Assembly (NCBI GenBank): GCA_016235825.1 | Contig: JACRIL010000152.1 | Coordinates: 53,414-117,413 of the forward strand | Reading direction: 5' to 3' | From: Planctomycetota bacterium | GTDB lineage: Bacteria > Planctomycetota > Phycisphaerae > SM23-33 | DNA length: 64,000 nucleotides | In this document: piece by piece, positions 1 to 64,000 of the stretch | Layout: every line of letters starts with the position of its first letter | Numbering within the stretch: the stretch's first letter is position 1 | Notes under the pieces: model-generated | Told to the model about the DNA's origin: nothing | What the model saw: only the letters and a program-made list of their open reading frames with translations | The model's database searches: none | Program-made: the position numbers and the translations under genes

Positions 1-49
1 GTACCGAGAGGCCAATGTTTTTTTGGTTTCCGCATATTCATACCGCCAG

Positions 50-469
50 TTATACGAAACATCTCCGGCGTCCATTCACTGTCAGGCTCAGACTCCGCCG
101 TTTTTCCCTGCGGCGCCGGTTGTATTCCGCCCGCTGTTGGGCAGGCATGTTGGCGAAATACGCCTTGTTGCACGCCAGCTTTTTCGCCTTGCGGGCGGCG
201 TAGTATCGTCGGGCGTATTTCCGCTTTCTTTCCTTTTCGGCCTCGATCTCTTCAGGCGTCTTTGGCAACAGGTGTTTCTTCCATCGCTTGGGGCATACCT
301 TCACTGCGGCCTTATCCGCCCGGATGCACGCCTGCCGGGCATCCTGAATCTCCGCCCGGCGGATATGCCCGGCTATCCGCTCTTCATGTCCGGGGCAATC
401 GTGCGAAGCCCCGGCGAGCGGCGGACCGGCCAGCAGGACAAGCCCTTTTGCGCGGATGATTTCTTTCAT
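50..469 (-). CDS. Hypothetical highly basic protein (Lys/Arg-rich C-terminus), phage-associated
   Basis: 139-aa ORF, 4-nt overlap with the downstream minus-strand lipoprotein ORF; C-terminal KR-rich tail typical of nucleic-acid-binding phage proteins. No recognisable motif. Confidence 0.3.
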   Translation of the reverse strand: MKEIIRAKGLVLLAGPPLAGASHDCPGHEERIAGHIRRAEIQDARQACIRADKAAVKVCPKRWKKHLLPKTPEEIEAEKERKRKYARRYYAARKAKKLACNKAYFANMPAQQRAEYNRRRREKRRSLSLTVNGRRRCFV

Positions 470-891
470 TGCCGGCCCTCGCTCGCCAAAGACGATCTCT
501 CATTTATGCCCGGTCCGACAGGCGCCGTCGCCGGCAGGGGCACGGGTGCGAAATCCGTCAGCAGCATCGGCTGCGTTGACGGTTCAGTGATCGGCGTGAT
601 TTTGTACATAATGGTCGAACTGCTGCCGATGTGCAGAATTTCATAGACCTCCGCCGGCGGCTGCCAGGTGCAGGTCGATACCCGGCCGTTGTGATTCGCA
701 ACCAGGTAGCACGTGCCCTGGCTCTTCCAGAAAATCTTGCCGGTTATCATCCCGTTGCCGTCGGCGTCAACCGGCGAAGGCGGGTTGCAGCCGGATAGGA
801 AGACTCCCAGGAACAGGAGGAGTGCTATGATCCCATAAGTGATGATGGTAATTATTTCCGCGCGCCGAAGCGTCCATGCTATTTTTTTCAT
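466..891 (-). CDS. Small lipoprotein (signal peptide + lipobox Cys)
   Basis: Internal start MKKIAWTLRRAEIITIITYGIIALLLFLGVFLSGC (ATG at 891) inside the 272-aa composite ORF 466-1284; hydrophobic h-region followed by LSGC lipobox. Confidence 0.35.
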   Translation of the reverse strand: MKKIAWTLRRAEIITIITYGIIALLLFLGVFLSGCNPPSPVDADGNGMITGKIFWKSQGTCYLVANHNGRVSTCTWQPPAEVYEILHIGSSSTIMYKITPITEPSTQPMLLTDFAPVPLPATAPVGPGINERSSLASEGRQ

Positions 892-1273
892 TATCAGTCT
901 CCCTATCTGATCTTCCCGAGTTGGACGATCTTCATTTGCGTTTCGAGCTTTGCCAGGCGTTGGGCGATGTCCTGGAAAATCTTCATCTTTTTCCCGCTCC
1001 ATCGCCGCGTGAATCTGATAGTGAATCTGCTCGAACATCGTCGGGACGCGCGGCAGGCCTTGCAGGATGTCGTAAAGTTTGTTTTCGCTCATCGTCCGTC
1101 TTTCGATTTGGGCCTCAACAATCCCCCAAAATTCCAACGCCAGAACTTGCAGGGCCGCGTGTCCTTCGTCGTGCAGACCATTTTCAGGGCGCACTTGGGC
1201 AGGTCGGCCAGACAATCCCCGCAGCCGGATTTCTCGACCTGAAGGAAAAGGCGGCATGTCCGGCAGGTGCGGA

Positions 1274-1672
1274 TCATGGTTCAATCTCCACGGCCACGCC
1301 GTACTTGCCCATGTAGAGTTTGGCCTTTTCCCAATTCAACGGGCGCCGCTGCTCGTATTTCCATGTCAGCCGTTTATCGCCGTCGTCAAGGCCCAGGGCG
1401 TCGGCTATGCCGTCCCTGACAGCCTTGAAAGATCGCGCAAGGTTGTCGGTATCAAGATCGTGGGGGGCGACGCGGGTTAGAATTATCGCCATTCGGTTTT
1501 TCGGGAGCTGTTTCGGCGACGCGGCCCATGCTGTCAACCGCTGTGCCTTCGCCCGCTTGGCCTTCACCGCCCAGTGCTCGCGGGCGTTGGCCTCGCTGAC
1601 AGTCTTTATCGGGATGAAGAATTCAATCTTTTCGGTCATTGGCGGGGCCTCCGTGCCCTTTGTCAAATTCAT
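1274..1672 (-). CDS. rusA: RusA-like Holliday junction resolvase (phage)
   Basis: 132 aa; motif LDTDNLARSFKAVRDGIADALGLDD resembles the RusA catalytic Asp-cluster region (RRDLDN..DAL..G...DD). Confidence 0.55.
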   Translation of the reverse strand: MNLTKGTEAPPMTEKIEFFIPIKTVSEANAREHWAVKAKRAKAQRLTAWAASPKQLPKNRMAIILTRVAPHDLDTDNLARSFKAVRDGIADALGLDDGDKRLTWKYEQRRPLNWEKAKLYMGKYGVAVEIEP

Positions 1673-2024
1673 GCCAGCCGATAACGCCCAGAATCGTGTC
1701 GCCTATCAGCGGATGCTCATGCGTGTCTATAAAATGTCGGCGTTCCTTGCACGCGCCTTTGGAATTCCGCCAACCGGACAGCATCAAAATCCTGTCGGCC
1801 TTTTCCACGAGCGGCAGATCGCGGGCTTCATATTGTTCGGTCGTCAAGGGCGGCTCGCCTTCGCCGTGGAAATTATCCAGTTCTACGTCCATGCGGGCCG
1901 GGTTGATTACGTCAAATCCCAGATTTTTAAGACGCTCTTCCACCTCAAAAAACGCCGGGAAGTTGAACTTTGGATAGCCGGTCATGGGGCCGGCAATATA
2001 CACGATTGTTTTTTTCCCGCTCAT
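1623..2024 (-). CDS. DUF4406 / nucleoside 2-deoxyribosyltransferase-like phage protein
   Basis: 133 aa beginning IVYIAGPMTGYPKFNF, the signature N-terminus of the DUF4406/NDT-like family common in phage replication modules. Confidence 0.55.
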   Translation of the reverse strand: MSGKKTIVYIAGPMTGYPKFNFPAFFEVEERLKNLGFDVINPARMDVELDNFHGEGEPPLTTEQYEARDLPLVEKADRILMLSGWRNSKGACKERRHFIDTHEHPLIGDTILGVIGWHEFDKGHGGPANDRKD

Positions 2025-2446
2025 GCCTGCACCACCTTTTCGATTGTGGTTTCGCGGTTTGCCGGGGCGGCCAGGAAAAACGTCAGCAGGCCCGATGCCC
2101 CGACCAGGGCGAAGACGATCAGAATGGAAAACGCCGCCAGCCAGTTCGCCTTTTTGCGGATTCTTACCCGTCGTGTTCTGGTCCGCCGGCGGCGATAGAT
2201 TTTTGTGCTAGTCCCGGCCGTCCAGACATTTTCCGGCCGGTAAAATAATCTATGGCCGCAGGATAGGCATGTCCAAAAACCCTTGCGCCGCGGGTCGGCG
2301 TCGAAGCGTCCGCCCTCGTCCCGGCGGGCGGCGCATCGCGGGCAGCGCAGGCCCTTCTTTCGGCCCGGACGGGTTGCCGGACGATCCGGAACCAGGACGG
2401 GAAAGCCACCCTGCGGCGAAAATATTTCAATGCTGCGGAAGTTCAT
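2021..2446 (-). CDS. Membrane-anchored zinc-ribbon protein
   Basis: N-terminal TM helix (WLAAFSILIVFALVGASGLLTFFL) and CPRC...CLSCGH zinc-ribbon; overlaps neighbours by 4 nt (operon). Confidence 0.3.
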   Translation of the reverse strand: MNFRSIEIFSPQGGFPVLVPDRPATRPGRKKGLRCPRCAARRDEGGRFDADPRRKGFWTCLSCGHRLFYRPENVWTAGTSTKIYRRRRTRTRRVRIRKKANWLAAFSILIVFALVGASGLLTFFLAAPANRETTIEKVVQA

Positions 2447-3372
2447 TTTTCGGCAACCCCGCTTCCGGCCAGCAGCGGCATTTTGGGGGATGAAAAATTT
2501 TCCGCCGTGAAACTCGGCCCGTTAATCAGCAGGACCTCGACGGCTGTTGCTTGACTCTTCCCTCGTTGGCCGCCATGCGCCATGGCCTTGCTGACCTCGA
2601 TGCAGACGCGAGACCAGCGGTCCGGCGGGTAAAGTTCGGCGAGCATCGGATGGTCGTAGTAGCTCACAACCACGCGGGCATGGCGGAATCGACCAATCGC
2701 CTTTGAAAGTTTTTCGTGGTCCCCCTCGTCAAAATCATGCAGATACTTCGCCCCCTTGACCAGATACGGCGGGTCGCAGTAGATCGCGATCCCGGGCGCA
2801 TCGTCAATTTTCGGCAGGATGTCAAAAACATCCCGTCGCAGGATGGTTACATTGCGAAGCCGTTTATGCCATGCGGGGATCGAAACTTTCACCGAATCCC
2901 ATCGTTTGGCCGCGTGCCCGCCGTTGGCAGTGTATCGAACGCAAAAATGGCTGTTGTAACTTGCGGTCCCGGCCGCTCCGTTCCGACCAAGCCAGGCCGT
3001 CAGCAGGTAATGAAACGCCCGGTCCAGGTCGGGTGCGTCCGAATCAAACGGCCCCGATCTGATAACGGCGATGGAATCCTCAAAGCAGACATCGCTCATC
3101 AACACACGCCTCGCCCGGCGATATAGCCGGCAGGCCAGTTTCGGGACCGCAAGCACGCGGGCCAGATTGGTCAGATCGCCGTGAAGATCGACGACTGACT
3201 CCATGACGCACGGCGGTTTGAGCAGCAGTTCCGGCATCGACCCGCAGCAGAGGCCCCAGTAAATCCGATGCGGGCCCAACTCCGCGACTATCAGCGGGGC
3301 GAGGTTCCGCTTGCCGCCGAACCACGGGCAAATAGCTTTAATAGGCATGTCGTCAGATTTTGCCATCGGCAT
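2443..3372 (-). CDS. DNA N6-adenine methyltransferase, Dam-like (D12 class)
   Basis: 309 aa; N-terminal CPWFGGKRNLAPLI (cf. Dam KWAGGK SAM-binding region) and catalytic motif IV DPPY (IAIYCDPPYL). Confidence 0.7.
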   Translation of the reverse strand: MPMAKSDDMPIKAICPWFGGKRNLAPLIVAELGPHRIYWGLCCGSMPELLLKPPCVMESVVDLHGDLTNLARVLAVPKLACRLYRRARRVLMSDVCFEDSIAVIRSGPFDSDAPDLDRAFHYLLTAWLGRNGAAGTASYNSHFCVRYTANGGHAAKRWDSVKVSIPAWHKRLRNVTILRRDVFDILPKIDDAPGIAIYCDPPYLVKGAKYLHDFDEGDHEKLSKAIGRFRHARVVVSYYDHPMLAELYPPDRWSRVCIEVSKAMAHGGQRGKSQATAVEVLLINGPSFTAENFSSPKMPLLAGSGVAEK

Positions 3373-3662
3373 CCGTGCCTTTCTGTTTTTTATGTCCGGC
3401 CTTTTCGTCCCTCTCGATCCTGGCGGCGATTATTTCCATTGTCTTGATCTGGTTTTCCTCCGCGTCCGTCAGGCAGAGCCGGGCGTAATTCCTGCGGATG
3501 ATCCGCAAGGCCGATCTCAAGGCCATCGCGAGGACCTGGATTTTCCTGTCGCCTCTCATAAGAATCCTTTCATTGCAGCGGGTGGTGCTCGAAACCACTT
3601 GCATCGCCGGCGGGCCAGGCCAAAGCCTTCCCTCGCTGCACGCATTTCAGTTTCCCGAGGCC

Positions 3663-4325
3663 TCAAAACGGGATGATCTTCGCCGGCCCTTCGGCCTGCA
3701 CTTCCGCCCACTCGGCGGCTGTGAGCTGGCTGGTTTTTTTGCCGGGGAACATTTCAACGAGAATCCGGAACCACTCTTTTTCGATGGACTCCGGGTTCCA
3801 TCTGGGCGCGGGGCAGTGTTTGCAGAATTCCGACCAGGCCGCATTTTTCGCGTCCCCCGTGTTTTCGGGCGGCGGCGGAGGCGGCGGCGCTTTTGCGGCG
3901 GGTCCGGCGGCGGGCCTGGCGGCGGCCGCGGCCTTCCACCGGCTGTTCAGTTTGCGGATAACGTCGGACGCGGCCTTGTCGGGCGCGCCGGTTCCGCCGC
4001 CGGCCAGGTCCCATTTCTCGCGGGTTTTGCCCTCATATGTGTCATGCCGGCACTCAAACAGCGCCGGTTCGCGCGTGAATTCCGGCGCGTCAAAATCGCC
4101 GTTGAACGCCAGCCGATTCAGCTTTTCCTGCGTATAGCCCCAGGCCGCGTCGGTCAGGGCGAGATATGCCGTCCGCTGTTCCGGCTGGATTTTCTCCCAC
4201 TCGCCGGCGGCGTTGGCGACGTGCTCAACCTGAATATGAATCGCGATCTGCGGCGTTTTTTTGGCGGACGATTCGCAGGTCGTCGCGCCCACGACCACGC
4301 CCGAATACGTTCCTTCAAGCATCAT
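3663..4325 (-). CDS. Hypothetical phage protein, possibly SSB/annealing-like partner of the Sak4 ATPase
   Basis: 220 aa, immediately downstream of and overlapping the Sak4-like ATPase gene; PPPPPPP linker and acidic C-terminus. Functional guess only from synteny (AAA_24 + nuclease + SSB-like modules in phages). Confidence 0.3.
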   Translation of the reverse strand: MMLEGTYSGVVVGATTCESSAKKTPQIAIHIQVEHVANAAGEWEKIQPEQRTAYLALTDAAWGYTQEKLNRLAFNGDFDAPEFTREPALFECRHDTYEGKTREKWDLAGGGTGAPDKAASDVIRKLNSRWKAAAAARPAAGPAAKAPPPPPPPENTGDAKNAAWSEFCKHCPAPRWNPESIEKEWFRILVEMFPGKKTSQLTAAEWAEVQAEGPAKIIPF

Positions 4326-5205
4326 GGTTGATTCCTTTCATAATTGTCTGCCAGACTTGCGCCGGGTCATTCGGGATGTCCAGGACTTCCGGCATCCCGA
4401 AACGGTTCTTGGCGTCGAAGGCGTCCCGCCGCTCCGTATACAACACGCGCGACGTTCCGCCGATGCCCTTTCCGCGGCGGAGTTGTTCGCTCTTGCGGGC
4501 CTCCTGCGGGCCGGTTATGACGATGGTTTCAAACGTGCCGAACAGAACCGCGTCGGCCCATTTGTGCGTGCACGCCCAGGTCTTGTGGTGCACGTCGCTG
4601 GAGAATCTGTCGTAATCCGCGCCCATCGGATTTTTGGTGGTTACGACTTTCGCGTGCGACAGCAGGACAACATGCGTTCCGTTCTGCCGGACGGCTTCCA
4701 GGCGGGCCAGCATTGCCAGCCAGTCAGTAACCGAAAGATCGTAACCCCGCATGTACGCCCCAAAGCCCCGCTCGCCCCACTCGCCGTTGAAGTCGCGGGC
4801 GCAGACCGCCTCATGGCAGAGCCGTTCCGCGCCGCTCAGGGCGTCGATGGCCAGCACGTCATAGCCGCCGCCGGCCGCGTCGGCGATCACGGCCAGCAGG
4901 TCCGGCCATGCCTTGACCTGCACGGCGTCCACCGACGGCACACGGCCGGCCGACAAAAGGGTTTCGTAGCCGGTTTCATCCCGGCATTCGACGATGGCAA
5001 CCTTGCCGGCATGCGCGGCGGCGGATGTTTTTCCCCAGCCTTCCACGCCGATCAGGACGACCCGGTGCCCAACTTTGGCGGGCGTGATTCTGCTGAATCG
5101 CGGATGCGTGCCTGTCGCAACTGTCGGTTTGTTGGCCGATTGCCTTGGCGGCGGCGCTTTTCCCATAGTCGCTGGCGGCGGTGGTTTAGTCGGTGCAGTG
5201 GTCAT
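4315..5205 (-). CDS. Sak4-like / AAA_24 family recombination ATPase (RecA-fold)
   Basis: 296 aa; Walker A VLIGVEGWGKTS, Walker B-like VLAIDALS; position next to a Cas4-like nuclease as in phage recombination modules. Confidence 0.6.
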   Translation of the reverse strand: MTTAPTKPPPPATMGKAPPPRQSANKPTVATGTHPRFSRITPAKVGHRVVLIGVEGWGKTSAAAHAGKVAIVECRDETGYETLLSAGRVPSVDAVQVKAWPDLLAVIADAAGGGYDVLAIDALSGAERLCHEAVCARDFNGEWGERGFGAYMRGYDLSVTDWLAMLARLEAVRQNGTHVVLLSHAKVVTTKNPMGADYDRFSSDVHHKTWACTHKWADAVLFGTFETIVITGPQEARKSEQLRRGKGIGGTSRVLYTERRDAFDAKNRFGMPEVLDIPNDPAQVWQTIMKGINHDA

Positions 5206-6119
5206 AATAATAGCTCCTCATGTAGTTTTTCGGCGATTCGGTATCCGTCGGGAGCGCCTCCCGGTTCCGGTATCGCGCCGGTGGTGCACAGGTCGAAAAA
5301 TTCGCATCGGCCGAACATGCCGACACACGATGATGTATTCTGTGGCCACTGCTTCCAGCGGGCGCAGAGGCGGTACATTTTCACCACTTGGGCAAGCTGC
5401 TCAACAAACTCATCCATGTCGCCGGCCAGACGGGTGATTTCGCGGCGGACGAAATATTTGTCCGGGTTCGCCTGCACGTCCTCGCTGAGCCGTTTGGCGT
5501 AATCGTCCGGGGTTTCAGTTTGTTTGATTCGGATCGTGGGTTTGCGGGTTACGTCGTACAGGACCGTCGCGGCATTAGTGCCGGCCCGCTGCGCGGCCAG
5601 ATAGTACATGTTGATCTGGCTGTCGATCCTGAGCCGCTGCCAGTAATCAGAGTCCGAGCCAAGATCGACTCCGCATGTTTTGTGCTCCACGATGGCCTTG
5701 CGGCCGTCGGGCAGGGTGGCCGTGCCGTCGATCTTGCCGGCAAGTGTGACGCCGGCCATGCGTTTGAACAAAATCGAAAATTCATATTCGCTGGCGTCAT
5801 ATGCAATGGCGTCGGAGCCGTATCGCCAGGCGTACATCTGGGCCATAACGTACAGGCCGGTCCGCTGGGTCAGATTGTCCTCGACCTCGATCCGGCTTTC
5901 ATCCCAGGCCGCAAGGGCGGCGTCGGCGGGGTTTGTCTCGCCGCGTTTCATGGCGTCCAACCCGGCGTGAAACGCCTTGCCCCACGCCAGCGGCATTGAT
6001 TCGCGGTCGCGGCGCAGCCGGCAGCCGTATCGCAGCAGGCACTTTCGCGGGCAGGCCTGGAAGCACGCCATCATGCTGTGGGTCAGGCGCAGGATTTTTG
6101 GTTCGGCCGCGGTTATCAT
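5202..6119 (-). CDS. Cas4-like PD-(D/E)XK nuclease with Fe-S Cys cluster (DUF2800-like phage exonuclease)
   Basis: 305 aa; N-terminal CFQACPRKC, C-terminal CARW...C...GRCEFFDLC cysteines, central D/E-x-K segments; 4-nt overlap with Sak4-like gene. Confidence 0.55.
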   Translation of the reverse strand: MITAAEPKILRLTHSMMACFQACPRKCLLRYGCRLRRDRESMPLAWGKAFHAGLDAMKRGETNPADAALAAWDESRIEVEDNLTQRTGLYVMAQMYAWRYGSDAIAYDASEYEFSILFKRMAGVTLAGKIDGTATLPDGRKAIVEHKTCGVDLGSDSDYWQRLRIDSQINMYYLAAQRAGTNAATVLYDVTRKPTIRIKQTETPDDYAKRLSEDVQANPDKYFVRREITRLAGDMDEFVEQLAQVVKMYRLCARWKQWPQNTSSCVGMFGRCEFFDLCTTGAIPEPGGAPDGYRIAEKLHEELLL

Positions 6120-6991
6120 TTTTTCGCCGGTTTTCTTTCCTTAGCCCAAAAATGTTCCACTGCGTCCTCGATCTGCTGCCTGCCCCGCTCGCCCAGGCCC
6201 TTGATGTCCTTGGCCCAGAACTCGCCCTTTTTCTTCTGCCAGTCGGCCAGCGCGCCGAGATTCACGATTGGAGGATTGTGCTCGGCCAGGGCGGTGATGA
6301 CTCTTTGCGAGATCATGGCCCGGCCGTTGGTTTTCCGCAGTTCAACCAGCGCGACTTCCCGCCAGGAATCACCTTCCGGTTTATCAGATTCATCCTCAGG
6401 CTTATCAGGTTTCGGCACAGCCGGATCGGCCTTGCCGAACAGCGGCATCTCCGCATCGCGTTCCGACATTGCGCGGGCAGCGGATTTCCAGGCCATGTCC
6501 GCGACTTCCATCCTGTCCTTCGCATCCTTTGCCTGCTCGTGGAGGGTCTCATAATTTTTCGCGGCCTCATCGTAGGCCCGCAGCGCGTCCTTCATGCGGG
6601 CCTGAAGATCGTCAGCCTCGCCAAGCTGCTTTCCGACTTCGGCCAGGGCCTTGTCTGCGGCGGGCGCCGGGGCCTCGACGGCCTCTGGCGCGTCGTCCAG
6701 CGAAGCCGGGTCCGTGTAGCCGGTGCAGTGCGGGGCGAATTTCTTGTTCCACTCGTCCCGGAAAATCCGCTCGTCCTGATCGTCCGCCGCGGCCAGAGGC
6801 CATTCCTCGCCCCCCGGCGTTACCAGAAGTATCATGTCGCCGTCGGGCCCGATGTATTTCAGCGCCGCCGGCATCGGCACGTCGTCTCCGTCGAGCATCG
6901 CGCCTTCGTCGAATTCAAACACGCGGCCGACGGGCGTTTTGTCGTCGATCAAACCATATGTCGTCTTTTTCTTTTCAGCAGTTTTCATCAT
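6116..6991 (-). CDS. Hypothetical phage protein (acidic, C-terminal HhH-like segment)
   Basis: 291-aa ORF with good coding periodicity, overlapping neighbours by 4 nt; no confident motif. Confidence 0.4.
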   Translation of the reverse strand: MMKTAEKKKTTYGLIDDKTPVGRVFEFDEGAMLDGDDVPMPAALKYIGPDGDMILLVTPGGEEWPLAAADDQDERIFRDEWNKKFAPHCTGYTDPASLDDAPEAVEAPAPAADKALAEVGKQLGEADDLQARMKDALRAYDEAAKNYETLHEQAKDAKDRMEVADMAWKSAARAMSERDAEMPLFGKADPAVPKPDKPEDESDKPEGDSWREVALVELRKTNGRAMISQRVITALAEHNPPIVNLGALADWQKKKGEFWAKDIKGLGERGRQQIEDAVEHFWAKERKPAKK

Positions 6992-7780
6992 TCAATCCTT
7001 TCCTTTCAATTCCGAAGTAACCAACGCCTCGACGTGCCGGGCGTAATCTGAATCTCTGTTTCCTCGCGGCCCGCCATTGTGAATTGCCGCCAACGTCCGC
7101 ACATCAAAGGTTCGCAGAGCGTCGGGGGCGTAACGCCGCCAGTATCTTTCGATAACCGTCCGGCAAACAACCGGGTCATTAACGTGTTTCAGATAGGGCA
7201 ATTTAACGCCCGAATCTTTCCAATATGCAGCGGATATTTGATAACAACCTCTGGACTTACCACCGTCGCCAATTGCTTCGGGGCCGGCGCCTTCGACCTG
7301 GCGGATTGCGTCAAGTATCGAGTTCAGGCAATGGTTTGAGGGGGCGCGTGAGGTCGCCCCCTCACCATTGGCAGAGCCTCTTGCAAGGAGCGAGATATTG
7401 GTAGGGCTTCCGGCAGCGGCGTCTAAAATAGTCCCGGCAGGACGGCCTGTCGCGGAGCAGGTCGTCTCTGCCGGCGGCTCGCCAGAGCCTCTGGATTCCG
7501 ATATAGCGGCGTCCACCTGTAAAACCTCACCGCCCTGGCCATGTTCCAGCCATATGTCGCCGCGAATTCCAGTGCCGAGTCTCGCGTCGGGAACGGCAGC
7601 GGCCAGGTCGATTCCCTGTGAACGGTCTTGCGATATTTCAGCAGCCAAAGCCGGGTTGACATTATGGGCCTCCTTGCCCGTTGTAAGCGTCCGTGCGATT
7701 CCGATTGCGATAAACCCCGCGAAGGCCAGCACGAGCCAGCCGGTTGAAGTCAGCGGAAAATGCAGGCGGGAGCGGGTCAT
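6992..7780 (-). CDS. Membrane-anchored lytic transglycosylase (SLT-domain)-like protein
   Basis: N-terminal TM helix; C-terminal region LNSILDAIRQVEGAGPEAIGDGGKSRGCYQIS resembles SLT catalytic-Glu region (..ESxxxxA..G.MQI). Confidence 0.4.
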   Translation of the reverse strand: MTRSRLHFPLTSTGWLVLAFAGFIAIGIARTLTTGKEAHNVNPALAAEISQDRSQGIDLAAAVPDARLGTGIRGDIWLEHGQGGEVLQVDAAISESRGSGEPPAETTCSATGRPAGTILDAAAGSPTNISLLARGSANGEGATSRAPSNHCLNSILDAIRQVEGAGPEAIGDGGKSRGCYQISAAYWKDSGVKLPYLKHVNDPVVCRTVIERYWRRYAPDALRTFDVRTLAAIHNGGPRGNRDSDYARHVEALVTSELKGKD

Positions 7781-8166
7781 TTTCCGCCCTCCGCCGCCTT
7801 GACCATCAATTCCCCGGCCTCAAGGAGCAGTTCGTTATCGTCGGCCATGTCAGTCAGGACCGCAGCCAGCAGGTGATCGCCGCCGGCCAGGGGTTCGCCA
7901 TCGATGTCGGAAACTACGCAATGCCCCTTGTCTGCCCGGCAGACCTCGATCTTTCTCATGCATATCTCACAGAGCTCGTCGGCGCAGTCTTCGGCGTCGT
8001 TATGGCAGCGGGGGCAGGAGACAGCCCATTCTTCCGGACTTTCCCTTGTGGCGGCGCAAGTTAACCGCCAAGACCATTCCTCGCCCCGGCCGACGAAACC
8101 GCATGGCACTGACTGGCCGCGAATCTTCCGGATCGTGTTGCAGCGGTACCATTTATCGCCGTTCAT
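7777..8166 (-). CDS. Cys-rich zinc-finger protein
   Basis: 129 aa with multiple CxxC pairs (CPRCHNDAEDCADELCEIC). Confidence 0.3.
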   Translation of the reverse strand: MNGDKWYRCNTIRKIRGQSVPCGFVGRGEEWSWRLTCAATRESPEEWAVSCPRCHNDAEDCADELCEICMRKIEVCRADKGHCVVSDIDGEPLAGGDHLLAAVLTDMADDNELLLEAGELMVKAAEGGK

Positions 8167-8441
8167 GTTTGCCTCTCCCGATTCAGTTTGACCAAGCCTT
8201 CGGCCACGGCCTCAGCCACGCCGGGACGGGAAAGCAACTCCCTCGCCCGGTCGGGGTCCGATGCCGATTTCGGCAAGCCGGGCAGGTTTTTCGGGGAAGG
8301 CTCGCAGCAGTCGTCGAGGCTGTCGTCTACCGGCCGGCCGCAGGACTTGCAGACCTTTTTGGGCGTGTTCGCCTTTTGGCGATTCATGGCACGCCGGAAG
8401 TGAAAAAGAGAGTTTTCGATCATGTCGGCTATTTCTGGCAT
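8163..8441 (-). CDS. Small zinc-ribbon protein
   Basis: 92 aa, CKSCGRPVDDSLDDCC motif; operon position between Xis-like and Zn-finger genes. Confidence 0.3.
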   Translation of the reverse strand: MPEIADMIENSLFHFRRAMNRQKANTPKKVCKSCGRPVDDSLDDCCEPSPKNLPGLPKSASDPDRARELLSRPGVAEAVAEGLVKLNRERQT

Positions 8442-8659
8442 GACAGTTCTCCCTCTTTTTTGGGGGGCGCGACGAGTATCCCCGTCTCCGACGCCCGGTT
8501 TATGAACCTGTCCAAGTCCGAGGACCGGTACAGGATTCGCCTGTCGCCGCGTATCTGCCTCAGCCCGCGTGCTATCATCCGGGGCCGATACCTCAGGAAT
8601 GTCCTGTGCGAGATGCCCAGACGCAGGCAGACCTCTTTTTCTCCGATCAACTGTTCCAT
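8429..8659 (-). CDS. Excisionase/AlpA-like HTH DNA-binding protein
   Basis: 76 aa; KEVCLRLGISHRTFLRYR is a classic Xis/AlpA/MerR-like HTH_17 segment. Confidence 0.5.
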   Translation of the reverse strand: MEQLIGEKEVCLRLGISHRTFLRYRPRMIARGLRQIRGDRRILYRSSDLDRFINRASETGILVAPPKKEGELSCQK

Positions 8660-9069
8660 TATGCGATTCTCCTTTTCAGGGATTTTTCAGGGAAAGACTT
8701 GACCTTTGAGGACGCGCCGGCACCGATCCCGGAAAAGGCCGGAAGGCGTTTTGCGGCGTCCAAAAGCCGTTTTCCCGCCCAGCGGTCGTATACTTGCCGG
8801 ATGAGCCTTGTAATGTGGCCGGCGACTCTGGAATCCCCGCTGGCGAAGAGCCTTGCCAGCCGCCCGGCAATCGCCTGGATGGATGCCGCCGCCTGATCTG
8901 CCCGGACGCCTCGCGCCACGAAATGCGGGGCCAGAATTTCCGAAACGAAGGCGTCGAGTTCTTCCTGCTTGCGTTTTGCACCGGCACCATTCAGTTTATG
9001 AAGGGCCGCAAGCTCGCCAGTTGACCACGGCGTCTCGCCGTATTTCGTTGACACCATCGGGATGATCTC
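8659..9069 (-). CDS. Hypothetical protein (genuine 3' part of a 566-aa composite ORF)
   Basis: Internal start MVSTKYGETPW...; only this C-terminal ~137 codons show protein-like composition; upstream part of the long ORF is low-complexity Arg/Pro/Ser typical of out-of-frame GC-rich DNA. Confidence 0.3.
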   Translation of the reverse strand, partial: EIIPMVSTKYGETPWSTGELAALHKLNGAGAKRKQEELDAFVSEILAPHFVARGVRADQAAASIQAIAGRLARLFASGDSRVAGHITRLIRQVYDRWAGKRLLDAAKRLPAFSGIGAGASSKVKSFPEKSLKRRIA

Positions 9070-10487
9070 CTGAGTTTTGCCCCCGCGACGGCTATGCAGG
9101 CAACAGATTCTTTCGTGGGGGCAACGGGTGTGAGCATCCCTGCCGTGTGGGGGCCAAAAATCCATCCTGCCCGGCAAAACTTTTGTGTTCTCACGGCCTT
9201 TTTCATCCGCGATAATTGAGTGCATGATGACCAACACAAACAACTTGACCGCCGCAGCCCGCCGATGGACAATGCCCGTCCCTGAAAGGACACGGCGAAA
9301 TGAACAAAATCGAAGAAATCGAATCGCGGCAGAGGGATTTAGAGCAGAAAATGGCGGTGATTCAAGCATTACTCGGCCCAACGACGGAAAAACTGTTTGG
9401 GAAATTCGACGCGATAATTGCCTTGTTGGCGAATATTTGGGATGCCAAAAAGCCCTAACGAGGCCGTTTTCCGGGTTTCTCTTTTTCTTGCGAGACGTCG
9501 CAGGGAGAGCAGCCCAGCACAGCGCAGAGATGCACCTGGCATGCATGGATATCCCACAAGCGGGCTTCAAGCACCTTGAGCCTGTCCGCAAAATCCCGTT
9601 GTTCCTTTTTCCGTTTTGCCATCTAATATCTCCCTGTATGAATGTCCGGGCCTTGCGGCCCCTGACAAGCAGCTTGACCGGCGGCGGACCCGGCCTTCTA
9701 ATGGCGGGACCTGAAAGGAACCGGCGAAATGGGCGACAAACTGAAATCGGCGACGAATTGCAAAGACAGCAAAAGAGGAGAGGCGTTCCTGAAAATACCG
9801 GAATTACAGCGGCACCAGCAGATAATCGGCCTTCTGGAAGAGATACTGAAAGTCGTGAAGGCGATACGGGACGGCCGGAAATAGGCCTAGTATCGCCTGT
9901 CGGCTGCTGTAACATTGAACGCGCAACCCTTGCATTTATAATTCCGGTTGCGCGAACCGTCCGAATTTTTACGCTTGTTGCATTTGCCTTCGAGCGCCCA
10001 CATAAGCATGGCGCACCGTATCTCCTTGCTTGCAATTTTGACCGTAGCCTCGATTCTTCGCAGGCCCTCCAGCACCGCCTCGGTCTCCGGGTTGAATTTT
10101 TGCTTCCGCGCCATGTTTCTTCTCCTGTATTATGTGTTCGCCCTTCGGGCGATGTGTGTAAAAGTGAACCGGCCAGGACTGGGAGCCCTGACCGGTTCGC
10201 GACGAGCGCTGCTTCCGGCGAAGGATTTTCGCCCGTCGCAATAAGTGAACCGGCCTCAAGGGGGGCTTGAAGCCGGTTCGCAGTGGGTGTTGCCTCTGAT
10301 AAAGAAACGCCCACCGCATGTTCGTTTCTCTCGTCTTTAGTGTTGAGTATCAGAGGCATGAGTTAATAATACAAAAGAATACAAAGAAAGGCAAGAAGAA
10401 AATGTTCAATCTTTGTATATTTACATAAACTTAGGTCTTTAAGCATTTTAACTATACGTATATTTTCCAAAAGGATAGAATACTGAC

Positions 10488-11135
10488 ATGGGCATAGGAC
10501 TAAAAATCAGACTTATTCGTGAAACAAAAGGTTTAACGCAAATTGAATTGGCCAAACTTATTGGGGTCGATAATCAGACTATTAGTAACTGGGAAAACAA
10601 TAAAAACACTCCCAGAGGCGAGATGATGGGACGACTTGCAGAAGCTTTTGGATTAACTCCTGAAGAAATTTCCAAGGATATATCACTGGAAAAGGATGTT
10701 GAGGAATACTACATATATTTAATGCAAATATGGGCTTTTCTTCCTATAGAAAAGTATGATTTAGCTTTTGCATTGATGGCAGAATTACTTACATTGCCTC
10801 AACGCAAAGTAGCCTATAACCTATTGAAAAAACTAGCCTTAATTAAAAATGAAACTTTACTACCTTTGCCAACAGACTCATTGGATGAGTCGGCTCGCAA
10901 AATTGGCAAACAATTTCCTCGAGATCCGGTAGCTTCAGATAAACCGGCCCCTGCTTCCGGCTTCGCCGAGGCTTCGCCGGACAAGTCACCGGAGACTTTG
11001 CAGGGCAAAAGCCCGGCGGGGTCGAAAACTCCGCTGGCGGACATGGCCCAGAAAGCTGTCGGGCAAGTCCGTCATCGCGAAGAATCCCGGCAAGAAGCTC
11101 AGCGGCAACAGCCCCGCCGGAAGGCAGGCGCGTGA
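10488..11135 (+). CDS. XRE-family (Cro/CI-type) HTH transcriptional regulator, candidate prophage repressor
   Basis: N-terminal LIRETKGLTQIELAKLIGVDNQTISNWENNKNTP HTH_3 motif; sits in a ~35% GC patch (10360-10900) with AT-rich promoter-like upstream region; C-terminal Pro/Ser/Ala-rich tail is GC-rich. Confidence 0.7.
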   Translation: MGIGLKIRLIRETKGLTQIELAKLIGVDNQTISNWENNKNTPRGEMMGRLAEAFGLTPEEISKDISLEKDVEEYYIYLMQIWAFLPIEKYDLAFALMAELLTLPQRKVAYNLLKKLALIKNETLLPLPTDSLDESARKIGKQFPRDPVASDKPAPASGFAEASPDKSPETLQGKSPAGSKTPLADMAQKAVGQVRHREESRQEAQRQQPRRKAGA

Positions 11136-11389
11136 GGACTTGACAGAGCATGGAAATCCTGGCATCCTTGCACTCGTGGACTTCCCCGGCAACCATGCCC
11201 GGGATCACACAAATGTTGGCATTCATGGCAGTCGCCCTGAAATTGTCCGGTCCGCCCGTTGCCGGCCCGGTCGAATAACCTGGCATAATCGACCGCCCGG
11301 CGGGATTGGCCGTATACTGAATGTTAGGGATGCGTTAGTATGAAGGCAAGGGAAAAATAGGACTTTTTTGATTTTACGAGGTGATTCTC

Positions 11390-12739
11390 ATGGCCAAACT
11401 GTGGGACAATATAAAGGCGCAGATTCGCTATCTGGCCGCACTCGACCCGGTGGATGGCCAGAAGATCGAGGAGTGGGGCAAGCTCTTGGCTGGCCAGCTC
11501 TACGCTAGGCGGGATAAATTCGACCTGCGGCAGGTTCTGGCCGAGACAGGCATTCGGGAACCTTGGGAAAGGCGGGCAATCGAAGCCGCCTACGGCCTGC
11601 TGATCGAGCGGGTCTGGAAGGACCAGAAGGTTACGGCGGGCGAGCGGTCGGCCCTGGATTGGTCGGCCAGGATGCTCAATCTGAGGCCGGATGACGCAGC
11701 CAGGCTGGAACTTCAGACCGGCTTGCAGGTCTTCGGAAAATGCCTGGCCGATGCGATGGACGGCGGCGAGATTGCTCCCGAGGATAAAATCCGGTTGTCG
11801 ATCATAGCCGGCGACCTGAACGCCTCTGTCCCGCTGCTTATGGGGCAATTCTTCGCCTCGCAGGGGGGGGCGTTTCTCCGCGGTATGTTCGTGAATTTCG
11901 CCGAGAATCATCAGTTTAACGATGCCGCTTTGGGCAAAGTCCTGGATGCCGTAGGATTTTTGGGGCTGGGCAAAAACGCCTTTCTGTCGGCCATCAGATT
12001 GCAGGCAATGCAGACCGCCGAGGAATATCTGGCCAGCGCCAAGGCCGACGAAAATCTCAGTCCCGAGGAGGAAAAGACGATCCTCTGGATGCTGGATAAC
12101 TTCGGTTTTGATGCCGAGCACCGTAAATATTTTGAGGATGAGATCGTGGATATGAAGTCCCTGATGGCCGTCAGGGACGGTAAATTGCCGACGATCAGCG
12201 CCCGGGATGTCGAACTGGATTCAGGCGAACTTGCCCATTATCAGGGACCGGCCTCATATATCGACGCGAAGCGGAAGAAGACCGGAGAGGGAAACGCCAA
12301 ACGCGGCAGGCTCACGATAACAGATTCCCGGATCATCTTCGCGTCAGTCGACGGCTCGCACCAGTTGAAACATTCCAAGGTTCTTGAAATCCAGAGCGAT
12401 CACAGCAACGCCTTCAAGGTCATGGCCTCCGGCAGAGGGGGCGGCATATATGTCCTGGACAGGGTGCCTCGGATGGCTGCCGCAATTTATACCTTTGCAG
12501 TCCGGCGCGTAAAACGGACTGCCCATGAAAAATACGAAGGCCTGCCTTCACGGCATATTTCGCGCGATGTCCGCCAGCGTGTTTTTCAGAGATATGGCGG
12601 CCGCTGTGCGGAGTGCGGGGCAAGCCAGTATCTTGAACACGATCACATAATCCCTGTGGAAAAGGGCGGCAGCAACAGCGACCAGAACGTTCAGCTTCTC
12701 TGCCGCAAGTGCAACCTCAAGAAACGTAATCTTATATAG
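11390..12739 (+). CDS. Multidomain HNH endonuclease (TerB-like helical repeats + bPH/GRAM-like domain + C-terminal HNH)
   Basis: C-terminus RYGGRCAECGASQYLEHDHIIPVEKGGSNSDQNVQLLCRKCNLKK = canonical HNH (H-N-H with CxxC...CxxC). Middle GRLTITDSRIIFASVDGSHQLKHSKVLEIQ resembles bacterial PH/GRAM. N-terminal DGEIAPEDKIRLSIIAGDL-type repeats resemble TerB. SD gaggtg 8 nt before ATG 11390. Confidence 0.6.
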   Translation: MAKLWDNIKAQIRYLAALDPVDGQKIEEWGKLLAGQLYARRDKFDLRQVLAETGIREPWERRAIEAAYGLLIERVWKDQKVTAGERSALDWSARMLNLRPDDAARLELQTGLQVFGKCLADAMDGGEIAPEDKIRLSIIAGDLNASVPLLMGQFFASQGGAFLRGMFVNFAENHQFNDAALGKVLDAVGFLGLGKNAFLSAIRLQAMQTAEEYLASAKADENLSPEEEKTILWMLDNFGFDAEHRKYFEDEIVDMKSLMAVRDGKLPTISARDVELDSGELAHYQGPASYIDAKRKKTGEGNAKRGRLTITDSRIIFASVDGSHQLKHSKVLEIQSDHSNAFKVMASGRGGGIYVLDRVPRMAAAIYTFAVRRVKRTAHEKYEGLPSRHISRDVRQRVFQRYGGRCAECGASQYLEHDHIIPVEKGGSNSDQNVQLLCRKCNLKKRNLI

Positions 12740-12750
12740 GAGATCCAAAC

Positions 12751-13449
12751 ATGAAAACGACGATCGTCGCTCTCGCGTGTCTATTTGTTGCCGCTCTGTC
12801 AGCCCTCGCCCAGACCAGCCGGCCGGCCTCGGCGCCGGCATCGCAACCAGCCTCAGGCCCGGCCGAAGATATTGCTATCCTTGTGCAGTGCGGGGAAAAG
12901 GCAAAACCCATCTTCGATAAAATAAGGGGGCATATAATTGACCATCTTAAAACGCTCAGTTCAAACCAACGTTTTTATATTATTCTCTGGGAAGGATGCA
13001 GAACTGACGATCCAAAATTTAAAGATCATTATCGAAGCCTTTTACTGGAAGGCCCCGAAAAAAACTTTGTTTCTGCCACGAAAGAGAACCTGGAGAAAAC
13101 TGAAAAACTGATGGTGGCAGATTTTCTGACACGATCCGGGGGCAATCCGTATCCGGCAGTAGATCGCGCCTTGGCTTTGCTTCGCACAAGCAAGGCATCG
13201 AAGCGGATTATTTTTATGGTCCACAATCTCGGTGATTTGGAAGTGGTTGACGATAATGCCGGGACTAAAGATAGTCATATCAAAATTCTTCCTAAAATAG
13301 CGACCCAAGCCAAGGCAGCAAGGATCAAGGTTGATTCAATCAGTTTTGAAGCAGTCAAGGATACTGAAGGTATTGCAACAGGATATTTAGAAAAAAATCT
13401 CTCCACGCCTACCGGCGGTACTGTTACAAAAATCGATATATCCAGATAG
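12751..13449 (+). CDS. Secreted protein with PAS-rich linker (possible vWA-like fold)
   Basis: Signal peptide MKTTIVALACLFVAALSALA followed by SRPASAPASQPASGPAE linker; lower-GC 3' half. Confidence 0.45.
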   Translation: MKTTIVALACLFVAALSALAQTSRPASAPASQPASGPAEDIAILVQCGEKAKPIFDKIRGHIIDHLKTLSSNQRFYIILWEGCRTDDPKFKDHYRSLLLEGPEKNFVSATKENLEKTEKLMVADFLTRSGGNPYPAVDRALALLRTSKASKRIIFMVHNLGDLEVVDDNAGTKDSHIKILPKIATQAKAARIKVDSISFEAVKDTEGIATGYLEKNLSTPTGGTVTKIDISR

Positions 13450-13455
13450 GCACTC

Positions 13456-13950
13456 ATGCCCCGCAGGCCCAGGCGACAGACAACCACGATGAATCTCATG
13501 CGTCCGCCGACGGCGACGGAGCGGTCGGCCAATCGCCGGGTCTGGAAGCGGATCGAGGAGATCGACGACGAATACGCCTTCAACCTTCAGATGGTCAAGG
13601 ACAGCCAGGACATGGTCCTGAAAAAGGCCTACGCGAAAAACTGCCTGAAGTTCCGGGCCGAATATCGCCGCCTTATGGCCGACCTGCTTCTGGACATGCT
13701 TCACCGCATGGAGCAAGCGGACAAGGCCCCACAGCCCAAGCCGAAGGCCCGGCGGCACACGGCGGCGGAGATCGAATACGAGGCCTGTGAGGTCGCCAAA
13801 CTGCGGAAGATTATCCCCGCGACGGAAGATCCGAAAGACCGCGAAAATTTTCAGGCCCGGATGGATTATCTGATGGGCGAATATGCTGGCGAGGAAAAGG
13901 CGAAGCTGATGGAATGGGTCAAGCGGTGGGAAGAGGGATCCAGGCCCTGA
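13456..13950 (+). CDS. Hypothetical protein
   Basis: 164-aa ORF, 6 nt after preceding gene, coding-like composition, no motif recognised. Confidence 0.35.
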   Translation: MPRRPRRQTTTMNLMRPPTATERSANRRVWKRIEEIDDEYAFNLQMVKDSQDMVLKKAYAKNCLKFRAEYRRLMADLLLDMLHRMEQADKAPQPKPKARRHTAAEIEYEACEVAKLRKIIPATEDPKDRENFQARMDYLMGEYAGEEKAKLMEWVKRWEEGSRP

Positions 13951-13971
13951 TAAAAAAGCCCCGCTGCTGAG

Positions 13972-14214
13972 TTATCTATCGAAAAATTCTTCCTTGGGAA
14001 TCTGGAATTTCCGTGAGATCATGGCCAAATGTGGAGCGCGAACCATAGCGCTGGAACTATTGCAGCATTTATGCTGAAGGCGCATGAAAAACATCCTGCC
14101 TTCAATTACTTTCTGGAGTTTTTTCTCCGCCCCCTTGCCTTGAAGAACATCAACGCCATGTTCCTTTAAAACCTCCATCACCCGATCCCATCTCTGGCAT
14201 CGGCGATGACTCAT
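13972..14214 (-). CDS. HicA/YcfA-like toxin homolog (possibly degenerate)
   Basis: 80 aa, 4-nt overlap downstream of a HicB-like gene; aligns to HicA core (..L..HG......G(S/A)..) but the conserved GSH His appears replaced (KGAEKK). Confidence 0.35.
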   Translation of the reverse strand: MSHRRCQRWDRVMEVLKEHGVDVLQGKGAEKKLQKVIEGRMFFMRLQHKCCNSSSAMVRAPHLAMISRKFQIPKEEFFDR

Positions 14215-14576
14215 GCGTTAACGCTTTCAAGTTCCTGAACGGTCTCGAAAGATGAACCCTTCGGCATTGGAGGGGGCCCCTTTTTCCTCTGAAGAAGTTT
14301 CTCGGCATCCCTGACAAACATCGGGTCTAATTTCTTGGCCCCTTCGGTTTTTTTCCAAAACTCCAGCGGGGCGAGCGAGATAACCTGTACCCGTGAATCC
14401 TTGGCCGCTTCTTCAAGCAGGCAGCGGATGGATGCCTTCAATTCAACTAAGGCCTCTACGACACAATCGCCCATGCCAATCTGATCGGTCGTAAGAGAAT
14501 GTGCGACCCACGCCTTGCCGACGGAATCTTCGCTTGGATAAATCACCCATATATCGCTATGCTTTGGTTGTGTCAT
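14211..14576 (-). CDS. HicB-like antitoxin (UPF0150 / RNase H-like fold)
   Basis: DIWVIYPSEDSVGKAWVAHSLTTDQIGMGDCVVEALVELKASIRCLLEEA matches HicB N-terminal pattern (EDGxxxAxxPDLPGxxTxGDTxEEALxNAKEAL). Confidence 0.5.
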   Translation of the reverse strand: MTQPKHSDIWVIYPSEDSVGKAWVAHSLTTDQIGMGDCVVEALVELKASIRCLLEEAAKDSRVQVISLAPLEFWKKTEGAKKLDPMFVRDAEKLLQRKKGPPPMPKGSSFETVQELESVNA

Positions 14577-14692
14577 TCGCCGTCTCCTTCACTTTCGGCC
14601 GCAATTGTCGCCTTTTCGCAGTGCCCGTCAAGGCAAATCGCCACCGCCCTACCTGAATTATATATCGCTACTATCGGCAAAACCATGACCTC

Positions 14693-15946
14693 TCACCCTA
14701 TTTTTTTCGCCGCCTCGATGGCCAGTGCCAGGTCAAGTTCGGCGTAGTGGTCTGCCATGCCCAGCGAGCGGTGGCCCAGGACGGCCCGGGCGACGTCCAG
14801 GCCCTTGCCCTTGAACTCCTGCCGCAGGCGTGTGGCGGCGGAATGTCGTAGCTGGTGCGGGTGCCAGTGGGGGACCTTCGCGGCCTTGCAGGCGTAGTCG
14901 ACGGCCCGGCCGTAGGATTGAGGCGTGTAGGCCTCGCCGGGCCGTTTCTTGGGCGATTCCTTGACGTTCGTGCCGGGTTCATTGCCCTGGCCGGCAGGCG
15001 TCTGGCGGCCTTCGTGCAAGGCCTTGCGGCGTTGTTTGTCGGCCTGGGCCGGAGAGAAGCAGAAGACGCCGGCGGGCCGGTCGAGATATTTGCGTAAAAT
15101 CTCCTGGGCCTTGGGGCCAAGCGCGATCGCACGTTTGTGGTCGTGATGCTCGGTCTTATGACTGCCGGGGCGGTATATCCAGATCGACTTTTTGCGGTCA
15201 ATGTCGCCGGGCTGCAAGGTAACCAGTTCGCCGGAGCGCATACCAGTCAACTGCTGAATTCGGACCATGTCGGCGACAATAGGCGACATGTGCGGCAGGG
15301 CGGCCTTGACATCTTTTTCCGGCACGGATTCCACAGGCTCGCTCTCCTTGACGCCGGGAACACCTTTGCGAAGTCCCTCTACGGCCAGCAGGCCATGCCA
15401 GACAGTGGCAGGCACAAGCTGTTCCCCGGCCGCCCAGCGGAACATCCGCCGGATGATATTTACCCTCTGATTGATGACTTTGCGGGCGAGTTGGGCAATA
15501 ATCATTTTGTGCCGGACCTCTTTGAGTTTCAGGGGGCCGAAGTCCGCGGCCTGCATTCCTGGGCAAAATTCCACAAGATGCTGAAGGGCATATCGGATAT
15601 TCGCAGCTTCACCTGTGGGCCGGCCGTCCGGCTTGCGATATCGCTGATCGGCATGGGCCAGAAAATTTTTAATCAGACAGGCAAGGCTGCCATCCCACTT
15701 CCCCGGCTCAAAAATTTTCCCGCCGATCTCCGCCTTGAGCACCAGATTGCGGTACAAGTCCCTGGCGACTGCCTCGGCCACGGCCCGGTCCTTCGTGGCC
15801 CATCGCGCCCCCTCAGGCACAAGCGGTCGGGATATATATCTTTCATCCCCAGGCAGTTTTACCCGCCAGTGATAACGGCCGTGATTGAGATAAATGGATC
15901 CCGGAATTTTGTCGCTTTTTGCTGCTGGCTTGGCGGTATTTGTCAT
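14693..15946 (-). CDS. Tyrosine-type site-specific integrase
   Basis: 417 aa; C-terminal catalytic residues HQLRHSAATRL ... LGHRSLGMADHYA (R..HxxR..Y); gene ends 74 nt from tRNA-Ala 3' end. Confidence 0.75.
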   Translation of the reverse strand: MTNTAKPAAKSDKIPGSIYLNHGRYHWRVKLPGDERYISRPLVPEGARWATKDRAVAEAVARDLYRNLVLKAEIGGKIFEPGKWDGSLACLIKNFLAHADQRYRKPDGRPTGEAANIRYALQHLVEFCPGMQAADFGPLKLKEVRHKMIIAQLARKVINQRVNIIRRMFRWAAGEQLVPATVWHGLLAVEGLRKGVPGVKESEPVESVPEKDVKAALPHMSPIVADMVRIQQLTGMRSGELVTLQPGDIDRKKSIWIYRPGSHKTEHHDHKRAIALGPKAQEILRKYLDRPAGVFCFSPAQADKQRRKALHEGRQTPAGQGNEPGTNVKESPKKRPGEAYTPQSYGRAVDYACKAAKVPHWHPHQLRHSAATRLRQEFKGKGLDVARAVLGHRSLGMADHYAELDLALAIEAAKKIG

Positions 15947-16019
15947 AAAACTATCGTAACATATTTACCGCCAAAGTCAAGCCCCTGATATTATTCAATA
16001 TTTACAGCCTTAAACTGAT

Positions 16020-16092
16020 TGGAGACACGGGGGATCGAACCCCGAACCTCTAGCTTGCAAAGCTAGCGCTCTCCCAATTGAGCTATGTCCCC
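16020..16092 (-). tRNA. tRNA-Ala (anticodon UGC)
   Basis: Reverse complement GGGGACATAGCTCAATTGGGAGAGCGCTAGCTTTGCAAGCTAGAGGTTCGGGGTTCGATCCCCCGTGTCTCCA: cloverleaf with G3:U70 Ala identity pair, anticodon loop TT-TGC-AA, TTCGATC T-loop. No encoded CCA. Confidence 0.85.
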
Positions 16093-16132
16093 TCTCGTGC
16101 ACGCAACCTTAAAAGTTGTTCCGCCGGCAAAA

Positions 16133-16206
16133 TGGGCCTGGACCGATTCGAACGGTCGACCTTGCCCTTATCAGGGGCACGCTCTAACCAACTGAGCTAC
16201 AAGCCC
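16133..16206 (-). tRNA. tRNA-Ile (anticodon GAU)
   Basis: Reverse complement GGGCTTGTAGCTCAGTTGGTTAGAGCGTGCCCCTGATAAGGGCAAGGTCGACCGTTCGAATCGGTCCAGGCCCA: near-identical to canonical bacterial tRNA-Ile(GAT); anticodon loop CT-GAT-AA. Confidence 0.85.
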
Positions 16207-16330
16207 GGCCTCAGGATGGCTGGCGCCACCTGTCAAAACGGATTTTACCTGGAAATTTCCCGTCCTTCAAGTATTTTGCCGGCCAATTCAACCTGCCATG
16301 CAACGGCATATCCGCCCATTCCGTCTGGTA

Positions 16331-16454
16331 ATGGGTCAGTTACAGGGGGAGACTAACTTTCGCCATCTTGTGGTGCGGGCGTCTCGCCTGCATTTTTTAT
16401 TCTTAGAGTTGCAGGCAGGATGCCTGCACCACAATCCCCCTGTAACTGACCCAT
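16331..16454. other. Structured inverted-repeat element (possible small regulatory RNA / DNA cruciform) between tRNA genes and glycosidase genes
   Basis: Perfect 20-nt inverted repeat atgggtcagttacaggggga (16331-16350) / tccccctgtaactgacccat (16435-16454), extended by ttgtggtgc (16368-16376) / gcaccacaa (16426-16434); inner palindrome tgcaggca-gga-tgcctgca (16410-16428) and a T-run (16393-16399). Confidence 0.3.
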
Positions 16455-16513
16455 TGCTGCCGTCTGTCGCCTTGAGTCTTGCTTTGCATTGAATCGCGGG
16501 TTATTTTGCGAAC

Positions 16514-18841
16514 ATGCTCAATCTTGTTCCTTGTCCGATGCAAGTACGCCAGATGCCCGGAAGTTTCCTGCTGTCGGCGAAAGCCGCCCGGCTGGGTTCG
16601 TGGCCAGCGCCCGGCATTACGGAATCGGTGCGGCACAAACTGAAGTCCCTGGGTTTTTCCATCATCCGCGACGCAAGCCTGCCGGAACTTACCGTCATTT
16701 TCGGCTCGCCGTCGCTGAAAAACCCCGATCCGCCGTCCAGGCCGGAAGGTTACGCGCTTCATTGCGACCGGAATGGCGTTGCGGTTCGAGGCCGCGACGC
16801 GGACGGGCTTTTCTGGGGCCTCGTTACGCTCGAACAGCTTCTTGACGGCGGGCGCCGCGTGCCGTGCGTCGAAATCCATGACGCCCCGGCGTATCCCTTC
16901 CGGAAGCACGTAGACGACATCTCCCGCAGGCAGATTTCCCGGCTCGATGATTTCATGGAGATCATCCGCCGGCTGTCGTACTACAAGATCCGGTACTATT
17001 GCCCGTATATGGAGGACGTTCTTTACATAAGAAGTTTTCCCGAGATCGGCCAAGGCCGCGGGCGGCTCACGCCGGCCGAATTACGAACCATGCACGCCGA
17101 GGCGCGCAGGCACAACATTACCATCCTGCCGAAATATTCGCTGCTGGGCCACCAGGAGAACCTGCTGAGCCACCGGAAGTTCCGCAAGTATGCCCGCGAG
17201 GTTTTCCAGTTTCCTTCGGCATATGACGTGCGTAAGCCCATCCTCCGCCCGTATCTCCGCAAGGTCATACGGGACGTCTGCGGGCTTTTCCCGGACTCGC
17301 CATATTTTAACGCCCAGTTTGACGAGGTGATCGGGCTTACCGAGAAGGAATTCATGGCCCACGCCCTGTGGTGCGCCAAAGAGCTTGCCCGATACGGCAA
17401 GCGGATGATGATGGCTGCGGACATGTTCAAGAACCATTACGGCCTGAAAAAGATCCGGCGCCTGACCGGCGGCATTGTTACCAATGAATGGAACTACGGC
17501 GATCCTCGCAATGTGGAAAAGGCTTATCTCAAGCTGAAGTTGGCGCCGCTCGGACAGGCCGGCTACTGCAACTGGTGCGCGTTTCTGCCTTCATTCGTCA
17601 ACGCCAAGCGCAACATCGACCTGTGGACCGGCGTGATGCGCCGCTGGGGCGGGCCGGGCTTCGGCTCCTCGCAGTGGGGCGACGGCGGATACGAGAACCA
17701 CCGCGACCTCTGCTGGAACCTCTTTGCCTATTATGGCGAAGCGGTCTGGACCGGCCGGGCCGTGCAAAAAGACTTCGAGAGCCGCTTCCAGGCCACGTTT
17801 TACGGCGCGCCGCTGCCGGGCCTTAAAAAGATTGTTGAAGAAATTGCGCCGGCCCGGAAAATCGCCCCTGCGCAATCGTGGAAACTTTTCCGCATGCCCT
17901 GGAACGGGCTGGTGCGGTTCGCGGCCGTGAAAAAGGACTCGCTGAAAGACGCCCGGACCGATCTGGCCGCGATCCGCAAAGGCCTGGCCCTGCTGAAAAC
18001 CTGCCGGCCGAAACGAAATGCCGCGCACCTGGAGCATTTTCGAGTGGCGCTGGAGCGCGAGCGCCACGTGCGCGAGCGGCTTTTGCTGGCCGGCCGCGCC
18101 GCCGCCGGACTTGCGGGGCCGGCTCTTGCCAGGGCCGCCCGCAAAATGCTGGGCGACCTGCGGGCTGTTCGCAAAATGTACGAGCGGGACTGGCTGAGAA
18201 ACAACAAACGTCCCAACATCGAGGTCTCCCTGAAAGTATTCGACGATTTCGCCGATTCGATGCGTCAGGCCATGACCTCGTGCAGCCGACAGTCCGGCAG
18301 GTATCGTTGTCTGGACCTCGGCGGATTTTACAATACATATATTCCCGACGTCGGCGGCGTGCCGATCGGACCGGGGATGGTAAACGGCGTGCCGTTCCGG
18401 TTTGCGGGCCTGCATCATTCGCACGCCGACCTGACGCACGACAAGCCGCTGTGCCTGCAATTCAAGGCCTGCAAAGTCAGCGACATACATATAATCTGCG
18501 GCGGCCAGAGAATCGCGGCCGATCTCAAAAAAATCGGACCCATGGCCGAGATTGCCCTGTACCACAAAGGCAAAATCGTGTTTTCTGAAAAGCTGCTTTC
18601 CATACGGCATATATGTGACTGGTGGGCGCCGCTGGGCGAGCATATATGGGCCGGCGGCGGATTTCTGCACGTGGACCGCAAACGCGTATCTTACGCCCTC
18701 AAGCCCGGGCAGATGCACGGGCTGACGCACCTGTCCAGATTCAAGGTCGTTGGCAGACGGGCCGACGCCCTCCGCATCCGCCTTATTGATAAAGGCCCCC
18801 AGGCTATCGGCCTGTTCGCGGCGACGATAGAAACCGTTTAA
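16514..18841 (+). CDS. Glycoside hydrolase, GH20-like (beta-N-acetylhexosaminidase-like) TIM-barrel enzyme, paralog 1
   Basis: 775 aa; N-terminal LNLVPCPMQVRQMPGSF matches GH20b-domain start (IP-P-x...G-F); HDAPAYPFRKHVDDISRRQ...YKIRYYCPYMED aligns to GH20 DxPRFxYRGxMLDxSRHF...LNxxHWHLTDD; candidate acid pair in FNAQFDEVIG. Family assignment tentative. Confidence 0.45.
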   Translation: MLNLVPCPMQVRQMPGSFLLSAKAARLGSWPAPGITESVRHKLKSLGFSIIRDASLPELTVIFGSPSLKNPDPPSRPEGYALHCDRNGVAVRGRDADGLFWGLVTLEQLLDGGRRVPCVEIHDAPAYPFRKHVDDISRRQISRLDDFMEIIRRLSYYKIRYYCPYMEDVLYIRSFPEIGQGRGRLTPAELRTMHAEARRHNITILPKYSLLGHQENLLSHRKFRKYAREVFQFPSAYDVRKPILRPYLRKVIRDVCGLFPDSPYFNAQFDEVIGLTEKEFMAHALWCAKELARYGKRMMMAADMFKNHYGLKKIRRLTGGIVTNEWNYGDPRNVEKAYLKLKLAPLGQAGYCNWCAFLPSFVNAKRNIDLWTGVMRRWGGPGFGSSQWGDGGYENHRDLCWNLFAYYGEAVWTGRAVQKDFESRFQATFYGAPLPGLKKIVEEIAPARKIAPAQSWKLFRMPWNGLVRFAAVKKDSLKDARTDLAAIRKGLALLKTCRPKRNAAHLEHFRVALERERHVRERLLLAGRAAAGLAGPALARAARKMLGDLRAVRKMYERDWLRNNKRPNIEVSLKVFDDFADSMRQAMTSCSRQSGRYRCLDLGGFYNTYIPDVGGVPIGPGMVNGVPFRFAGLHHSHADLTHDKPLCLQFKACKVSDIHIICGGQRIAADLKKIGPMAEIALYHKGKIVFSEKLLSIRHICDWWAPLGEHIWAGGGFLHVDRKRVSYALKPGQMHGLTHLSRFKVVGRRADALRIRLIDKGPQAIGLFAATIETV

Positions 18842-18871
18842 AATCTGAAGCACGTTCTTCCGGAGACAAAC

Positions 18872-21199
18872 ATGCTAAATCTTGTTCCGATGCCGACGCA
18901 AGTACGCCAGATGTCCGGCAGCTTTCTGCTGTCAGTAAAAACTGTCCGCATGGGTCGTCAGCGGCCGGTCGGCGTTACGGAACCTGTCCGGCACAAACTG
19001 AAGACCCTGGGCTTTTCCATCATCCGCGACGACAGCCTGCCGGAGCTGACAGCCGTTTTCAGCTCGCCGTCGCTGAAGAGCCTCAATCCTCCGGCCAAAG
19101 CGGAAGGTTACGCGCTTTGCTGCGACCGGAATGGCGTTGCGGTCCGAGGCCGCGACGCGGACGGGTTATTCTGGGGCCTCGTTACGCTCGAACAGCTTCT
19201 TAACGGCGGCCGCCGCGTGCCGTGCGTCGAGATTCGCGACGCCCCGGCGTATCCCTACCGGGTGCACATGGACGACATCTCCCGCAAGCAGATTTCCACG
19301 CTCGGAGATTTCAGGGAGATCGTCCGCCGGCTGTCGTATTACAAGATCCGTTATTACTGCCCGTACATCGAGGACGTTCTTTATATAAAAAGTTTTCCCG
19401 AGATCGGCGCCGGCCGCGGCCGGCTGACCCCGCCGGAAGTGCGGGCCATGCGCGCCGAGGCCAGGCGACACAATGTGATCATCCTTCCTGACTATTCCCT
19501 GTTGGGCCACCAGGAGAACCTTCTTGCCCGCCCGAAGTTCAGCAAGTACGCCCGCGAGGTTTTCCAGCTTCCTTCCGCCTACGACGTGCGCAAGCCGATC
19601 CTTCGCCCGTATCTCCGCAAGGTCATCCGCGACGTCTGCGAGCTTTTCCCGGACTCGCCCATTTTCTGCGCCGCCTTTGACGAGGTGATCGGGCTTACGG
19701 AAAAAGAATTCATGGGGCACGCCTTGTGGTGCTCCAAAGAACTCGCACGGTACGGCAAGCGGATGATGGTCTGCATGGACATGTTCAAGAACCACTACGG
19801 CCTGCATAAGATCCGCCGTCTGGGTTCCGATGTAATTCCGCTGGAATGGGGCTACGGCGACCCTCGCAAGGTGGAAAAGGCCTATCTCAAACTGAAGATG
19901 GCGCCGTTCGGCCTGTCGGGGTATAATAACTGGTGCATGTTCCTGCCGACGTTCACTGACGGCAAGCACAACATCGACCTGTGGACCGGCGTGATGCGCC
20001 GCTGGGGCGGCCCGGGTTTCGGCGCCTCGCAGTGGGGCGACAGCGGTTACGAAAACCATCGCGACCTTTGCTGGAACCTCTTTGCCTATTATGGCGAAGC
20101 GGTCTGGACCGGCCGGGCCGTCGGCAAAAATTTTGAAAGCAGATTTCAGACCACGTTCTACGGCCGGCCGCTGCCGGGTCTTAAAAAGATCGTGGAAGAT
20201 ATCGCTCCGGCGCGGAAAATCGCCCCGGTGCAGTCGTGGAAGCTCTTCCGGATGCCATGGAACGGGCTGGTGCGTTTGGCGGCCGTGAGAAAGAACTCGC
20301 TGAAAGACGCCCGGACCGACCTGACCGCGATCCGCAAAGGCCTGGCCCTGCTGAAAATCTGCCGGCCCAAACGAAATGCCGCGCACCTGGAGCATTTTCG
20401 AGTGGCGCTGGAGCGCGAGCGCCACGTGCGCGAGCGGCTTCTGCTGGCCGGCCGCGCCGCCGCCGGACTTGCGGGGCCGGCTCTTGCCGGGGCCTTCCGC
20501 AAAACGCTGGCCGACCTGAAGGCCGTCCGCAAAATGTACATCCGCGACTGGCTGCGAAACAACAAACGCCCCAACATTGAGTTCTCGCTGGATGTTTGCG
20601 ACGAAGTCGCCGATTCCATGCGGCAGGCCGTGTCGCCCGCCAAGGCGCCGTCGGGCAAATATCTCTGCCTCGATCTGGGCAAGCGATACGACGCCTATGT
20701 TCCCGACGTCGGCGGCGTGCCGATCGGACCGGGAACAATGAACAACCTGCCGTTCCGGTTTGCGGGTCTGCACCACTCGCACGCCGATCTGACGCACGAC
20801 AAGCCGGTCGATCTGCGGTTCACGCCGTGCAGAATACGCGACCTGCACATCATCTGCGGCGGGCAATACATCGTGCGGGACCTCAAGAAGATATCTCCCC
20901 TCGTCGAGGTCGTCCTCTCGCGCAAGGGCAGGATCGTGTTTTCCGAGAAACTGCTTTCTATACGGCACATCTGCGACTGGTGGGCGCCGCTGGGCGAGCA
21001 TATGTGGTCCGGCGGCGGATATCGCCACGTGGACCGCAAACGCGTATCCTACGCCCTCAAGCCCGGCCACATGCACGGGCTGACGCACCTGTCCGGGTTC
21101 AACATCCGCGGCGTGGAGGCCGACGCACTTTCCCTGCGGCTGCCGGGCAATGCCAAAGAGACCGTCGGTCTGTTCGCGATCACCGCGCAGATCGTTTAG
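18872..21199 (+). CDS. Glycoside hydrolase, GH20-like, paralog 2 (tandem duplicate of 16514-18841)
   Basis: 775 aa, collinear and ~80% identical by eye to paralog 1 over the full length; 30-nt spacer between copies. Confidence 0.45.
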   Translation: MLNLVPMPTQVRQMSGSFLLSVKTVRMGRQRPVGVTEPVRHKLKTLGFSIIRDDSLPELTAVFSSPSLKSLNPPAKAEGYALCCDRNGVAVRGRDADGLFWGLVTLEQLLNGGRRVPCVEIRDAPAYPYRVHMDDISRKQISTLGDFREIVRRLSYYKIRYYCPYIEDVLYIKSFPEIGAGRGRLTPPEVRAMRAEARRHNVIILPDYSLLGHQENLLARPKFSKYAREVFQLPSAYDVRKPILRPYLRKVIRDVCELFPDSPIFCAAFDEVIGLTEKEFMGHALWCSKELARYGKRMMVCMDMFKNHYGLHKIRRLGSDVIPLEWGYGDPRKVEKAYLKLKMAPFGLSGYNNWCMFLPTFTDGKHNIDLWTGVMRRWGGPGFGASQWGDSGYENHRDLCWNLFAYYGEAVWTGRAVGKNFESRFQTTFYGRPLPGLKKIVEDIAPARKIAPVQSWKLFRMPWNGLVRLAAVRKNSLKDARTDLTAIRKGLALLKICRPKRNAAHLEHFRVALERERHVRERLLLAGRAAAGLAGPALAGAFRKTLADLKAVRKMYIRDWLRNNKRPNIEFSLDVCDEVADSMRQAVSPAKAPSGKYLCLDLGKRYDAYVPDVGGVPIGPGTMNNLPFRFAGLHHSHADLTHDKPVDLRFTPCRIRDLHIICGGQYIVRDLKKISPLVEVVLSRKGRIVFSEKLLSIRHICDWWAPLGEHMWSGGGYRHVDRKRVSYALKPGHMHGLTHLSGFNIRGVEADALSLRLPGNAKETVGLFAITAQIV

Positions 21200-21225
21200 C
21201 ATAGGGTTGTGTGTGCTGTTCCGCG

Positions 21226-22185
21226 TCAATTGCCGAACATGGTGCGGTATTTCATGAGCGCCAGGCAGATGGCCTCGATATTCTCCAGAGGCACGCCGTC
21301 GTCGACCTCGGCGGTCAGCCACAGGCCGCCCGCCGGACTGCCCATCGCTTCGACACATTCGCGAACGTGGCGATCAATCTCATCGGGCGCGGCGAACGGA
21401 AACAACTGCCTGTCCAGGTCCAGGTCGATGCACACCTTCCCCTTGCAGACTCCGACAAGGTTGTCCAGGCCGTTGGCCCGAATCTGCGGATTGACCACGT
21501 TGACCCCGCAGTCGGCCAGGTCCGGGATGATCTCGTAAATGTGGCCGTCGGTGTGCATATAGACGCATGCGCCGGCCTTGCGGCACCGGCCGTAGATCGC
21601 CGCGAAGCATGGTTTGAGGTATTTACGCCACTTGGCGGGACTGATCGGCAGACTGTTCTGAATGCCCAGATCGTCGCCGAAGTGCATCATATCGTCGCCC
21701 TTTAGCCCGGCAATCGCCAGATCGACCTGCCTGAGGTTGTACTCCAGCACCACGTCGATCAGTTTCTGAAGTTCCGGCGGCTCCTCGGCAAAATCGACCA
21801 TTATTTCCTCAAAGCCCCGCAGGTCCGCCAGCCGGAGGTACATGAAACCGTGCGGCAGGCCCGCGTCTTTTGTGGGCATCCGGAGTTTCCATACATCTTG
21901 GCGATTCGGCAGCGGATGCATCTTCACGATGGCCTCGTGGCCGTGGTAGACGTTGCTCCAGACGCAGCCCCATGCGTCCGTGTGGTCGCCCGCGGCATAC
22001 GTCTGGCTCCACAACTTGTCATAGTCGGTCTTGCCGGCCGGCAGCAATTCGGAATATCGTCCGGCGATCGCGCTGAGCTGGTCGCGGTACTTCATCCACG
22101 CCGCCGGCAGCACGCCCAGCCGCACAGGAATCATTTTTGGCCGGTCGAACTTCATGGCGCGAATCTGGTCATCCGACATCTTCAT
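21226..22185 (-). CDS. Uroporphyrinogen decarboxylase (URO-D) family protein (UroD/MtaA-like)
   Basis: 319 aa; HTDGHIYEIIPDLADCGVNVVNP and overall layout typical of URO-D-fold proteins frequently found beside glycosidases in PVC bacteria. Confidence 0.6.
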   Translation of the reverse strand: MKMSDDQIRAMKFDRPKMIPVRLGVLPAAWMKYRDQLSAIAGRYSELLPAGKTDYDKLWSQTYAAGDHTDAWGCVWSNVYHGHEAIVKMHPLPNRQDVWKLRMPTKDAGLPHGFMYLRLADLRGFEEIMVDFAEEPPELQKLIDVVLEYNLRQVDLAIAGLKGDDMMHFGDDLGIQNSLPISPAKWRKYLKPCFAAIYGRCRKAGACVYMHTDGHIYEIIPDLADCGVNVVNPQIRANGLDNLVGVCKGKVCIDLDLDRQLFPFAAPDEIDRHVRECVEAMGSPAGGLWLTAEVDDGVPLENIEAICLALMKYRTMFGN

Positions 22186-22221
22186 GATATAGGTTCCTTC
22201 ATTATCCGATGTAATGATAGC

Positions 22222-22407
22222 ATGTATGAAATCGTATTGCGATATTTCATGCGGGCCAAGATCGACGCCGCCGCAAAGATGCTCCGGGCCGGCTCGTCCG
22301 TAACCGCCGCCGCAATGAACCTGGACTTCTCCAGCAGCCGGTGCTTCGCCGCCGCCTTCAAACGCTTCACCAACCGCAGACCCGGCAGCCTGCTGAAATC
22401 GTTATAG
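22222..22407 (+). pseudogene. Truncated AraC-family HTH fragment (C-terminal helix-turn-helix only)
   Basis: YFMRAKIDAAAKMLRAGSSVTAAAMNLDFSSSRCFAAAFKRFTNRRPGS fits the second AraC HTH (..A..lL...sv.eIA...GF.d.syFsr.FKk.fG.sP); upstream sensor/first HTH absent (region occupied by uroD-like gene on opposite strand). Ends exactly where the low-GC island begins. Confidence 0.35.
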
Positions 22408-22584
22408 TCAAATGAAGACCGAAGATATGCTGTTTCCAGGAGCAATTCTCGCAAGAAACGCTTGCAGAGTTTTAGACGCAAGAGATAATGGAAGAAATCT
22501 TCTGTACCACAAGACTGTTTGGATCTGTTATTGTGCGAAGAAACTTATGAAACCGGAAATACCGTGCAATCAGGAGGTTCGACA

Positions 22585-23253
22585 ATGGACCGTTCAAACA
22601 TAGAATCGCAATTGGTGGAGTATTTACGCAAAGCCGGCAGAGATTTCATTCTCCTGTCGAAACTTAAACAGTCGTTACAAAAAGCTATCAGCAACAAGGA
22701 CGCAGTCGCACAGATAGAGAAGAATAATCGGCTGTCCATAATTAAAAAGGGGAAATCTACATATCTGGCTTTTCGGCAGCCTCCGGAGGTATTCGTGTTC
22801 ACTGCTATACAAAAGAAACCAGGACAATCCCCCGGGCAGATCGCGAAATCGACACCTTTGAAAATCCCCGACTTCATCGGGGCGATTAATGTTCTGATCG
22901 CGCGAGGCGATGTGCGTTGTGAAATTAATTCCAAATCATCCAAATATGACATCAAACTGCATCCGAGCAAGCCCAGCGGCAGTGGCAGCGAGGCGAGAGA
23001 AGACCGCGACTTATTCGCCAAAGCGGTCCGGGAACTGGACCGGGGGCAAATCTATATCCGCATCCATGCCGTCCGTGACCGCCTCGGCTGGACGCGCGAA
23101 CGATTTGACAGGATGATCGAGACGCTCCGCGACGAAGGCGTGATACAGTTGCACGCCGGCGACATTACCACGATGTCGAAGGAAGAGGTTGAAAAGAGCT
23201 TCGTCGATGAAAATAACTTCTTTTTTGCCACGCTCACGTGGAGAAAACCATGA
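22585..23253 (+). CDS. Triple winged-helix (wHTH) DNA-binding protein, first gene of low-GC three-gene island
   Basis: 222 aa from ATG 22585 preceded by strong SD caggagg (22571-22577); three wH-like segments (IESQLVEYLRKAGRDFILLSKL; PGQIAKSTPLKIPDFIGAINVLIARGDVRCEI; IRIHAVRDRLGWTRERFDRMIETLRDEGVIQLH). GC ~45% vs ~65% flanks. Confidence 0.5.
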   Translation: MDRSNIESQLVEYLRKAGRDFILLSKLKQSLQKAISNKDAVAQIEKNNRLSIIKKGKSTYLAFRQPPEVFVFTAIQKKPGQSPGQIAKSTPLKIPDFIGAINVLIARGDVRCEINSKSSKYDIKLHPSKPSGSGSEAREDRDLFAKAVRELDRGQIYIRIHAVRDRLGWTRERFDRMIETLRDEGVIQLHAGDITTMSKEEVEKSFVDENNFFFATLTWRKP

Positions 23254-25283
23254 CAACGCCGCAAGAACTCCTTAAGTCGAACAATCCTTTCTATTCGAAC
23301 CGCGTCGGCAATCCATGGGATGACCCCTATCCCGACGTGGAATCCATAAATCATAATGCCTTCGACGGCATTCTCCGTTTGCTCGGTTACAAGACCAAGA
23401 ACCCGAAGGACGCCTGCGCGGGTCTCGTTCTTGGCGAGACCGGTACAGGAAAAACGCATCTCTTGAAGCGGATTCTTCACGCGAGCCGCCGCACGGAGAC
23501 GCCAGCCGTCTTTACTTACGTCCGTCCCATCCTCGATACCACAGCACCGATGCGATACCTGCTCCGCGAGATCGTGATAAACCTTGGCAAAGAGAACGAT
23601 GAAGCACAAAAACGGACTCAACTCGACCTATTCGCGGCGCGAATCCTTATCGATTTCCTCCGCAACGACCAGGACCCAAATCGAAACGCCAAACTATTAA
23701 AGAAACTGGATGAGGATCCTTTCTACATATATCAGGCCAAGATTGATCCGAAGATTATGGAGGAGGCGGAGAAGCGGGCAATTCGGTATCTCCGGCGCAT
23801 CAGTCCAGACATAAGTTCTGATCTGCTGCGAGTGATTGTAAAATACCGCAAAAAGGAGATGCGCGACCTGGTGGTCTGCTGGATGCGAGGCGATGTTATC
23901 GACGGCGAGGAGGAAGCAAACCATCTCGGTACCACAACACGTGTGGACAAGGATATTGGCACTCTAGAACAAGAGGCTAAAGGTTTGATCCTGAGTCTTG
24001 GACAACTGATGGCCCGTTACGGCCGTCCGATGCTCGTCTGTTTCGATCAGCTAGACAACCTGTATGAACCGAGCGCCGTTCGCGCCCTTGAAGCCATGAT
24101 TAACATTCTGGTCCGCGAGGCGCAGGCTATGCTACCTCTTGCCTTTGTCCGGGCGGATTCTTGGAATGAACGTTTTAAAAAAACGATGGATATAGCCGTA
24201 GTTGAATGTCTGGAAGCCAATCGTTTTCTCTTGGAAAGCTGCTCGATGGAGCAGGCCGAGGAACTCGTACGTCGCCGCGTCCAAGCGTTTCTTGGTTCCC
24301 AGACCGAAATGGTGTTCCCTTGGCTGTGGGGACAACTCAAAGATCAAATCAAAAATGGTTATTTCCCAGGCCAAGTGATCGTCCTCGCCAAGCGGACCAT
24401 CGAATCTGAAGGAGAAGAAGGCATTCTCCGCAAATTGGAGGAAACGTACCACAATGAGTGCGAGGCGGTTCTCGCCGATCTCGCGTCCTGGTCTCCGGAT
24501 GGCGACCGACTTGCTTTGGCGCTGGAGACCTACCTGCAAGCGAGTCCCGACATCAAAGGATTGCGCAAGGGCAAAGAAAAGCATGTCTCTTTTGTATTCG
24601 AGGCTCCCGGTGAAAAAGGGAAGGACATCCCGCATATCGCCATTGTCAATGTCGGAGGCGGGTATCATCGCATCGGCAACTGCCTCAAAACGGGAATCGA
24701 ATTCCTTCAAAAATATCCCGAAGGGCAAGGGCGATGTTTCTACATCTCAGATGCTCGCAACTCCATCCCAATTCCTCCTCGGTGGAAAGCCACAAATGAG
24801 TTGCGCCAGACGTTCGAGACCATGGGCGGAATCATGCTTATCCTGGACAAGGATGCAGTCGCGCGATGGTACGCGATCACCTCGCTCGTTTTCAAGGTGA
24901 ACGAGGGTGACATACAGGTCGAGGAAGGTTCCGGGAAACTCAGGGCGGCAACCCGCGAGGAACTGAACCAGATGTTACGGGAAGGCATTTCAAAAGGTTC
25001 GTTCCCTTCCTTGCTGACGGCGGTTAAAGGTCCGGAGACGGCCAAGCCGCAGCCGGAAACGCCGAAGCGGCAGGATGAGACGCGGATGATGGCGTCGGTC
25101 AAGAGTTGTCTCAAGGACAGCCCCATGCGGATGTTGACGATCTCCGTTCTTCTCGGCAAGCTTATACAAAACAAGGTGAAGCTGGATCATGCCGGGCTTC
25201 TCGCATTTTTGGGACAGCATAAGAATATTTTCCGTTTGTTCGAGAACAAGCAGGGCATGACGGTTATGCTCGACCAAACTTGA
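23250..25283 (+). CDS. P-loop NTPase (AAA+/STAND- or Orc/Cdc6-like Walker A GxxGTGKT) with C-terminal wH-like domain
   Basis: Walker A LVLGETGTGKTHLLKRIL, Walker B-like RPMLVCFDQLDNL; ATG 23250 overlaps stop TGA of upstream gene (ATGA) indicating translational coupling; C-terminal LTISVLLGKLIQNKVKLDHAGLLAFLG wH-like. Confidence 0.6.
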   Translation: MTTPQELLKSNNPFYSNRVGNPWDDPYPDVESINHNAFDGILRLLGYKTKNPKDACAGLVLGETGTGKTHLLKRILHASRRTETPAVFTYVRPILDTTAPMRYLLREIVINLGKENDEAQKRTQLDLFAARILIDFLRNDQDPNRNAKLLKKLDEDPFYIYQAKIDPKIMEEAEKRAIRYLRRISPDISSDLLRVIVKYRKKEMRDLVVCWMRGDVIDGEEEANHLGTTTRVDKDIGTLEQEAKGLILSLGQLMARYGRPMLVCFDQLDNLYEPSAVRALEAMINILVREAQAMLPLAFVRADSWNERFKKTMDIAVVECLEANRFLLESCSMEQAEELVRRRVQAFLGSQTEMVFPWLWGQLKDQIKNGYFPGQVIVLAKRTIESEGEEGILRKLEETYHNECEAVLADLASWSPDGDRLALALETYLQASPDIKGLRKGKEKHVSFVFEAPGEKGKDIPHIAIVNVGGGYHRIGNCLKTGIEFLQKYPEGQGRCFYISDARNSIPIPPRWKATNELRQTFETMGGIMLILDKDAVARWYAITSLVFKVNEGDIQVEEGSGKLRAATREELNQMLREGISKGSFPSLLTAVKGPETAKPQPETPKRQDETRMMASVKSCLKDSPMRMLTISVLLGKLIQNKVKLDHAGLLAFLGQHKNIFRLFENKQGMTVMLDQT

Positions 25284-25297
25284 CAGGACATGTTACC

Positions 25298-27310
25298 ATG
25301 CTAAAGGCAACTGTATCTGATTGCCATCTCGCACAACGCTGTCCTCGCCTGCTCGCCAGGCTGAGGGGCGGAAGCGGGAATGCCTGGAAGGTGGGCCTTG
25401 ACAGTTCCGGCGATATTCCGGGGCAGTTGTTTCACGATCAGTTCGCCGCTCCGTTTCATAAGGACATGGCCGCCGCATTCGGAAAGCCGGGCGACTCGTT
25501 TGCCGAGATCCTGCGCGGTCCGGCTGAATCGCTGGGAGATCGAATTTCCTTATTTCTCAGGAATCAATACTTCATCCCCTACCTGGAGAAGCACAGCGAA
25601 ACGTTGACGGCTGACCAGGCCGTAGGGCTGGCGGGGTGCATGACGCGATGGAGCGCGGTCATGGCCGTATTCCTCGCCCCTCTTGTGGGTGACGAAAAAG
25701 ACACCCGCGCGGTTGTCCGGCGCGTGTTTCATCCTCCCGAGCGGTTGCTGCAGGCCGAGCACCAATATGAAGACGGCGAACGGCTGACCGTTTCGGGTCG
25801 TTATGACGCCCTTCTTCTGGACAGCAGCAAGGGCGAGGCTGTTGTGCTGGATTTCAAAGGGCGGCGGCCAACGGATATCTGCGAGGATTTCACGCAGATC
25901 GTTCTGTACGCTTGGTTGATCCGCGAAAGCACCGGCGTCGTTCCCCGGGGGATGGTACTCTACCTCGATGGCGATGGCGGGACAGCCGAATTCCCTGCCG
26001 CGGAGATCGAGCGGGGCATCTGCCAACTGCCCCATCTGTTCGACGATGTGCGGCAGGTAGTAGAGAATCGCGGCCCCCTGCGTCGGGCTGCAGATGCGGC
26101 ACTTTGTCGGGTGTGTCCCTTCGATAAGGCATGTACTGACGAGCCGGGCGTATCCGTTGCTGTCGGGAAGCCACTGAATCCCGTGGCAAAACAATTGGAT
26201 ACTAAACCCCCTCCGCTCGGGAAACCCATCGTGAATTTCCAGGATCAACAGGAGGGTAAGGTCGCTCTGGGGCGGCTCTGCGACCTGCTGGATCGGGTAG
26301 GGTTGCCTTCAAAACCATACGGGGTCATTGTCGGCCCCAGATTCCTGCGTCTACAGATCGTGCCGGAACTTGAGAAAGGCGTTACTGTTGGCAAATTGGT
26401 TAATAAGGCCGAGGATCTCCAGGTCGCACTTGCCTTAAAGGCTCCGCCGCTGATACAGGCTCAACCGGGCCATATCAGCGTCGATCTTCCTCGTAGTAAC
26501 CGTGAGCCGCTGACGCTCGGCGCACTGCTGGAGACTGGCGTTGCAAACCGCCCGGCCTCGACTTGTGCGTTTCCCCTTGGGATGACAATCGAGGGGAAGG
26601 TGTTCTGGGTCGATCTGGCAGAACCCACTATGACCAGCATCCTGATCGGCGGCACTTCCGGCAGCGGCAAGAGCGTGCTCCTGCAGTCCGTCGTCGTGGG
26701 TCTTGGCCTTTGCACCCCACCGGGCGGAGTACGGTTCGTGCTAATCGATCCCAAGCGGGTGACTTTCACGCAATATGCAAAATTTTCATGCGTGGAGAAT
26801 CCGTTATATCTCGATATCGAACCTGCCCTCGCTCGCCTTAAACAATTGGTCGAAGAGATGGATGATCGATACCGCCTCTTTGAGAACGAGGGCGTGTCTG
26901 ATGTCCTCTCCTATGCCAGTCAGACGGAAAAAACGATCTGCCATTATGTTGTCATTATCGACGAATACGCGGATATGATTCTGGACCGTCAAATGCGCAA
27001 TGCTCTGGAAATCTGCATTCAACGCATCGGTCAGAAAGGCCGAGCGGCCGGATTTCACCTGATTCTGGCCACGCAACGGCCGGACGCCAAGGTGGTGACG
27101 GGGATCATCAAGGCAAACCTTCAACTCAAGATATCCCTGAAGGTCGTGTCTGCCAATAACAGTCGAATCATCCTCGACGAGGCAGGCGCGGAATACCTGA
27201 TTGGCCACGGTGATATGCTTGTCGGAGGCAGCACCGCTCTTGAGAGGCTGCAAGGTCCCCTCGTAACGAAGACCGAGCTTGATCAACTTGCTCTGCGGCA
27301 AACCCGATGA
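25298..27310 (+). CDS. Fusion protein: N-terminal Cas4/RecB-like PD-(D/E)XK nuclease with 4-Cys Fe-S cluster + C-terminal FtsK/SpoIIIE-family DNA translocase ATPase
   Basis: Nuclease: Cys at SDCHLAQRC plus CRVCPFDKAC (C-x2-C-x5-C), motif II GRYDALLLD, motif III VVLDFKG, QxxxY as TQIVLYAWL. Motor: Walker A ILIGGTSGSGKSVLLQS, Walker B YVVIIDEYADM, FtsK signature GFHLILATQRPDAKVVTGIIKANLQLKISLKVVS...LDEAGAEYLIGHGDML. Start could alternatively be TTG 25280 overlapping upstream stop. Confidence 0.65.
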   Translation: MLKATVSDCHLAQRCPRLLARLRGGSGNAWKVGLDSSGDIPGQLFHDQFAAPFHKDMAAAFGKPGDSFAEILRGPAESLGDRISLFLRNQYFIPYLEKHSETLTADQAVGLAGCMTRWSAVMAVFLAPLVGDEKDTRAVVRRVFHPPERLLQAEHQYEDGERLTVSGRYDALLLDSSKGEAVVLDFKGRRPTDICEDFTQIVLYAWLIRESTGVVPRGMVLYLDGDGGTAEFPAAEIERGICQLPHLFDDVRQVVENRGPLRRAADAALCRVCPFDKACTDEPGVSVAVGKPLNPVAKQLDTKPPPLGKPIVNFQDQQEGKVALGRLCDLLDRVGLPSKPYGVIVGPRFLRLQIVPELEKGVTVGKLVNKAEDLQVALALKAPPLIQAQPGHISVDLPRSNREPLTLGALLETGVANRPASTCAFPLGMTIEGKVFWVDLAEPTMTSILIGGTSGSGKSVLLQSVVVGLGLCTPPGGVRFVLIDPKRVTFTQYAKFSCVENPLYLDIEPALARLKQLVEEMDDRYRLFENEGVSDVLSYASQTEKTICHYVVIIDEYADMILDRQMRNALEICIQRIGQKGRAAGFHLILATQRPDAKVVTGIIKANLQLKISLKVVSANNSRIILDEAGAEYLIGHGDMLVGGSTALERLQGPLVTKTELDQLALRQTR

Positions 27311-27329
27311 TGGGTTAACTATTTCCCAC

Positions 27330-27378
27330 GTGCAACCCTGGCACGGCAGGCGTGCCGTCGCCTGACGGCAAGTTGCAC
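27330..27378. terminator. Nested GC-rich hairpins between convergent genes (terminator-like, no T-run)
   Basis: gtgcaac(27330-27336)/gttgcac(27372-27378) outer stem; inner ggcacg/cgtgcc (27340-27356) and gccgtc/gacggc (27354-27370). Confidence 0.25.
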
Positions 27379-27381
27379 GCC

Positions 27382-29295
27382 CTACGATTTGAAGGAGACC
27401 TTTTCGAGTTGGAGGTTTCGCTTGTTGCTTCTGAAGGCCAGGCGGGCGTGTGCGGTCTGGACGTTGAGCACGCCGCCGGGCGCGGTTTTAACGTGTAGTT
27501 TTCCGGCCTGGGATTCCCGCGAGAAGACGCTGACGATGAAGGTTTTTTCGGCGGCCGGGACGGCCAGGCGGATGATGTTGTCGGTTTGTCCGTGCCCCAG
27601 CGGCCTGGTCTGCGCGGCGGCGGCGGCCTTCGACGTGCAGGCCAGGGCGAAGTGCATCGCCGTCAACTGGCCGGCGATCTGCCCCGACATGCCGTGGGCG
27701 TCCAGGTGCACCGGTCCGCTGACGTGCCAGAACAGGTCGGCCTGGGCCGGGCCGGAAAGATGCAGTTCATCGACAACCACCAGTCCCCTGCCGGCGTGTG
27801 CGGCCGGGTCCATCAGCAGAATCGCATGGCGGATGAATCTGTTGTTCTGGCCGAAGGCGTCGCCGGCCTCGCAGGCGAGCCATCGGAAGTCGTCGCCGGC
27901 CTGGGCCTCGATGATCGAACCCTGGGCGTCTATCCGGTGGTCGCTGTCGGAAAGGATGATCGTGTTGTGCGCCCGGGCCTGCACCTCGTAGAAATCGTCT
28001 TTGGCAGGCATGGCGAATTCCATCGTCTGCGGCGACTGGCCCGGATCGGTCAGCACCATCTCGCCGTCGGCCTGAAACTGGATGGAGTTCATGTCGCGCT
28101 GCGAGTGGTGGGCCGAGAGGTCGCCGGTCTTTGCGGCAAGATACATTTTGGGCCTGGGCCAGGCGTCCGCCATCGCGGCCCAGCCGATCTCATTGAAGAC
28201 CTTCACGGGCGCCAGGCCGGGGGTTATCGCCGCCGGCAGGTCCGCCGGGCGGAAGAGCAGCGCCAGGCCCACGCTCGACCAGCCGGTCGAGCCGACGTCG
28301 CGATGGAAGGCGTACGCGTCGAGCCACCATGCGAGTTCCTTCTGGCCGTAGTGGCGGGCCAGCAGGTACAGCGCGCCGTAAAGCGGGGCGACCGGCGAGT
28401 CGCCGAAGCTGGCCGGATGGCCGTTGGGCGTGAAATAGATCGGGAAAAGCCCCGTGGCGTTCATGCCGCGGGTGTGATAGATCGACTGGTCGTGGAGCAG
28501 CCGGCTGCTCGCCTCGGCCAGCAGGCAGACGTACCGCATGGCGTAGCCCCAATAGCCGATCCCCTCGTCCCATCCGCCCTCGCGGCCCAGGGCGTCGAAG
28601 AAGTGTCTCAGCCCGTCGCGTGCCTGCCGGCCGGCCCTGGCGGCAAGCGGCTCGTCGTCCGAAAGGGCCATCGCGGCTATCGCGCAGCCGCTGTTGACCA
28701 CCGCGTTCCAGGCGTGATAGCAGGAGTACCACCACGCCCCGGCCTTGACCGCCGCAAGATACGGATCGACGACCTTTTTGCGGATCGCCTGCATCACCCT
28801 CAGCCGGTCCGGCTCGGAGAGGTCCTCCCAGAGCCAGTCCAGCCCGACCGCCGCGGCGACTGCGGCCTCGGCCGTGCACAGATCGACCAACTGATCGCTG
28901 TGGCAGGGATCGACCCAGTTCGTCCAGCCGACCAGATTCCGCAGTTCCTCGACGGCCCGGCCGCGGTACGCCGGATTCGCGTCGATGTGATGGGCGATAA
29001 GCAGGTCGAAAATCCTGCCCTGTGAGGTCCGGGCCGCCTGAAGCCCGCTTGCCCAGACGCCCTGCTGCCACATCGACCGCCAGTGCTGCTCGGTCATCGG
29101 GCTGGATTCCAGAATTTTTGCGCATCGCTTCCGCAGCGCGTCGTAGAAGGCGTCGAACGGCTTTTTGCCGATCCGCGCCGCCAGGCCCTGAAGGTCCTGT
29201 CTTGTCGCCAGTATGCCGCGTCTCATCCTTGCCTCGTCCCGGGCGGCGTTCCGTCCGCCCGACGAATCAAAGCATACGACTACTTTGGCCAACAT
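27382..29295 (-). CDS. Heparinase II/III-like family polysaccharide lyase
   Basis: 637 aa; alpha/alpha-toroid-like N-half with W/Y-rich helices and C-terminal SAHHSQRDMNSIQFQADGEMVLTDPG (H-x-H-x-D...D.G signature of heparinase II/III-like C-domain). Start codon uncertain (29-nt overlap with upstream ORF; internal Met at 29226 possible). Confidence 0.55.
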   Translation of the reverse strand: MLAKVVVCFDSSGGRNAARDEARMRRGILATRQDLQGLAARIGKKPFDAFYDALRKRCAKILESSPMTEQHWRSMWQQGVWASGLQAARTSQGRIFDLLIAHHIDANPAYRGRAVEELRNLVGWTNWVDPCHSDQLVDLCTAEAAVAAAVGLDWLWEDLSEPDRLRVMQAIRKKVVDPYLAAVKAGAWWYSCYHAWNAVVNSGCAIAAMALSDDEPLAARAGRQARDGLRHFFDALGREGGWDEGIGYWGYAMRYVCLLAEASSRLLHDQSIYHTRGMNATGLFPIYFTPNGHPASFGDSPVAPLYGALYLLARHYGQKELAWWLDAYAFHRDVGSTGWSSVGLALLFRPADLPAAITPGLAPVKVFNEIGWAAMADAWPRPKMYLAAKTGDLSAHHSQRDMNSIQFQADGEMVLTDPGQSPQTMEFAMPAKDDFYEVQARAHNTIILSDSDHRIDAQGSIIEAQAGDDFRWLACEAGDAFGQNNRFIRHAILLMDPAAHAGRGLVVVDELHLSGPAQADLFWHVSGPVHLDAHGMSGQIAGQLTAMHFALACTSKAAAAAQTRPLGHGQTDNIIRLAVPAAEKTFIVSVFSRESQAGKLHVKTAPGGVLNVQTAHARLAFRSNKRNLQLEKVSFKS

Positions 29296-30823
29296 TCAAG
29301 GTGTGGAGGCCATGCACACCGATTTGCCAGGAAATTTCCCGATTTTCGAGCACCTGCTGGGGAATCCGGACGCTCGCGCCTGCCGGGGCGGTTGCCGGAG
29401 TTTTCTTTTCATCCTTTTTGCCGCCGCCGGAGAGGCAGACCACGAGGATTATCACGCCTGCGATCAGCACCAGCAGTATACCGATTGCGGACAGGCCGAT
29501 TATCAGGCTTCGCTTGGCCCCGCCGCGATTTGCGTCCAGGATGATCTGCTGCTGGGTGGTGTCGGAATCGATCTCGGCGATGGCGGCCAGAAGGCCTTGT
29601 GCCTTGGCGATTTCAGTCTCGACGGCCTGGGGCCTGGCCGGCGACTCAAAAACTGCCTGCCCGAACGCCCGCTGTGCCTCGGTCAGCGGCCCCTGTGCGG
29701 CCTGGGCAGCCTGTTCGGCCTGGCTCCGGGCGTTGTTTGCGGCGGCCAGTTCGCCTTCTTTGGCGGACTTGACCTGGTTCCATTTTTCCTTCGCCGCGGC
29801 CAGTTCGGCCGCCTTTGCGTCGGCGAGCGACTTGGCCTGATCGTGCGTCTTGCCGGCCTGGTCAACCTTTTCCTGCGACTGGGCGCGGGCAGACTCGATT
29901 TCGGCAATCTGGGCGACAAGCTGCTTTGCCCGGACGACCGTCTCGAGGGCGCGAACTTTCTCATCGGCCTGGGCGAGTTGGACCCGGACCGACTCGAACT
30001 GGCTGGTCCGATCCTGATACGCCTGCCGGGCCTGGCTGTCGCGCTGCCGGAGTTCGTCGATCCGGCGGTTGTTTTCCGCTGTCCGGCTTTCGAGATTCTC
30101 CTTCGCCGCCGCAACCTTCTGATCCTTGTCGGGCGTCTGCAGCGCCTGGGCTGCGGAAAGTTCGGCCTGAAGATGCGTCTCCTCGCGATGCACTTCCTTC
30201 TGCGCATGTGCAAGCGTACCGGCGGCCGTTTGCGAACCGGTCAGCGCCTCGTGCATCGCCTGCTGCGAGGCCGACATGTTGGCCTGAATCTGTCCGCGAG
30301 ACTGGTTGGCCTCGCCGAGCCGCGCATCGAGCGCGTCGCCGGAGATCGCGCCGGCCCCCAGCGAAGAAAGCTCCGACTGCGACTTGGCGAGCCGGCCTTC
30401 AGCGTCGCCCAACGCCTTGCGGGCCGACGACAATTCACCCGCCGCGGCCGCCTGCTTCTGCGCCAGCGGCTGGTACTGGCCGTCCAGTTCGGCGATTATG
30501 CCCGTGTGCTCTTTCGTCGCGGCGTCCAGGGCGTCCTGGGCCGACTTGGCCGACTGCTGTCTCTGGGCCAGCAAGTCCTGCGCGTCGGTGAGTTTGCCGC
30601 GGGCGTCCTTCAGCGGCCCGAAAGCGGGCAGATCGCCGCACGCCCCGGCCTGCTCGGCCTGCTTGCCTATCTCCAGATACGAGGCCGACATCTCGCCAAG
30701 CGTCGTTTGTTTTCTCGCCGCCAGTTTCTTGATCTTGCCGCGGGCGTCCAGATACGTCCTGGCCGAGCGGAAATCGCCGCCCAATCTGCCGAAAAATCCG
30801 ACTTGCCGGGTATCGCCATTCAT
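29267..30823 (-). CDS. Coiled-coil protein with C-terminal transmembrane anchor
   Basis: 518 aa, long Ala/Gln/Glu/Lys-rich heptad-like region, single TM LIIGLSAIGILLVLIAGVIILVVCL near C-terminus. Confidence 0.4.
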   Translation of the reverse strand: MNGDTRQVGFFGRLGGDFRSARTYLDARGKIKKLAARKQTTLGEMSASYLEIGKQAEQAGACGDLPAFGPLKDARGKLTDAQDLLAQRQQSAKSAQDALDAATKEHTGIIAELDGQYQPLAQKQAAAAGELSSARKALGDAEGRLAKSQSELSSLGAGAISGDALDARLGEANQSRGQIQANMSASQQAMHEALTGSQTAAGTLAHAQKEVHREETHLQAELSAAQALQTPDKDQKVAAAKENLESRTAENNRRIDELRQRDSQARQAYQDRTSQFESVRVQLAQADEKVRALETVVRAKQLVAQIAEIESARAQSQEKVDQAGKTHDQAKSLADAKAAELAAAKEKWNQVKSAKEGELAAANNARSQAEQAAQAAQGPLTEAQRAFGQAVFESPARPQAVETEIAKAQGLLAAIAEIDSDTTQQQIILDANRGGAKRSLIIGLSAIGILLVLIAGVIILVVCLSGGGKKDEKKTPATAPAGASVRIPQQVLENREISWQIGVHGLHTLNVGQSSRML

Positions 30824-31087
30824 GCCGAAATCCTTTCAGAAAAACTTCCTTCGGGCCGACGGGCCTGAAATAACCTTCCTTGCCTGATATCTACACCCCG
30901 GCCCCGGCCGTGTCAACCGGCTGAAACCCTGATTCATCACCGGTTTTAAAACGTTCTTCTTCCGATCATCTGCTGCCGCAAAACTGTCTCATCTGTCAGG
31001 GAATCTCAATCAGCTTTTGCCTTCGACGAGCCATTACGGCGAGCCGGCCGTCGCAGAGCTTGAATTCCGTTCCCCGGTCAATTATAT

Positions 31088-32956
31088 ATGGCGGCAATAT
31101 CCATCCCGCGGGCCTATATGCAAACCAATCAGGATATGAACAAGCCGCACATCTTGCGCTGGCTGAGCTATGTGCTCAGGCACAAACGGCTGCTTGCCCC
31201 GGCCTTTCTTGCCATATTTTTCGGCATGGCGGTGGATGTAACTCTGCCCAAGGTTATCGGCTTCATCATCGACGGCATGCTGACGGAGCCGAATATCCGG
31301 GCCGCTTCTGTCCGAATGCCTTTTGCCGGAGATATGGATATCCACTGGGCGTTCATCGCCGTCATGGGCGTCCTGCTGGGCCTGCTGCTGATCCGGTCCT
31401 TCGCCGGATTCACAAGGTACTACATGCTGGCCAAAATCGGCGAGCACGTCCACGTGGACATCCGCGGCAGCCTGTTCGCGCATCTCCAGCGCCTGCCTAT
31501 CAGCTATTTCGACCACAGCTACACCGGCCGGATCATGGCCAGGCTGACCACCGACACAGACGCCATGTGGCACCTGCTCAACGACGGCATATCGTCTGTG
31601 ATCGTGCCGTCGATAACGGTGATCGTCGTGCTGATAATCCTGCTATGCCTGAACGTGTGGCTGACGCTGCTGTCGCTGCTGTGTGTGCCGGTCATCGCCC
31701 TGGTCTATGCGCGGATGCGAGGCCGCGCACAGAACTCCACCAGGGCGCAGCGCGAGGCGGTGGCCAGCCTTTACACCCGCCTCCAGGAACGGATAAGCGG
31801 CATCAGGCTGATCCGGATTTTTGGCCGCGGGCAGGACGAGACAAGATCGTTCAACGACGAGCTGCAGGGGCTGTTCAACCGCAACATGGAACTCTGCGGA
31901 ACCTTTGCCAGCCTCGGCGCCAAAAGCCATTTCCTCACCGGCTCGACCACGTCGATCATCCTGTGCCTGGGCGGCATCGCGGCGGCGATGGGCAAGCTGA
32001 CCATCGGCGAATTGATCCAGTTCTACTTGTACTCCGGCATGCTCTTCAGCCCGATCGACCAGATCACCCGGGCCTCGGCCAGCGTCTTTACGACCGCAAA
32101 AATCGCGATGGAGCGGATTTTCGAGCTGCTGGACGCCTCCGAGGCCGTCGAACTCAAAGGCCCCAACACGCCCTGTCCGCGGCTGACCGGCAGGGTGGAA
32201 TTCCGCGGCGTGAACTTCGGATACCGGCCGGAAAAGCCCGTGCTGAAGGACGTCTCGTTTGACGTGGCCGCCGGACGGACCGTCGCGCTCGTCGGACCCA
32301 GCGGCGCGGGCAAGACGACCATAGTGAACCTGCTGTGCCGGTTCTACAACCCGACTGGCGGAGAAATCCTGATCGACGGCCTGCCGCTCAACCAGTTCGA
32401 GGTCGAGAGCTTTCGCAGGCAGATAAGCTACGTTACGCAGGAGGATTTTTTGTTCTCCGGCACGATAGCGGACAATATCGGATACGCCCTGCCGCAGGCT
32501 GACATTCAGGAGATCGAGCGGGCCGCCAGGCAGGCCAACGCCCACGATTTCATCAGCCAGCTTCCCCACGGCCTCCAGACGCCGGTCGGCGAGCGGGGCG
32601 TAACCCTCTCGGGCGGGCAGAAGCAGCGGATCAACATCGCCCGCGCGCTGCTCCGCGACCCGGCCATACTCATCCTCGACGAGCCGACCTCCGCACTCGA
32701 CGCCGAAAGCGAATCGATCCTGCTGGAGGCCCTCACGACGGTCTTCAGGGACAGGACCGTCTTCATAATCGCCCACCGGCTTTCGACGGTGATGTCGGCC
32801 GACACGATCATGGTCCTGGACGGCGGGAAAATAGCCCAGCAGGGCGGCCACGCGGCGCTGATGAGCCAGGAAGGCCTCTACGCCGAACTGTGCAAAAAGC
32901 AGTTCCTCGGCTTCGGCGGCAGCCAGAAAAACGGAACCGCCGGAAAAGCCGGATGA
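31088..32956 (+). CDS. ABC transporter, fused permease/ATP-binding exporter (MsbA-like, type I)
   Basis: Six-TM N-half; NBD with Walker A GPSGAGKTT, signature LSGGQKQRINIARALL, Walker B ILILDEPTSALD, H-loop IIAHRL. Start may be ATG at 31136 (MNKPHIL). Confidence 0.8.
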   Translation: MAAISIPRAYMQTNQDMNKPHILRWLSYVLRHKRLLAPAFLAIFFGMAVDVTLPKVIGFIIDGMLTEPNIRAASVRMPFAGDMDIHWAFIAVMGVLLGLLLIRSFAGFTRYYMLAKIGEHVHVDIRGSLFAHLQRLPISYFDHSYTGRIMARLTTDTDAMWHLLNDGISSVIVPSITVIVVLIILLCLNVWLTLLSLLCVPVIALVYARMRGRAQNSTRAQREAVASLYTRLQERISGIRLIRIFGRGQDETRSFNDELQGLFNRNMELCGTFASLGAKSHFLTGSTTSIILCLGGIAAAMGKLTIGELIQFYLYSGMLFSPIDQITRASASVFTTAKIAMERIFELLDASEAVELKGPNTPCPRLTGRVEFRGVNFGYRPEKPVLKDVSFDVAAGRTVALVGPSGAGKTTIVNLLCRFYNPTGGEILIDGLPLNQFEVESFRRQISYVTQEDFLFSGTIADNIGYALPQADIQEIERAARQANAHDFISQLPHGLQTPVGERGVTLSGGQKQRINIARALLRDPAILILDEPTSALDAESESILLEALTTVFRDRTVFIIAHRLSTVMSADTIMVLDGGKIAQQGGHAALMSQEGLYAELCKKQFLGFGGSQKNGTAGKAG

Positions 32957-33037
32957 CCCCCGATGGAATCGCCTGTATGCGTCGATTTTCGATGTAACTT
33001 ATAACCGGTAATGATAATATAAGAGGTAAGCATCGCG

Positions 33038-34177
33038 ATGCCGGGCGACAGCATGACTGACATGGAGACTAAAATTCCGGCTCTTTCCGCCGCGCCTGAC
33101 CGCTGGCTGGCCTACGGCGACGCCATGCGCGTCCTGGGCGTCCTGGCCGTCCTGCTGGTCCACACCTGCGACATGGTCGTCTTCTCCGACAAGACCGGCA
33201 ACCGCGACTGGTGGATCGCCGACTGCATCGACGCCGCCGGCCGATGGGCCGTGCCGGTCTTCATCATGCTCAGCGGGGCGCTTCTGCTGGACTCATCGCG
33301 AAAAGAAGGGACGCTGGAGTTTTATCGCAGGCGGCTGGTCAGGCTGGGCATCGCCATACTGTTCTGGTCGGCGTTTTTCATGCTGTTTTCCGTCTATTAC
33401 ACCAAGTGGCGGGTGTGGGACTGGTCCAGCCCATGGAGCGTCTGGCGGGAACTGCTTTACGGGGCTCCCTACATGCACATGCACTTCGTCTTCCGGCTGG
33501 CCGGGCTTTACGCCGTAACGCCGATGCTCCGCGTCTACGTCCGCAACGCCCCGCTCAGGCTGCGGGTTTTCGTGGTGGTCCTGCTGCTTGTGGTCGGCAT
33601 AGCCGACTCGACGGCATCGGCCTTCCTGGAATGCAAGTCGAGCGGATTTTCGATCTTCTGGTCCTTCCTGGCGTTGTATCTGGCCGGCAACGTCCTGCGC
33701 GAGGTGAAGGTCGGCCGGACCCTGGCGGCGGCGTCATGGTGCGTCGCCATCGTCTCGGCGGCGGCAATGGCCGTCGGAACGGGCCTTATCGTCCAGCCCG
33801 GCAGGGTGCCCCAGCCCTTCCCTTCGACCGACATGATGCTCTACGATTTCCTCAGCCCGCCCCGCCTGTTGCTTTCAATCAGCGCGTGGTTCATCTTCGC
33901 GCACGCCTTCGGCCGGCTGGCGAAGCAGTCGCCCCTGCAAAAGATTTTAGGCTTCCTCGCCCCGCTGACGCTGGGCATATACCTTGTCCATCCGCTGTTC
34001 CGCGAGATTATCTTCAAGGAGATAACCGGTCCAGGGGCGATTTACGGCGGATACGCCTTCACCTGGCCGAACGTCTGGCTGGGAATATTGATTGTTTTCG
34101 CGATAATAAGCGCGGCCAGCACGCTTCTGACGTTTATCCTGAGCAGGGTGCCGCTTGTCCGCAAAATCGTCGGCTGA
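33038..34177 (+). CDS. Acyltransferase family 3 (membrane O-acyltransferase)
   Basis: 379 aa, ~10 TM helices, N-terminal RxxYxDxxRxxGVLAVLLVH and SGALLL motifs typical of acyltransferase_3 (OatA/OafA-like). Confidence 0.6.
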   Translation: MPGDSMTDMETKIPALSAAPDRWLAYGDAMRVLGVLAVLLVHTCDMVVFSDKTGNRDWWIADCIDAAGRWAVPVFIMLSGALLLDSSRKEGTLEFYRRRLVRLGIAILFWSAFFMLFSVYYTKWRVWDWSSPWSVWRELLYGAPYMHMHFVFRLAGLYAVTPMLRVYVRNAPLRLRVFVVVLLLVVGIADSTASAFLECKSSGFSIFWSFLALYLAGNVLREVKVGRTLAAASWCVAIVSAAAMAVGTGLIVQPGRVPQPFPSTDMMLYDFLSPPRLLLSISAWFIFAHAFGRLAKQSPLQKILGFLAPLTLGIYLVHPLFREIIFKEITGPGAIYGGYAFTWPNVWLGILIVFAIISAASTLLTFILSRVPLVRKIVG

Positions 34178-34189
34178 AAAAGGTCTGCC

Positions 34190-35584
34190 ATGGCGGATGA
34201 AATTTTCAATTTCAGATTTGTCCGGATTCTGGCGCCGATCCTATCGGCCGCCATGATCTCGCTGGTTCTGGCCGACGAACCCGCAAGCCGGCCGGACGGC
34301 CCATCGACCGCACCGGCGTCCAGGCCCGCATCAGCACCAGCATCCCAGCCGCAGACTCCGGGCAACCACAGGCTTTTCTTCAATACAAAACCCGACGGCG
34401 CCGACCGCCGGATGGCATATGCGGTCTGGCTGCCAAAGGCCTATCAGGAACCGAAGGAAAAATTCCCGATGGTCGTATTCCTGCTGGGTGCCGGCGAGGT
34501 CGGCAATAATCACGATGGCATCTACGTCCACGGCCCGCCGGCCGAACTCCTGCGGAACCCCAAACTCGCCGAAAAGTCCAACTACATCGTCCTGTCGCCC
34601 CAGTGTCCGGCCGGAAAAAGGTGGGAATCCGAGGGGCTGGCCCAAGCCGTGCTGGACCTGATCGAGTACGTCTGCAAGACCTGGCGGGTGGACAGGGACA
34701 GGATTTACCTGACCGGCCTGAGCATGGGCGGCAAGGGCACATGGCTGATAGCCGAAAAATCCAACGGCCTGTTCGCCGCGATAGCGCCCATCTCCGCCGA
34801 CGAGTACGACCCTGGAAAAATCGCCGACACGCTCAAGGGAACAACCGTGTGGATCATAATCGGCGGCAACGACCAGGGATACACCGCAGGCTCGCAGAAG
34901 ATGCGGGACCTGCTCAGGCAGAATAAGATCGACGTCGTTTATACCGAGATACCGGGCATGGGGCATGGCGCATGGAGCAGTTTTTATTGCAGCCAGAGGT
35001 TCTACGACTTTCTGCTCCTGCATGCCAAAGGCCGCCCTCCGCCGGCTGACAGGCCCGACGAAAAGAGCCTGCTTTCCATCGGGTACACCCCGCCGGAATC
35101 GGTCGACGCCAGGCTGGCCGGCCAGTTCAAGAAGTTCCTGCCCTATTGGCAGCTTCTCAACTGCGGGCCGGACATGGACCCGGGCCTCAAGGATGAAATT
35201 CGAGGCCGGAAAAACGTGTTCGTAACCCATCCGCTGGACCAGGCCACTCCCTGCCGGATAATCAGCACCCTTTCCATCCCGGCCGGGAAAAAATCGGCCC
35301 TCAAGCTCGTTGTCGGCCACCACGACGACGGCGACTGGGACCTGGTTGTCCGGGCCGACGGAAAGGAAATCCGCAAAAAGTCCGTCGGCAAGGAGACTGC
35401 CAAAGACGGCTGGCTCGAATTGAAGGTGAACCTGGACGAATATGCCGGAAAGAGCATATTTGTGGAACTGCTTAACCGGTCCAGCGGATGGCATTGCGAG
35501 GCCGCCTACTGGGGCAAAGTGGAACTGGTAAGCGAGGACGTTCCCGCCCAGACCCGCCCGGCCGCACCCGCCGCCGGACGTTAA
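34190..35584 (+). CDS. Secreted alpha/beta-hydrolase (esterase, phospholipase/carboxylesterase-like)
   Basis: Signal peptide, PAS-rich linker (SRPASAPASQP), nucleophile elbow GLSMGG (GxSxG), downstream D (IIGGNDQ) and H (GMGHGAW) consistent with a Ser-Asp-His triad. Confidence 0.6.
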   Translation: MADEIFNFRFVRILAPILSAAMISLVLADEPASRPDGPSTAPASRPASAPASQPQTPGNHRLFFNTKPDGADRRMAYAVWLPKAYQEPKEKFPMVVFLLGAGEVGNNHDGIYVHGPPAELLRNPKLAEKSNYIVLSPQCPAGKRWESEGLAQAVLDLIEYVCKTWRVDRDRIYLTGLSMGGKGTWLIAEKSNGLFAAIAPISADEYDPGKIADTLKGTTVWIIIGGNDQGYTAGSQKMRDLLRQNKIDVVYTEIPGMGHGAWSSFYCSQRFYDFLLLHAKGRPPPADRPDEKSLLSIGYTPPESVDARLAGQFKKFLPYWQLLNCGPDMDPGLKDEIRGRKNVFVTHPLDQATPCRIISTLSIPAGKKSALKLVVGHHDDGDWDLVVRADGKEIRKKSVGKETAKDGWLELKVNLDEYAGKSIFVELLNRSSGWHCEAAYWGKVELVSEDVPAQTRPAAPAAGR

Positions 35585-35676
35585 AAATTTTTACGATGTT
35601 TTTTTCTCCGCTATTGAAAAAAACGGGAAAAGCCTGTATATAATTTTATGGCGGGTCTCCCTCCACCCGTCATGTT

Positions 35677-35716
35677 CCGCCGCCGGTTAGTCTCCTTTGC
35701 CGGCGGCGGGTTTTTT
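35677..35716 (+). terminator. Rho-independent terminator after the esterase gene
   Basis: 10-bp perfect GC stem ccgccgccgg (35677-35686) / ccggcggcgg (35700-35709), 13-nt loop, followed by tttttt (35711-35716). Confidence 0.6.
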
Positions 35717-35893
35717 ATGCGCCCCGGCCGCATGGCCGCCCCGGAGCGGGAAACGCCGGACCGCCCGAATTTCCGATCTTTATTACAAAATGCTGGCCGG
35801 TCTTATCGGGCCGCGGTATAATCGCCGGTTTATACGCGCATCGGCTGTTTCGATCCGGTTATCTTCAAGGCATTTCGGCTGGAGTGTGAAGTC

Positions 35894-36829
35894 ATGCTGA
35901 AAAGACTGACAATATGCGACGGCAGGCTTATCGAGGCTAAGGATGCCGTCTGCCATGTCGAGATATATATTGCCCCCGACGATACGGACAGGCGATATCT
36001 CATGGACACCTGCAAGATAGACGAGCACACGCTGCACTCGGCCCTTGACCCCGATGAACTGCCTCGGCTGGAGTTTGAACCCGACCACGTGGCGATGATC
36101 TTCAAGAGGCCCAAGAACTACTCGGCCGCCGACGAGTTCCTCTTCAAGGTCGCCTCAACAGGCGTTTTTCTGTTCAAGGAACGCCTGATCGTCGTGATGT
36201 CCGAGGACGCCCAGCTTTTCGAGGTCAAGCAGTCCAACAAAATTCACAACGTGCAGGACGCGCTGCTGAGGTTCATGTACCGCTCGATCTTCCACTTCCT
36301 GGAACACCTGAAGGTGATCCATCTCATCTCCGACCAGCTTGAGCAGAAGATCCAGCAGGCCATGGAAAATCGCGCACTCATCAACCTGTTCACGCTGGAA
36401 AAAGGGATGGTCTATTACCTCAACGCGATCCACGGCAACGGGATCGTGATCGAGAAGGTCAAGAACATGGCCGCCAGGATAGGCCTGACGCCCGAACATG
36501 TCGAGCTGCTGGACGACATCGTCATCGAGAACAACCAGTGCTACAAGCAGGCCGAGATATCGTCGAACATCCTGGCCAGTCTGATGGACGCCCGCGTCTC
36601 GATCGTCAGCAACAACCTTAACGTGGTGATGAAAAAACTGACGCTGGTAATGATCGCCGTTATGCTGCCGACGCTCTGGACGAGCTTTTTCTCGATGAAC
36701 CTGCCTATTCCCGGCGCTGCCGGGGAACCCCATCCGACCTTGGGTTACGGCATGTTTTTCTTTGTCGTTGGCACGGCGATTCTGATGGCCGTTCTGCTGA
36801 TCTGGCTGTGGCGCCGCCGCGGCTGGTGA
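35894..36829 (+). CDS. corA: CorA-family divalent cation (Mg2+/Co2+) transporter
   Basis: 311 aa; cytoplasmic alpha/beta N-domain, two C-terminal TM helices with the signature loop FFSMNLP (GMN-like) between them. Confidence 0.65.
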   Translation: MLKRLTICDGRLIEAKDAVCHVEIYIAPDDTDRRYLMDTCKIDEHTLHSALDPDELPRLEFEPDHVAMIFKRPKNYSAADEFLFKVASTGVFLFKERLIVVMSEDAQLFEVKQSNKIHNVQDALLRFMYRSIFHFLEHLKVIHLISDQLEQKIQQAMENRALINLFTLEKGMVYYLNAIHGNGIVIEKVKNMAARIGLTPEHVELLDDIVIENNQCYKQAEISSNILASLMDARVSIVSNNLNVVMKKLTLVMIAVMLPTLWTSFFSMNLPIPGAAGEPHPTLGYGMFFFVVGTAILMAVLLIWLWRRRGW

Positions 36830-36916
36830 AAATCGGCTGCCCCGGATTTTTCAAATTCACAGTCGCCGCCGGGGGGCGATTGACATTCCCGGCCCGGCCC
36901 TCCACAATGGTCCAAG

Positions 36917-38419
36917 ATGAGCAAGAGCGAAAAACAGCCCGATGCCGGCGGATATCTCGTGCTGGCCCGCAAGTACCGCAGCGCGGCCTTCGACGAGGTC
37001 GTCGGCCAGCAGCACGTCGCCCAGACGCTCGCCAACGCGATCAAGGCCGGCCGGATAGCCCACGCCTACCTGTTCACCGGCACGCGGGGCGTGGGCAAGA
37101 CCACGATGGCCCGCATACTGGCCAAGGCCCTCAACTGCCTTTCCACCGACGGCCCGACCGCCGAACCCTGCAATAAATGCGACGCCTGCCTTGCAATCGC
37201 CCGCGGAGACGATATCGACGTCGTTGAAATGGACGGCGCTTCCAACCGCGGCATCGAAGAGGTTCGTCAGTTGCGGTCCAACACGGTCTTCCGCCCGGCA
37301 AGGTGCAGGTTCAAAATATACTACATAGATGAGGTTCACCAACTGACGAAGGACGCCTTCAACGCGCTGCTCAAGACGCTGGAAGAGCCTCCGCCGCACG
37401 TGAAATTCATCTTCGCCACTACTGAGGCGGAAAAACTGCCCGCCACGATTCTGTCGCGCTGCCAGCGGTTCGATTTCCGCAGCATACCGGCAAAGCAGAT
37501 CGCCGAGCACCTGGCCCGGCTGTGCGAGTCCGAGAAAGTCCAGGCTGACGAGGGCGCGATCTTCCGCATCGCCCGGGCGGCGGCAGGCTCGATGCGCGAC
37601 GGGCTGTCGCTGCTGGACCAGGTTATAGCGGCCGGCGCCGGCAAGGTGGCCGAACAGGACGTGCTTGAACTTCTGGGCACGGCAGACGACGAGCGGTCGC
37701 TTTCGGTCGCGCGGGCCATAGCTGACGGCGATCCTGCCGCGGCGCTGTCGGCCTTCGCGGGGTTGATCGAGGCAGGCTCATCGATCGGCTCGGCGCTGGG
37801 CGGCCTGTGCGAGACGATGCGGAACATGATGCTCGCCAGGGTCGGCGGCCAGGCGGCGGACCTGATTGAACTGGGCGAGGTCCAGAAAAAGGCGGTGATC
37901 GAACTGGCCGGCAGATTCTCGCTGCCGGCGCTTACCCAGGCCGTCGCGATGCTCTCGAACGTCGCGTACAAGGTCCGCACGTCGAGCATCGCCCGCCCGC
38001 TGGCCGAGGCGGTTGTCGTCCGGCTGGCCGCGGCGGACAAGTTCGTCGATCCGGTGAGCCTGATCGAGCGGATCGAGACGATGGAATCGGGCGCACCCGC
38101 GCAGGGCGGTTCGGCCCGGCCGGCGACAGGAGCGTTCGCGCCGCCCGCGGCCCGGCAAGGACAGGCCTTTCAGCCAAGGCAAACGCCCGCGCCGCCTCAG
38201 GCACAGGGCGCACGCCAGGCGGGACAGGTTCAATCGGCGCAGACGGCCCAGCCTCCTCAAGCCAGACAGCCCCAGCCTCCGGCCAAACAATTAAGCACGG
38301 CCGAAAAACAGCAGATTCAGGCTGACCCGGCCGTCAAAAACGCCCTGGGCCTCTTCGGCGGGCAGGTCATCGACGTCCGGGCGGAAGAAGACAACCCCAA
38401 AGACGATCAGGCCGACTGA
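36917..38419 (+). CDS. dnaX: DNA polymerase III subunit gamma/tau
   Basis: N-terminal clamp-loader AAA+ module: RKYRSAAFDEVVGQQHV..., Walker A LFTGTRGVGKTTMARILAKALNC, Zn module CNKCDACLAIARG, SRC/sensor motifs; Pro/Gln-rich tau-like C-terminus. Confidence 0.85.
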   Translation: MSKSEKQPDAGGYLVLARKYRSAAFDEVVGQQHVAQTLANAIKAGRIAHAYLFTGTRGVGKTTMARILAKALNCLSTDGPTAEPCNKCDACLAIARGDDIDVVEMDGASNRGIEEVRQLRSNTVFRPARCRFKIYYIDEVHQLTKDAFNALLKTLEEPPPHVKFIFATTEAEKLPATILSRCQRFDFRSIPAKQIAEHLARLCESEKVQADEGAIFRIARAAAGSMRDGLSLLDQVIAAGAGKVAEQDVLELLGTADDERSLSVARAIADGDPAAALSAFAGLIEAGSSIGSALGGLCETMRNMMLARVGGQAADLIELGEVQKKAVIELAGRFSLPALTQAVAMLSNVAYKVRTSSIARPLAEAVVVRLAAADKFVDPVSLIERIETMESGAPAQGGSARPATGAFAPPAARQGQAFQPRQTPAPPQAQGARQAGQVQSAQTAQPPQARQPQPPAKQLSTAEKQQIQADPAVKNALGLFGGQVIDVRAEEDNPKDDQAD

Positions 38420-38437
38420 GAGACCGCTCTTCGGATT

Positions 38438-38460
38438 GGCGGCATCCAGCGCCGCTTTTT
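38438..38460. terminator. Short hairpin + T-run between convergent dnaX and fcl (weak bidirectional terminator candidate)
   Basis: gcggc (38439-38443) / gccgc (38451-38455) stem, followed by ttttt (38456-38460). Confidence 0.3.
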
Positions 38461-38470
38461 AAACGATCTG

Positions 38471-39421
38471 CTATGCCGGGAAGGCCTTCTCAAACCAATC
38501 GATGGTCCTTTTCAGGCCCTCGTCGAATTCCATCTGGGCCTTGAAACCGAATAATTCCAGCGCCCTTGAGATATCGAGGCACCGTCTTGGCTGGCCGTCG
38601 GGCTTTGTGGCGTCCCACGCCAGTCCGCCCTTGAAGCCCGACAAGGCCGCGATCTTCGTCGCCAGGTCCTTGATCGTTATTTCCCTGCCTGCCCCCAGAT
38701 TCACCGGCTCCGGGCCGTCGTAACTTTTCGCCGCCAGCACGATTCCTCGTGCGCAGTCCTCGACGTACAGGAACTCGCGGCTGGCTGAGCCGGTCCCCCA
38801 GACCTCCACGCTGTCGCGCCCGCCCCGCCGGGCCTCGACGAACTTGCGGATCAGCGCCGGTATCACGTGGCTGCTCTTTGGGTTGAAGTTGTCGCCGGGA
38901 CCGTAAAGATTCACCGGCAGCAGGTAGATGCCGTTAAGCCCGTACTGCTGGCGGTAAGCCTGGAGCATCACGAGCAGGGCCTTTTTGGCCACGCCGTACG
39001 GCGCGTTGGTCTCCTCGGGATAGCCGTTCCACAGGTCCTCCTCGCGGAACGGGACGGGCGTGAACTTGGGATACGCGCAGATCGTGCCGACCTGCACGAA
39101 CTTTTTCAGCCCCGTCAGCCGGGCGTGCTCGATCAGGTGCAGACCCATCGCCATGTTGGCGTAGAAAAACCTGCCTGGATTCTCGCGATTGGCCCCGATG
39201 CCGCCGACCTCCGCCGCAAGGTGCAGAACCATCGTGGGTTTGAGCCGGCCGTACATAAGTTCCACCTGGGTCTCGTCGGTCAGGTCGTATTCCTTCCGGC
39301 GCGGCACCAGGATCGCGTCCTGCCGCGCCCCGCCGCGGACAAGCTCGGCCGACACGCACCGGCCCAGAAACCCCGCCCCGCCGGTTACCACGATCCGCTC
39401 TTTGCTCAAATCCAAAGCCAT
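38471..39421 (-). CDS. fcl: GDP-L-fucose synthase (GDP-4-keto-6-deoxy-D-mannose 3,5-epimerase/4-reductase)
   Basis: Rossmann [24 protein letters not shown], catalytic YxxxK (YGVAKKAL), and overall collinearity with Fcl/WcaG; start taken at internal Met MALDLSK (39421). Confidence 0.8.
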
Positions 39422-39587
39422 CGCTCGCCTTTCTTGAAATTCGCCTGCATGGACAGTCCGGCCCTGAAGCAAACTCTAAAAACCATCTTCGAGTTTGTAA
39501 AGTCAACATTGACGAAGCTGTATTCCGTTGTTGTACGTATAAGGCGAACTTGAATCGATAACGCTTTAGGATTTTCCTGAGAATCGT

Positions 39588-40778
39588 TCATTCTTCCTCA
39601 GTATTAACATATTTGTATCGCCCCTTGTTTTTTTCCGCGAGTTTTTTGAGGAAACCAGAGGTATTGTGTTTGTCTTCGCCGTATTGAAACACGCAGATCA
39701 TTGCCCGATCGGTTTCCGACGGATTGCGTTCCGCGAGCAATTTCGCCAGTGCCGCTTTTGACTCGGGAAACTGCCCGTCCGTCAGGAAATAGATCAGTTT
39801 GCCTTTATTTTTAACGTCCTTAAGCACTTCAAAAGCCCGCTCCATCGCCGGCACTGGGTCCGTCATGCCTTCAGGAACGAGGTTCTTGAGGAACTCGGCG
39901 GACATCACTTTATTCTGCCTGTTGGCGACAATGAGTTGTTTGGGCGGATTTTCTATCGGCGTTCCCTTTGTAAAATATATCAGGTGGAAATCCTGTTCCT
40001 CCTTGAGCTGGCCAAGAGAAATCAGCAATTCCTTGCGGATACGGTCGAACGTGTAGATCATGGAACCGGAACAATCGACGACATATACGACACAATACGC
40101 ACGACCACCATACTGGTTTGTTATATGCTCTATTATAGCCTTGGCTCGCTCTGCTATTTCCGGATCGGAATCCTCATTTCCGACAACACTTTCAAGGGTC
40201 GGCACGGCCGATCTGCCGATCTTCTTGAGACTCTCCGTGGCTTCCTCTCGAACCTTTATGTCATTATTGCCGAGTTTGGCTACCAGTTTTTTGATTTCTT
40301 CAAGATTGGTTTTTGGCTGTGTGGTTGACCGTGCCGCGGCAGCGAAAAATGCCTCATCCTCGTCATCGGTGTTCGGTACAGGTTCCGGTTTCTTATTTTT
40401 AATGATGGCCTCAAAGACAGGCAGGGCCGCTTTGCCAAGCTCCATGAACCGTCGGGCGGCCTTGAAACGGACTTCCGGGTCATCGTCGTCAAGTTGGGCG
40501 ACCAGTTTCCAGATTTCGCTTTGATTGACAGCCGGGGCGGATGCCGGCACTGTTTCCGGCAATGAAGACGGCGAGGTTGATGCAACGGTTACCGGAACGA
40601 TTGCCGGCGCGGCAGACGGGGCGGATGCCGTCGGGTTCGCGGCGTCGCCGCAACCGGTACCAGATGCAATCAACACAATCACAAATGCCGACGTGAAAAG
40701 TTTTGAAAGAAACCGGTATGCCCGCTTCACGGAAGCAGTCTTTTTATTGCAACTGTTCGTCATTCCCGGAGATGACAT
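39588..40778 (-). CDS. vWA-domain lipoprotein with HEAT-like repeats
   Basis: Lipoprotein signal (LIASGTGC), HEAT-like repeats (DDDPEVRFKAARRFMELGKAALP; NDIKVREEATESLKKIGRSAVP), vWA MIDAS VVYVVDCSGSM. Confidence 0.5.
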   Translation of the reverse strand: MSSPGMTNSCNKKTASVKRAYRFLSKLFTSAFVIVLIASGTGCGDAANPTASAPSAAPAIVPVTVASTSPSSLPETVPASAPAVNQSEIWKLVAQLDDDDPEVRFKAARRFMELGKAALPVFEAIIKNKKPEPVPNTDDEDEAFFAAAARSTTQPKTNLEEIKKLVAKLGNNDIKVREEATESLKKIGRSAVPTLESVVGNEDSDPEIAERAKAIIEHITNQYGGRAYCVVYVVDCSGSMIYTFDRIRKELLISLGQLKEEQDFHLIYFTKGTPIENPPKQLIVANRQNKVMSAEFLKNLVPEGMTDPVPAMERAFEVLKDVKNKGKLIYFLTDGQFPESKAALAKLLAERNPSETDRAMICVFQYGEDKHNTSGFLKKLAEKNKGRYKYVNTEEE

Positions 40779-40861
40779 GCCATCATCTTCCCGGATTCAG
40801 ATTTTATTGCAAGCGGATTTTGAACTGCGACAGAGGGCGGGTTGGAAATCTCTAATTTTCG

Positions 40862-41827
40862 TCAGGACGCCTGGGCCATGGGGTGTGCCTTGTCGTAGAC
40901 TTCCTTGAGTCGGCTGGTCGTCAGGTGGGTGTATATCTGGGTGGTGGAGAGATTTTCGTGGCCGAGGAGTTCCTGTACGCTCCGCAGGTCGGCCCCGGCG
41001 TTGAGCATATGTGTGGCGAAGCTGTGCCGCAGCGTATGCGGGCTGATGTGCATCGGGATTCCGGCGGTCAGCAGGTACTTGTCGAGCTTGCGGCGGATGG
41101 ACCTGTCGGTCAGGCGGCGGCAGGACTTGTTGACGAACAGCGGCCCGGCCTCCTGGCGCCCGAAGGCCTCGTCGCGCTTTATGAGATATTTTTTGATCGC
41201 CTCGACGGCCTTGCCGCCCAGCGGCGCGATCCGCTGCTTCTTGCCCTTGCCATTGACCTTGACGGCCCCGGAGAACTCGTCGAGGTCCTCGATGTTCATG
41301 GCCACAAGTTCGCTTATCCGCAGGCCGGCCGAGTAGATCGTCTCCAGGATCGCCTTGTCGCGGCTGCCCAGCAGGGTGGCGGCGTCGGGGGCGGAAAGCA
41401 GCGTGCCGACCTGCTGGACATCGAGGCACTTGGGCAGCTTCTTGTCCTGCCGGGGCGTGCGGATCACGCTGACGGGCGAAAATTCCAGCACCTGGCCGCG
41501 GATCAGGAACTTGTAGAAGCTCCGCAGGCAGGCGAGCTTTCTGGCGACGGTGGCCTTGGAATACTGGTTGTTCCGCATCATGGCCAGGTACGCCCGCACG
41601 TCGGTTGGCGATACGGCGGTCAGCTTGCCGGAGATGCCCTCGTGGGCGGGCAGTTCGTCGGCCGGCGTGAGATTTCCGGCGGTCAGCCCCTCGGCGGACA
41701 TATCCGAGCAGAGGAACTGGCAGAACTGCTCCAGGTCGGCCGTGTACGATCGGATCGTGTGGTTGGAAAAACTCCGCTGGTTCTGAAGGAAGTCCAGGAA
41801 CTTTTCTACAAGCTCCGGCAGTTGCAT
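40862..41827 (-). CDS. Tyrosine recombinase XerC/XerD-type
   Basis: 321 aa; N-terminal core-binding domain (IRSYTADLEQF), catalytic HTLRHSFATHML ... LGHENLSTTQIYTHL (R-H-R-Y). Confidence 0.8.
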   Translation of the reverse strand: MQLPELVEKFLDFLQNQRSFSNHTIRSYTADLEQFCQFLCSDMSAEGLTAGNLTPADELPAHEGISGKLTAVSPTDVRAYLAMMRNNQYSKATVARKLACLRSFYKFLIRGQVLEFSPVSVIRTPRQDKKLPKCLDVQQVGTLLSAPDAATLLGSRDKAILETIYSAGLRISELVAMNIEDLDEFSGAVKVNGKGKKQRIAPLGGKAVEAIKKYLIKRDEAFGRQEAGPLFVNKSCRRLTDRSIRRKLDKYLLTAGIPMHISPHTLRHSFATHMLNAGADLRSVQELLGHENLSTTQIYTHLTTSRLKEVYDKAHPMAQAS

Positions 41828-42213
41828 TTGCGTTTCCTGTTTTTATGCCTGCCGCCGGCCTGCTGGGCCGGCGTCGAATCCGAATCCGTCATCCCGCCAG
41901 GTCAGTCCGCCCCGGCAGATTCATCTTCCGCCGAGACCGCCACCTGGCAGCACAGCGCCATGGCGTCCACCATGTCCAGGTCGCCGTCGAGGTCCAGGGC
42001 GATCCTGACTATCTCGTCGAGGACATCCTTTTCCTGGCCGGGCAGATAGCGGAAAACAAACTTCTGTCCGGCACGCGTGAGGCTGACCGTCCTGGTCCGC
42101 ATAATCGTGTCTCCCTGAGCGCCTGGCCGCGCCGCGGACAGGCCCGCAAATCGGCCTGTCAGTTCTAGATATCGGCAGGCGGAGCGTATAAACTGAAGCG
42201 GCAAAACCGGCCA

Positions 42214-43002
42214 TTGAGCCGATTGGCGATTATTCGCATGGACGAAAGCACCGACAAACCCGACAGGATGGCGCTGGGCGATCATCTGGACGATCTCCGC
42301 AGGAGGCTGATCTATGCGCTGATCGGGCTGGCGGTCGGCATGACCGGCGGCCTGGTCGAGGCGGGCGACATCATCCGGTTCCTCCAGAAACCCTACATGG
42401 AGATCGCCAGGCAGTCCGGCATGTCGAACACGCTGGTGGCAATGTCGCTCACCGACGGCATCAGCACGTATTGCGAGGTGGGTTTTTATGCCGGCCTGAT
42501 GGTGTCAAGCCCGTGGGTCTTCTGGCAGCTCTGGATGTTCGTGTCGGTCGGGCTGCTGCCCCGCGAGCGGCGATACGTCCTGCTGGCGGCGCCGGCGTCG
42601 GCGGGTTTGTTCGTCGCGGGGGCGGCGTTTTTCTTCTTCGTGGTCTCCGGGCCGATGCTCGGCTTCCTGGTGATGTTCAACAACTTCATGGGGCTGGCCA
42701 TGTTTCTCACGCTGGATCATTACATCAGCTTCATCGCCGGCATGGTGATAACATTCGGCCTGGCCTTCCAGATGCCGCTGGCGGTGATGCTGCTGGCCAA
42801 GATGGGAATTGTAGGCACGGCCGGTCTGGCCAGATATCGCAAGCACGTCATACTGGCGCTTGTCATCGCAGCCGCTGTGATCGTCCCGACGCCCAGCCCG
42901 ATCGATCAGCTCATGCTGGCCATTCCGCTCTGTGCGCTCTACGAACTGGGCATTCTGCTGGCCAAAATTGTTACCCGCCCGAAAAAGCCGGAGGCTGCAT
43001 AG
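42214..43002 (+). CDS. tatC: Sec-independent twin-arginine translocase subunit TatC
   Basis: 262 aa, six TM helices, N-terminal HLDDLRRRLIYALIGLAVGM and conserved TatC loop motifs (FFFFVVSGPMLGFLVMF). Confidence 0.8.
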   Translation: MSRLAIIRMDESTDKPDRMALGDHLDDLRRRLIYALIGLAVGMTGGLVEAGDIIRFLQKPYMEIARQSGMSNTLVAMSLTDGISTYCEVGFYAGLMVSSPWVFWQLWMFVSVGLLPRERRYVLLAAPASAGLFVAGAAFFFFVVSGPMLGFLVMFNNFMGLAMFLTLDHYISFIAGMVITFGLAFQMPLAVMLLAKMGIVGTAGLARYRKHVILALVIAAAVIVPTPSPIDQLMLAIPLCALYELGILLAKIVTRPKKPEAA

Positions 43003-43005
43003 ACG

Positions 43006-44658
43006 TCACTTCTTCGCGGGCTGCCTGACGTTGGCGTCGTCCCTGATCAGTTTTTCGGCCTGCCTGCCGGCGACCGTGTCGGGATAGTCCGTCAGAAGCT
43101 TATTGATCGCCTCGGATGCCTTCAGGTGGTCCTGGACCGAGATGTGCATCTTGGCCAGGTTCAGCAGCCGCTCGGCCTCGCCCTCGGGGTCTTTGGGGAT
43201 CGGGCCTTTGGGCGTGCCCATGACGTAATTGTCCACTTCAGGCGTCAGCGCTCCGTCCACGCTGGGCGGGTCCCAGCGGAAGTTGCGTGTCAGCAGCCTG
43301 TCGACCAGCCCGGCCTGCTTGAGGAGCTTGGCCATGCTCTTTTTCTTGCGATCCAGTTCGGCCTTCAATTCGTTGCTGTCCGACTGGAGCGACACGCCGG
43401 TCGACTTGAGCTGGTTGATCGAACTGGTCAGATCGCCTATCTGGCGGAAATAATCGCCGGCATAAGGCATGTAGCCGAAATTGCCGGGATAATAATATGG
43501 ATAGGGCCATGGCCAGGGATCGGGATCGCGATGGCGGCGATGATGTCCGTGATCGTGGCCATGCCCTCCTCCGCCATGTCCGACCGGACCGCCGCCGGGT
43601 CCGGCCATAGGCATGGCGCCGCCTAGCCCGCCCCCGAAGCCGCCGCCGAAAAACGGGCCGGGATAATAAGAATTGTTGAACGAGCCGGCCATCGAGAAAT
43701 CGCCCCACGTCCCGGCAAAGCCGATGCTCAGTCCGTCGCCGAACCAGGGCCAGAAGCCGCCTCCGCCCGGAAAATAGGGATAGAACCCGCCGTAATTGCC
43801 GTAGTTGACGGTCGGCCAGCTAATTGGCGCCAGCCCGCCGCTGACGATGAAAGGCGGCGCGTTGAGCATCTGCCGATACATGTACAACGCCTCGGTCTGC
43901 TTGTTCTGTATCTGGCTCGATATGTCCATCAGCTTGGCCTGAACATCCAGGTAATTCCGCTGGACGGCCAGCGTCGCGTCCTCCAGCGTCGCCATCTTGT
44001 CGCCGGTTTCCTTGTCGAGCTTGTCTCTGGCGATGTATGCGTCGCGGACCTTTTTGTAGCTGCGGGCGAAGGCCTCGTTCTGGTCCCACTTGTTGCGGAG
44101 GTTGTCGAGTATCCGCTTGAGCGCGTCGGGCAGCTCGGGAGCGTCGAGCGTGTTTTCGTACCAGACCATGAGCTGGCCGGCGTTGTTCATTATGCCCGCG
44201 TCGTTCGGCAGCAGTGCGGCGGCCCGTATGCAGGCCGGCAGGGCCGCGCCATAATCGCCCCGCTTGCCGTTCATGCACCCGATGACGCCCCAGGCCGTCC
44301 CGTTGCGCGGATCAAGATTTACCAGCACCTTGGCCGGCATCTCGGCGTACTGCGGCAGGCCCAGGCTGAGCATCCGCTTCATGTATGTCTCGTGAATCGC
44401 CAAGCTGGTGTTGTCGATCGAGCAGCCCTTGACGTAGCAGGTCAAGGCGGTCGCCGGGTCCTTGGTCTCTTTGATGGCCGCGATAAACGGCGCCAGCCTC
44501 TGCTCGACGGTGGGCGCGGCCTTGGGCTGCGGCTTGCCGTCGCTGAATGCCTGGCAGGCGCACGCCGCAAAAACGCCGGCCAGAACCAGACGCGCGATTG
44601 AACTGGTGGAGATTCTCCCGCTCATGGTTTGCTCCCGAAAAAGGTTTGTCGGAGTCAT
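43006..44658 (-). CDS. Secreted protein with Gly/aromatic/His-rich low-complexity core and coiled-coil flanks
   Basis: Signal peptide IARLVLAGVFAACACQA; central ~150 aa GGFYPYFPGGGGFWPWFGDG...GGGPVGHGGGGHGHDHGHHRRHRDPDPWPWPYPYYYPGNFGY. Confidence 0.45.
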   Translation of the reverse strand: MTPTNLFREQTMSGRISTSSIARLVLAGVFAACACQAFSDGKPQPKAAPTVEQRLAPFIAAIKETKDPATALTCYVKGCSIDNTSLAIHETYMKRMLSLGLPQYAEMPAKVLVNLDPRNGTAWGVIGCMNGKRGDYGAALPACIRAAALLPNDAGIMNNAGQLMVWYENTLDAPELPDALKRILDNLRNKWDQNEAFARSYKKVRDAYIARDKLDKETGDKMATLEDATLAVQRNYLDVQAKLMDISSQIQNKQTEALYMYRQMLNAPPFIVSGGLAPISWPTVNYGNYGGFYPYFPGGGGFWPWFGDGLSIGFAGTWGDFSMAGSFNNSYYPGPFFGGGFGGGLGGAMPMAGPGGGPVGHGGGGHGHDHGHHRRHRDPDPWPWPYPYYYPGNFGYMPYAGDYFRQIGDLTSSINQLKSTGVSLQSDSNELKAELDRKKKSMAKLLKQAGLVDRLLTRNFRWDPPSVDGALTPEVDNYVMGTPKGPIPKDPEGEAERLLNLAKMHISVQDHLKASEAINKLLTDYPDTVAGRQAEKLIRDDANVRQPAKK

Positions 44659-44812
44659 TAGCCGAACCGTTGTCGCCAGGCTGAATTATACTCTGTATTC
44701 AGCCGCCCGGGCAAGGCCGAAGGCCCCGGCGCATACCGCATGCGCCGTAGGCCTCTGATTATAAAGACCCGCCAGACTTGACCAGGTTAGGCGAAAAAAG
44801 TAGGATTTCGGC

Positions 44813-45388
44813 ATGATTCTGATGATCGACAACTACGACAGCTTTACCTACAACCTTGTCCAGCGGATCGGCGAGCTTGGCACGCCGCACGCGATAAAGG
44901 TCGTCCGCAACGACGTTATGCCGCCCGACCAGGCGCAGGCTGAGATTAAACCGACCCACCTGATCATCTCGCCGGGCCCCTGCACGCCCAACGAGGCCGG
45001 CCTGAGCTGCGACTACATCCGCCATTTTCACGGGAAGATCCCGATCCTCGGCGTCTGCCTGGGCCATCAGGCCATAGGGCAGGTCTTCGGCGGAAAGGTC
45101 ATCCGGGCAGGCAGATTGATGCACGGCAAGACCAGCCAGATCCGCCACGACGCGAAAGGCGTCTTCGCCGGCCTGCCCAACCCCTTCACCGCCACGCGAT
45201 ATCACAGTCTGGTGGTCGACCCGGCCGGTCTGGACGGCGATTTCATCCAGACCGCCTGGACCGTCGATCAGAACGAACTGATGGGCATCCGCAGCAGGAC
45301 CAAACCCACCGAAGGCGTACAGTTCCACCCCGAAAGCTTCCTCACCGAATCCGGCTACGAACTGCTCCGGAATTTTCTGAATATGTGA
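44813..45388 (+). CDS. Glutamine amidotransferase, anthranilate/aminodeoxychorismate synthase component II (TrpG/PabA)
   Basis: 191 aa; MILMIDNYDSFTYNLVQ start, catalytic GVCLGHQAIG (Cys), and HPES (His/Glu) triad region. Confidence 0.8.
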   Translation: MILMIDNYDSFTYNLVQRIGELGTPHAIKVVRNDVMPPDQAQAEIKPTHLIISPGPCTPNEAGLSCDYIRHFHGKIPILGVCLGHQAIGQVFGGKVIRAGRLMHGKTSQIRHDAKGVFAGLPNPFTATRYHSLVVDPAGLDGDFIQTAWTVDQNELMGIRSRTKPTEGVQFHPESFLTESGYELLRNFLNM

Positions 45389-45400
45389 AAATTTACGTGG

Positions 45401-45451
45401 CACGGGCGTCCCGCCCGTGTGTCCCATGGGCATCTTGCCCATGCCTGTTTT
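45401..45451 (+). terminator. Two tandem hairpins downstream of trpG/pabA ending in gtttt (terminator candidate)
   Basis: cacgggcg-tcc-cgcccgtg (45401-45419) and catgggca-tct-tgcccatg (45425-45443) followed by cctgtttt. Confidence 0.35.
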
Positions 45452-45584
45452 GTGCTGCAAACGCCACGGTTGCCGTTTCTGCCGCAGGAGCCAGACCCGC
45501 ACCGCAACAGAGTATCCCAAAGCATGGTTGACGCCGCCGGAAATAATTGCTATCATTGCTATCAGATTTAGCCAGAGGTGAGAT

Positions 45585-45944
45585 ATGCCAAAGAAACAGA
45601 TTCACATCCGCGACGTGCCGGAGTCGCTCTACGAGTGGATTGAGAGCGAGCGCCACGCCAAGCGGGTGTCGCAAAAGGAATTCCTGTTGAAGGTAATCGG
45701 GAATGCCGCCGCACATTCCACGGCAGACACGGGAGCGTCGGGGCCGTCGGCTTTCAGCCGAATGACCATGGTTTACTGGAAGAGCAAGAAGTTCTGGCTG
45801 GGCAAGTTGCTCGAACATCCGGAAATCATGACGCAAGGCCGAACGCTGGAGGAATTGGAGCGGAACATCCGCGAAGCGTATATGCTGATGGCGTTTGACG
45901 AGGTGCCCGAAAAGTACCAAATCCGCGAAGTGGTCATGACATGA
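45585..45944 (+). CDS. HicB-like antitoxin with N-terminal ribbon-helix-helix segment
   Basis: N-terminal KQIHIRDVPESLYEWIESERHAKRVSQKEFLLKVI (RHH-like beta-strand + helices); C-terminal MVYWKSKKFWLGKLLEHPEIMTQGRTLEELERNIREAYMLMAF resembles HicB UPF0150 fold; stop overlaps hicA start (ATGA). Confidence 0.5.
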   Translation: MPKKQIHIRDVPESLYEWIESERHAKRVSQKEFLLKVIGNAAAHSTADTGASGPSAFSRMTMVYWKSKKFWLGKLLEHPEIMTQGRTLEELERNIREAYMLMAFDEVPEKYQIREVVMT

Positions 45945-46123
45945 AACGGCGAGAGTTGCTTCGCAGATTGCGGCAGGAGGGATGCGTCTTTCTCCGCGCC
46001 GGCGGCAAACACGACATCTACGTGAATCCAAAGACGGGGAAGAAGCAGCCGGTTCTCCGGCATAGCGAGATCGACGAACATTTGGCCAGGCACATCTTGC
46101 GATACCTGGGACTGGAGCAATAG
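45941..46123 (+). CDS. hicA: HicA mRNA-interferase toxin
   Basis: 60 aa; LLRRLRQEGCVFLRAGGKHDIYVNPKTGKKQPVLRHSEI...ILRYLGL matches HicA consensus including the GxH catalytic motif (GGKH). Confidence 0.65.
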   Translation: MKRRELLRRLRQEGCVFLRAGGKHDIYVNPKTGKKQPVLRHSEIDEHLARHILRYLGLEQ

Positions 46124-46400
46124 CAAAATGCCGTTTGTTTTCCCGGAAGCGAATGGCTTTGGGATGATCGCAAATGCTTTATTGTAACGTTTCAGGATGA
46201 AACACTTGAAGTTGTATGCAAGGAAGTCGTCTTTCTGGGCCGTTATTCTACCGACAGCGTCAAGAAAGCCCTCAAACAGTGTATGCTGGAGAAGTGAACA
46301 TAACCGTTTTCCACAGGCAACGAGTCGCATGACTTTCTTGTTCAGGCCCCTTCTGTCACGGGCCTTTGGGCGGCTGGTTTTGACGGATTAAACAGAGAAT

Positions 46401-46478
46401 TTTATTTCGCCCCTTCAGGGCTTGACTGTTATGGCGGCCGATTTCCTGGGGCGTTGCCCCAGGCTTTCATATTGCGCC
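46401..46478. repeat. Left arm of ~78-nt imperfect inverted repeat (MITE-like / structured RNA element)
   Basis: tttatttcgccccttcagggctt...cctggggcgttgccccagg...ttcatattgcgc; ~75-80% identical to reverse complement of 46681-46758; contains internal perfect hairpin cctggggc-gtt-gccccagg (46446-46464). Confidence 0.5.
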
Positions 46479-46680
46479 CCGTTGGGGCTTCACGATTTTC
46501 TCGTCATTTATAAAGTTGGCGATTCAAAGTATGATGAGCCGGTCGATGGGTTATTTTTTAAAGCCCCGCATGTAAATGCGGAGATGTTGTTGTCTTTGTA
46601 GTTAAAAAAAGAAAATTTTCCCCTGCTCGCGCAGGAGGCTTCAGGAATGGTTCGCCGATGGATGTTACGCCCTGAGAAGG

Positions 46681-46758
46681 GCAAAATATGACAGCCCAGG
46701 GCAACGCCCTGGGAATCGGCGAAAATAAGATCGTAAAGCCCTGAAGAGGCGAAATAAG
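46681..46758. repeat. Right arm of the inverted repeat pair
   Basis: Reverse complement cttatttcgcctcttcagggctt...cccagggcgttgccctggg...gtcatattttgc; internal hairpin cccagggc-aac-gccctggg (46695-46713) differs from the left-arm hairpin by two compensatory base-pair changes. Confidence 0.5.
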
Positions 46759-46828
46759 GCGGTCGGATTTGGCTATCAGACGGGTAAAATGACCTTTGTA
46801 GCGTTGCAGGACTAACGGGAAAATATTT

Positions 46829-48862
46829 ATGGCGTGGTTGGGCGAATATTACAGGCAGCGCGGCGGCGGGGCGGCGTCATCCATCAGCAGGTGGCGGACG
46901 ACGGCGGATATCGGCGTTATCCTGCTGCTGATCGTCGCGATGGCCGCCATCGCGGACCACGCGCCCAGCACGACCTACGCATTCGCCCAGCTCAACAACA
47001 TCGGCAGCGCGATGGCAATGGAGCAGAACGGCAACTGGCTGTCGCCGGTGAACCAGGTGGGCAATGTGCCCCGCAAGGGGCCGCTGACGTTCTGGGCGCT
47101 GGGCGGGCTGCTGAAGCTGACGGACGCCCGCGACGACCTGATTTTTCGCCTGCCGAATATTCTGTGCTCATTGGCGACGGCGGTGCTGATCTATCTGCTG
47201 GCCGGGCGATGGTACAACAGGCGGGCGGCGCTGCTTTCGGCGTGCCTGTGGGTCGTCATGCTGCATATGAGCAAGCAGATCAACGTCGCACTTACCGACA
47301 TGATGCTGACAATGTGGCTGACGGGGGCGATCTTCTGCCTGGACCGGCTGGTGTTCCATCGCGCCGGGGGCAGCCGGGCGTGGTGGTGGGTCGCCGGCTT
47401 CTGGGCGTGCATGACTTTGAGCGGCATCACGAAAGGCTGGGGGCTGGTCAGTCTGGCGCTGGTGTTTTTCTTCATGATACTTGCGGCGGGACTGGGTGGC
47501 GGGTTCAAACCGCTGCGGCTGGCGATGCCGTGGTTCGACAGGCCGATACTGGCCGGGCGGATAATTATCCGGCGGGCGTGGCGGGCGTTCTTATGCACGC
47601 GACCGGCCTGGGGTCTGCCGGTTTTTGTCGCGGTTATCGGCACGGTTCTGGGCGCGATGATCTGGAACGGCGGGCAGGAATTCGTCCGCGACGCGCTGGG
47701 CGTGGAGATCGGCCAGCGGATAACCGGCGAAGGCGAGACGGCCCCGGTCCGCGGTTGGACCCTGCCGCCGCTGCAACTGATCTATTTCACGCTGCCGGCG
47801 TCGTATCTGGCGCTGATCGCGTTTTGCTTTGTCAGGCCGGGCCTGTGGCTGGGCCGCAAGGGGCCGCTGTGCCTGCCGATTTTCTGGATTATCGCGGTGG
47901 TCGTGCCGTATTCGATTCCGCACGGGTTCCGGCCGGATTATCTGCTGCCGTGCTACGCGGCGGTGGCGATCATGGGCGGATGGGCGGTTGATCGGCTGGC
48001 AGAACTGGCCCGGCTGACCAATCGCGGCCGGCTGGGGGGGCGGGCCGGACGGACGGTGATCTTCGCCCGGCACGCGATGGCGGCAGTGCCGGTGCTGATT
48101 GGTGCGGCGATCTTCGTGCTGGCCAGCGCATACTTTTTCCGCGAACTGCTGCCGGCCGCATGGCAGCTCGACAAGCTTCTGCCGATGCCGTTTTTAATCG
48201 GCCCCGAGACCTGGCCGATGCTCTGGGCGTGCATGACGCTGGGCGTCTGCACGATTGCGGCCGGCGTCTGGGCGAGCCTGACCTGGCGGATAAGGACGGT
48301 CGGGGCGGCTGCGATTTACGGCATGCTGTGCGCGGCGTTCCTGGCGACGCACTTCATCAATCCCGAGGCACGCACCGGCGACGGCGAAAAGATGCGGACA
48401 CTGGCGATGGACGTCCGGCCGATCGTCGGGGCCGACCGATATTACGTCCACAAGTGCGAGAAGCTTTCGGTCGAACTGTATTTCGGGCAGTTTGGCCAAA
48501 AGCTTCTGCCCGGCGGCGTCGGCGATCCGTCGATAAAGTACGATCCTTGTGATTCCGGTCGTGATTTCACGCTAACTATCGGCGATCCGGCGATCCGCTG
48601 GCTGATGACGTGCGACCGCGGTCTGGTCGAGATGGGCGCAGCCGTCGAAAAACCTGGAGGAGACTTCACGCTCAAACTCGGCAATGCGAGAAAAACCTTT
48701 GACACTTGGCCCGATATACTGGGCCAAGTCGTCCGGTCAAGCCCATCCGTAGTCTCGCAAGGCTGGGGCAGGATATATCTGATCCGTCTCCATACCCGCC
48801 CGATCCGCCTGTGGTCCAAACCATTCGACACCGGCTTCATACCCGGCGCACCGGGCGAATAA
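46829..48862 (+). CDS. ArnT/PMT-family (GT39/GT83-like) membrane glycosyltransferase
   Basis: 677 aa; ~11 N-terminal TM helices with PLTFWALGGLLKL and LPNILCSLATAVLIYLLAGRW pattern typical of dolichyl/undecaprenyl-phosphate-sugar-dependent glycosyltransferases; large C-terminal periplasmic domain. Confidence 0.65.
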   Translation: MAWLGEYYRQRGGGAASSISRWRTTADIGVILLLIVAMAAIADHAPSTTYAFAQLNNIGSAMAMEQNGNWLSPVNQVGNVPRKGPLTFWALGGLLKLTDARDDLIFRLPNILCSLATAVLIYLLAGRWYNRRAALLSACLWVVMLHMSKQINVALTDMMLTMWLTGAIFCLDRLVFHRAGGSRAWWWVAGFWACMTLSGITKGWGLVSLALVFFFMILAAGLGGGFKPLRLAMPWFDRPILAGRIIIRRAWRAFLCTRPAWGLPVFVAVIGTVLGAMIWNGGQEFVRDALGVEIGQRITGEGETAPVRGWTLPPLQLIYFTLPASYLALIAFCFVRPGLWLGRKGPLCLPIFWIIAVVVPYSIPHGFRPDYLLPCYAAVAIMGGWAVDRLAELARLTNRGRLGGRAGRTVIFARHAMAAVPVLIGAAIFVLASAYFFRELLPAAWQLDKLLPMPFLIGPETWPMLWACMTLGVCTIAAGVWASLTWRIRTVGAAAIYGMLCAAFLATHFINPEARTGDGEKMRTLAMDVRPIVGADRYYVHKCEKLSVELYFGQFGQKLLPGGVGDPSIKYDPCDSGRDFTLTIGDPAIRWLMTCDRGLVEMGAAVEKPGGDFTLKLGNARKTFDTWPDILGQVVRSSPSVVSQGWGRIYLIRLHTRPIRLWSKPFDTGFIPGAPGE

Positions 48863-49185
48863 TTTTTTTGGGATGAGAACCATTTTTTGTTTACTCGCAT
48901 GAATTTAAAGAGGGGCAAGGTATTCATATCCCGCCGGACGCCATTGGCCGCATCTGTCTTGTCTGGCGTAGCCTTGGCGAAGCCGGATTGCGGCCATGTG
49001 GTTTTTTTGTAGCGTGGGCGTCTCGCTCGCGTGTGTCGTGGCCATCTTAGCCGCGATACCCGATCTTTGAAGGTTTAAAAAAGCACATGCTCGCAAACAG
49101 ATACGAGCATGACACCATTTTTTATCTCTTGGCGCGAGATCGGCAATGCCACCCGCCTATTATTCAGATATCCGCGATCGCCGGC

Positions 49186-50907
49186 TCACTTTTCAAAAGG
49201 AATCGTAACAAGATAGACCTCGCCTTTTTGGTGAACTTCCACTTCGATGGCCGCTGGACATTCCATTACATCATAAGATCGCGGAGACATATAATCAAAA
49301 GCCTGGGATATTTTATCGTCCACAACAATATAGTACTTGTTGCCTCTTACTGCTGTGTACCAGAAATGGCGATCATCAGGGCTGAAATGAATGATTGTAA
49401 GTCTATCATCAAACTCGGGGCCTGTTAAATTATCGCATACAACATAATTATGATTGTTCCGTCTTAAAACGCAGGCAAACTTTTTGCCATTCGGACTTAA
49501 GACCGGGCGAAACATCCTCTCCGATCTGAAAACCTCTTTTCCATTGTTTATAAAAAGATCTTGCCCATTATTGTATATCACATAAAATATATTATTGCTG
49601 TCGTTGCTGAATTGCAGCCAATTTATAGACCCGTTGAATGAGTCCACTTTTCCATCTATGACAGCCTGCGTTATATCATTTTTTCGACCGGCAAAGGCAT
49701 ATCTCTTTCCATCGGGACTGAAGGTAAATTCATAAATAGATTCATATTCATCCGAATCTTTCCCGTCAATTCGCAGTATTCTGTTTCTGACATGAGAATG
49801 GCAGATTGCGAACCTATGATTGTCAAGATTATAATTTAGAAAATTCACAAACTCATATTCTCCTATATCCGTATCGTCCTGTACCAAAATGGATTTCTTC
49901 CCTTTTCTGGCGACATACAGTAAAGGCTTTCCGTCAGCTCCCAATGCGGGGCCGCAATAGTCCGGGCCTTTCGGCAACCTGGATGTGCTGAAAGTGACAG
50001 ATGTCTGATAAATATCATCATAGACTTGTCCTTCCTTGCCGTTACATACAACTATCCATTTATCGCCTTTTTGGGCGGCGTAGGCGTAGTGGCTTTCGTC
50101 CCAACTGAAATTTATTGACCCGATGGCGTCATAAGGTTCCCCCTTGATGCCGTCGACAACCATGTAGCATTTTTTGCCGTCATGGGCCTGGTACGCCATT
50201 CGTTTTTCATTTCTGCTGAATGCCGGGGGATAAACTACTTTGAATTCCGGCCCAGCCTTTCCTTCGACATACATAGTACAAACGCTGTCTTTTATACCTA
50301 TGTACCAAAACATGTTCTTCTTGGGCGAGAACTCCAGATCGTCAACCTTGTCCACTTCAGGGCCGGGTTGACCATCCAGAAAGGCCATCCACTTGGAGTC
50401 CTTCTTGGCCAGGAAGGCAACCCGCCCATTTTCATCAATGGTATATATCTGGCCGACATATTTCTTCTTAAAACGATTACGGATTGAGAATGCATCTGTC
50501 GACCAAAACCTACGTTCATTGCCGCCGGTTAATCCCATTTCTAGAACTGCAGGACCTTTCGATGAAACAAGGATGTCGGAAACTTCAACGACTCCTGCCA
50601 GTTGGTCATATTCCCCTAAAAGCCGGCCATCTACATAAACGGCTTGCTTATCATTATTTGTCACAACATAAGACAAATGTTCAGAATATTTCGTTTTTCG
50701 GGAAGCCAAAGATTTAACATCATCTGGAATGGTTCTTTTTGGCCCGAGTTTTTTGCAATTTGGTCCGTTAAGGTCGATGATAAATTCCGTCAATGCCAGC
50801 GAGCTGACCGGCTGGGTGGAGGCGGGTTTAGTTGTCTGGCTGACGCAAAGACTGCCTTGAAGGCAGATCAGCAGGCCGGCCGCTATCACAATAACCGAGG
50901 TTCGCAT
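49186..50907 (-). CDS. Secreted WG/YG-repeat beta-propeller-like protein (low-GC gene)
   Basis: Start at internal ATG (MRTSVIVIAAGLLICLQGSL signal peptide); repeated modules of type YAxxxxxGxKxxVVxDGKxGxxYDxI (e.g. MAYQAHDGKKCYMVVDGIKGEPYDAI; YAYAAQKGDKWIVVCNGKEGQVYDDI); GC clearly lower than flanks. Confidence 0.5.
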   Translation of the reverse strand: MRTSVIVIAAGLLICLQGSLCVSQTTKPASTQPVSSLALTEFIIDLNGPNCKKLGPKRTIPDDVKSLASRKTKYSEHLSYVVTNNDKQAVYVDGRLLGEYDQLAGVVEVSDILVSSKGPAVLEMGLTGGNERRFWSTDAFSIRNRFKKKYVGQIYTIDENGRVAFLAKKDSKWMAFLDGQPGPEVDKVDDLEFSPKKNMFWYIGIKDSVCTMYVEGKAGPEFKVVYPPAFSRNEKRMAYQAHDGKKCYMVVDGIKGEPYDAIGSINFSWDESHYAYAAQKGDKWIVVCNGKEGQVYDDIYQTSVTFSTSRLPKGPDYCGPALGADGKPLLYVARKGKKSILVQDDTDIGEYEFVNFLNYNLDNHRFAICHSHVRNRILRIDGKDSDEYESIYEFTFSPDGKRYAFAGRKNDITQAVIDGKVDSFNGSINWLQFSNDSNNIFYVIYNNGQDLFINNGKEVFRSERMFRPVLSPNGKKFACVLRRNNHNYVVCDNLTGPEFDDRLTIIHFSPDDRHFWYTAVRGNKYYIVVDDKISQAFDYMSPRSYDVMECPAAIEVEVHQKGEVYLVTIPFEK

Positions 50908-50924
50908 TTTATCTCCCTTGATTA

Positions 50925-51833
50925 TCACCACCTGCTGTGGGCCTGCGTGCGGCTCTGGAGGTAGTCGGCGAAGAGTTCGCCCATGCTGCGTGAGGTGTCG
51001 CACAGGACGCGTTCGCAGCGGTTGGCGTCGCAGATGTTTTCGAGCCGCTCCATGTACGTCTTTACGGCCTCGAGGTAGGCGTCGCGTATTTCCGACGGGC
51101 GGGTGAGGTGTTTTTCGTCGATCTCCAGGCCGATGAATTTGACCAGGCCGGGCATGTCGAACTCCAGTTCATCGTGGTGCATCACGTGCATCAGGACGAC
51201 CTCGTGCCTGTCGTATTTAAGGCGCTGGAGAACCTTGTCCAGGTCGTCCAAGTCCGCCAGCAGGTCGCTTAAGATAACGACGATGCCCCTTCGCCCGAAC
51301 CGCCCGGCCAGTTCATGGATCGGCGGGCCTATCTTGGTTGTCTTCTCCGGTTTGGCCTTGTCGAGAATCTCCACCATCCGCATTATCTGGGCCATCGAGT
51401 TGGAGCCGGCCAGGACGGAGACAACTTCTTCGTCGAACAGTGCCAGCGAGACCTTGTCGGACTGCTCGACGACCAGGTACGCCAGAATGCTTGCCGCCCT
51501 GGCCGCGAAGAGCAGCTTCTGGCTGTCGCCCTGGCCGTAGCGCATCGAGGCCGACACGTCCAGCAGCAGGTGCACGGCCATGTCGGTCTCCATCTCGTAC
51601 TGTTTTATCACGTGCTTGTCGGTGCGGTAGTAGACCTTCCAGTCCAGGTGCTTGATGTCGTCGCCGGGAACGTACTCGCGGTGGCCGGAAAATTCGACTG
51701 CAAATCCGTGGAACGGCGACTTGTGCGTGCCGGCCATCGAACCCTCGACCAGCCCGCGAGGCATGAACTGCCAGTGCCTCAGGCGGCTGAGGACTTCCGG
51801 CTGAACGTATTTGCCCAGTACCCGCTTGGCCAT
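50925..51833 (-). CDS. DUF58 family protein (vWA-like, MoxR-associated)
   Basis: 302 aa; HKSPFHGFAVEFSGHREYVPGDDIKHLDWKVYYRTDKHVIKQYEME and LLLDVSASMRYG are the hallmark DUF58 motifs; directly downstream of MoxR. Confidence 0.7.
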   Translation of the reverse strand: MAKRVLGKYVQPEVLSRLRHWQFMPRGLVEGSMAGTHKSPFHGFAVEFSGHREYVPGDDIKHLDWKVYYRTDKHVIKQYEMETDMAVHLLLDVSASMRYGQGDSQKLLFAARAASILAYLVVEQSDKVSLALFDEEVVSVLAGSNSMAQIMRMVEILDKAKPEKTTKIGPPIHELAGRFGRRGIVVILSDLLADLDDLDKVLQRLKYDRHEVVLMHVMHHDELEFDMPGLVKFIGLEIDEKHLTRPSEIRDAYLEAVKTYMERLENICDANRCERVLCDTSRSMGELFADYLQSRTQAHSRW

Positions 51834-51839
51834 TCGCGC

Positions 51840-52966
<1,127 letters not shown>

Positions 52967-52970
<4 letters not shown>

Positions 52971-55951
52971 TCGCTTCCGCCGAAATACTGTTCCAGACGC
53001 TCTTCATAGCCGGGCGGGGGCGTCTGCTTGCCCGAGGATTTCATTGAATCCCTGGTTGCCTGGGGCAGGCTGGTGAACCACGTGTCGCCCTTCTTGTCGT
53101 CCTTTCCTCCTCCGGCGTCGCCCGCCCGCTGGCCGCCTGGCGTCAATTGCGGATCCTTGGACTGGTCCGACCTGCTTCTCTGCTGGTTCTGCTGTTGATT
53201 ATTCTGATTCTGGTTTTGGCCCTGCTGATTTTGTCCCTGTTGTTGCTGTTGGGCCTGCCTGGCGGCGTTTTGGGCCATTTGGGCGTTCCTTTCGCCGGCC
53301 ATCATTTGGGCGGTCTGCATCGCCGACTGCGGCGTCATGGTATTACCCATCTGATTATTCTGCTGTTGCTGGCCCTGCTGGTTCTGATTGGCCTGGTCCT
53401 GATTGGCCTGGTCCTGATTGGCCTGATCCTGGTTTGCCTGATCCTGGTTTGCCTGGTCCTGGTTGGCCTGATCCTGCGGCTGGTTGCCTGGCTCCTGCTT
53501 TTGAGGAAGCTGCCGGCCACCCAGTTTGGAGGCCGCATCCAGCGCCTGCCTGAGCGGCCTGTTGGCCATCTCCTGCCGGCCCGTCATCTCTTCCACGTCC
53601 TGGCCCAGTTCGGTGGTCGACTGGGCGTAGTCTTCCATGGCCTTCTGGAGTTCCTCGGCCAGCTTGTTGGCCTCCTCGTCGCCCTGGGGATTCTGCTCCA
53701 TTTTGCTGTCGAGTTTCTTGCCTGTTTCGGCGATCTGCTCGGAGGCCTTCTGCTGCTGCCTGGCCAGTTCGAGCATCTCCTTGGCCAGTTCAAGCTGTTC
53801 GTTGAGATTTTCCTTTTTCATGTCGGTAAGGACATTTGCCCGCTGCATTTCCTTGTCAACGCTGTCCTTGGCCTCATCCTTGGTCTGTTCCGTCTTGAGG
53901 TTATCGGGAGGCAGGGCCTTGGCCGCGTCGCTGGCCTGCTCGAGCGCCGAGGCGATGGGCGCCTGGGTTTCCGAGGCCAGCCTGGCCAGTTCGTTGAGGT
54001 CCTTGGAACTGGGGTTGGGCTTCTCCTGCATCGTCTTTTCGATCTTGTTCTTGAGGTCCTCGACATGCGTCAGCTCCGTCTGGGATGTTTTCTCCAGTTC
54101 CAGGGCGGTTTTTTCCATCTCCTTGTGTATCTGATTGATGGCCTGGTCCATTTTCCCGGCCGCTTCCTGGGATTTTTTGGCCGCGTCGTCGGTCTTGGCG
54201 GGCAGATTTTTGCCGGCTTCCTGGCCCGACTGGTTGGCCTCCTTTACGGTCTTTGCCGCGTCGTCAGCGATTTTTTCAAGGGCCTGACTGATCTTGTCGG
54301 TTACTTCATTGACGTTGTTCAGGTCTTCTTTGGCCTTGTCGATCTTGTCCTGCGGGGGTTTGGGCTTGAGGTCATTGGCGGTCTGCCTGGCCGTGGCCGA
54401 CGCCCGGTCGAGGGCCTCGGCTGCGCGGTTCAGTTCGCCCAGCTTTGTCGCCAGCGAATCGCGTTTTGTTTCGGCCAGCGCCGACGCCAGTTCCGCAATG
54501 GCCTTGCGGATGGCCTTTTCGGTCTCCTGCACGGCCTGGCTCCTGTCCGGCGAATTCTTCTCGATCGATTGCACGGTCGATTGGGCCTGCTGATGGGCCG
54601 TCTCCACGCGGGCTGTAACGACCATGGGCAGTTCCTTCTTTGAAGCCGCGTCGGCCAGTATCCCGACGACCGATTTCTGGTCCTGGGCCGCTTTGGCGGC
54701 CTGGCCCGCGAGTTCCTGGGCGATCGCCACCTCGATCTTCAGGGCCTGCTGCAGATTCAGCAGCGCCTGCTGCATCAGGGCGGCCAGAGCGTCAAGCTCT
54801 TTTGCCGACTTGTTGCCCTTCTGATCGGCCAGTTTGTCGGCGAGGCGTTTTTCCATCTCGGCCAGATACCCGATTACCCGCCCCTGCTGCTCGACGGCCT
54901 TGTCAGGGGATTGATCGAACATCAACTGTCTGGCTTGCCCGGCCGAAGCGGCGGATCTGTCGGCAAGGTCGACCAGGGATTTGTCGGCGGACACCTTGTT
55001 GCCAACCTCCTGTATCTTCAATTTTATGCTGTTCTGCTCGATCAAAGCGATTTCGGATTCTTTTCCGCTCATTTCGCCGGCGGCAACCTTGTTTTTCAAT
55101 TGCTGCTGCTGTTTCAGGAGCTGCCTGACGGCCTCAAGCGAGGTGGCGTCCTGCTGGAGTTTTTCCTCCAGCCGGCGGAGAAAGGCCAGAACCTTGTTGA
55201 GGGCGTCGAGCACGTCAGCCTGTATTTTGGCGGCGTCGGTGAACTTCGACACGTTGAGCTGGTCAACGGCCGAACTCATGACGCCCGGCAAGTTGGCCTT
55301 GAGCAGATTCCGCCGGGTTTCTCCCGCGATCGCACCGGCCTCGCCCGACCAGCCCGCGGCCTGCTCCAGCATGCCCATGAACTTGCCGTAAAGGACGGCG
55401 ACGGTCTTCTGGTTGTCCACGACCACAAGGGTCTCCTGGATGTCGGCGCCGGTGAGCTTGAGTGTGGATTCCCTGGTCTTCTTCTGCTGCCCGATGATCT
55501 CGGTGAGCCTGGCCGTCAGTTCGGCCTGCTGGCGCCGCATCCGCAGGCGCTCCTGCTCGGCAAGCAGGGCCAGCAGCACCTTCTGTTTTTTGCCGAGCAT
55601 CTGGGCTATCAGTTTGGGCCTGTCCTCGGGTTTGGCCTGGGCGGCCTTGTCCAGCAGTTCCATCACCTCCGGGATGATCTTGTTGGCGACATCGTCGAGC
55701 CGGCTGTGCATCGCCTTGAGATCCTCGTAGATCGGTATGTCCGTCAGCCCGTTGTCCTCGAGCTGCCGCAGCCGCATCGAGATCATCTCCGTGGCGATCT
55801 CCCTGGACATCTGCTGGGCCTCTCTCTGGCTGTCCTGAACCTTCCGGATGGCCTGGCTGTCCTGCGGGGCGGGCTGGCCGGCCCGAGCGGCGGAAATCGC
55901 GGGCAGAAACGCGGCGGCCAGCGCGGCCAGAAATATCGTCGCATTTTTCAT
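52967..55951 (-). CDS. Large secreted coiled-coil protein with Gln/Asn-rich repeat tail
   Basis: 994 aa; signal peptide MKNATIFLAALAAAFLPAISAARA; ~800 aa of heptad-like K/E/A/Q-rich sequence; C-terminal (DQANQ)x6 and poly-Q/N; 4-nt overlaps with flanking operon genes. Confidence 0.45.
53384..53477. repeat. 15-bp tandem repeat (~6 units, ctgattggcctggtc) encoding (DQANQ)n on the minus strand
   Basis: Direct reading of ctgattggcctggtcctgattggcctggtcctgattggcctgatcctggtttgcctgatcctggtttgcctggtcctggttggcctgatc; in-frame within CDS 52967-55951. Confidence 0.8.
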
Positions 55952-55953
55952 GT

Positions 55954-57639
55954 CTAATCTCCTGTCCCAAGCTGGGTTTTGATGATCTTGTCGAGTTTTC
56001 CGGCCAGTTCCTGGTCGGACTGCGTTATGGATGCCAGAATGCCCGTCAGGTCGGTTACCTGAAGGATGACGACCTCGCTGCCGGCGGTCTGGGCGCTCGC
56101 CGTGCCGCGATAGTCGGCCACTTCAAACTTGATCTCCACTTTGTCGCCCTTTTCCAACTCCAGCGGTTGGAGCGGCAGGTCGAACCAGCCGGCCAGTTCG
56201 GCGGGGTGCTTGCCGGGTTTTATCACGTCCTGCCCGGATTTTTTCCGGGTTCCGTCGGCCTTCACCACCTCGATATTCGCGGTTATCCTGCCGATGGCGA
56301 AGTCGTCCTGCGCCTGGTAGCGTATCTTCGGCGCGGCGGTCGGCAGGACCATCTGCGTCACGCAGGCGGCGCCGATCCGCGGCGGCTGGTCGGACCTGAC
56401 CTCCACCGACCCGCAGATCGGGGCCGGCAGGTTCAGCCCGTCAACGTCCACAACCTGAATCTCGAACTGCACGGACCTGGAGATCGAGTTGAGCGGAGAG
56501 TTTTGAGGATCGCACTGCCAGTTGCCGCCCGAACGCAGCAGGGGGTAATTGTTGTTGTCGGCCGTCAGGGTCGCCGACCTGAGTTCCTTGTCGCCGGTCA
56601 GCCGCAGGGAAACGCCGGAACCCTCGACCGCGACGGCCCGCAGGCCCTTGACCTGGCTGGGATTTTTGGCCGCGGCGTATTCCGGCGGGCTGATCTGCAT
56701 GTCCAGGCTGACGACCGGCGGCGGAATCAATTTCAGTATCATCGGGTCAGTCGTGTCGTCGCCGATCTTAAGCACGTATTCCATCTCATCCAGCGCCCGA
56801 TCCAGCACGCCGGAATACAGATGGCGGTCAGCCTGCGAGGGCCTCATGTCGATAACCGCCTTGGCGCCCGATTTGACGGCAGTCAGTTCCACCTGCCCCC
56901 CTTCGGGCAGGTCGCCGGAGGCAACATCGACCAGGGCGGAGAATTCCACGCTCCTGCCGTAGCCGGCCTTGCCGCCGGGGCTCAGCACTTTCCGGATTAT
57001 GGTCCTGGTCGGATATTTGGCGTCCATCATGGCCATCCGCTTCAGGAAGGCGGACATGTGATTGGGGTAAAGAATCGCCGGGATGAGGAAGGCCAGCATG
57101 GTGGCCAGCAGGATCGTCCCTGACCGGCGCATCGGCCCGCGGTCGAAGCCCTCGAGGAAGTTGAGACTTTCAGACGCCTCGGCCGTGCAGTCCACGACCG
57201 ACTGCCGCAGGTCATGCGAGCCGAACTGCCGGCGCGATTCGTCGCTGAACTGGATCGCGGCCACAAGATCGCTGGCCAGGCCCTGCTTCTGCTCGACGAG
57301 CATCGCAAGTTCAATGTCGTCCTCGCGGATCCCGAAGACCGGCCTGAGGAATCGCCAGACGCCCCATGCGCCGCCGGCAAGCACGACGCACAGAGTTACG
57401 ATCCGCTCCAGCAGTCTCATATGGAGCGTAACGTCCAGGGCGAAGGCGGCCAGCATCAGCCAGACGAAGACCGACGCCGTCAGGGCCGCCGCCGCCCCGA
57501 GCCTGACGCCCGCGCGGTGGCGCCGGACCTGGGCCAGTCCGCGGTACATCGGACCGAGTTGAATTATGCCAGGTTTATCCATTTCCTCACTGCCCATTCG
57601 CCCAGCATCAGCGTTACCACCAGTATAAGGCATAGCCAT
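55954..57639 (-). CDS. Integral membrane protein of the MoxR/vWA operon (function unknown)
   Basis: 561 aa, N-terminal TM helices (LTASVFVWLMLAAFALDVTL; IVTLCVVLAGGAWGVW; ILLATMLAFLIPAILYP), large extracytoplasmic C-domain; 4-nt overlap with downstream gene. Confidence 0.4.
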   Translation of the reverse strand: MAMPYTGGNADAGRMGSEEMDKPGIIQLGPMYRGLAQVRRHRAGVRLGAAAALTASVFVWLMLAAFALDVTLHMRLLERIVTLCVVLAGGAWGVWRFLRPVFGIREDDIELAMLVEQKQGLASDLVAAIQFSDESRRQFGSHDLRQSVVDCTAEASESLNFLEGFDRGPMRRSGTILLATMLAFLIPAILYPNHMSAFLKRMAMMDAKYPTRTIIRKVLSPGGKAGYGRSVEFSALVDVASGDLPEGGQVELTAVKSGAKAVIDMRPSQADRHLYSGVLDRALDEMEYVLKIGDDTTDPMILKLIPPPVVSLDMQISPPEYAAAKNPSQVKGLRAVAVEGSGVSLRLTGDKELRSATLTADNNNYPLLRSGGNWQCDPQNSPLNSISRSVQFEIQVVDVDGLNLPAPICGSVEVRSDQPPRIGAACVTQMVLPTAAPKIRYQAQDDFAIGRITANIEVVKADGTRKKSGQDVIKPGKHPAELAGWFDLPLQPLELEKGDKVEIKFEVADYRGTASAQTAGSEVVILQVTDLTGILASITQSDQELAGKLDKIIKTQLGTGD

Positions 57640-59984
57640 GTATTCCAGACGGCAAATCTTCGCTCGATCATCTGTTCATACTGCGGCGCGGCGATATCCG
57701 CCGCCAGTTTGTTTACGTCGGCCAGGTCGTAGGCCTTTCCGCCGGTCAGGCCCGCCAGCGACTGCTGAAGGGCCGAATCCATCACGGCGTTGCGTCGTTC
57801 GGCCGTTACGGGGGCCACCTGGAAGCCGACCTCGACGTCCTGCGACGTTACCGGGTCGCGGACCAGAAGGCGGTGCTGGCCGGTCGTGAAGACCGGCAGC
57901 ATCGTCTCGAAGACCACCTTGTCGCGCCCCAGCGGGATGGATATGGGCGACTGGCCCTTGAGGCTCGTTCCGGCCTCGTCAAACTGCATCAGCTTGCCGT
58001 CCAGCTTCGCCGTTTCGAGCGGCTCGAAATTGGCGTTGTACGCCTCCGCGGTAACCCGCACCTTGTCGCCTGCCTGGTAGATGCGCCTGTCGGTCTCGAC
58101 GACGAACCGCTTCTGGGAACCCAGGGCACGGCCAAGGCCCAGCCGGTAGATCAACTGCCCCCAGAACTGCCGGTAATATTTTTCGCCGTATTTTTTCCTC
58201 AGCCGCCACATCTCGTTGAAGCCAAGGTATATGACCTCGCCCTTGCCGAACTTGCGGGCGACGATGAGCGGCTGGGGCGTCTGGCCGTCGGAGCATTTCT
58301 CGCTGGGATGGACCGCCAGCACGGTGGCCAGCGGATGCGGCCTCAAAACCGGCTGATACCACGGCATGCCGGACATGTTCGCCCATGCTTTGCGGTTGTC
58401 CTGCTCGTTGGCGCCGAGGTTCATGAAATCGAACTGTTTGGCCTGCGGGGTGAGTTTCAGGGCGAACTCCGACGCGTCGTGCAGCGCGGCCGCAGGATCG
58501 GGCACTACGGGAAGCATCTGGGCGAGTTTCGTGTTGGCCAACTGGCTTGGCCCGAACTGCGGACCCGATATGATGACAAGCCCCCCGCCGAACTTGCCGA
58601 CGTATTCCAAAAGCATGTCCTGAACCTGGGTGGTCAGCATGTTGGCCGGCACGTCGCCCAGGAAGATGACGTCGTTGCTGAAGAAGTCGCTCCTGGAGCC
58701 GGCCGGCGAATCCAGGTATATCTCGCCGGCCTGCCGGACCTTCATGTCGGACGATCGCAGGAAGGTCTTGAAGCCCTGTTTTCCCACCAGCGGATCGCGA
58801 TAGAAGACCTCCTTCACGAACCGCCATTCCCAGTTCGGCTCGTATTCGATGTATTCGAGCTTGAGGCACTGGTCCTGGATGTTCACCTCGCGGCGGGCGA
58901 CGTTGTTCTCGACGAGCACCTCGTCGGGGAACGGCTCGACCTTGACCTCCAGGGCGAACTTGCCGACCTCCGCGGGCTTGAACGGAATGTTGACCGTGCA
59001 GCGGGGGGAATCCAGCGAAACAGGAATGGGCTGAACGAGCGACCGCGGGGCCGACTGGGCCTCCGCAGAGCCGAGCTTGCGGCCCAGAAGCTGCACCTGT
59101 GCGCCCCTGCCCGTCAGGCCGGACTGGCGGATGTGTGCGACGATGTCCACCCGCTCGTCCTTCTTGAGGACCAGCGGCGACTGCATCTCGACGGCCAGAT
59201 CGACCACCTCGGGCGGGCCGATGCCCACGGCGTAAATAGGCGAGGCCAGCTTCTGGGCGCAGGGCGCGGCCGGAGCGCCGGCGTTCTGGTCGAAGTCGCT
59301 GAAGAAAACCACCCCGGCCAGCTTGCCGGCGCCGTGCCTGCGGAACAAATCCTCGATGCCGCCGCCGACGGCGGTTACCGTGCCGTCGGCCTTGATCTGC
59401 GAGGCCATGAACTGCCCGTCGGGATGAATGGGGCTGGACTTGCTGATGTCTATCTGGCGGAGCTGGTCGGGCTGGTCCAGCACGTAGGCCCGCAGCCGGT
59501 ACTCTTTGGCCAGGTCGCCCAGGAACGTGTTGTTTCCGTTGGCCAGGACGCCCTTGAGCAGTTCGAGCCTGCTCGGCGGCTGCGACGACTGGGCCGCGGC
59601 CTGACCCGCAGCGCCCTCCAGCTTTTTGAGCGATTCGGGCGAAAGTTTGTCGCGGATGTTCATGCTGTCCGTGCCGTCGAAGACGATCGCCACTATCGAG
59701 TTGGACCGCTCGACGGTCTTGAGCACGACGATCGGCTCGGCCAGGATGAGAACCAGCAGCACCAGCAGGGCCAGCCTCGCCGCGGCGACAAATACCCGCC
59801 ATTTCATGCTCGCCTGCGGCTGGTAGCGGAAATAAAATATGATCGCTATCGCAGCAACGGCAAGACACCCGAACAGCAGCAGCGCAGGATATTTCGCCGC
59901 CCAGACGGCGGTGAATTTCAGTTCCAGGCCCCTGATGTGCCTCAGATCGTCCACTCCGATCAGCCTGCCAAGCCATTCGGTCAT
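57564..59984 (-). CDS. vWA-domain membrane protein (BatA/BatB-like)
   Basis: 806 aa; N-terminal TM helices then MIDAS IVAIVFDGTDSMN; operon context with MoxR/DUF58. Confidence 0.5.
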   Translation of the reverse strand: MTEWLGRLIGVDDLRHIRGLELKFTAVWAAKYPALLLFGCLAVAAIAIIFYFRYQPQASMKWRVFVAAARLALLVLLVLILAEPIVVLKTVERSNSIVAIVFDGTDSMNIRDKLSPESLKKLEGAAGQAAAQSSQPPSRLELLKGVLANGNNTFLGDLAKEYRLRAYVLDQPDQLRQIDISKSSPIHPDGQFMASQIKADGTVTAVGGGIEDLFRRHGAGKLAGVVFFSDFDQNAGAPAAPCAQKLASPIYAVGIGPPEVVDLAVEMQSPLVLKKDERVDIVAHIRQSGLTGRGAQVQLLGRKLGSAEAQSAPRSLVQPIPVSLDSPRCTVNIPFKPAEVGKFALEVKVEPFPDEVLVENNVARREVNIQDQCLKLEYIEYEPNWEWRFVKEVFYRDPLVGKQGFKTFLRSSDMKVRQAGEIYLDSPAGSRSDFFSNDVIFLGDVPANMLTTQVQDMLLEYVGKFGGGLVIISGPQFGPSQLANTKLAQMLPVVPDPAAALHDASEFALKLTPQAKQFDFMNLGANEQDNRKAWANMSGMPWYQPVLRPHPLATVLAVHPSEKCSDGQTPQPLIVARKFGKGEVIYLGFNEMWRLRKKYGEKYYRQFWGQLIYRLGLGRALGSQKRFVVETDRRIYQAGDKVRVTAEAYNANFEPLETAKLDGKLMQFDEAGTSLKGQSPISIPLGRDKVVFETMLPVFTTGQHRLLVRDPVTSQDVEVGFQVAPVTAERRNAVMDSALQQSLAGLTGGKAYDLADVNKLAADIAAPQYEQMIERRFAVWNTWLCLILVVTLMLGEWAVRKWINLA

Positions 59985-62482
59985 TTGTCCCTTCTGAACA
60001 GCAGGAGTTTGTTGCCGCTCAGGAAGAACATCTCCAGCAGCAGCAACAGCAGGCAGACGGCTATCAGGTACTTCCAGAAGTTAAAACCCACGAACGATGC
60101 GCCCCTCAGGCTGATCGACTCGTCCGCGCCGACCCAGTTATAGGAGTCTTGCGGCATTTTCCGGGCCAATTCGTCCCTGGTCAGTTGGGTGAGGTCGCCT
60201 TCCTGTCCGGGCCCGTTGATCGCCATGAGCATCTGCCAGTCTTCCCGGCCCTGCTTGACCTGGTCCGCGGAATCAGCCAGGTTTGGGTCCTGTTTCTGGT
60301 TCTGCCGGACGATCTTGTATATGCCCCGCTGCATTATGGATCGTATCCGCAGGCCATATGTCTGGCTGCCCAGGGCCTCCACCCGCAGCGGCGAGGGATC
60401 CTTCTGGCCGGGGCGCAGGAGCTGGAACGCCGCGCCCTGGTCGGCCTGGTCGATCGGGATGGTTATCTCGTTGACGTTGTCCACGTTGCGGTCGGGCAGG
60501 CTGGCCGTCAGCAGCGACCTGAGCATGTTGTCCAGGACAAGCACACAGTGCTCGACGGCCATGTTGTTCCAGAGCGGATAACAGCCGCTTGTCATGAATA
60601 TGACCTGGCCGCCGCCGATTTTCCGCCTGACGGCGAATGCCTCGCCGTTTTCGTATTTTCCCATGATCTGCGGCTGGGCCATCCCGACGAGCTGCTCGAC
60701 GGTATAGGATGACGGATCGCGGGCCATGGGGTTCTGCCAGGTAAGCCAGTTGGGTATTTTCGACCGGCGGTCATTGCGCTCCTGCTGGCGTTTGGCCGCC
60801 TCATCGGGCGTCAGTTTGTTCCGGCTTTCCATCTCGGCCCAGAGGCGCTCGTTGTCTTCATACTGTGTCAGCCATTTGCGGCGTTCCTCGACTCTGGCCT
60901 TTTCCAGCCTGGACAGTTCGGTCAGCGGCTCCGGATCGATGGCGGCAGCCTTGAAGAAAAAGGCCCGGCCCAGCATCTCTTCAAGCAGTTCCTTGGGCAT
61001 GTCCATGTTGAAAACGGGGTCTTTCAGGCTGTTTAACGCCAGATGGAAGACGGCCGGCTCGCCCTGGTCGTTGGCGCCAGGCAATTGGCCGATGAATTGG
61101 GGCTTCAGCGGGGCCGGCAGTATCCCCGCTCCGTCCAGCCAGGCGGCGCCGGTCCATGCGCCCGGGTCAAAATCGCCCCCGGCCGCGATGAAGACCAGCC
61201 CGCCCTGCTCGACGTATTCGCGAAGCAGTTTCACCGCCTGGGCCGAGGGTTCCTTCACGCCGGCGACGACGACCAGCCTGGCCTCGCGAAGCTGATCCAT
61301 CGCCATCTCGCCCATTTTGCAATGAACGACGGTGATGAGCTGGCCTGAGGCTTCGTCCTTTTTCGCCGGTCCTGGCGCAAGCAGCCGGCGGAGCGGATAG
61401 GTCTCGCCGTAACGGCTGGCCTGGGGGTCTTCGTCCTGCCCGAGCTGGTCGATAAAGACCACAGGCACGCCGGACGCGACCGGCGCGATTGTCGAGCGGT
61501 AATCGTCAAAAGGCAGATGATCGGGCGCCAGTTCGAGGGTAACCGGCACGTAGAGCGGTTTTCGGCTCGTGCCGGCCACGTCGAACCTGTGCCTGAATTT
61601 CAACTGCATGAACTGCCCCGGCTGCACGTCCAGGAACCGCTCCTCGACGACCACGTTATTGACCTTCAGGCTCGCGCGGAGATTTTTGCGGGGCTCGGGT
61701 CCCTCGTGGCGGACGGTGGCCAGTATCACGGCCTGGCTCCGGCCGTCCACTATGCCGTCGCGCAGGCGCAGGTCGCTTATCCATGTGTTCGACAGCCCCG
61801 GCGACGACACGACGGCCAGTTGAACCTGCGGCATGTCCTTGAACGACTCGGCGAAACTGGCCTGCGACCACGTGAGCCTCTGCATGTCCGTGACGAAAAC
61901 CACCCTCTTGTTAGGCAGGTCGCTGGCCTCCCTGATCGCCCTTCTGGCAAGTTCGGCCGCCTCGGCCGCGCTGGCCGCGCGGTCGGCAAGCTCGATCTGG
62001 TCCAGGGCCTCGCAGGCGTCCTCCTTTGTCATGTAAGCGCCCTTGACCTGCCAGTCGGAACTGGAACAGGAAGGCAGAATCGAAATTTGAGACCCCGAAG
62101 GCATCTGGTCGTTTATCAGGCTCTTTACCTTAGCCTTGGCCAGATCGAGGCAGGTCTTGTCAAGCTGTGAATAGCCCATCGACAGGCTGTTATCCACGAC
62201 TATCACCGCGTGCACCGGATGATCTCCGGATGACGACTGCCCGGCGGCCCAGTAAGGCCTGGCCATCGCCAGCACGAACAGAAGCACCACGAGCGTTCGC
62301 AGAATCAGCAGCAGCAGATCCTTGATCTGGAGGATTTTGCGGTTTTTCCTGATGGCTTGGCGCAGAAAATCCATCGCCGCCCATTCGAGCGTCATGAACC
62401 GCCTGCGGTTGAGCAGGTGGATTATCACCGGTCCGGCTGCAACCGCCAGGGCGCCCAGAAATGTCGCGGCAAGAAAGTTCAT
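59981..62482 (-). CDS. Aerotolerance-regulator BatA N-terminal domain + vWA-domain protein
   Basis: 833 aa; N-terminus MNFLAATFLGALAVAAGPVIIHLLNRRRF (BatA_N-like P..IHLL.RRR) and MIDAS AVIVVDNSLSMGY. Confidence 0.6.
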   Translation of the reverse strand: MNFLAATFLGALAVAAGPVIIHLLNRRRFMTLEWAAMDFLRQAIRKNRKILQIKDLLLLILRTLVVLLFVLAMARPYWAAGQSSSGDHPVHAVIVVDNSLSMGYSQLDKTCLDLAKAKVKSLINDQMPSGSQISILPSCSSSDWQVKGAYMTKEDACEALDQIELADRAASAAEAAELARRAIREASDLPNKRVVFVTDMQRLTWSQASFAESFKDMPQVQLAVVSSPGLSNTWISDLRLRDGIVDGRSQAVILATVRHEGPEPRKNLRASLKVNNVVVEERFLDVQPGQFMQLKFRHRFDVAGTSRKPLYVPVTLELAPDHLPFDDYRSTIAPVASGVPVVFIDQLGQDEDPQASRYGETYPLRRLLAPGPAKKDEASGQLITVVHCKMGEMAMDQLREARLVVVAGVKEPSAQAVKLLREYVEQGGLVFIAAGGDFDPGAWTGAAWLDGAGILPAPLKPQFIGQLPGANDQGEPAVFHLALNSLKDPVFNMDMPKELLEEMLGRAFFFKAAAIDPEPLTELSRLEKARVEERRKWLTQYEDNERLWAEMESRNKLTPDEAAKRQQERNDRRSKIPNWLTWQNPMARDPSSYTVEQLVGMAQPQIMGKYENGEAFAVRRKIGGGQVIFMTSGCYPLWNNMAVEHCVLVLDNMLRSLLTASLPDRNVDNVNEITIPIDQADQGAAFQLLRPGQKDPSPLRVEALGSQTYGLRIRSIMQRGIYKIVRQNQKQDPNLADSADQVKQGREDWQMLMAINGPGQEGDLTQLTRDELARKMPQDSYNWVGADESISLRGASFVGFNFWKYLIAVCLLLLLLEMFFLSGNKLLLFRRDK

Positions 62483-62508
62483 CCGTGGTTATCGCTCCCG
62501 GGAGCCTG

Positions 62509-63723
62509 TCACTGGCCGGCCTGCGATCTGCTTTTGGCCAGCGAGTCGGCGGGCGCCTCCTGAAGGATAGGCAGAAACCTGTTCGGTATGGTAAGGACAA
62601 AGACGGCGACCGCGGTCGCATACGGATTTCCATAATTCGCCTGCCAGGATCCATTTTGTTCCGACCTGTTCCTGCCGCCGCGAATTTGAGTCCTGGCCAC
62701 ATTGTCGCGGATGATCGGGTAGTATTGCCTCCAGTATTTCCCCCCGACCTGATAAAGCGCCTGGGTCAGATAATATAAGGTATAGGGATCCAAAGGCAGG
62801 GAATCTTTTGAAGCAGCCATTTTTTCCTTCATGGTTTGTTCGGCGTCTTTCGTGGCCTCGTACAGGCTGCGGATAATGCGAAAATCGTCGTACTGGCCGA
62901 ACTCCTGGAGACAGACAGCTCCGGCCGACGCCATGGCTATCGACGGTTTGCCTCCGGCGTTACCCTGGTATGTAAATCTGCCCGAAAACTTTTCGTCTCC
63001 CGATTCGGAAAGCCCCAGCAACAGGGCCTTGCCGTCCGAGACCCGTTCTTTTATCCAATAATGTTTCCTGACCTTGGCGATGGCCAGCTTTATCGTCTGC
63101 TGGGGTATGTCCAGGCCGATGTCCATCGCGCCGCGAAGCGCCTTGGCCTGCATCACGACCAGCGACAGGTCCCCGCCGTGTGAGGGAACAGCCTGGTAAC
63201 TCCAGCCGCCGTCATTTCCCTGTATGACGCAGATGAGCTTTATCGCCTTGTCAAGGGCCTTGCCGATCTTGGGGTCCCTCGTCATGCCGTAGGCCTGGGT
63301 AAGCACAAAGGTGCTCAGCCCATGATTGTACATGTCGTGTTGCGCCTCGGCGATGTTCAGCAGGCCGGAGGGCTTGGCGTTGGAGATCACGTAGTCAAGG
63401 GCCTTGCGGACGTTGTGGCCATACTTTCCTTTGTCCGGCGTATAGCCTGCTGAAAGAAAAGCCAAGGCCCCCATGGAAACCAACCCAAGCTCCCTGCAAT
63501 TCCAGTTGCCTTGCGGCCCCTGATTTTTAGCCAGCCATTCAAGTCCGAGTTCGACGGCTTTGGCGCTTTCCGGCGTGATCTCCCATTCCTCGTCGCCGGA
63601 AGGACCGGCGGCCGCATTCGCGGGTGCGGCAGGGACAGGCTGCTGGCCTTGTCCGGCGGCGCAGAACAACACCGCCGCGACCGTCAGCATCAGCCCGATG
63701 GTCCCAATCGCCGTTTTTCCCAT
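62509..63723 (-). CDS. Secreted prenyltransferase/squalene-oxidase-repeat (terpenoid-cyclase-like alpha/alpha-toroid) protein
   Basis: Start at internal ATG 63723 (MGKTAIGTIGLMLTVAAVLFCAAG signal); repeated QGNWN / QGNDGGWSYQ / EQNGSWQANYG motifs typical of the Q-W (PFTB/SQHop-cyclase) repeat. Confidence 0.5.
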   Translation of the reverse strand: MGKTAIGTIGLMLTVAAVLFCAAGQGQQPVPAAPANAAAGPSGDEEWEITPESAKAVELGLEWLAKNQGPQGNWNCRELGLVSMGALAFLSAGYTPDKGKYGHNVRKALDYVISNAKPSGLLNIAEAQHDMYNHGLSTFVLTQAYGMTRDPKIGKALDKAIKLICVIQGNDGGWSYQAVPSHGGDLSLVVMQAKALRGAMDIGLDIPQQTIKLAIAKVRKHYWIKERVSDGKALLLGLSESGDEKFSGRFTYQGNAGGKPSIAMASAGAVCLQEFGQYDDFRIIRSLYEATKDAEQTMKEKMAASKDSLPLDPYTLYYLTQALYQVGGKYWRQYYPIIRDNVARTQIRGGRNRSEQNGSWQANYGNPYATAVAVFVLTIPNRFLPILQEAPADSLAKSRSQAGQ

Positions 63724-64000
63724 ATTTGACCTTTCCGGATATTTTCCGCTTTTTCGGATATATCTGTAATTGGCCGCTGTCCGGTAAAGGTTACGCTGAA
63801 AAACCGGAAGTTCACTCCGCAAGTTCGACCACGCCCCAGAGCGCCGGCCTGCGGTAGGCGTTTTCAACGTCTTTGTCGCGAAAGAACTGCTCCATCGCCT
63901 TGCCGTTGTTGTCCAGCGCGAAGTTAAGTCCCATCATGGCGCCGACCTGCATTTTAGCCGGTTCCAGCACTCTGGCGGGAATGAAGAATTCCAGCGAGTA

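Follow-up and report, generated by a model that had tools for sequence, protein, structure and literature searches.

Tandem and dispersed paralogs of a divergent GH20 clade, without a pocket-wall tryptophan, in a Planctomycetota bacterium

Two adjacent genes in the window (the whole 64,000-nt stretch of DNA that was analysed) encode paralogs that, judged by profile searches and a modelled fold, are genuine, very divergent GH20 glycosidases of a rare and distant clade. A third paralog (P0003, MBI5725080.1), ~77% identical, is found on another contig of the same genome. We consider it likely that these tandem and dispersed copies descend from a protein that had lost a pocket tryptophan early, that they have been kept under purifying selection with partial gene conversion, and that they act as retaining exo-beta-N-acetylhexosaminidases.

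The tandem pair

16514-18841, plus strand: copy 1 gene, 775 aa, ATG start, from the ORF list (HZA50_11860; 100% match to P0001)
18842-18871, plus strand: spacer between the copies, exactly 30 nt in the sequence, in which a Shine-Dalgarno-like GGAG precedes the copy-2 ATG by 6 nt
18872-21199, plus strand: copy 2 gene, 775-aa paralog, ATG start, from the ORF list (HZA50_11865, MBI5724648.1)

The pair is a head-to-tail, whole-gene repeat on one strand, collinear without gaps across 775 codons. Both lengths and the spacer are as given by an earlier sequence-only reading, which had seen two collinear 775-aa ORFs separated by 30 nt. The repeat finder recovers a direct repeat in three segments with a constant period of 2358 nt, and homology runs from ~3 nt before each ATG to each stop codon. 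The proteins share 607/775 identities (78%, where ~80% had been estimated), with 86% positives and 0 gaps (BLASTP), and the genes are 81.5% identical over 2328 nt without indels. DNA identity by codon position (84.9%, 88.0% and 71.7%) follows the pattern expected of a real coding frame under purifying selection. High GC content accounts for the long antisense ORFs (e.g. 19166-21358, minus strand, 730 aa); they are artefacts, with no conservation from one copy to the other. No terminator-like hairpin was found between the copies in a terminator scan, so they are probably co-transcribed.

In GenBank these proteins are labelled "hypothetical protein". The NCBI start of HZA50_11860 is 13 codons too short, as the N-terminal motif MLNLVPxP of copy 1 is conserved in the alignment and is common to the whole family.

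The source is a metagenome-assembled genome, in which two strain variants might have been joined wrongly in tandem. However, this is extremely unlikely here. The sequence-only reading had named near-identity of the copies as the mark of an artefact, and the nucleotide divergence found is 18.5%, with a dS of 0.48, far beyond strain variation. In addition, a ribosome-binding site of its own lies in the 30-nt junction, which is unique, the equally distant third paralog is on another contig, and the GC content (60-61%) is the same as the genome background.

Membership in GH20

An AF2 model (pLDDT 91.8, pTM 0.92) was searched against the PDB, and the top 21 Foldseek matches are all GH20 (GcnA, GH20C), with TM 0.68-0.72 and rmsd 3.7-5.4 A over ~600 columns; the best are GcnA (2epo) and GH20C (5a6b), with E down to 1.6e-24. 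The family profile matches GH20 chains (4pys E = 4.7e-24, 4c7d 7e-21, 1hp4 1e-20), reaching through beta4/beta5, and a beta5-beta8 sub-profile matches dispersin, GcnA and GH20C at E = 3e-6 to 5e-3. The catalytic domain PF00728 is not found in either window protein even at E <= 1. It is detected in 28/31 aligned family members (best E = 2.2e-10), the exceptions being the three paralogs of this genome. The NCBIfam GlcNAcase model scores 32 bits against a cut-off of 1000, at the GH20b/barrel junction only. The tentative GH20-like assignment of the sequence-only reading is upheld by the profile and Foldseek matches (TM 0.70) and by PF02838 in both copies, and its "divergent subfamily" is a fair description of proteins that do not reach PF00728 singly.

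The subfamily is small: in a set of 1.8 billion representative proteins it makes up ~40 clusters at 50% identity. Its members all come from metagenome-assembled genomes, of Planctomycetota, Lentisphaeria, Verrucomicrobiota, Sumerlaeota, Fibrobacterota and Armatimonadota. A literature search found nothing specific on the clade or on GH20 duplications in Planctomycetes.

A GH20b domain also occurs in GH84 (PMC4449183), and the proteins could conceivably belong to that family, or to an undescribed GH family sharing the GH20b domain and a TIM barrel. The GH84 O-GlcNAcases (BT_4395, NagJ) resemble the clade in having an N-terminal GH20b-type domain and a TIM barrel with substrate-assisted catalysis, GH84 chains appear in both the sequence and the fold match lists, and PF00728 has no match in the window proteins. 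However, the sequence matches to GH84 are confined to the GH20b domain (about residues 5-135), and the fold match is much weaker (TM 0.42-0.50 and rmsd 11-15 A, against TM 0.70 and 4-5 A for GH20). The catalytic pair of GH84 is Asp-Asp, while the proteins of the tandem pair carry Asp-Glu, as in GH20. With PF00728 present in 28/31 relatives, and WGD and MWxDMF motifs as in GcnA and GH20C, a placement outside GH20 is very improbable. GH138 also matches the model much worse than GH20 (Foldseek TM ~0.45, rmsd above 11 A).

Domain architecture

Copy 1 16520-16885, copy 2 18878-19243, plus strand: GH20b (zincin-like) N-terminal domain, residues 3-124 (Pfam PF02838)
Copy 1 16889-17767, copy 2 19247-20125, plus strand: (beta/alpha)8 catalytic barrel, residues ~126-418 (AF2 secondary structure, profile-to-PDB, Foldseek)
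Copy 1 17768-18283, copy 2 20126-20641, plus strand: helical domain III, residues ~419-590 (AF2 helices 421-587, Foldseek)
Copy 1 18284-18838, copy 2 20642-21196, plus strand: C-terminal beta-jelly-roll, residues ~591-775 (AF2 domain model, pLDDT 91)

PF02838 is matched over its full length (3-124/124) and above the gathering score in both copies (E = 1.3e-15 in copy 1, 2.9e-17 in copy 2), and is present in 31/31 family members, none of which has an N-terminal extension before it. Its place ahead of the catalytic domain corresponds to the Model A architecture of GH20. No signal peptide was found in the copies, so they are most likely cytoplasmic; a signal peptide is absent from GcnA, GH20C and the clade alike.

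The best fold match of the clade is to GcnA of Streptococcus gordonii (2epk/2epo) and GH20C of S. pneumoniae (SP_2141, 5a69/5a6b), although sequence identity to these is only 14-16%. Shared with them are the order GH20b, TIM barrel, helical domain III, the Asp-Glu pair, the motifs 'MWxDMF' and 'WGDxGxE', and an Asp, not Glu, at the position of SpHex E444 (PMC4449183). Unlike GcnA and GH20C, the clade has an additional C-terminal jelly-roll of ~185 residues, and in the window paralogs the Trp of 'MWxDMF' is missing. With SpHex (1hp4), ScHex (4c7d) and the Bacteroides fragilis enzyme 4pys, the profile match runs from the GH20b domain to beta5, and beta5 to beta8 of the clade are too diverged for direct HMM alignment. 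The clade can be aligned with these enzymes at the Arg, the His, the Asp-Glu pair and the column of Trp344. However, in these enzymes a long loop 2 provides the remote element in cis, position 444 is Glu, not Asp, and neither domain III nor a jelly-roll is present.

The C-terminal jelly-roll is specific to the clade. It is found in just 44 clusters of 1.84 billion, always in the architecture of the GH20 clade, and has no Pfam match. Its loop ICDWWAPLGEHxWxGGG (residues 700-716, nt 18611-18661 in copy 1) is near-invariant. A known CBM or Pfam domain was considered and rejected, as CBM matches in Foldseek are marginal (CBM32/CBM51-type beta-sandwiches, TM ~0.3, E 1e-3 to 1e-2) and other architectures are never seen. 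AziU2/AziU3 (PDB 8gs1, 7wuw) are similar in their jelly-roll/beta-sandwich fold (Foldseek E = 4e-6, TM 0.56-0.59), and identity to these and to the CBM beta-sandwiches is ~15%. No counterpart of the signature loop CDWWAPLGEHMWAGGG was identified among these nearest solved folds (AziU2/AziU3, CBM32/CBM51-type), and on the modelled structure the nearest folds justify no functional inference.

Catalytic pair and -1 subsite

Copy 1 17321-17326, copy 2 19679-19684, plus strand: catalytic Asp270-Glu271 ('FDE'), aligned to ScHex D301-E302 = SpHex D313-E314
Copy 1 17414-17416, copy 2 19772-19774, plus strand: codon 301, GCT (Ala) in copy 1 and TGC (Cys) in copy 2; the family Trp here = SpHex Trp344 of the pocket wall

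The sequence-only reading had taken the catalytic segment to depart from the GH20 pattern, with 'FDEV' rather than 'GGDE', and with 'YYCPYMED' as a second departure. Neither departure holds at the catalytic residues. D270-E271 fall exactly on the catalytic Asp-Glu that follows beta4 in GH20, and do not vary in the family alignment. Both copies have the pair, as do 76/78 other members, and 'YYCPYMED' aligns to 'HLHISDD' with the acidic pair kept. Structure prediction, which had been proposed for locating the pair, returned the GH20 fold in the AF2 model, with D270-E271 as the pair by alignment.

The -1 subsite of SpHex consists of R162, W344, W361, Y393, W442 and E444 (PMC8098473). Among the mapped -1 subsite residues, R130, W326, Y351, W388 and D390 are found in both copies, and at least 72 of the 78 other members keep the catalytic and subsite residues. 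In the mapping to GcnA, 'MW301VDMF' corresponds to 'MWSDMF', 'VEW326' to 'VYW' and 'W388-G-D390' to 'WGD'. The Trp of column 301 maps to ScHex W332. Tyr351 is equated with SpHex Tyr393 by strand topology alone, the HMM alignment to GcnA being ambiguous there.

From this mapping, the copies would be retaining exo-beta-N-acetylhexosaminidases working by substrate-assisted catalysis, in which Asp270 would orient and polarise the 2-acetamido group of the substrate, Glu271 would serve as general acid/base, and Arg130, His213, Trp326, Tyr351, Trp388 and Asp390 would form the -1 subsite. GH20 enzymes act as beta-N-acetylhexosaminidases, lacto-N-biosidases or sulfoglycosidases, with retention by way of an oxazolinium intermediate. 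Loop 2 of the clade (G179-T186) is short, with 8 residues as in GcnA (8) against 15 in SpHex, so a remote element probably completes the pocket; a dimer partner or the invariant C-terminal loop could supply it. GcnA has Asp376, its loop 2 is short, and the dimer partner supplies the remote element (PMC4449183). In the GcnA homodimer the C-terminus of the partner completes the site. However, as the clade has ~185 extra residues after domain III, the dimer arrangement of GcnA cannot be identical here.

Loss of the pocket-wall tryptophan

Column 301 is W in 72 and Y in 4 of the 78 other members, and A/C/A in the three paralogs. Two further columns are altered: 285, N in 74/78 others and L/L/M in the three paralogs, and 133, H in 64/78 others and V/M/V in the three. 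As the Trp is absent from all three paralogs and the position is aromatic in 76/78 others, its loss suggests a specificity shift older than the duplications. The pocket-wall Trp would thus have been lost ahead of the family's expansion in this lineage, and His133 and Asn285 would have changed with it; together the changes at Trp301, His133 and Asn285 would probably have altered the -1 pocket around the N-acyl group. Duplication of a 2358-nt unit would have followed, with dispersal of a further copy, after which all copies would have stayed under purifying selection at equal rates and the tandem pair would have been partly homogenised by gene conversion in domain III. With one of three canonical pocket Trp residues missing, the proteins may use a substrate other than HexNAc, or may have little activity.

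A stronger reading is that the three paralogs are no longer plain beta-N-acetylhexosaminidases, their -1 pocket having opened for another substrate, such as a bulkier or modified N-acyl group or a substituted HexNAc, or for disaccharide release. We treat this as possible and rather unlikely. It accords with the replacement of W301 in the trio only, with the changes at N285 and H133, with the trio being the only 3/31 members that give no PF00728 signal, and with continuing purifying selection, by which the altered site would be maintained. However, the remaining mapped catalytic and subsite residues are intact, and single Trp substitutions in GH20 pockets may alter kinetics only.

Age, selection and gene conversion

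The sequence-only reading had proposed an old tandem duplication maintained under selection, with a pairwise alignment and dN/dS as the check. The alignment gives 78% protein identity, dS is 0.48 and dN 0.14, and the dN/dS of 0.30 indicates purifying selection, in agreement with the proposal; in sliding windows dN/dS ranges over 0.16-0.51. The decay of redundant copies, as dosage duplicates or as pseudoenzymes that lost catalysis after the Trp, is very unlikely. A conserved active-site Trp and the Pfam catalytic-domain signal have indeed gone. However, each of the three ORFs is intact over its full length, dN/dS stands at 0.30 with a dS of ~0.5, D270-E271 remain along with the other subsite residues, and just 14/167 of the strongly conserved family columns are altered.

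The same reading had also inferred sub- or neofunctionalisation between the copies, which did not find support. The three paralogs are star-like with equal rates (relative-rate tests across the three, at the protein level only), so a sequence signal of neofunctionalisation between the copies is absent. Lineage-specific changes are balanced between the two copies, 60 against 65 (Tajima test p = 0.65), and asymmetric evolution as a signature of neofunctionalisation is rejected. The mapped catalytic and -1 subsite residues are the same in both copies, bar position 301 (Ala/Cys).

Divergence is spread along the whole gene, as had been read from the proteins, with the exception of one homogenised tract:

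Copy 1 17894-18133, copy 2 20252-20491, plus strand: probable gene-conversion tract, gene nt 1381-1620, 95.4% identity against 81.5% overall

The tract (permutation p = 0.001) includes stretches of 72 and 47 nt without a difference, and its local dS is 0.137. It lies within helical domain III, and this pattern of identity makes gene conversion the probable cause. Most unique changes in domain III belong to the third paralog.

The position of the tract bears on the idea that the tandem paralogs form a HexA-like heterodimer with properties of neither homodimer, the domain III tract keeping the interface compatible. GcnA, HexA, HexB and OfHex1 are dimers in which loop 2 is short and the partner contributes a remote element, and in GcnA much of the interface is built from domain III (PMC4449183). 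A short loop 2 and a domain III are features of the clade as well, the spacer is 30 nt without a terminator, and the conversion tract is inside domain III. However, in tandem repeats a conversion tract is to be expected somewhere by chance, the third paralog is not linked to the pair, and the family member is single-copy in 27/27 related genomic loci, so that homomers must work in the family. We regard the heterodimer as distinctly unlikely. The human HexA/HexB pair, a GH20 duplication whose dimeric products have a short loop 2 and take the remote element from the partner (PMC4449183), is a conceptual model only; it forms homo- and heterodimers, and is unrelated to the tandem pair in lineage, architecture and gene arrangement. 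The fullest version, in which a remodelled acetamido pocket confers a new specificity in a HexA-like heterodimer with a conversion-matched domain III, and the invariant C-terminal loop completes the active site, is quite improbable. The reading that we favour remains that of a family of purifying-selected paralogs, altered in the pocket before they were duplicated.

Gene neighbourhood

21226-22185, minus strand: UroD-family gene (HZA50_11870), convergent neighbour (Pfam PF01208, E = 5.7e-10)

The UroD-family gene adjoins the tandem pair and is not part of a system with it. It had been described as a frequent companion of such glycosidases in PVC genomes; the related loci do not support this, and the gene is convergent with the pair. 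No UroD-like gene is present in 27 related loci (tblastn) or in 4 annotated loci carrying a family member (0/31 in all), and a glycosidase of the GH20 clade is found in 0/3 UroD-homolog loci. The ~770-aa unannotated genes beside the UroD homologs in L032 and L033 were considered; they are related neither to the GH20 clade nor to one another.

No conserved operon is seen around family members on pre-annotated contigs, which were used because antisense ORFs in high-GC DNA confound de novo ORF clustering of the 27 loci. Gene neighbourhoods are not conserved, and give no clue to the substrate. GH20C is encoded in an N-glycan processing locus (PMC5215778); unlike GH20C, the clade has no conserved gene context. 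For an upstream integrase island, a repeat of tRNA-Ala of at least 14 nt, as an att site, was looked for and none was found.

Significance

The pair is an ordinary enzyme-gene duplication, a routine expansion of CAZyme paralogs in a bacterium of the PVC group, and opens no new biological question. What is notable about it is the missing active-site tryptophan and the end domain found only in this clade, and nothing else. The analysis gives a firm label to proteins listed in GenBank as hypothetical, and defines a small uncharacterised GH20 subfamily with a distinctive fourth domain. The natural replacement of Trp by Ala or Cys in the acetamido pocket, maintained under selection in three paralogs, is a ready-made experiment on tuning of the -1 subsite, and may interest enzymologists concerned with hexosaminidases that accept modified N-acyl groups.

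Structure of the tandem pair and related records

The two glycosidase genes are ATG-initiated ORFs of 775 codons each, separated by a 30-nt spacer (AATCTGAAGCACGTTCTTCCGGAGACAAAC):

16514-18841, + strand, copy 1
18872-21199, + strand, copy 2

The proteins align without gaps and are identical at 607 of 775 positions (78%), and the DNA is 81.5% identical (84.9%, 88.0% and 71.7% at codon positions 1, 2 and 3), with a constant repeat period of 2358 nt. Similarity runs from about 3 nt 5' of each ATG to each stop codon, and the flanks are unrelated. The tandem paralogs are thus exactly as described in the sequence-only reading. The long opposite-strand ORFs of one copy are not conserved in the other; they result from the 60% GC content. 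Copy 2 has a GGAG motif 6 nt ahead of its ATG, and a scan found no terminator-like hairpin in the spacer or just past copy 2; the two genes are likely co-transcribed.

In GenBank the copies are HZA50_11860 and HZA50_11865 (MBI5724648.1), on a 118-kb contig of a metagenome-assembled "Planctomycetes bacterium" genome. The HZA50_11860 (copy 1) product has 762 aa and starts at Met14. The family-conserved N-terminus MLNLVPxP lies 13 codons upstream (16514-16552), and the GenBank start appears to be mis-called. A third paralog, HZA50_14055 (MBI5725080.1, 785 aa), is found on a separate 34-kb contig and shares 77% identity with copy 1 and with copy 2. Beyond this trio, the best match among 5.8 billion proteins reaches just 53% identity.

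Membership in GH20 and domain architecture

Taken singly, the window proteins pass a sole Pfam model, PF02838 (GH20b; residues 3-124, E = 1e-15 and 3e-17), and PF00728 (GH20 catalytic) is undetected in them even at E <= 1. In phmmer searches of the PDB they give weak GH20 matches (4c7d, E = 8.5e-7), with 'YCPYMED' aligned over 'HLHISDD' and 'QFDE' over 'GGDE'. A profile of 31 family members, trio included, matches solved GH20 enzymes strongly (4pys, E = 4.7e-24; 4c7d, 7e-21; 1hp4, 1e-20), which settles the GH20 question. PF00728 is matched individually by 28 of the 31; only the trio goes undetected. The best PDB matches of an AlphaFold2 model of copy 1 (pLDDT 91.8, pTM 0.92) are the GH20 enzymes GcnA of S. 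gordonii and GH20C of S. pneumoniae (E ~1e-24, target-normalised TM 0.70, ~600 aligned columns), followed by other GH20 enzymes; GH84 and GH138 match far more poorly (TM ~0.45, rmsd > 11 A). It is highly probable that the pair belongs to GH20, and the earlier GH20-like assignment is upheld by the profile, Pfam and fold matches together. Four domains are seen, the last three delimited in the AlphaFold2 model:

residues 3-124, domain 1, GH20b
residues ~126-418, domain 2, (beta/alpha)8 barrel
residues ~419-590, domain 3, helical bundle corresponding to GcnA/GH20C domain III
residues ~591-775, domain 4, beta-jelly-roll

None of the 31 aligned members has an N-terminal extension ahead of GH20b, suggesting that the family proteins are cytoplasmic. 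GH20C, which belongs to the pneumococcal locus for N-glycan processing (PMC5215778), is cytoplasmic too.

Active site

The -1 subsite of SpHex consists of R162, D313, E314, W344, W361, Y393, D395, W442 and E444 (PMC8098473). In a profile alignment to ScHex, D270-E271 (copy 1 numbering) fall over ScHex D301-E302, equivalent to SpHex D313-E314, with R130 over the conserved Arg and H213 over the conserved His. The family Trp at column 301 falls over ScHex W332, 30 residues past the catalytic Glu, which is the SpHex W344 position. The beta5-beta8 sub-profile places 'MW301VDMF', 'VEW326' and 'W388-G-D390-x-G-x-E' over 'MWSDMF', 'VYW' and 'WGDNGGE' of GcnA/GH20C. Mapped active-site residues are invariant in the 31-member alignment, and of 78 additional full-length relatives at least 72 retain them. 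'FDEV', previously taken as a departure from GGDE, is therefore simply the catalytic D-E pair preceded by Phe. In GcnA, Asp376 replaces E444, loop 2 is short (G136-T143) and a remote element is supplied by the dimer partner (PMC4449183); the family likewise has Asp at that position (D390), and its own short loop, G179-T186, is 8 residues long. The pair most probably encodes intracellular exo-beta-N-acetylhexosaminidases, in which D270-E271 would act in substrate-assisted catalysis; we regard this full mechanistic statement as probable.

The C-terminal jelly-roll

A fold search with a separate model of the C-terminal domain (pLDDT 91) found no close solved relative; the best matches are AziU2/U3 (E = 4e-6, TM 0.56-0.59), then marginally CBM32, CBM51 and CBM86. 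Searched by profile across 1.84 billion representative proteins, the domain turns up in only 44 clusters, without exception as the C-terminal part of ~775-800-aa proteins or in fragments from the C-terminal end. This distribution marks it as a clade-specific module rather than a promiscuous carbohydrate-binding one. Conservation of its loop ICDWWAPLGEHxWxGGG (residues 700-716) equals that of the catalytic core. Given the short loop 2, and the need for a remote element in GH20 enzymes with such a loop 2 (PMC4449183), it is proposed that loop 700-716, or a dimer partner, would complete the pocket.

Gene neighbourhood

Next to the pair, and convergent with it, is a UroD-family gene:

21226-22185, - strand, UroD-family protein, 319 aa

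PF01208 covers just the C-terminal half of this protein. Its family is very large and highly conserved (>2,900 homologs at 60-79% identity) and is spread through Phycisphaerae and Lentisphaeria in variable gene contexts. The protein is unlikely to be a haem-pathway UroD. UroD had been proposed as a frequent companion of such glycosidases. At 27 family-member loci in GTDB genomes, all metagenome-assembled (Planctomycetota, with Brocadiia and Phycisphaerae among them; Lentisphaeria; Sumerlaeota; Fibrobacterota; Verrucomicrobiota; Armatimonadota), no UroD-like gene occurs within 8 kb and the family gene is nowhere duplicated in tandem. Nor is UroD present at four annotated metagenomic family loci, where the carbohydrate-catabolism neighbours vary (GFO/IDH/MocA oxidoreductases, AP_endonuc_2, sulfatase, heparinase II/III-like, GH127, Asparaginase_2). 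Conversely, GH20-clade glycosidases are absent from the neighbourhoods of UroD-like homologs in three long contigs. The companionship is not borne out, and the adjacency in the window is best read as incidental. A heparinase II/III-like protein (PF07940) is encoded at 27382-29295 (-), and locus L031 has a similar gene close to its family member; such neighbours might faintly point to a substrate context of glycosaminoglycan type, but the pattern is inconsistent across loci.

The window also has two low-GC islands. The first, 10400-16210 (53.5% against a ~60% background), has its integrase directly beside two tRNA genes:

10488-11135, HTH/RmrA-like regulator
11381-12739, HNH-endonuclease protein
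14693-15946, - strand, tyrosine integrase
16020-16092, tRNA-Ala(TGC)
16133-16206, tRNA-Ile(GAT)

The island resembles a tRNA-targeted integrative element; a search upstream found no att repeat of the tRNA of at least 14 nt. In the gap between the tRNAs and copy 1, a strong terminator-like hairpin (16372-16394, +; 10-bp stem, then a T-run) has no obvious + strand gene upstream and may be a bidirectional terminator, or an insulator for the tRNA/integrase region. The second island, 22519-27310 (53.9%), directly beyond the UroD-like gene, carries three overlapping genes:

+ strand, gene 1, 244 aa, function not assigned
+ strand, gene 2, 681-aa AAA/NACHT-like ATPase
+ strand, gene 3, 676 aa, Cas4-like PD-(D/E)XK nuclease plus FtsK/SspH-C-terminal-like ATPase

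Gene 3 matches PADLOC SspH (E = 5.5e-58, residues 368-670). The island is a candidate defence module that fits no complete known system.

Evolution of the paralogs

Nei-Gojobori estimates between the copies give dS 0.476, dN 0.143 and dN/dS 0.30 (0.16-0.51 in sliding windows of 100 codons), in keeping with the earlier view of an old duplication under selection. Codons 451-550 have dS of only 0.137, and identity reaches 95.4% over gene nt 1381-1620, inside helical domain III, where the copies share unbroken matches of 72 and 47 nt (longest-run permutation p = 0.001); this is a probable gene-conversion tract. Consistent with conversion between the tandem copies, the third paralog has 28 unique substitutions in domain III, against 5 and 10 in the copies. 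Overall the trio is star-like (60, 65 and 73 unique changes), and copies 1 and 2 are equal in rate (Tajima chi-square 0.2, p = 0.65); each differs from the family majority at 80-82 positions. These figures are thus clear evidence for long-term retention under constraint; they hold no sequence sign of an asymmetric neofunctionalisation of one copy.

Among 167 conserved columns (each at least 89% conserved in members other than the trio), one or more of the paralogs deviate at only 14, and changes common to all three are concentrated in the barrel. Column 301 is Ala/Cys/Ala in the trio (W in 72 and Y in 4 of the 78 others), column 285 Leu/Leu/Met (N in 74/78), column 133 Val/Met/Val (H in 64/78) and column 324 Asn/Leu/Phe (V in the family). 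Codon 301 is GCT in copy 1 and TGC in copy 2, within ATGATGATGGCTGCGGAC (17405-17422) and ATGATGGTCTGCATGGAC (19763-19780), respectively, a difference that looks like two compensating 2-nt indels. This local frame-shifted patch sits exactly at the lost active-site Trp. Loss of the pocket-wall Trp therefore came before or during the expansion and has persisted under selection, and we infer a pocket remodelled around the N-acyl group.

The pair arose by a genuine, ancient tandem duplication of a deeply divergent GcnA/GH20C-type GH20 gene, within a three-member expansion. The duplication itself is not unusual; some interest lies at the level of the clade, with its exclusive fourth domain, and of this lineage, with a selected loss of the canonical pocket Trp in the trio.

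Follow-up and report, generated by a model that had tools for sequence, protein, structure and literature searches.

A three-gene planctomycete cassette with the domain set of the predicted Orc/CDC6-REase-HerA/FtsK capture systems

Introduction

To our knowledge, the only experimentally studied systems whose design is comparable to that of the cassette described here are the DndFGH/SspFGH complexes, which are much larger. A wider class was predicted by comparative genomics (NAR 2024;52:1005; PMC10853773, section 22) in a section titled 'DndH is a member of a broader array of HerA-FtsK capture systems'. As that section describes them, the Orc/CDC6-REase-HerA/FtsK 'capture systems' combine an Orc/CDC6 ATPase (interrupted by an inactive REase and ending in a wHTH) with an active REase and a HerA/FtsK protein, one set of which has an FtsKα domain; a separate protein with two to four wHTH domains is optional, and in one variant a 3'-5' exonuclease is fused to the FtsK protein (PMC10853773). 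Two REase families are named in the prediction, the neighbourhoods are described as showing features of mobile elements and defence systems alike, and for these mobile neighbourhoods an anti-invader role is proposed (PMC10853773). The class is itself a prediction with no experimental support, and no experimental work on such cassettes was found in the literature searched.

Here we describe a well-delimited cassette of ∼4.9 kb from a Planctomycetota bacterium, within a 64,000-nucleotide stretch of DNA that was analysed as a whole (the window). A preliminary description had presented it as a candidate undescribed system, a label that does not survive comparison, as the combination of parts matches the capture systems of the section cited above (PMC10853773); because the kind was already described in 2024, the cassette opens no new category.

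Results

Boundaries and composition of the cassette

Three plus-strand genes, A, B and C, are flanked by a URO-D-like gene on the left and a heparinase II/III-like gene on the right and are translationally coupled (Table 1), and all of the open reading frames first reported there were confirmed. The likeliest start of gene A is the ATG at 22585, with AGGAGG 7 nt ahead of it. The ATG of gene B overlaps the TGA of gene A as ATGA (23250-23253), and gene C more probably begins at the ATG at 25298 than at the alternative TTG at 25280, which overlaps the gene B stop. GC is 0.425 across 22400-22799, and a consensus promoter scan upstream of gene A gave a sole hit that overlaps the start codon and did not identify the promoter itself.

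Table 1. Features of the cassette and its flanks (positions in the window)
Feature	Position	Strand	Remarks
URO-D-like gene	21226-22185	-	left neighbour of cassette
AraC-type regulator remnant, second HTH only	22240-22407	+	boundary marker at left, outside system
AT-rich intergenic region upstream of cassette	22408-22584	+	presumed promoter; RBS AGGAGG 22572-22577
Gene A, three tandem winged-helix (wHTH) domains	22585-23253	+	222 aa
Gene B, Orc/Cdc6-clade AAA+ ATPase	23250-25283	+	677 aa
Gene C, nuclease::FtsKα::FtsK motor	25298-27310	+	670-676 aa by start choice
C, N-terminal Cas4/RecB-type PD-(D/E)XK nuclease	25298-26170	+	four-Cys Fe-S type signature
C, FtsK alpha domain	26246-26491	+	Pfam FtsK_alpha, E 0.0016
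C, FtsK/SpoIIIE motor (beta) domain	26528-27310	+	Pfam FtsK_SpoIIIE, 2.1e-34
GC-rich structured hairpin, gap between gene C and heparinase-like gene	27329-27379	.	MFE -32.1 kcal/mol, z -3.0 vs shuffles
Heparinase II/III-like gene	27382-29295	-	right neighbour, convergent with gene C

The left edge of the island is position 22408, which directly follows the stop codon of the AraC remnant and is not the start of gene A. The truncated AraC-type HTH reported at this border is indeed a fragment, consisting of 54 C-terminal residues (Pfam HTH_18, E 3.1e-8, profile positions 25-79 of 80) with a high, host-like GC; it cannot have its N-terminal part because the URO-D-like gene starts at 22185. The hairpin downstream of gene C is probably a bidirectional terminator and the island's right edge. 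No terminal inverted or direct repeats were found at the island ends. The window has a single integrase gene (14693-15946), which is part of another island, one that adjoins tRNA-Ala and lies 6.5 kb away from the trio.

A fall in GC from ∼65 to 45 per cent had been taken as a mark of acquisition. The fall is milder than these figures imply, values of 0.43-0.50 being confined to the first ∼600 nt of the island and its mean being 0.54 against 0.588 for the whole window, with lower GC in just 6 of 119 windows of the island's size; the foreign composition itself stands, as GC3 of the three genes is 0.60-0.63 versus 0.75-0.85 in four flanking genes. The cassette is clearly foreign to its host in composition.

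The three proteins

The AF2 model of protein A contains three winged helices (pLDDT 85), and the protein is presumed to be the DNA-recognition subunit. PADLOC-DB 2.0.0 yielded no model for A, and a search for a sequence link between A and DndG/DUF4007 detected none.

Protein B, whose best structural match is Orc/Cdc6, has a Walker A motif GETGTGKTH at residues 62-70 and a Walker B motif FDQLD at residues 265-269, in which Gln replaces the catalytic Glu. Between the AAA+ core and the C-terminal wHTH an α/β domain is inserted at ∼436-590 (∼418-590 when all of its elements, in the order helix-three strands-helix-strand in the AF2 model, are counted); invariant acidic and Lys residues are absent from its first three strands, and the domain is a candidate inactive REase, with no match to the nuclease of C by hhalign. 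The C-terminal wHTH (residues 610-674) comprises three helices and a β-hairpin in the AF2 model, and Pfam gives weak winged-helix matches at residues 606-670. PADLOC-DB 2.0.0 returned no specific model for B, with matches at the P-loop level only (mad8, 8e-5; Avs2). A census of 1.84 billion proteins gave 209 B-family representatives at E<=1e-30, and B had no match among 72,556 plasmids and 50,697 phages.

The N-terminal domain of protein C matches Pfam PDDEXK_1 (5.1e-9) and, at residues 155-286, the PADLOC Cas4 models (7.6e-9), and a Cas_Cas4 domain is precomputed in some homologues. No variation is seen among 33 homologues of C at C15, D170, K187, Q200, Y204, C270, C273 and C279. FtsK_alpha is precomputed in many homologues and reaches 1.8e-10 in a cyanobacterial one. 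The motor retains Walker A (GGTSGSGKS), Walker B (D555/E556) and the Q593/R594 motif, and matches FtsK in PDB (2iuu, 4e-47) and in NCBIfam (PRK10263, 1.6e-45) as well as the C-terminus of the PADLOC SspH model (5.5e-58, positions 1446-1761 of 1,766). The gamma domain (Ftsk_gamma, PF09397) and the membrane domain (FtsK_4TM, PF13491), both of which occur in bona fide FtsK proteins matched by C, are absent from C by Pfam search. PADLOC-DB 2.0.0 matches C via shared FtsK and Cas4 domains only. The anatomy first proposed, a triple-wHTH protein, an Orc/Cdc6-like NTPase and an Fe-S Cas4-like nuclease fused to FtsK, is thus borne out by Pfam, PADLOC, NCBIfam and AF2.

Distribution and neighbourhood

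Conservation of the three genes as a unit in other genomes had been set as a check on the first interpretation, and they are co-inherited: the order A-B-C is found at each of the 15 non-cyanobacterial genome loci whose upstream DNA extends for 2.8 kb or more, and is also kept in every long contig examined. Two of the 15 loci (L021 and L024) lack the Cas4-like nuclease and have B fused to the FtsK half. The lineages include Planctomycetota, Synergistaceae, Desulfobacterota and SAR324, together with Methanomicrobiales, in which B and C are seen, cut by contig ends. The distribution is patchy and spans Bacteria and Archaea, and the flanking genes differ per lineage, even among the closest homologues (55-65% identical). 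Among homologous loci A and B are 28-35% identical where C is 40-48% identical, a rate of evolution typical of conflict genes.

In a distant cyanobacterial clade, 45 loci have B-like and C-like genes preceded by an A-like gene; hhalign relates A to the cyanobacterial A-like family (85%, E 6e-6), and the C-like protein bears a fused 3'-5' exonuclease (DNA_pol_A_exo1, 7.6e-32). In many Nostocales and some Oscillatoriales the trio is syntenic, with glycosyltransferases upstream and ParA-like and IleRS genes downstream, and its inheritance there looks vertical, a pattern uncommon among defence genes.

The neighbours of related loci are mostly housekeeping or metabolic genes. PADLOC matches (E<=1e-10) occur in only a handful of 112 neighbouring ORFs, each family being matched by one protein alone, in a count with no background control, and guilt by association is accordingly weak. 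One locus alone (L006) has defence-like company, with tandem related modules, an AAA_15/AAA_21 ATPase and a caspase.

The initial view of a horizontally acquired, self-contained DNA-targeting cassette therefore holds on the GC3, the varied flanks and the patchy distribution; its horizontal acquisition is real, as is its recurrence as a unit in many lineages of both Bacteria and Archaea.

Discussion

A defence function for the cassette, as the domain logic suggests, is plausible and unproven. On balance we favour its placement in the capture class, most likely as a stand-alone, horizontally mobile system that degrades the DNA of invaders (phages or plasmids). The domains of the mechanism outlined here are those identified above, and we infer every step. 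A feature of invader DNA would be recognised jointly by the C-terminal wHTH of B and by A, the fast-evolving triple-wHTH protein. B would then act as an AAA+ switch akin to ORC, Cdc6 and TnsC, oligomerising on the recognised DNA and recruiting or loading C; because its Walker B motif has Gln at the position of the catalytic Glu, it is probably an ATP-binding, slowly hydrolysing assembly factor. Double-stranded DNA would be pumped by a hexameric ring of C, of FtsK type, and fed to six N-terminal Cas4/RecB-type Fe-S nuclease domains, by which it would be cut or resected. There is no modification enzyme in the cassette, and self and non-self may be told apart by free DNA ends or by intermediates of replication or packaging.

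The mobility of the cassette, which is clear, also invites a reading other than host defence, namely that the trio is a module by which a mobile element is maintained or transferred. The Orc/Cdc6-like protein would then be an initiator or target selector (cf. TnsC and MuB), the nuclease would process element DNA and the FtsK-like pump would move double-stranded DNA, as in Streptomyces TraB. The motor of C has a weak NCBIfam match to plasmid TraB, its PDB matches include a 'DNA translocase coupling protein', a distant cyanobacterial version resides on a 328-kb Pseudanabaena plasmid predicted to be conjugative, and the section on capture systems ascribes mobile-element features as well as defence features to such neighbourhoods (PMC10853773). 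We nevertheless consider this reading rather improbable: no relaxase, T4SS, integrase, transposase or replication gene stands beside the trio, either in the window or in any long contig examined, a check that the preliminary description had set for relaxase and T4SS genes, and both the lack of terminal repeats and the lack of plasmid and phage matches to B count against it. With three genes and no recombinase, the trio cannot move itself. The sporadic occurrence outside cyanobacteria, with an insertion site that differs in every lineage, likewise sits poorly with a cellular DNA-maintenance machine (for repair, chromosome or plasmid clearance, or back-up of segregation) that is vertical in some lineages and whose function the planctomycete acquired laterally. 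Cas4/AddB-type nucleases are classic end-resection enzymes, which would suit such a machine, as would the closeness of the C motor to cellular FtsK, the conserved synteny in Nostocales and Oscillatoriales and the mostly housekeeping neighbours in other phyla; the foreign composition in the window and the fast evolution of A and B relative to C speak against it, and we regard it as improbable. A ParA-like gene at L021 has folP between it and the trio and a XerC/D-like gene after it, and is on that account probably a coincidental neighbour.

A further reading makes the trio an abortive-infection or addiction module, in which the nuclease-pump would be a toxin acting on the host chromosome, restrained by A and B and released upon infection or loss of the cassette. 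FtsK motors act on any double-stranded DNA, the cassette has neither a modification enzyme nor other obvious self-protection, and the Walker B variant of B is switch-like; the first wHTH of A also has a weak AbiEi-like match (E 0.006), although this is not significant and is absent from homologues. The present data do not tell such a module apart from direct targeting of invaders, and we judge it decidedly improbable. That C is a CRISPR-associated Cas4 variant serving spacer acquisition, as the matches of PADLOC Cas4 models to its nuclease might suggest, is effectively refuted by context, as no cas1, cas2 or other cas genes accompany the trio in the window or at the related loci examined; TIGR00372 gives 30.2 bits against a cut-off of 65, in every case the nuclease domain is part of an FtsK fusion, and the probability left to this reading is negligible.

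The favoured reading of an anti-invader system could be extended to a joint one, which we offer as speculative and unlikely to hold as a whole. Its nuclease::FtsK protein would represent a Cas4-type Fe-S version not covered by the two REase families of the 2024 prediction. Its mechanism would lack any characterised precedent: the ORC-like AAA+ protein, in which Gln naturally replaces the Walker-B Glu, would be an ATP-locked loader; guided by a hypervariable triple-wHTH reader, this loader would build up on invader DNA an FtsK hexamer tipped with nucleases, and the invader would be degraded processively, self being distinguished from non-self without any DNA-modification mark. As a corollary, the vertically inherited, exonuclease-bearing cyanobacterial clade would have been domesticated for cellular DNA clearance.

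If the prediction is true, the cassette is a compact three-gene immune system that joins a replication-initiator-type ATPase to a double-stranded DNA pump with its own nuclease. The delimited cassette, the B-family census and the catalytic residues provide material for experiments, and natural variants are available in the nuclease-less B::FtsK fusion and in the exonuclease-fused cyanobacterial form.

Comparison with known systems

The cassette resembles HerA-NurA, HerA-Sir2 and HerA-DUF4297 in pairing a ring ATPase of the FtsK-HerA superfamily with a nuclease or other effector, but its motor is of the FtsK clade rather than the HerA clade (PADLOC HerA matches reach just 3e-4), its effector is fused rather than separate and it has an extra Orc/Cdc6 partner. 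BREX BrxC, Tn7 TnsC and Mu MuB are, like B, Orc/Cdc6-clade AAA+ proteins; B differs from them in its accessory domains (the α/β insert and wHTH), and the cassette has no PglX, PglZ, BrxA, BrxB or transposase genes. With the Fe-S RecB-family nucleases of Cas4/AddB/Dna2 type C shares D...(D/E)xK...QxxxY and C...CxxCx5C, invariant in its family, and it departs from them in falling below the Cas4 equivalog cut-off, in its non-CRISPR context and in being fused to a ring translocase rather than a helicase. The α and β motor domains with intact Walker A/B and Q/R motifs are those of cellular FtsK/SpoIIIE, which has an N-terminal membrane domain and a KOPS-binding γ domain where C has neither of these and an N-terminal nuclease instead.

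A parallel three-part logic is seen in the phosphorothioate-associated restriction modules DndFGH/SspFGH, in which the triple-wHTH DndG parallels A, the P-loop NTPase sensor DndF parallels B, and the REase and HerA/FtsK motor of the C-terminal half of DndH/SspH parallel C. DndH/SspH is ∼1,700 aa against 670 aa for C, which lacks the SF2-derived, TRD and inactive-methylase domains, and DndF is a kinase-like P-loop protein whereas B is an Orc/Cdc6 AAA+. A, B and their homologues did not match the PADLOC Dnd/Ssp models, and no dnd or ssp modification genes were found near the cassette in the window.

It is the capture class that the cassette most fully resembles, although the section describing the class refers to no Cas4/RecB-type or Fe-S nuclease (PMC10853773), such as C carries. 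B is an Orc/Cdc6-clade AAA+ protein with an inserted domain, a candidate inactive REase, ahead of the C-terminal wHTH; C has what appears from its invariant catalytic residues to be an active-type PD-(D/E)XK nuclease, joined to an FtsKα domain and an FtsK motor of the cellular-FtsK-derived clade that is related to the DndH/SspH clade; a separate, fast-evolving multi-wHTH gene is present; the distribution is mobile and patchy; and cyanobacterial relatives carry the 3'-5' exonuclease fusion. In its domain set the cassette therefore matches the capture class, an identity that rests on the written description of that class in the section cited (PMC10853773).

Gene content and boundaries of the cassette

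The preliminary description placed three genes at 22408-27380, and the three ORFs found there, all on the plus strand, are flanked as it had stated by a minus-strand URO-D-like gene, an AraC-type fragment and a minus-strand heparinase II/III-like gene. Its domain reading, which assigned three winged helices to A, an Orc/Cdc6-like ATPase to B and a Cas4-like nuclease fused to an FtsK motor to C, also proved accurate. The start of A is preceded by AGGAGG (22572-22577), and its product is identical to the 222-aa protein in the NCBI annotation of the source contig. Of the two candidate starts of C, the TTG overlaps the B stop codon and the ATG yields the 670 residues annotated publicly. C is listed as MBI5724653.1 and B as HZA50_11885.

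The cassette is foreign by composition, with a GC content of 0.43-0.50 in the first 600 nt of the island, a mean of 0.54 against 0.588 for the window, and a GC3 of 0.60-0.63 in A, B and C against 0.75-0.85 in four neighbouring genes. No convincing direct or inverted repeats were found at the island ends, a promoter scan upstream of A returned nothing usable, and the 71-nt gap between the convergent C and heparinase-like genes is filled by a stable hairpin. The AraC-type fragment comprises only the last 54 residues of HTH_18, with no space for an N-terminus; the regulator gene was originally longer and has since been truncated, possibly at the time the cassette arrived.

The integrase and tRNA genes at 14.7-16.2 kb were considered as the vehicle of the cassette and rejected, because the minus-strand tRNA implies an island that extends leftwards and because two genes with a GH20b domain and the URO-D-like gene intervene. 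A second low-GC stretch (8600-16210; 0.51-0.53 at 10-14 kb) ends at this tyrosine integrase gene, holds unassigned ORFs besides the genes tabulated below, and is probably a separate tRNA-integrated island. The Glyco_hydro_20b, URO-D-like and heparinase-like genes share a carbohydrate-degradation neighbourhood. Elsewhere in the window, an Rfam Acido-Lenti-1 sRNA match lies at 46445-46489 (38.7 bits, gathering score 37), and the MoxR-type, DUF58/vWA and 994-aa genes (50925-55951) lie within another lower-GC stretch.

Features of the cassette, of protein B, of the surrounding window and of the cyanobacterial relatives
Feature	Position	Strand	Remarks
Gene A	22585-23253	+	222 aa; ATG 22585 the most plausible start
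Gene B	23250-25283	+	677 aa; ATG within ATGA overlap with A stop codon
B, AAA+ module	N-terminal		AF2 model
B, α/β domain	residues ~436-590		AF2 model
B, winged helix	C-terminal, residues 610-674		AF2 model
Gene C	TTG 25280 or ATG 25298, end 27310	+	two candidate starts
URO-D-like gene	21226-22185	-	left flank
AraC-type HTH_18 fragment	22240-22407		C-terminal, 54 residues
Heparinase II/III-like gene	27382-29295	-	right flank
HTH_3 protein	10488-11135		within 8600-16210 stretch
452-aa protein, C-terminal HNH nuclease	11381-12739		within 8600-16210 stretch
Tyrosine integrase	14693-15946	-	directly adjoins tRNA-Ala and tRNA-Ile
tRNA-Ala	16020-16092	-
tRNA-Ile	16133-16206	-
Glyco_hydro_20b paralogues	16514-18841, 18872-21199	+	775 aa each, domain N-terminal; adjacent
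DUF58/vWA partner of MoxR-type ATPase	50925-51833	-
MoxR-type AAA_3 ATPase	51840-52970	-
994-aa protein	52967-55951	-	no Pfam match; adjoins MoxR-type ATPase gene
Cyanobacterial clade (L026-L080)	e.g. 6389-13013 of locus L079		A-like, B-like and C-like genes

Domain architecture of B and C

The nuclease and motor motifs of C are intact. The protein matches PDDEXK_1 (5e-9), FtsK_alpha and FtsK_SpoIIIE (2e-34), the FtsK_alpha match being weak in the window's C and strong in its homologues. Across an alignment of 33 C homologues, residues D170, K187, Q200 and Y204 are invariant, as are four cysteines (C15, C270, C273 and C279) in a C...CxxCx5C spacing, the signature of Cas4/AddB-type Fe-S RecB nucleases.

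At the sequence level B returned weak generic matches only, to the P-loop families AAA_22 and AAA_16 and, below threshold, to the Sll1717 family. Its AF2 model has a pTM of 0.79 and still reaches a pLDDT of 85 on alignments of 10-11 sequences. The Walker A motif is intact (GETGTGKTH), and the Walker B motif is unusual (FDQLD, residues 265-269, window 24042-24056) in that glutamine follows the invariant aspartate. Among the B-like proteins in which this motif was found, the residue in question is Gln, Asn or Arg and never Glu, and an acidic residue is usually present at +3. A Walker B that lacks glutamate after the aspartate suggests that B may bind ATP and hydrolyse it slowly or not at all. 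The domain inserted in B is a candidate inactive REase whose position and topology fit and whose conserved catalytic residues are absent; comparison with the C nuclease by hhalign found no relation.

Distribution and variants

A search with C recovered about 70 clusters that share the nuclease::FtsK architecture, and scanning a single genome for each species turned up at least 343 relatives; the best 80 loci among them were retained. These 80 include Synergistaceae, SAR324, Thermoguttaceae, Planctomycetaceae, Desulfobacterales, Desulfohalobiaceae, cable bacteria, the archaeal Methanospirillum and Methanomicrobiales, and a large cyanobacterial clade at ~30% identity. The three genes are inherited together: C is immediately preceded by homologues of A and B, in that order, in 15 of 15 non-cyanobacterial loci with sufficient upstream DNA, a count that includes two loci with B fused to the FtsK half (L021 and L024) and leaves aside four further loci that end inside B. 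All longer contigs examined hold the same trio (A ~234-273 aa where complete, B 660-707 aa, C 603-692 aa) among housekeeping or metabolic genes that are unrelated to it, for example AlaRS, DnaK/GrpE, MetRS/EF-G and GatCAB.

The cassette is mobile, and the contexts of its closest relatives (55-65% identical) differ from that in the window. Relaxase and T4SS genes were looked for in the longer contigs and closest relatives examined, and neither these nor adjacent recombinase genes were present. Searching B in 72,556 plasmids and 50,697 phage genomes gave no match; the sole plasmid case is a distant cyanobacterial version on one 328-kb Pseudanabaena plasmid, where RefSeq names the products "hypothetical", "P-loop NTPase fold protein" and "DNA translocase FtsK". 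The B family is real yet uncommon, a profile search of 1.84 billion representative proteins returning 209 matches at E<=1e-30 and 1,019 at E<=1e-10.

Several departures from the canonical trio were found. In L021 (1246-4296), L024 (5095-8136) and the protein homologues P0068-P0074, B is fused straight to FtsKα-FtsK (~1,010-1,060 aa), the Cas4-like domain is absent and the vicinity shows no obvious gene for a separate nuclease. The cyanobacterial C homologue carries an extra N-terminal 3'-5' exonuclease (DNA_pol_A_exo1, 7.6e-32), and the 284-aa gene upstream is a remote A homologue (hhalign 85%, E 6e-6); cyanobacterial homologues include WP_083883959.1 and WP_015146209.1. One Desulfobacterales contig (L006, 2027-16465) has several related modules in tandem, and beside the canonical trio it carries three related Orc/Cdc6-like genes and two A-like genes (one of 407 aa). 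An AAA_15/AAA_21 ATPase, which has a 227-aa partner, and a caspase bearing a peptidoglycan-binding domain are also present, and the whole looks like a defence-island-style array. In two Synergistaceae loci (L001, 5630-7411; L003, 8320-9894) an additional gene of ~470-525 aa, with no Pfam match, lies between B and C, followed in L001 by a 108-aa ORF that clusters with A.

Proposed function

In the proposed mechanism, a DNA feature would be read by A together with the winged helix of B, and B would act as an ATP-dependent, DNA-bound assembly factor in the manner of ORC/Cdc6, TnsC or BrxC. A hexamer of C might then be recruited or loaded by B, and would feed double-stranded DNA, by pumping, to the Cas4-type nuclease domains that it carries.

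A defence function is suggested by this domain logic, by mobility, by the fact that A and B diverge faster than C does, and by the published prediction for such systems. Neighbourhood enrichment is not counted toward it, because just a few of the 112 neighbouring ORFs match PADLOC models, each family through a single protein, in a raw count with no background control. The rival reading, that the trio serves a cellular function, is kept alive by the cyanobacterial clade, which looks vertically inherited and in which synteny is conserved across Nostocales and some Oscillatoriales: the genes upstream encode glycosyltransferases, and those downstream encode a ParA-like ATPase and IleRS. ParA as a general component was rejected, since that synteny is real in cyanobacteria but folP intervenes in L021. 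On balance we lean modestly towards the predicted anti-invader role, that is, towards the class functioning in defence as proposed.

Comparison with known systems

PADLOC-DB 2.0.0 has a dedicated model for neither A nor B, and C matches there only via shared domains (SspH C-terminus, mad8, Cas4). The C motor is near to that of cellular FtsK (PDB 2iuu, 4e-47; PRK10263, 1.6e-45), but the C-terminal motor of SspH is nearer still (PADLOC model, 5.5e-58); identity with cellular FtsK was rejected because true FtsK has a membrane domain and a γ domain and C has neither. Also rejected for the cassette were membership of DndFGH/SspFGH, CRISPR Cas4 identity and a conjugation module, and no sequence link was found between A and DndG/DUF4007.

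The closest precedent is the "HerA-FtsK capture systems" section of PMC10853773 (NAR 2024), which describes mobile neighbourhoods with an Orc/CDC6 ATPase and an active REase; in the available text these also include a wHTH, and one set of the HerA/FtsK proteins has FtsKα captured from cellular FtsK. A 2026 paper in the same line of work restates the association, and the literature searched yielded no experiments on a system of this kind. Judged by the available written description, every one of these features occurs in the cassette or among its cyanobacterial relatives, the inserted domain of B being a candidate inactive REase and A showing no sequence link to DndG/DUF4007. The proposal that the system was undescribed is thus not supported, and by that description the cassette very probably belongs to the predicted Orc/CDC6–REase–HerA/FtsK capture class. 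The available text of PMC10853773, which has "two distinct families" of REase, makes no mention of Cas4/RecB-type nucleases, and the cassette is possibly a nuclease-family variant within this computationally predicted anti-invader class.

Follow-up and report, generated by a model that had tools for sequence, protein, structure and literature searches.

A single-chain fusion of a Cas4/RecB-type nuclease and an FtsK motor in a mobile three-gene cassette with a predicted anti-invader role

A stretch of 64,000 nucleotides from a Planctomycetota bacterium (the window) contains a gene, here designated C, that appears to join a nuclease to a DNA-pumping motor, and the question it raises is whether such a protein exists as one chain and, if so, which DNA it would act upon. 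The initial annotation treated gene C alone, missing its cassette context, and proposed a fusion of a Cas4/AddB-type nuclease with FtsK that would act as a one-chain analogue of HerA-NurA or AddAB. The fusion itself is genuine: a Cas4/RecB-type Fe-S nuclease and an FtsK alpha-beta motor with intact ATPase motifs share one polypeptide (Table 1). Translation yields a single intact ORF of 670 aa without internal stops, the product of which is identical to GenBank MBI5724653.1 ('PD-(D/E)XK nuclease family protein [Planctomycetota bacterium]'), and every motif originally quoted (SDCHLAQRC, GRYD, DFK, QIVLY, CRVCPFDKAC, GTSGSGKS, VVIIDE and the GHGDML block) is present at the place given for it. Two folded domains had been predicted, and the AlphaFold2 model (mean pLDDT 89.9) contains two folded modules joined by a disordered linker, the length and sequence of which vary in a family alignment of 40 sequences, the alignment on which all statements of invariance in C are based. 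Neither a membrane anchor nor a gamma domain was detected in C. The fusion is common to ~65 independent near-full-length clusters at 40-65% identity and is continuous in distant Myxococcales variants; therefore a frameshift or assembly artefact, which had been named as a possible source of error, is ruled out, the fusion being conserved over many independent assemblies.

Table 1. Features of the cassette and its surroundings (window coordinates; aa positions refer to the gene named)
Feature	Residues	Coordinates	Strand	Remarks
Gene A		22585..23253	+	222 aa; fast-evolving; GenBank HZA50_11880
Gene B		23250..25283	+	677 aa; Orc/Cdc6-STAND-type AAA+ ATPase, inserted alpha/beta domain, C-terminal winged helix
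B middle domain	aa 415-598 of 681-aa ORF	24480..25031	+	candidate inactive REase insert
B C-terminal winged helix-turn-helix		25068..25280	+	found; a feature that counts for class membership
Gene C		25298..27310	+	670-aa nuclease-FtsK fusion; putative effector; third of cassette A-B-C
C, Cas4/RecB-type PD-(D/E)XK nuclease domain	aa 1-282	25298..26143	+	catalytic motifs and four Fe-S cysteines conserved
C, C15		25340..25342	+	N-terminal ligand of predicted [4Fe-4S] cluster
C, D170	motif GRYD 167-170	25805-25807	+	catalytic residue
C, D185-F-K187	motif DFK 185-187	25850-25858	+	catalytic residues
C, Q200...Y204	motif QIVLY 200-204	25895-25909	+	catalytic residues
C, C270-x2-C273-x5-C279	CRVCPFDKAC 270-279	26105..26134	+	three C-terminal ligands of predicted Fe-S cluster
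C, linker	aa 283-311	26144..26230	+	flexible, Pro/Lys-rich; pLDDT <50
C, FtsK alpha domain	aa 312-400	26231..26497	+	precedes ATPase; Pfam FtsK_alpha weak, E 0.0016
C, FtsK beta (RecA-like ATPase) domain	aa 401-670	26498..27307	+	Pfam, PDB, Foldseek, motifs
C, Walker A	GTSGSGKS 452-459	26651-26674	+	invariant in 40 sequences
C, Walker B	VVIIDE 551-556 (D555, E556)	26948-26965	+	invariant in 40 sequences
C, arginine finger	R582	27041-27043	+	invariant in 40 sequences
C, sensor-1	TQRP (Q593)	27071-27082	+	Q593 invariant in 40 sequences
GC-rich inverted repeat		27330..27378	.	between C stop and convergent downstream gene

The domain searches suggested by the initial annotation recover both halves above their gathering scores (PDDEXK_1, E 5e-9; FtsK_SpoIIIE, PF01580, E 2e-34). 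Cas4 models match C at E 1e-7 to 1e-9 but fall below the NCBIfam cut-off (TIGR00372, 30.2 versus 65). The nuclease has the fold of solved Cas4/RecB-type Fe-S PD-(D/E)XK enzymes, its best structural matches being AddB, AdnAB, Dna2 and Exo5; the top PDB sequence-profile matches are ACE1 (9iac) and Cas4 SSO0001 (4ic1), and ACE1, a Cas4-family defence nuclease, is the closest solved relative by sequence. Like these enzymes, C carries the D...(D/E)xK, QxxxY and C...CxxCx5C motifs. D170, K187, Q200 and Y204 are invariant, and DFK reads E-F-K in most homologues; in the model, the catalytic motifs lie on strands 171-175 and 180-187 and helix 194-212, and the domain bears a helical N-terminal extension of ~145 residues. 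Judged by these motifs, the nuclease is apparently active. Its four-cysteine signature, of a pattern (C...CxxCxxxxxC) shared with Cas4, AddB and Dna2, is predicted to bind a [4Fe-4S] cluster: C270, C273 and C279 are all invariant, and the fourth ligand would be C15, invariant in 40/40 sequences inside an R-C-P-R-L motif. The Cas4/AddB-type signature reported initially thus stands as to its four conserved cysteines, but the conserved N-terminal one is C15, not C9 (SDCHLAQRC). ACE1 is an ssDNA endonuclease that assists a defence system (pAgo systems); unlike the contexts of Cas4 and ACE1, the cassette has no cas1, cas2 or pAgo gene, and the partner to which the nuclease of C is joined is a ring translocase, not an SF1 helicase. 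Assignment to CRISPR-associated Cas4 proper was rejected on the TIGR00372 score and on the gene neighbours, which in the window are A, B, glycoside hydrolases and a heparinase-like gene.

The motor matches FtsK in the PDB at E 4e-47, and the model superimposes on the FtsK motor with a TM of ~0.8 normalised to the motor; both the FtsK alpha domain and the overall alpha-beta fold were found, at 30-33% identity to cellular FtsK/SpoIIIE. Like those proteins, C possesses Walker A and B motifs, an arginine finger and a sensor-1 glutamine, which, with the arginine finger upstream of strand 4, are the motifs by which HerA-FtsK motors are defined in PMC10853773. The block GFHLILATQRPD...GHGDML aligns with the FtsK proteins of P. 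aeruginosa and E. coli, as had been claimed, but it belongs to the beta (RecA-like) domain and is not 'gamma-proximal'; the gamma domain is absent, PF09397 being listed for cellular FtsK matches only and never for the C family, and C ends at the beta domain. Unlike cellular FtsK, C has no N-terminal membrane domain, long linker or gamma (KOPS/XerD) domain, begins with a nuclease and sits in a mobile cassette. It was accordingly rejected as a cellular FtsK orthologue, on its nuclease N-terminus, its lack of PF09397 and a score of 155 against the cut-off of 1,566 for the NCBIfam FtsK equivalog NF007615. Because FtsK-alpha is present, the motor can be placed in the chromosome-handling FtsK lineage. 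In biochemical terms, C is most reasonably read from its sequence as a nuclease that pumps DNA at the expense of ATP.

Gene C is the third gene of a translationally coupled cassette, A-B-C, of 4.8 kb, in which A and B overlap at the stop codon of the former and the start of the latter, with 14 nt between the stop of B and the start of C. Gene A begins with an ATG preceded by AGGAGG (22572-22577). A word-indexed search finds just 5 homologues of gene A, and wherever a locus extends far enough upstream, B is preceded by an A-like gene. Members of the A family return recurrent weak matches to winged-helix families (MarR_2, TrmB, HTH_Crp_2, AbiEi_4, CvfB_WH, EAP30), and gene A, a putative DNA-binding specificity or sensor subunit, probably carries three wHTH-like units, as counted in a sequence alignment (A4). 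The B protein has a Cdc6/ORC/TnsC/MuB/BrxC-like fold plus a wHTH, a Walker A lysine at K72 (numbering of the 681-aa ORF), a Walker B region that reads CFDQLD, and Pfam matches to NACHT, AAA_16 and nSTAND. Between its AAA+ core and its wHTH lies a confidently modelled insert with the alpha-beta-beta-beta-alpha-beta topology of the PD-(D/E)XK core (by DSSP, helix 422-435, strands 440-444, 452-457 and 463-470, helix 475-492 and strand 499-505), which suggests an REase-like fold. The insert lacks a conserved D...(D/E)xK; neither sequence nor profile comparison relates it to the PDB, Pfam or the nuclease of C, and fold searches give no match. Desulfonema magnum possesses a homologue of B (P0150).

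The three genes occur together in all nine distinct loci that reach far enough upstream (the window, L001, L003-L007, L009 and L010); in the loci read, their flanks are unrelated housekeeping or metabolic genes that differ between genomes. Myxococcales variants keep the order A-B-C at 29-33% identity. Gene fusions tie the parts of the cassette together: one protein (P0068) joins B to FtsK-alpha and FtsK and is 32% identical to B over 584 aa (E 3e-88), and in others B, nuclease and HerA form one chain of 1,436-1,581 aa with an A-sized gene upstream. The same nuclease is paired with FtsK or HerA/DUF87 motors, sometimes with an additional 3'-5' exonuclease, the arrangements seen being nuclease-FtsK (the window), exonuclease-nuclease-FtsK, nuclease-HerA, B-nuclease-HerA and B-FtsK. 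Stand-alone matches to the nuclease are located on contigs too short to include a motor gene. The spread over phyla is patchy (Planctomycetota, Synergistota, Desulfobacterota and Myxococcota), with about ten full-length matches among the matches listed from 185,579 species-representative genomes and, for the nuclease profile, 60 clusters at E <= 1e-30 among 1.84 billion representatives. The GC content of the cassette is 0.543, versus 0.606 and 0.632 in its flanks; this dip, the patchy distribution and the fast evolution of A are signs of horizontal acquisition.

A class with these components has been described computationally, and an anti-invader role proposed for it, as the Orc/Cdc6-coupled 'HerA/FtsK capture systems' (PMC10853773, NAR 2024, sections 22 and 26). 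The components given there are an active REase, an FtsK bearing FtsK-alpha, and an Orc/Cdc6 AAA+ protein in which an inactive REase domain separates the AAA+ core from a C-terminal wHTH; some of the systems add a gene that evolves rapidly and encodes 2-4 wHTH domains. The locus matches the text description of this class in combining an active PD-(D/E)XK nuclease with a HerA/FtsK motor that here keeps FtsK-alpha; in an Orc/Cdc6-family AAA+ protein with a domain inserted ahead of its C-terminal wHTH; in an extra fast-evolving gene, probably of wHTH type; and in its variable fusions, 3'-5' exonuclease variants and motors from different HerA/FtsK clades. The text of the paper does not identify the nuclease as a Cas4/RecB-type Fe-S enzyme. 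The locus, itself uncharacterised, is a genuine member of a class predicted to act against invaders, and its architecture is not new: the initial annotation, which knew of no characterisation of the architecture, was right inasmuch as we found no experimental study of any member of the family or class in the literature, but the class had been predicted in 2024 (PMC10853773).

Other systems that couple nucleases to HerA/FtsK motors are more distant. DndH (DptH) and SspH likewise carry both a restriction-type nuclease and, at the C-terminus, a HerA/FtsK motor on a single chain; they are the large subunits of DndFGH and SspFGH, systems described as restricting invasive DNA or phage, with phage protection shown for SspFGH. 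Unlike C, they are ~1,600-1,800 aa long with many extra domains and are partnered by DndF/G or SspF/G, usually alongside phosphorothioate modification, and C matches just their C-terminal ~300 residues (positions ~1446-1761 of the SspH model). Membership of DndFGH/SspFGH was rejected, since the partners of C are A and B and the scanned neighbours include no dnd or ssp gene. In HerA-NurA, HerA-Sir2 and HerA-DUF4297 the effector (NurA, Sir2 or DUF4297) is a separate protein with another fold, a HerA with its own accessory domains serves as motor in place of FtsK alpha-beta, and none has an Orc/Cdc6 partner. HerA and AdnAB match C structurally only in part, over one domain each, and C, with its PD-(D/E)XK nuclease and FtsK-type motor in place of NurA or an SF1 helicase, was not assigned to HerA-NurA, AddAB or RecBCD.

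On balance, it is likely that C is the effector of a mobile anti-invader cassette of the Orc/Cdc6-coupled HerA/FtsK capture type. In this scheme, A, as a hypervariable multi-wHTH protein, and B, as an ATP-dependent DNA-binding switch, would recognise foreign DNA, or alternatively replication, segregation, transfer or packaging intermediates of it, and would next recruit or license C. C would form an FtsK-like hexameric ring on double-stranded DNA and pump it with ATP; the six nuclease domains tethered to the ring would cut the DNA at ends, nicks or single-stranded regions during reeling-in, so that the invader would be destroyed. Hexamer formation, DNA translocation and the interaction of A and B with C are steps that we infer. 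Because the gamma domain and a modification enzyme are missing, the choice of target would fall to A and B and would not depend on KOPS or DNA modification. Several points count against defence: the cassettes examined lie mostly among housekeeping genes outside recognisable defence islands, PADLOC has no dedicated model for A, B or C, and the two activities call for different substrates, FtsK travelling along duplex DNA and Cas4-family nucleases normally requiring ssDNA or free ends.

The repair analogy drawn by the initial annotation, a housekeeping double-strand-break resection machine functionally equivalent to HerA-NurA or AddAB in a single chain, is very improbable, even though the best structural matches of the nuclease (AddB, AdnAB, Dna2 and Exo5) are end-resection enzymes and nucleases partner HerA-FtsK motors in archaeal repair. 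A resection machine is difficult to reconcile with a rare and patchy distribution, a composition that appears horizontally acquired, linkage to a hypervariable wHTH protein and a STAND/Orc-like ATPase at each of the nine loci with enough upstream DNA, and the lack of linked Mre11/Rad50 or RecA-pathway genes in any locus read; the conservation of the three genes as a unit, their sporadic occurrence, the low GC content and the fusions between partners favour an anti-invader system instead. Mobility would also suit a selfish element, of which the cassette would be the transposition, transfer or segregation machinery, with B as a TnsC/MuB-like target-DNA activator, the PD-(D/E)XK domain as a TnsA-like end-cutter and FtsK as a TraB/TcpA-like transfer pump: the flanks differ in every genome, the GC content dips, and PMC10853773 speaks of 'mobile gene neighborhoods' that mix mobile-element and defence features. 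This explanation is improbable, however, as no transposase, recombinase, relaxase or replication gene lies in or beside the conserved unit in the loci read; the nuclease is of the Cas4/RecB Fe-S class and not the TnsA class; the window shows no inverted or direct repeats at the ends of the cassette, only short, low-identity GC-rich matches of the kind expected by chance; and tblastn with the nuclease domain gives no match on 72,556 plasmids (PLSDB) or 50,697 phages (INPHARED), a result that is neutral regarding defence.

Slightly less improbable than a selfish element, but still unlikely, is an abortive-infection or toxin-like variant in which A and B would sense infection and unleash C on the host chromosome, with death or arrest of the cell. 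The CFDQLD region of B and its NACHT, AAA_16 and nSTAND matches resemble STAND switches, and STAND NTPases are described as major players in immunity (PMC10853773); moreover, profile scans of the cassette and its neighbours found no modification enzyme or other self-marking function, and the motor is of the chromosome-handling lineage. Against this variant, C lacks the gamma domain through which FtsK is guided by KOPS sites on the chromosome, and three putative winged-helix-type DNA-binding modules and one fast-evolving subunit are better suited to target-specific recognition.

Capture of foreign DNA remains the preferred reading, and a bolder form of it, which we put forward only tentatively, is that the cassette is a modification-independent, 'initiator-mimic' restriction machine: A, as a hypervariable triple-wHTH protein, and the Orc/Cdc6-like B would recognise invader origins or segregation/packaging intermediates and load a soluble hexameric FtsK ring with six tethered Fe-S nucleases, which would shred the foreign replicon. 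If this were true, a chromosome-segregation motor would for the first time have been shown to be repurposed to drive a restriction enzyme that stands alone, and what tells self from non-self would be the specificity of loading and not marks on the DNA.

Among known DNA pumps, FtsK is one of the fastest. In a soluble form, joined in one chain to a Cas4-type nuclease and placed under the control of an ATPase resembling those of origin recognition, it would provide a compact, tractable model of HerA/FtsK capture, for the question of how foreign DNA is found and destroyed without marking of the cell's own DNA; DndFGH and SspFGH may use the same logic. The capture class as a whole rests on comparative genomics, and this clean 4.8-kb unit, with all its catalytic motifs intact and confident structural models, is thus well suited to be the first member tested biochemically and by phage challenge. 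One branch of the capture systems, moreover, has as its apparently active nuclease an Fe-S enzyme of Cas4/RecB type, which links it to the biology of ACE1, Cas4 and AddB.

Downstream of C, the GC-rich inverted repeat (gtgcaac...gttgcac, with an inner ggcacg/cgtgcc stem) has no T-run and is not called by a terminator scan; from its sequence, it is a possible bidirectional terminator.

C is one uninterrupted open reading frame on translation; it starts with ATG in GenBank, an in-frame TTG further upstream at 25280 being possible, and its product matches exactly MBI5724653.1, an entry derived from a metagenome-assembled genome of the Planctomycetota. The initial annotation described it as a Cas4-like nuclease fused to an FtsK translocase, and the analysis bears this out: all of the motifs that it quoted are in place, domain searches recover both halves, the N-terminal region does not model as a non-nuclease fold, and no frameshift divides the sequence into separate genes. 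Cas4 models from NCBIfam and PADLOC match residues 160-280 (E 1e-7 to 1e-9, under the curated Cas4 cut-off), and residues 319-661 align with the FtsK motor of P. aeruginosa and E. coli among PDB sequences (E 4e-47). A profile of the nuclease domain only, compared with PDB sequences, matches ACE1 (9iac, E 8e-4) and Cas4 (4ic1, E 5e-3); ACE1, an ssDNA endonuclease that assists Argonaute defence, is the nearest solved sequence relative of this domain. From an alignment of 40 family sequences, AlphaFold2 gave a confident model (mean pLDDT 89.9), which consists of two folded modules (1-282 and 312-670) separated by a disordered Pro/Lys-rich linker (283-311).

Features of the window (nucleotides) and domain matches on protein C (aa)
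Feature	Position	Strand	Remarks
Orphan, 566 aa	8659-10359	-	near integrase
Protein, 452 aa	11381-12739	+	C-terminal HNH domain; near integrase
Tyrosine integrase	14693-15946	-	abuts tRNA-Ala and tRNA-Ile
tRNA-Ala	16020-16092
tRNA-Ile	16133-16206
Paralogue, 775 aa	16514-18841		N-terminal Glyco_hydro_20b
Paralogue, 775 aa	18872-21199		N-terminal Glyco_hydro_20b
URO-D-like gene	21226-22185		strand opposite to next ORF
ORF with HTH_18 match	21850-22407		AraC-type; match at ~22237-22400
A	22585-23253	+	putative wHTH-type protein
B	23250-25283	+	Orc/Cdc6-STAND-type AAA+ ATPase
C	25298-27310	+	670 codons
C, PDDEXK_1 (Pfam)	aa 146-279		E 5e-9
C, FtsK_alpha	aa 317-398		weak match
C, FtsK_SpoIIIE (Pfam)	aa 411-595		E 2e-34
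Protein, 605 aa	49186-51003	-	weak PD40 beta-propeller repeat match only
Orphan, 994 aa	52967-55951	-	no Pfam or PADLOC match
Large orphan	55954-57639
Large orphan	57564-59984
BatA/VWA protein	59981-62482

A search of 5.8 billion clusters yielded ~65 near-full-length relatives of C (40-65% identity), which belong to Planctomycetota, Synergistaceae and further uncultured lineages. They share one architecture, and every one lacks an FtsK gamma domain and a membrane anchor. In the family alignment, C15, D170, E/D185, K187, Q200, Y204, C270, C273 and C279 of the nuclease are invariant or nearly so, as are Walker A (452-459), Walker B (D555, E556), the arginine finger R582 and sensor 1 (Q593) of the motor; on the strength of these catalytic motifs, both enzymes look active. 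The nuclease-domain profile retrieved 374 clusters from 1.84 billion representatives, 60 of them at E <= 1e-30: the nuclease family is real and rare.

The initial annotation overlooked the context of the gene: C is the final gene of a tight three-gene unit in which A has an AGGAGG site 7 nt 5' of its ATG, the ATG of B overlaps the stop codon of A, and 14 nt separate the stop of B from the start of C. The cassette shows signs of horizontal acquisition, its GC content being 0.543 versus 0.606 and 0.632 in the flanks. Homologues of A, B and C keep the same order in all nine distinct loci with enough upstream DNA, and the flanking genes, mostly housekeeping (AlaRS, Hsp70/GrpE, MetRS, transporters), differ from locus to locus. 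Myxococcales variants (29-33% identity) retain the order, and two Synergistaceae loci carry one additional orphan gene between B and C. This orphan (525 aa; 4320-5897 in locus L007, likewise in L006) has no Pfam match and a weak C-terminal match to PDC-S62 of PADLOC.

B matches only generic P-loop families by sequence (AAA_22, AAA_16, NACHT, DnaA), and its structural model is confident (pLDDT 89, pTM 0.89). In the model, the AAA+ module and the wHTH flank an alpha/beta domain (residues 415-598) with the alpha-beta-beta-beta-alpha-beta topology of a PD-(D/E)XK core; the domain has no conserved catalytic triad, and no search made gave a match confirming an REase-like fold. A is fast-evolving (five matches in a word-indexed search); its alignment points to three wHTH-like units, and members of its family recurrently match MarR, TrmB, Crp, AbiEi and other winged-helix families weakly.

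Fusions of the partners indicate that A, B and C function jointly. In P0068-P0073 (homologous proteins of 1,023-1,099 aa, with an A-like gene upstream), a B homologue (32% identity to B over 584 aa, E 3e-88) is joined directly to FtsK-alpha and FtsK, and in P0271 and P0280 (1,436-1,581 aa; an A-sized gene lies upstream of P0280) a single chain combines a B-like AAA+ domain, a C-type nuclease and a HerA-type motor. In other relatives the nuclease is joined to HerA/DUF87 motors, or a 3'-5' exonuclease or YbjN domain is added, and at one locus a 296-aa nuclease stands alone after a B-like gene; the C-type nuclease has been repeatedly coupled to differing HerA/FtsK motors. P0068 and P0070-P0073 have no Cas4-type nuclease domain; on its contig, P0070 (L044, 2070-5255) is flanked only by the A-like gene on the upstream side and by an orphan of 151 aa on the other. 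In the stretch 4965-10398 of L045, P0076 (1,014 aa), a B-FtsK fusion of more distant kinship, lies between a protein of 352 aa that matches a winged helix weakly and a Ser/Thr protein kinase, with terminase-like genes a few kb away.

The architecture is not novel in kind; it belongs to a class of predicted anti-invader systems already described by computation. [quoted passage not shown] Every testable element of A-B-C fits that description, the candidate REase insert of B and the putative wHTH count of A apart. The Cas4/Fe-S nature of the nuclease found here goes unmentioned in the text of the paper. A 2026 paper reuses the capture-system concept for BREX-related systems. In its logic the cassette resembles DndH and SspH, and phage protection has been demonstrated for the related SspFGH. 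We found no experimental study of this family in the literature, and PADLOC has no dedicated model for A, B or C. The present analysis adds the operon, the structures of the partners and the evidence from fusions, and it identifies the nuclease as a Cas4/RecB-type Fe-S enzyme. A-B-C does not amount to a discovery of a new kind, but first experiments would find a good target in it.

A-B-C is probably an A/B-directed anti-invader cassette with C as its DNA-pumping nuclease effector. A and B would recognise foreign DNA, or intermediates that arise as it is replicated, transferred or packaged, and would load C or license it. C would assemble on duplex DNA as a hexamer like that of FtsK and pump the DNA, while its nucleases, linked to the motor by a flexible tether, would cut ends, nicks or single-stranded regions. 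Because there is neither a modification gene nor a KOPS reader, specificity must sit with A and B. An abortive-infection variant, in which the cassette attacks the host chromosome, is unlikely though not negligible. A transposition or transfer module of a selfish element, which resemblances to TnsC, MuB and TcpA suggest, is about as unlikely; the absence of any recombinase, relaxase or terminal repeat and of matches among PLSDB plasmids and INPHARED phages weakens it. The biochemical idea of the initial annotation, a processive DNA-degrading machine, is reasonable; housekeeping end resection, in line with its analogy to HerA-NurA and AddAB, is very improbable and is weakened by the rare and patchy distribution and by the partner genes.

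Elsewhere in the window, 8659-16206 is a probable integrated element, inside which GC falls to 0.44 (10-11 kb). The tandem Glyco_hydro_20b paralogues appear to have arisen by local duplication. What looks like a truncated regulator remnant borders A-B-C on the left; its HTH_18 match is limited to the last ~55 residues, and the rest overlaps the URO-D-like gene. GC drops again (0.43-0.48 at 49-51 kb) across the 605-aa protein, and AT skew is extreme around the 994-aa orphan (-0.44 to -0.56 at 53-55 kb), which is followed by two large orphans and the BatA/VWA protein.
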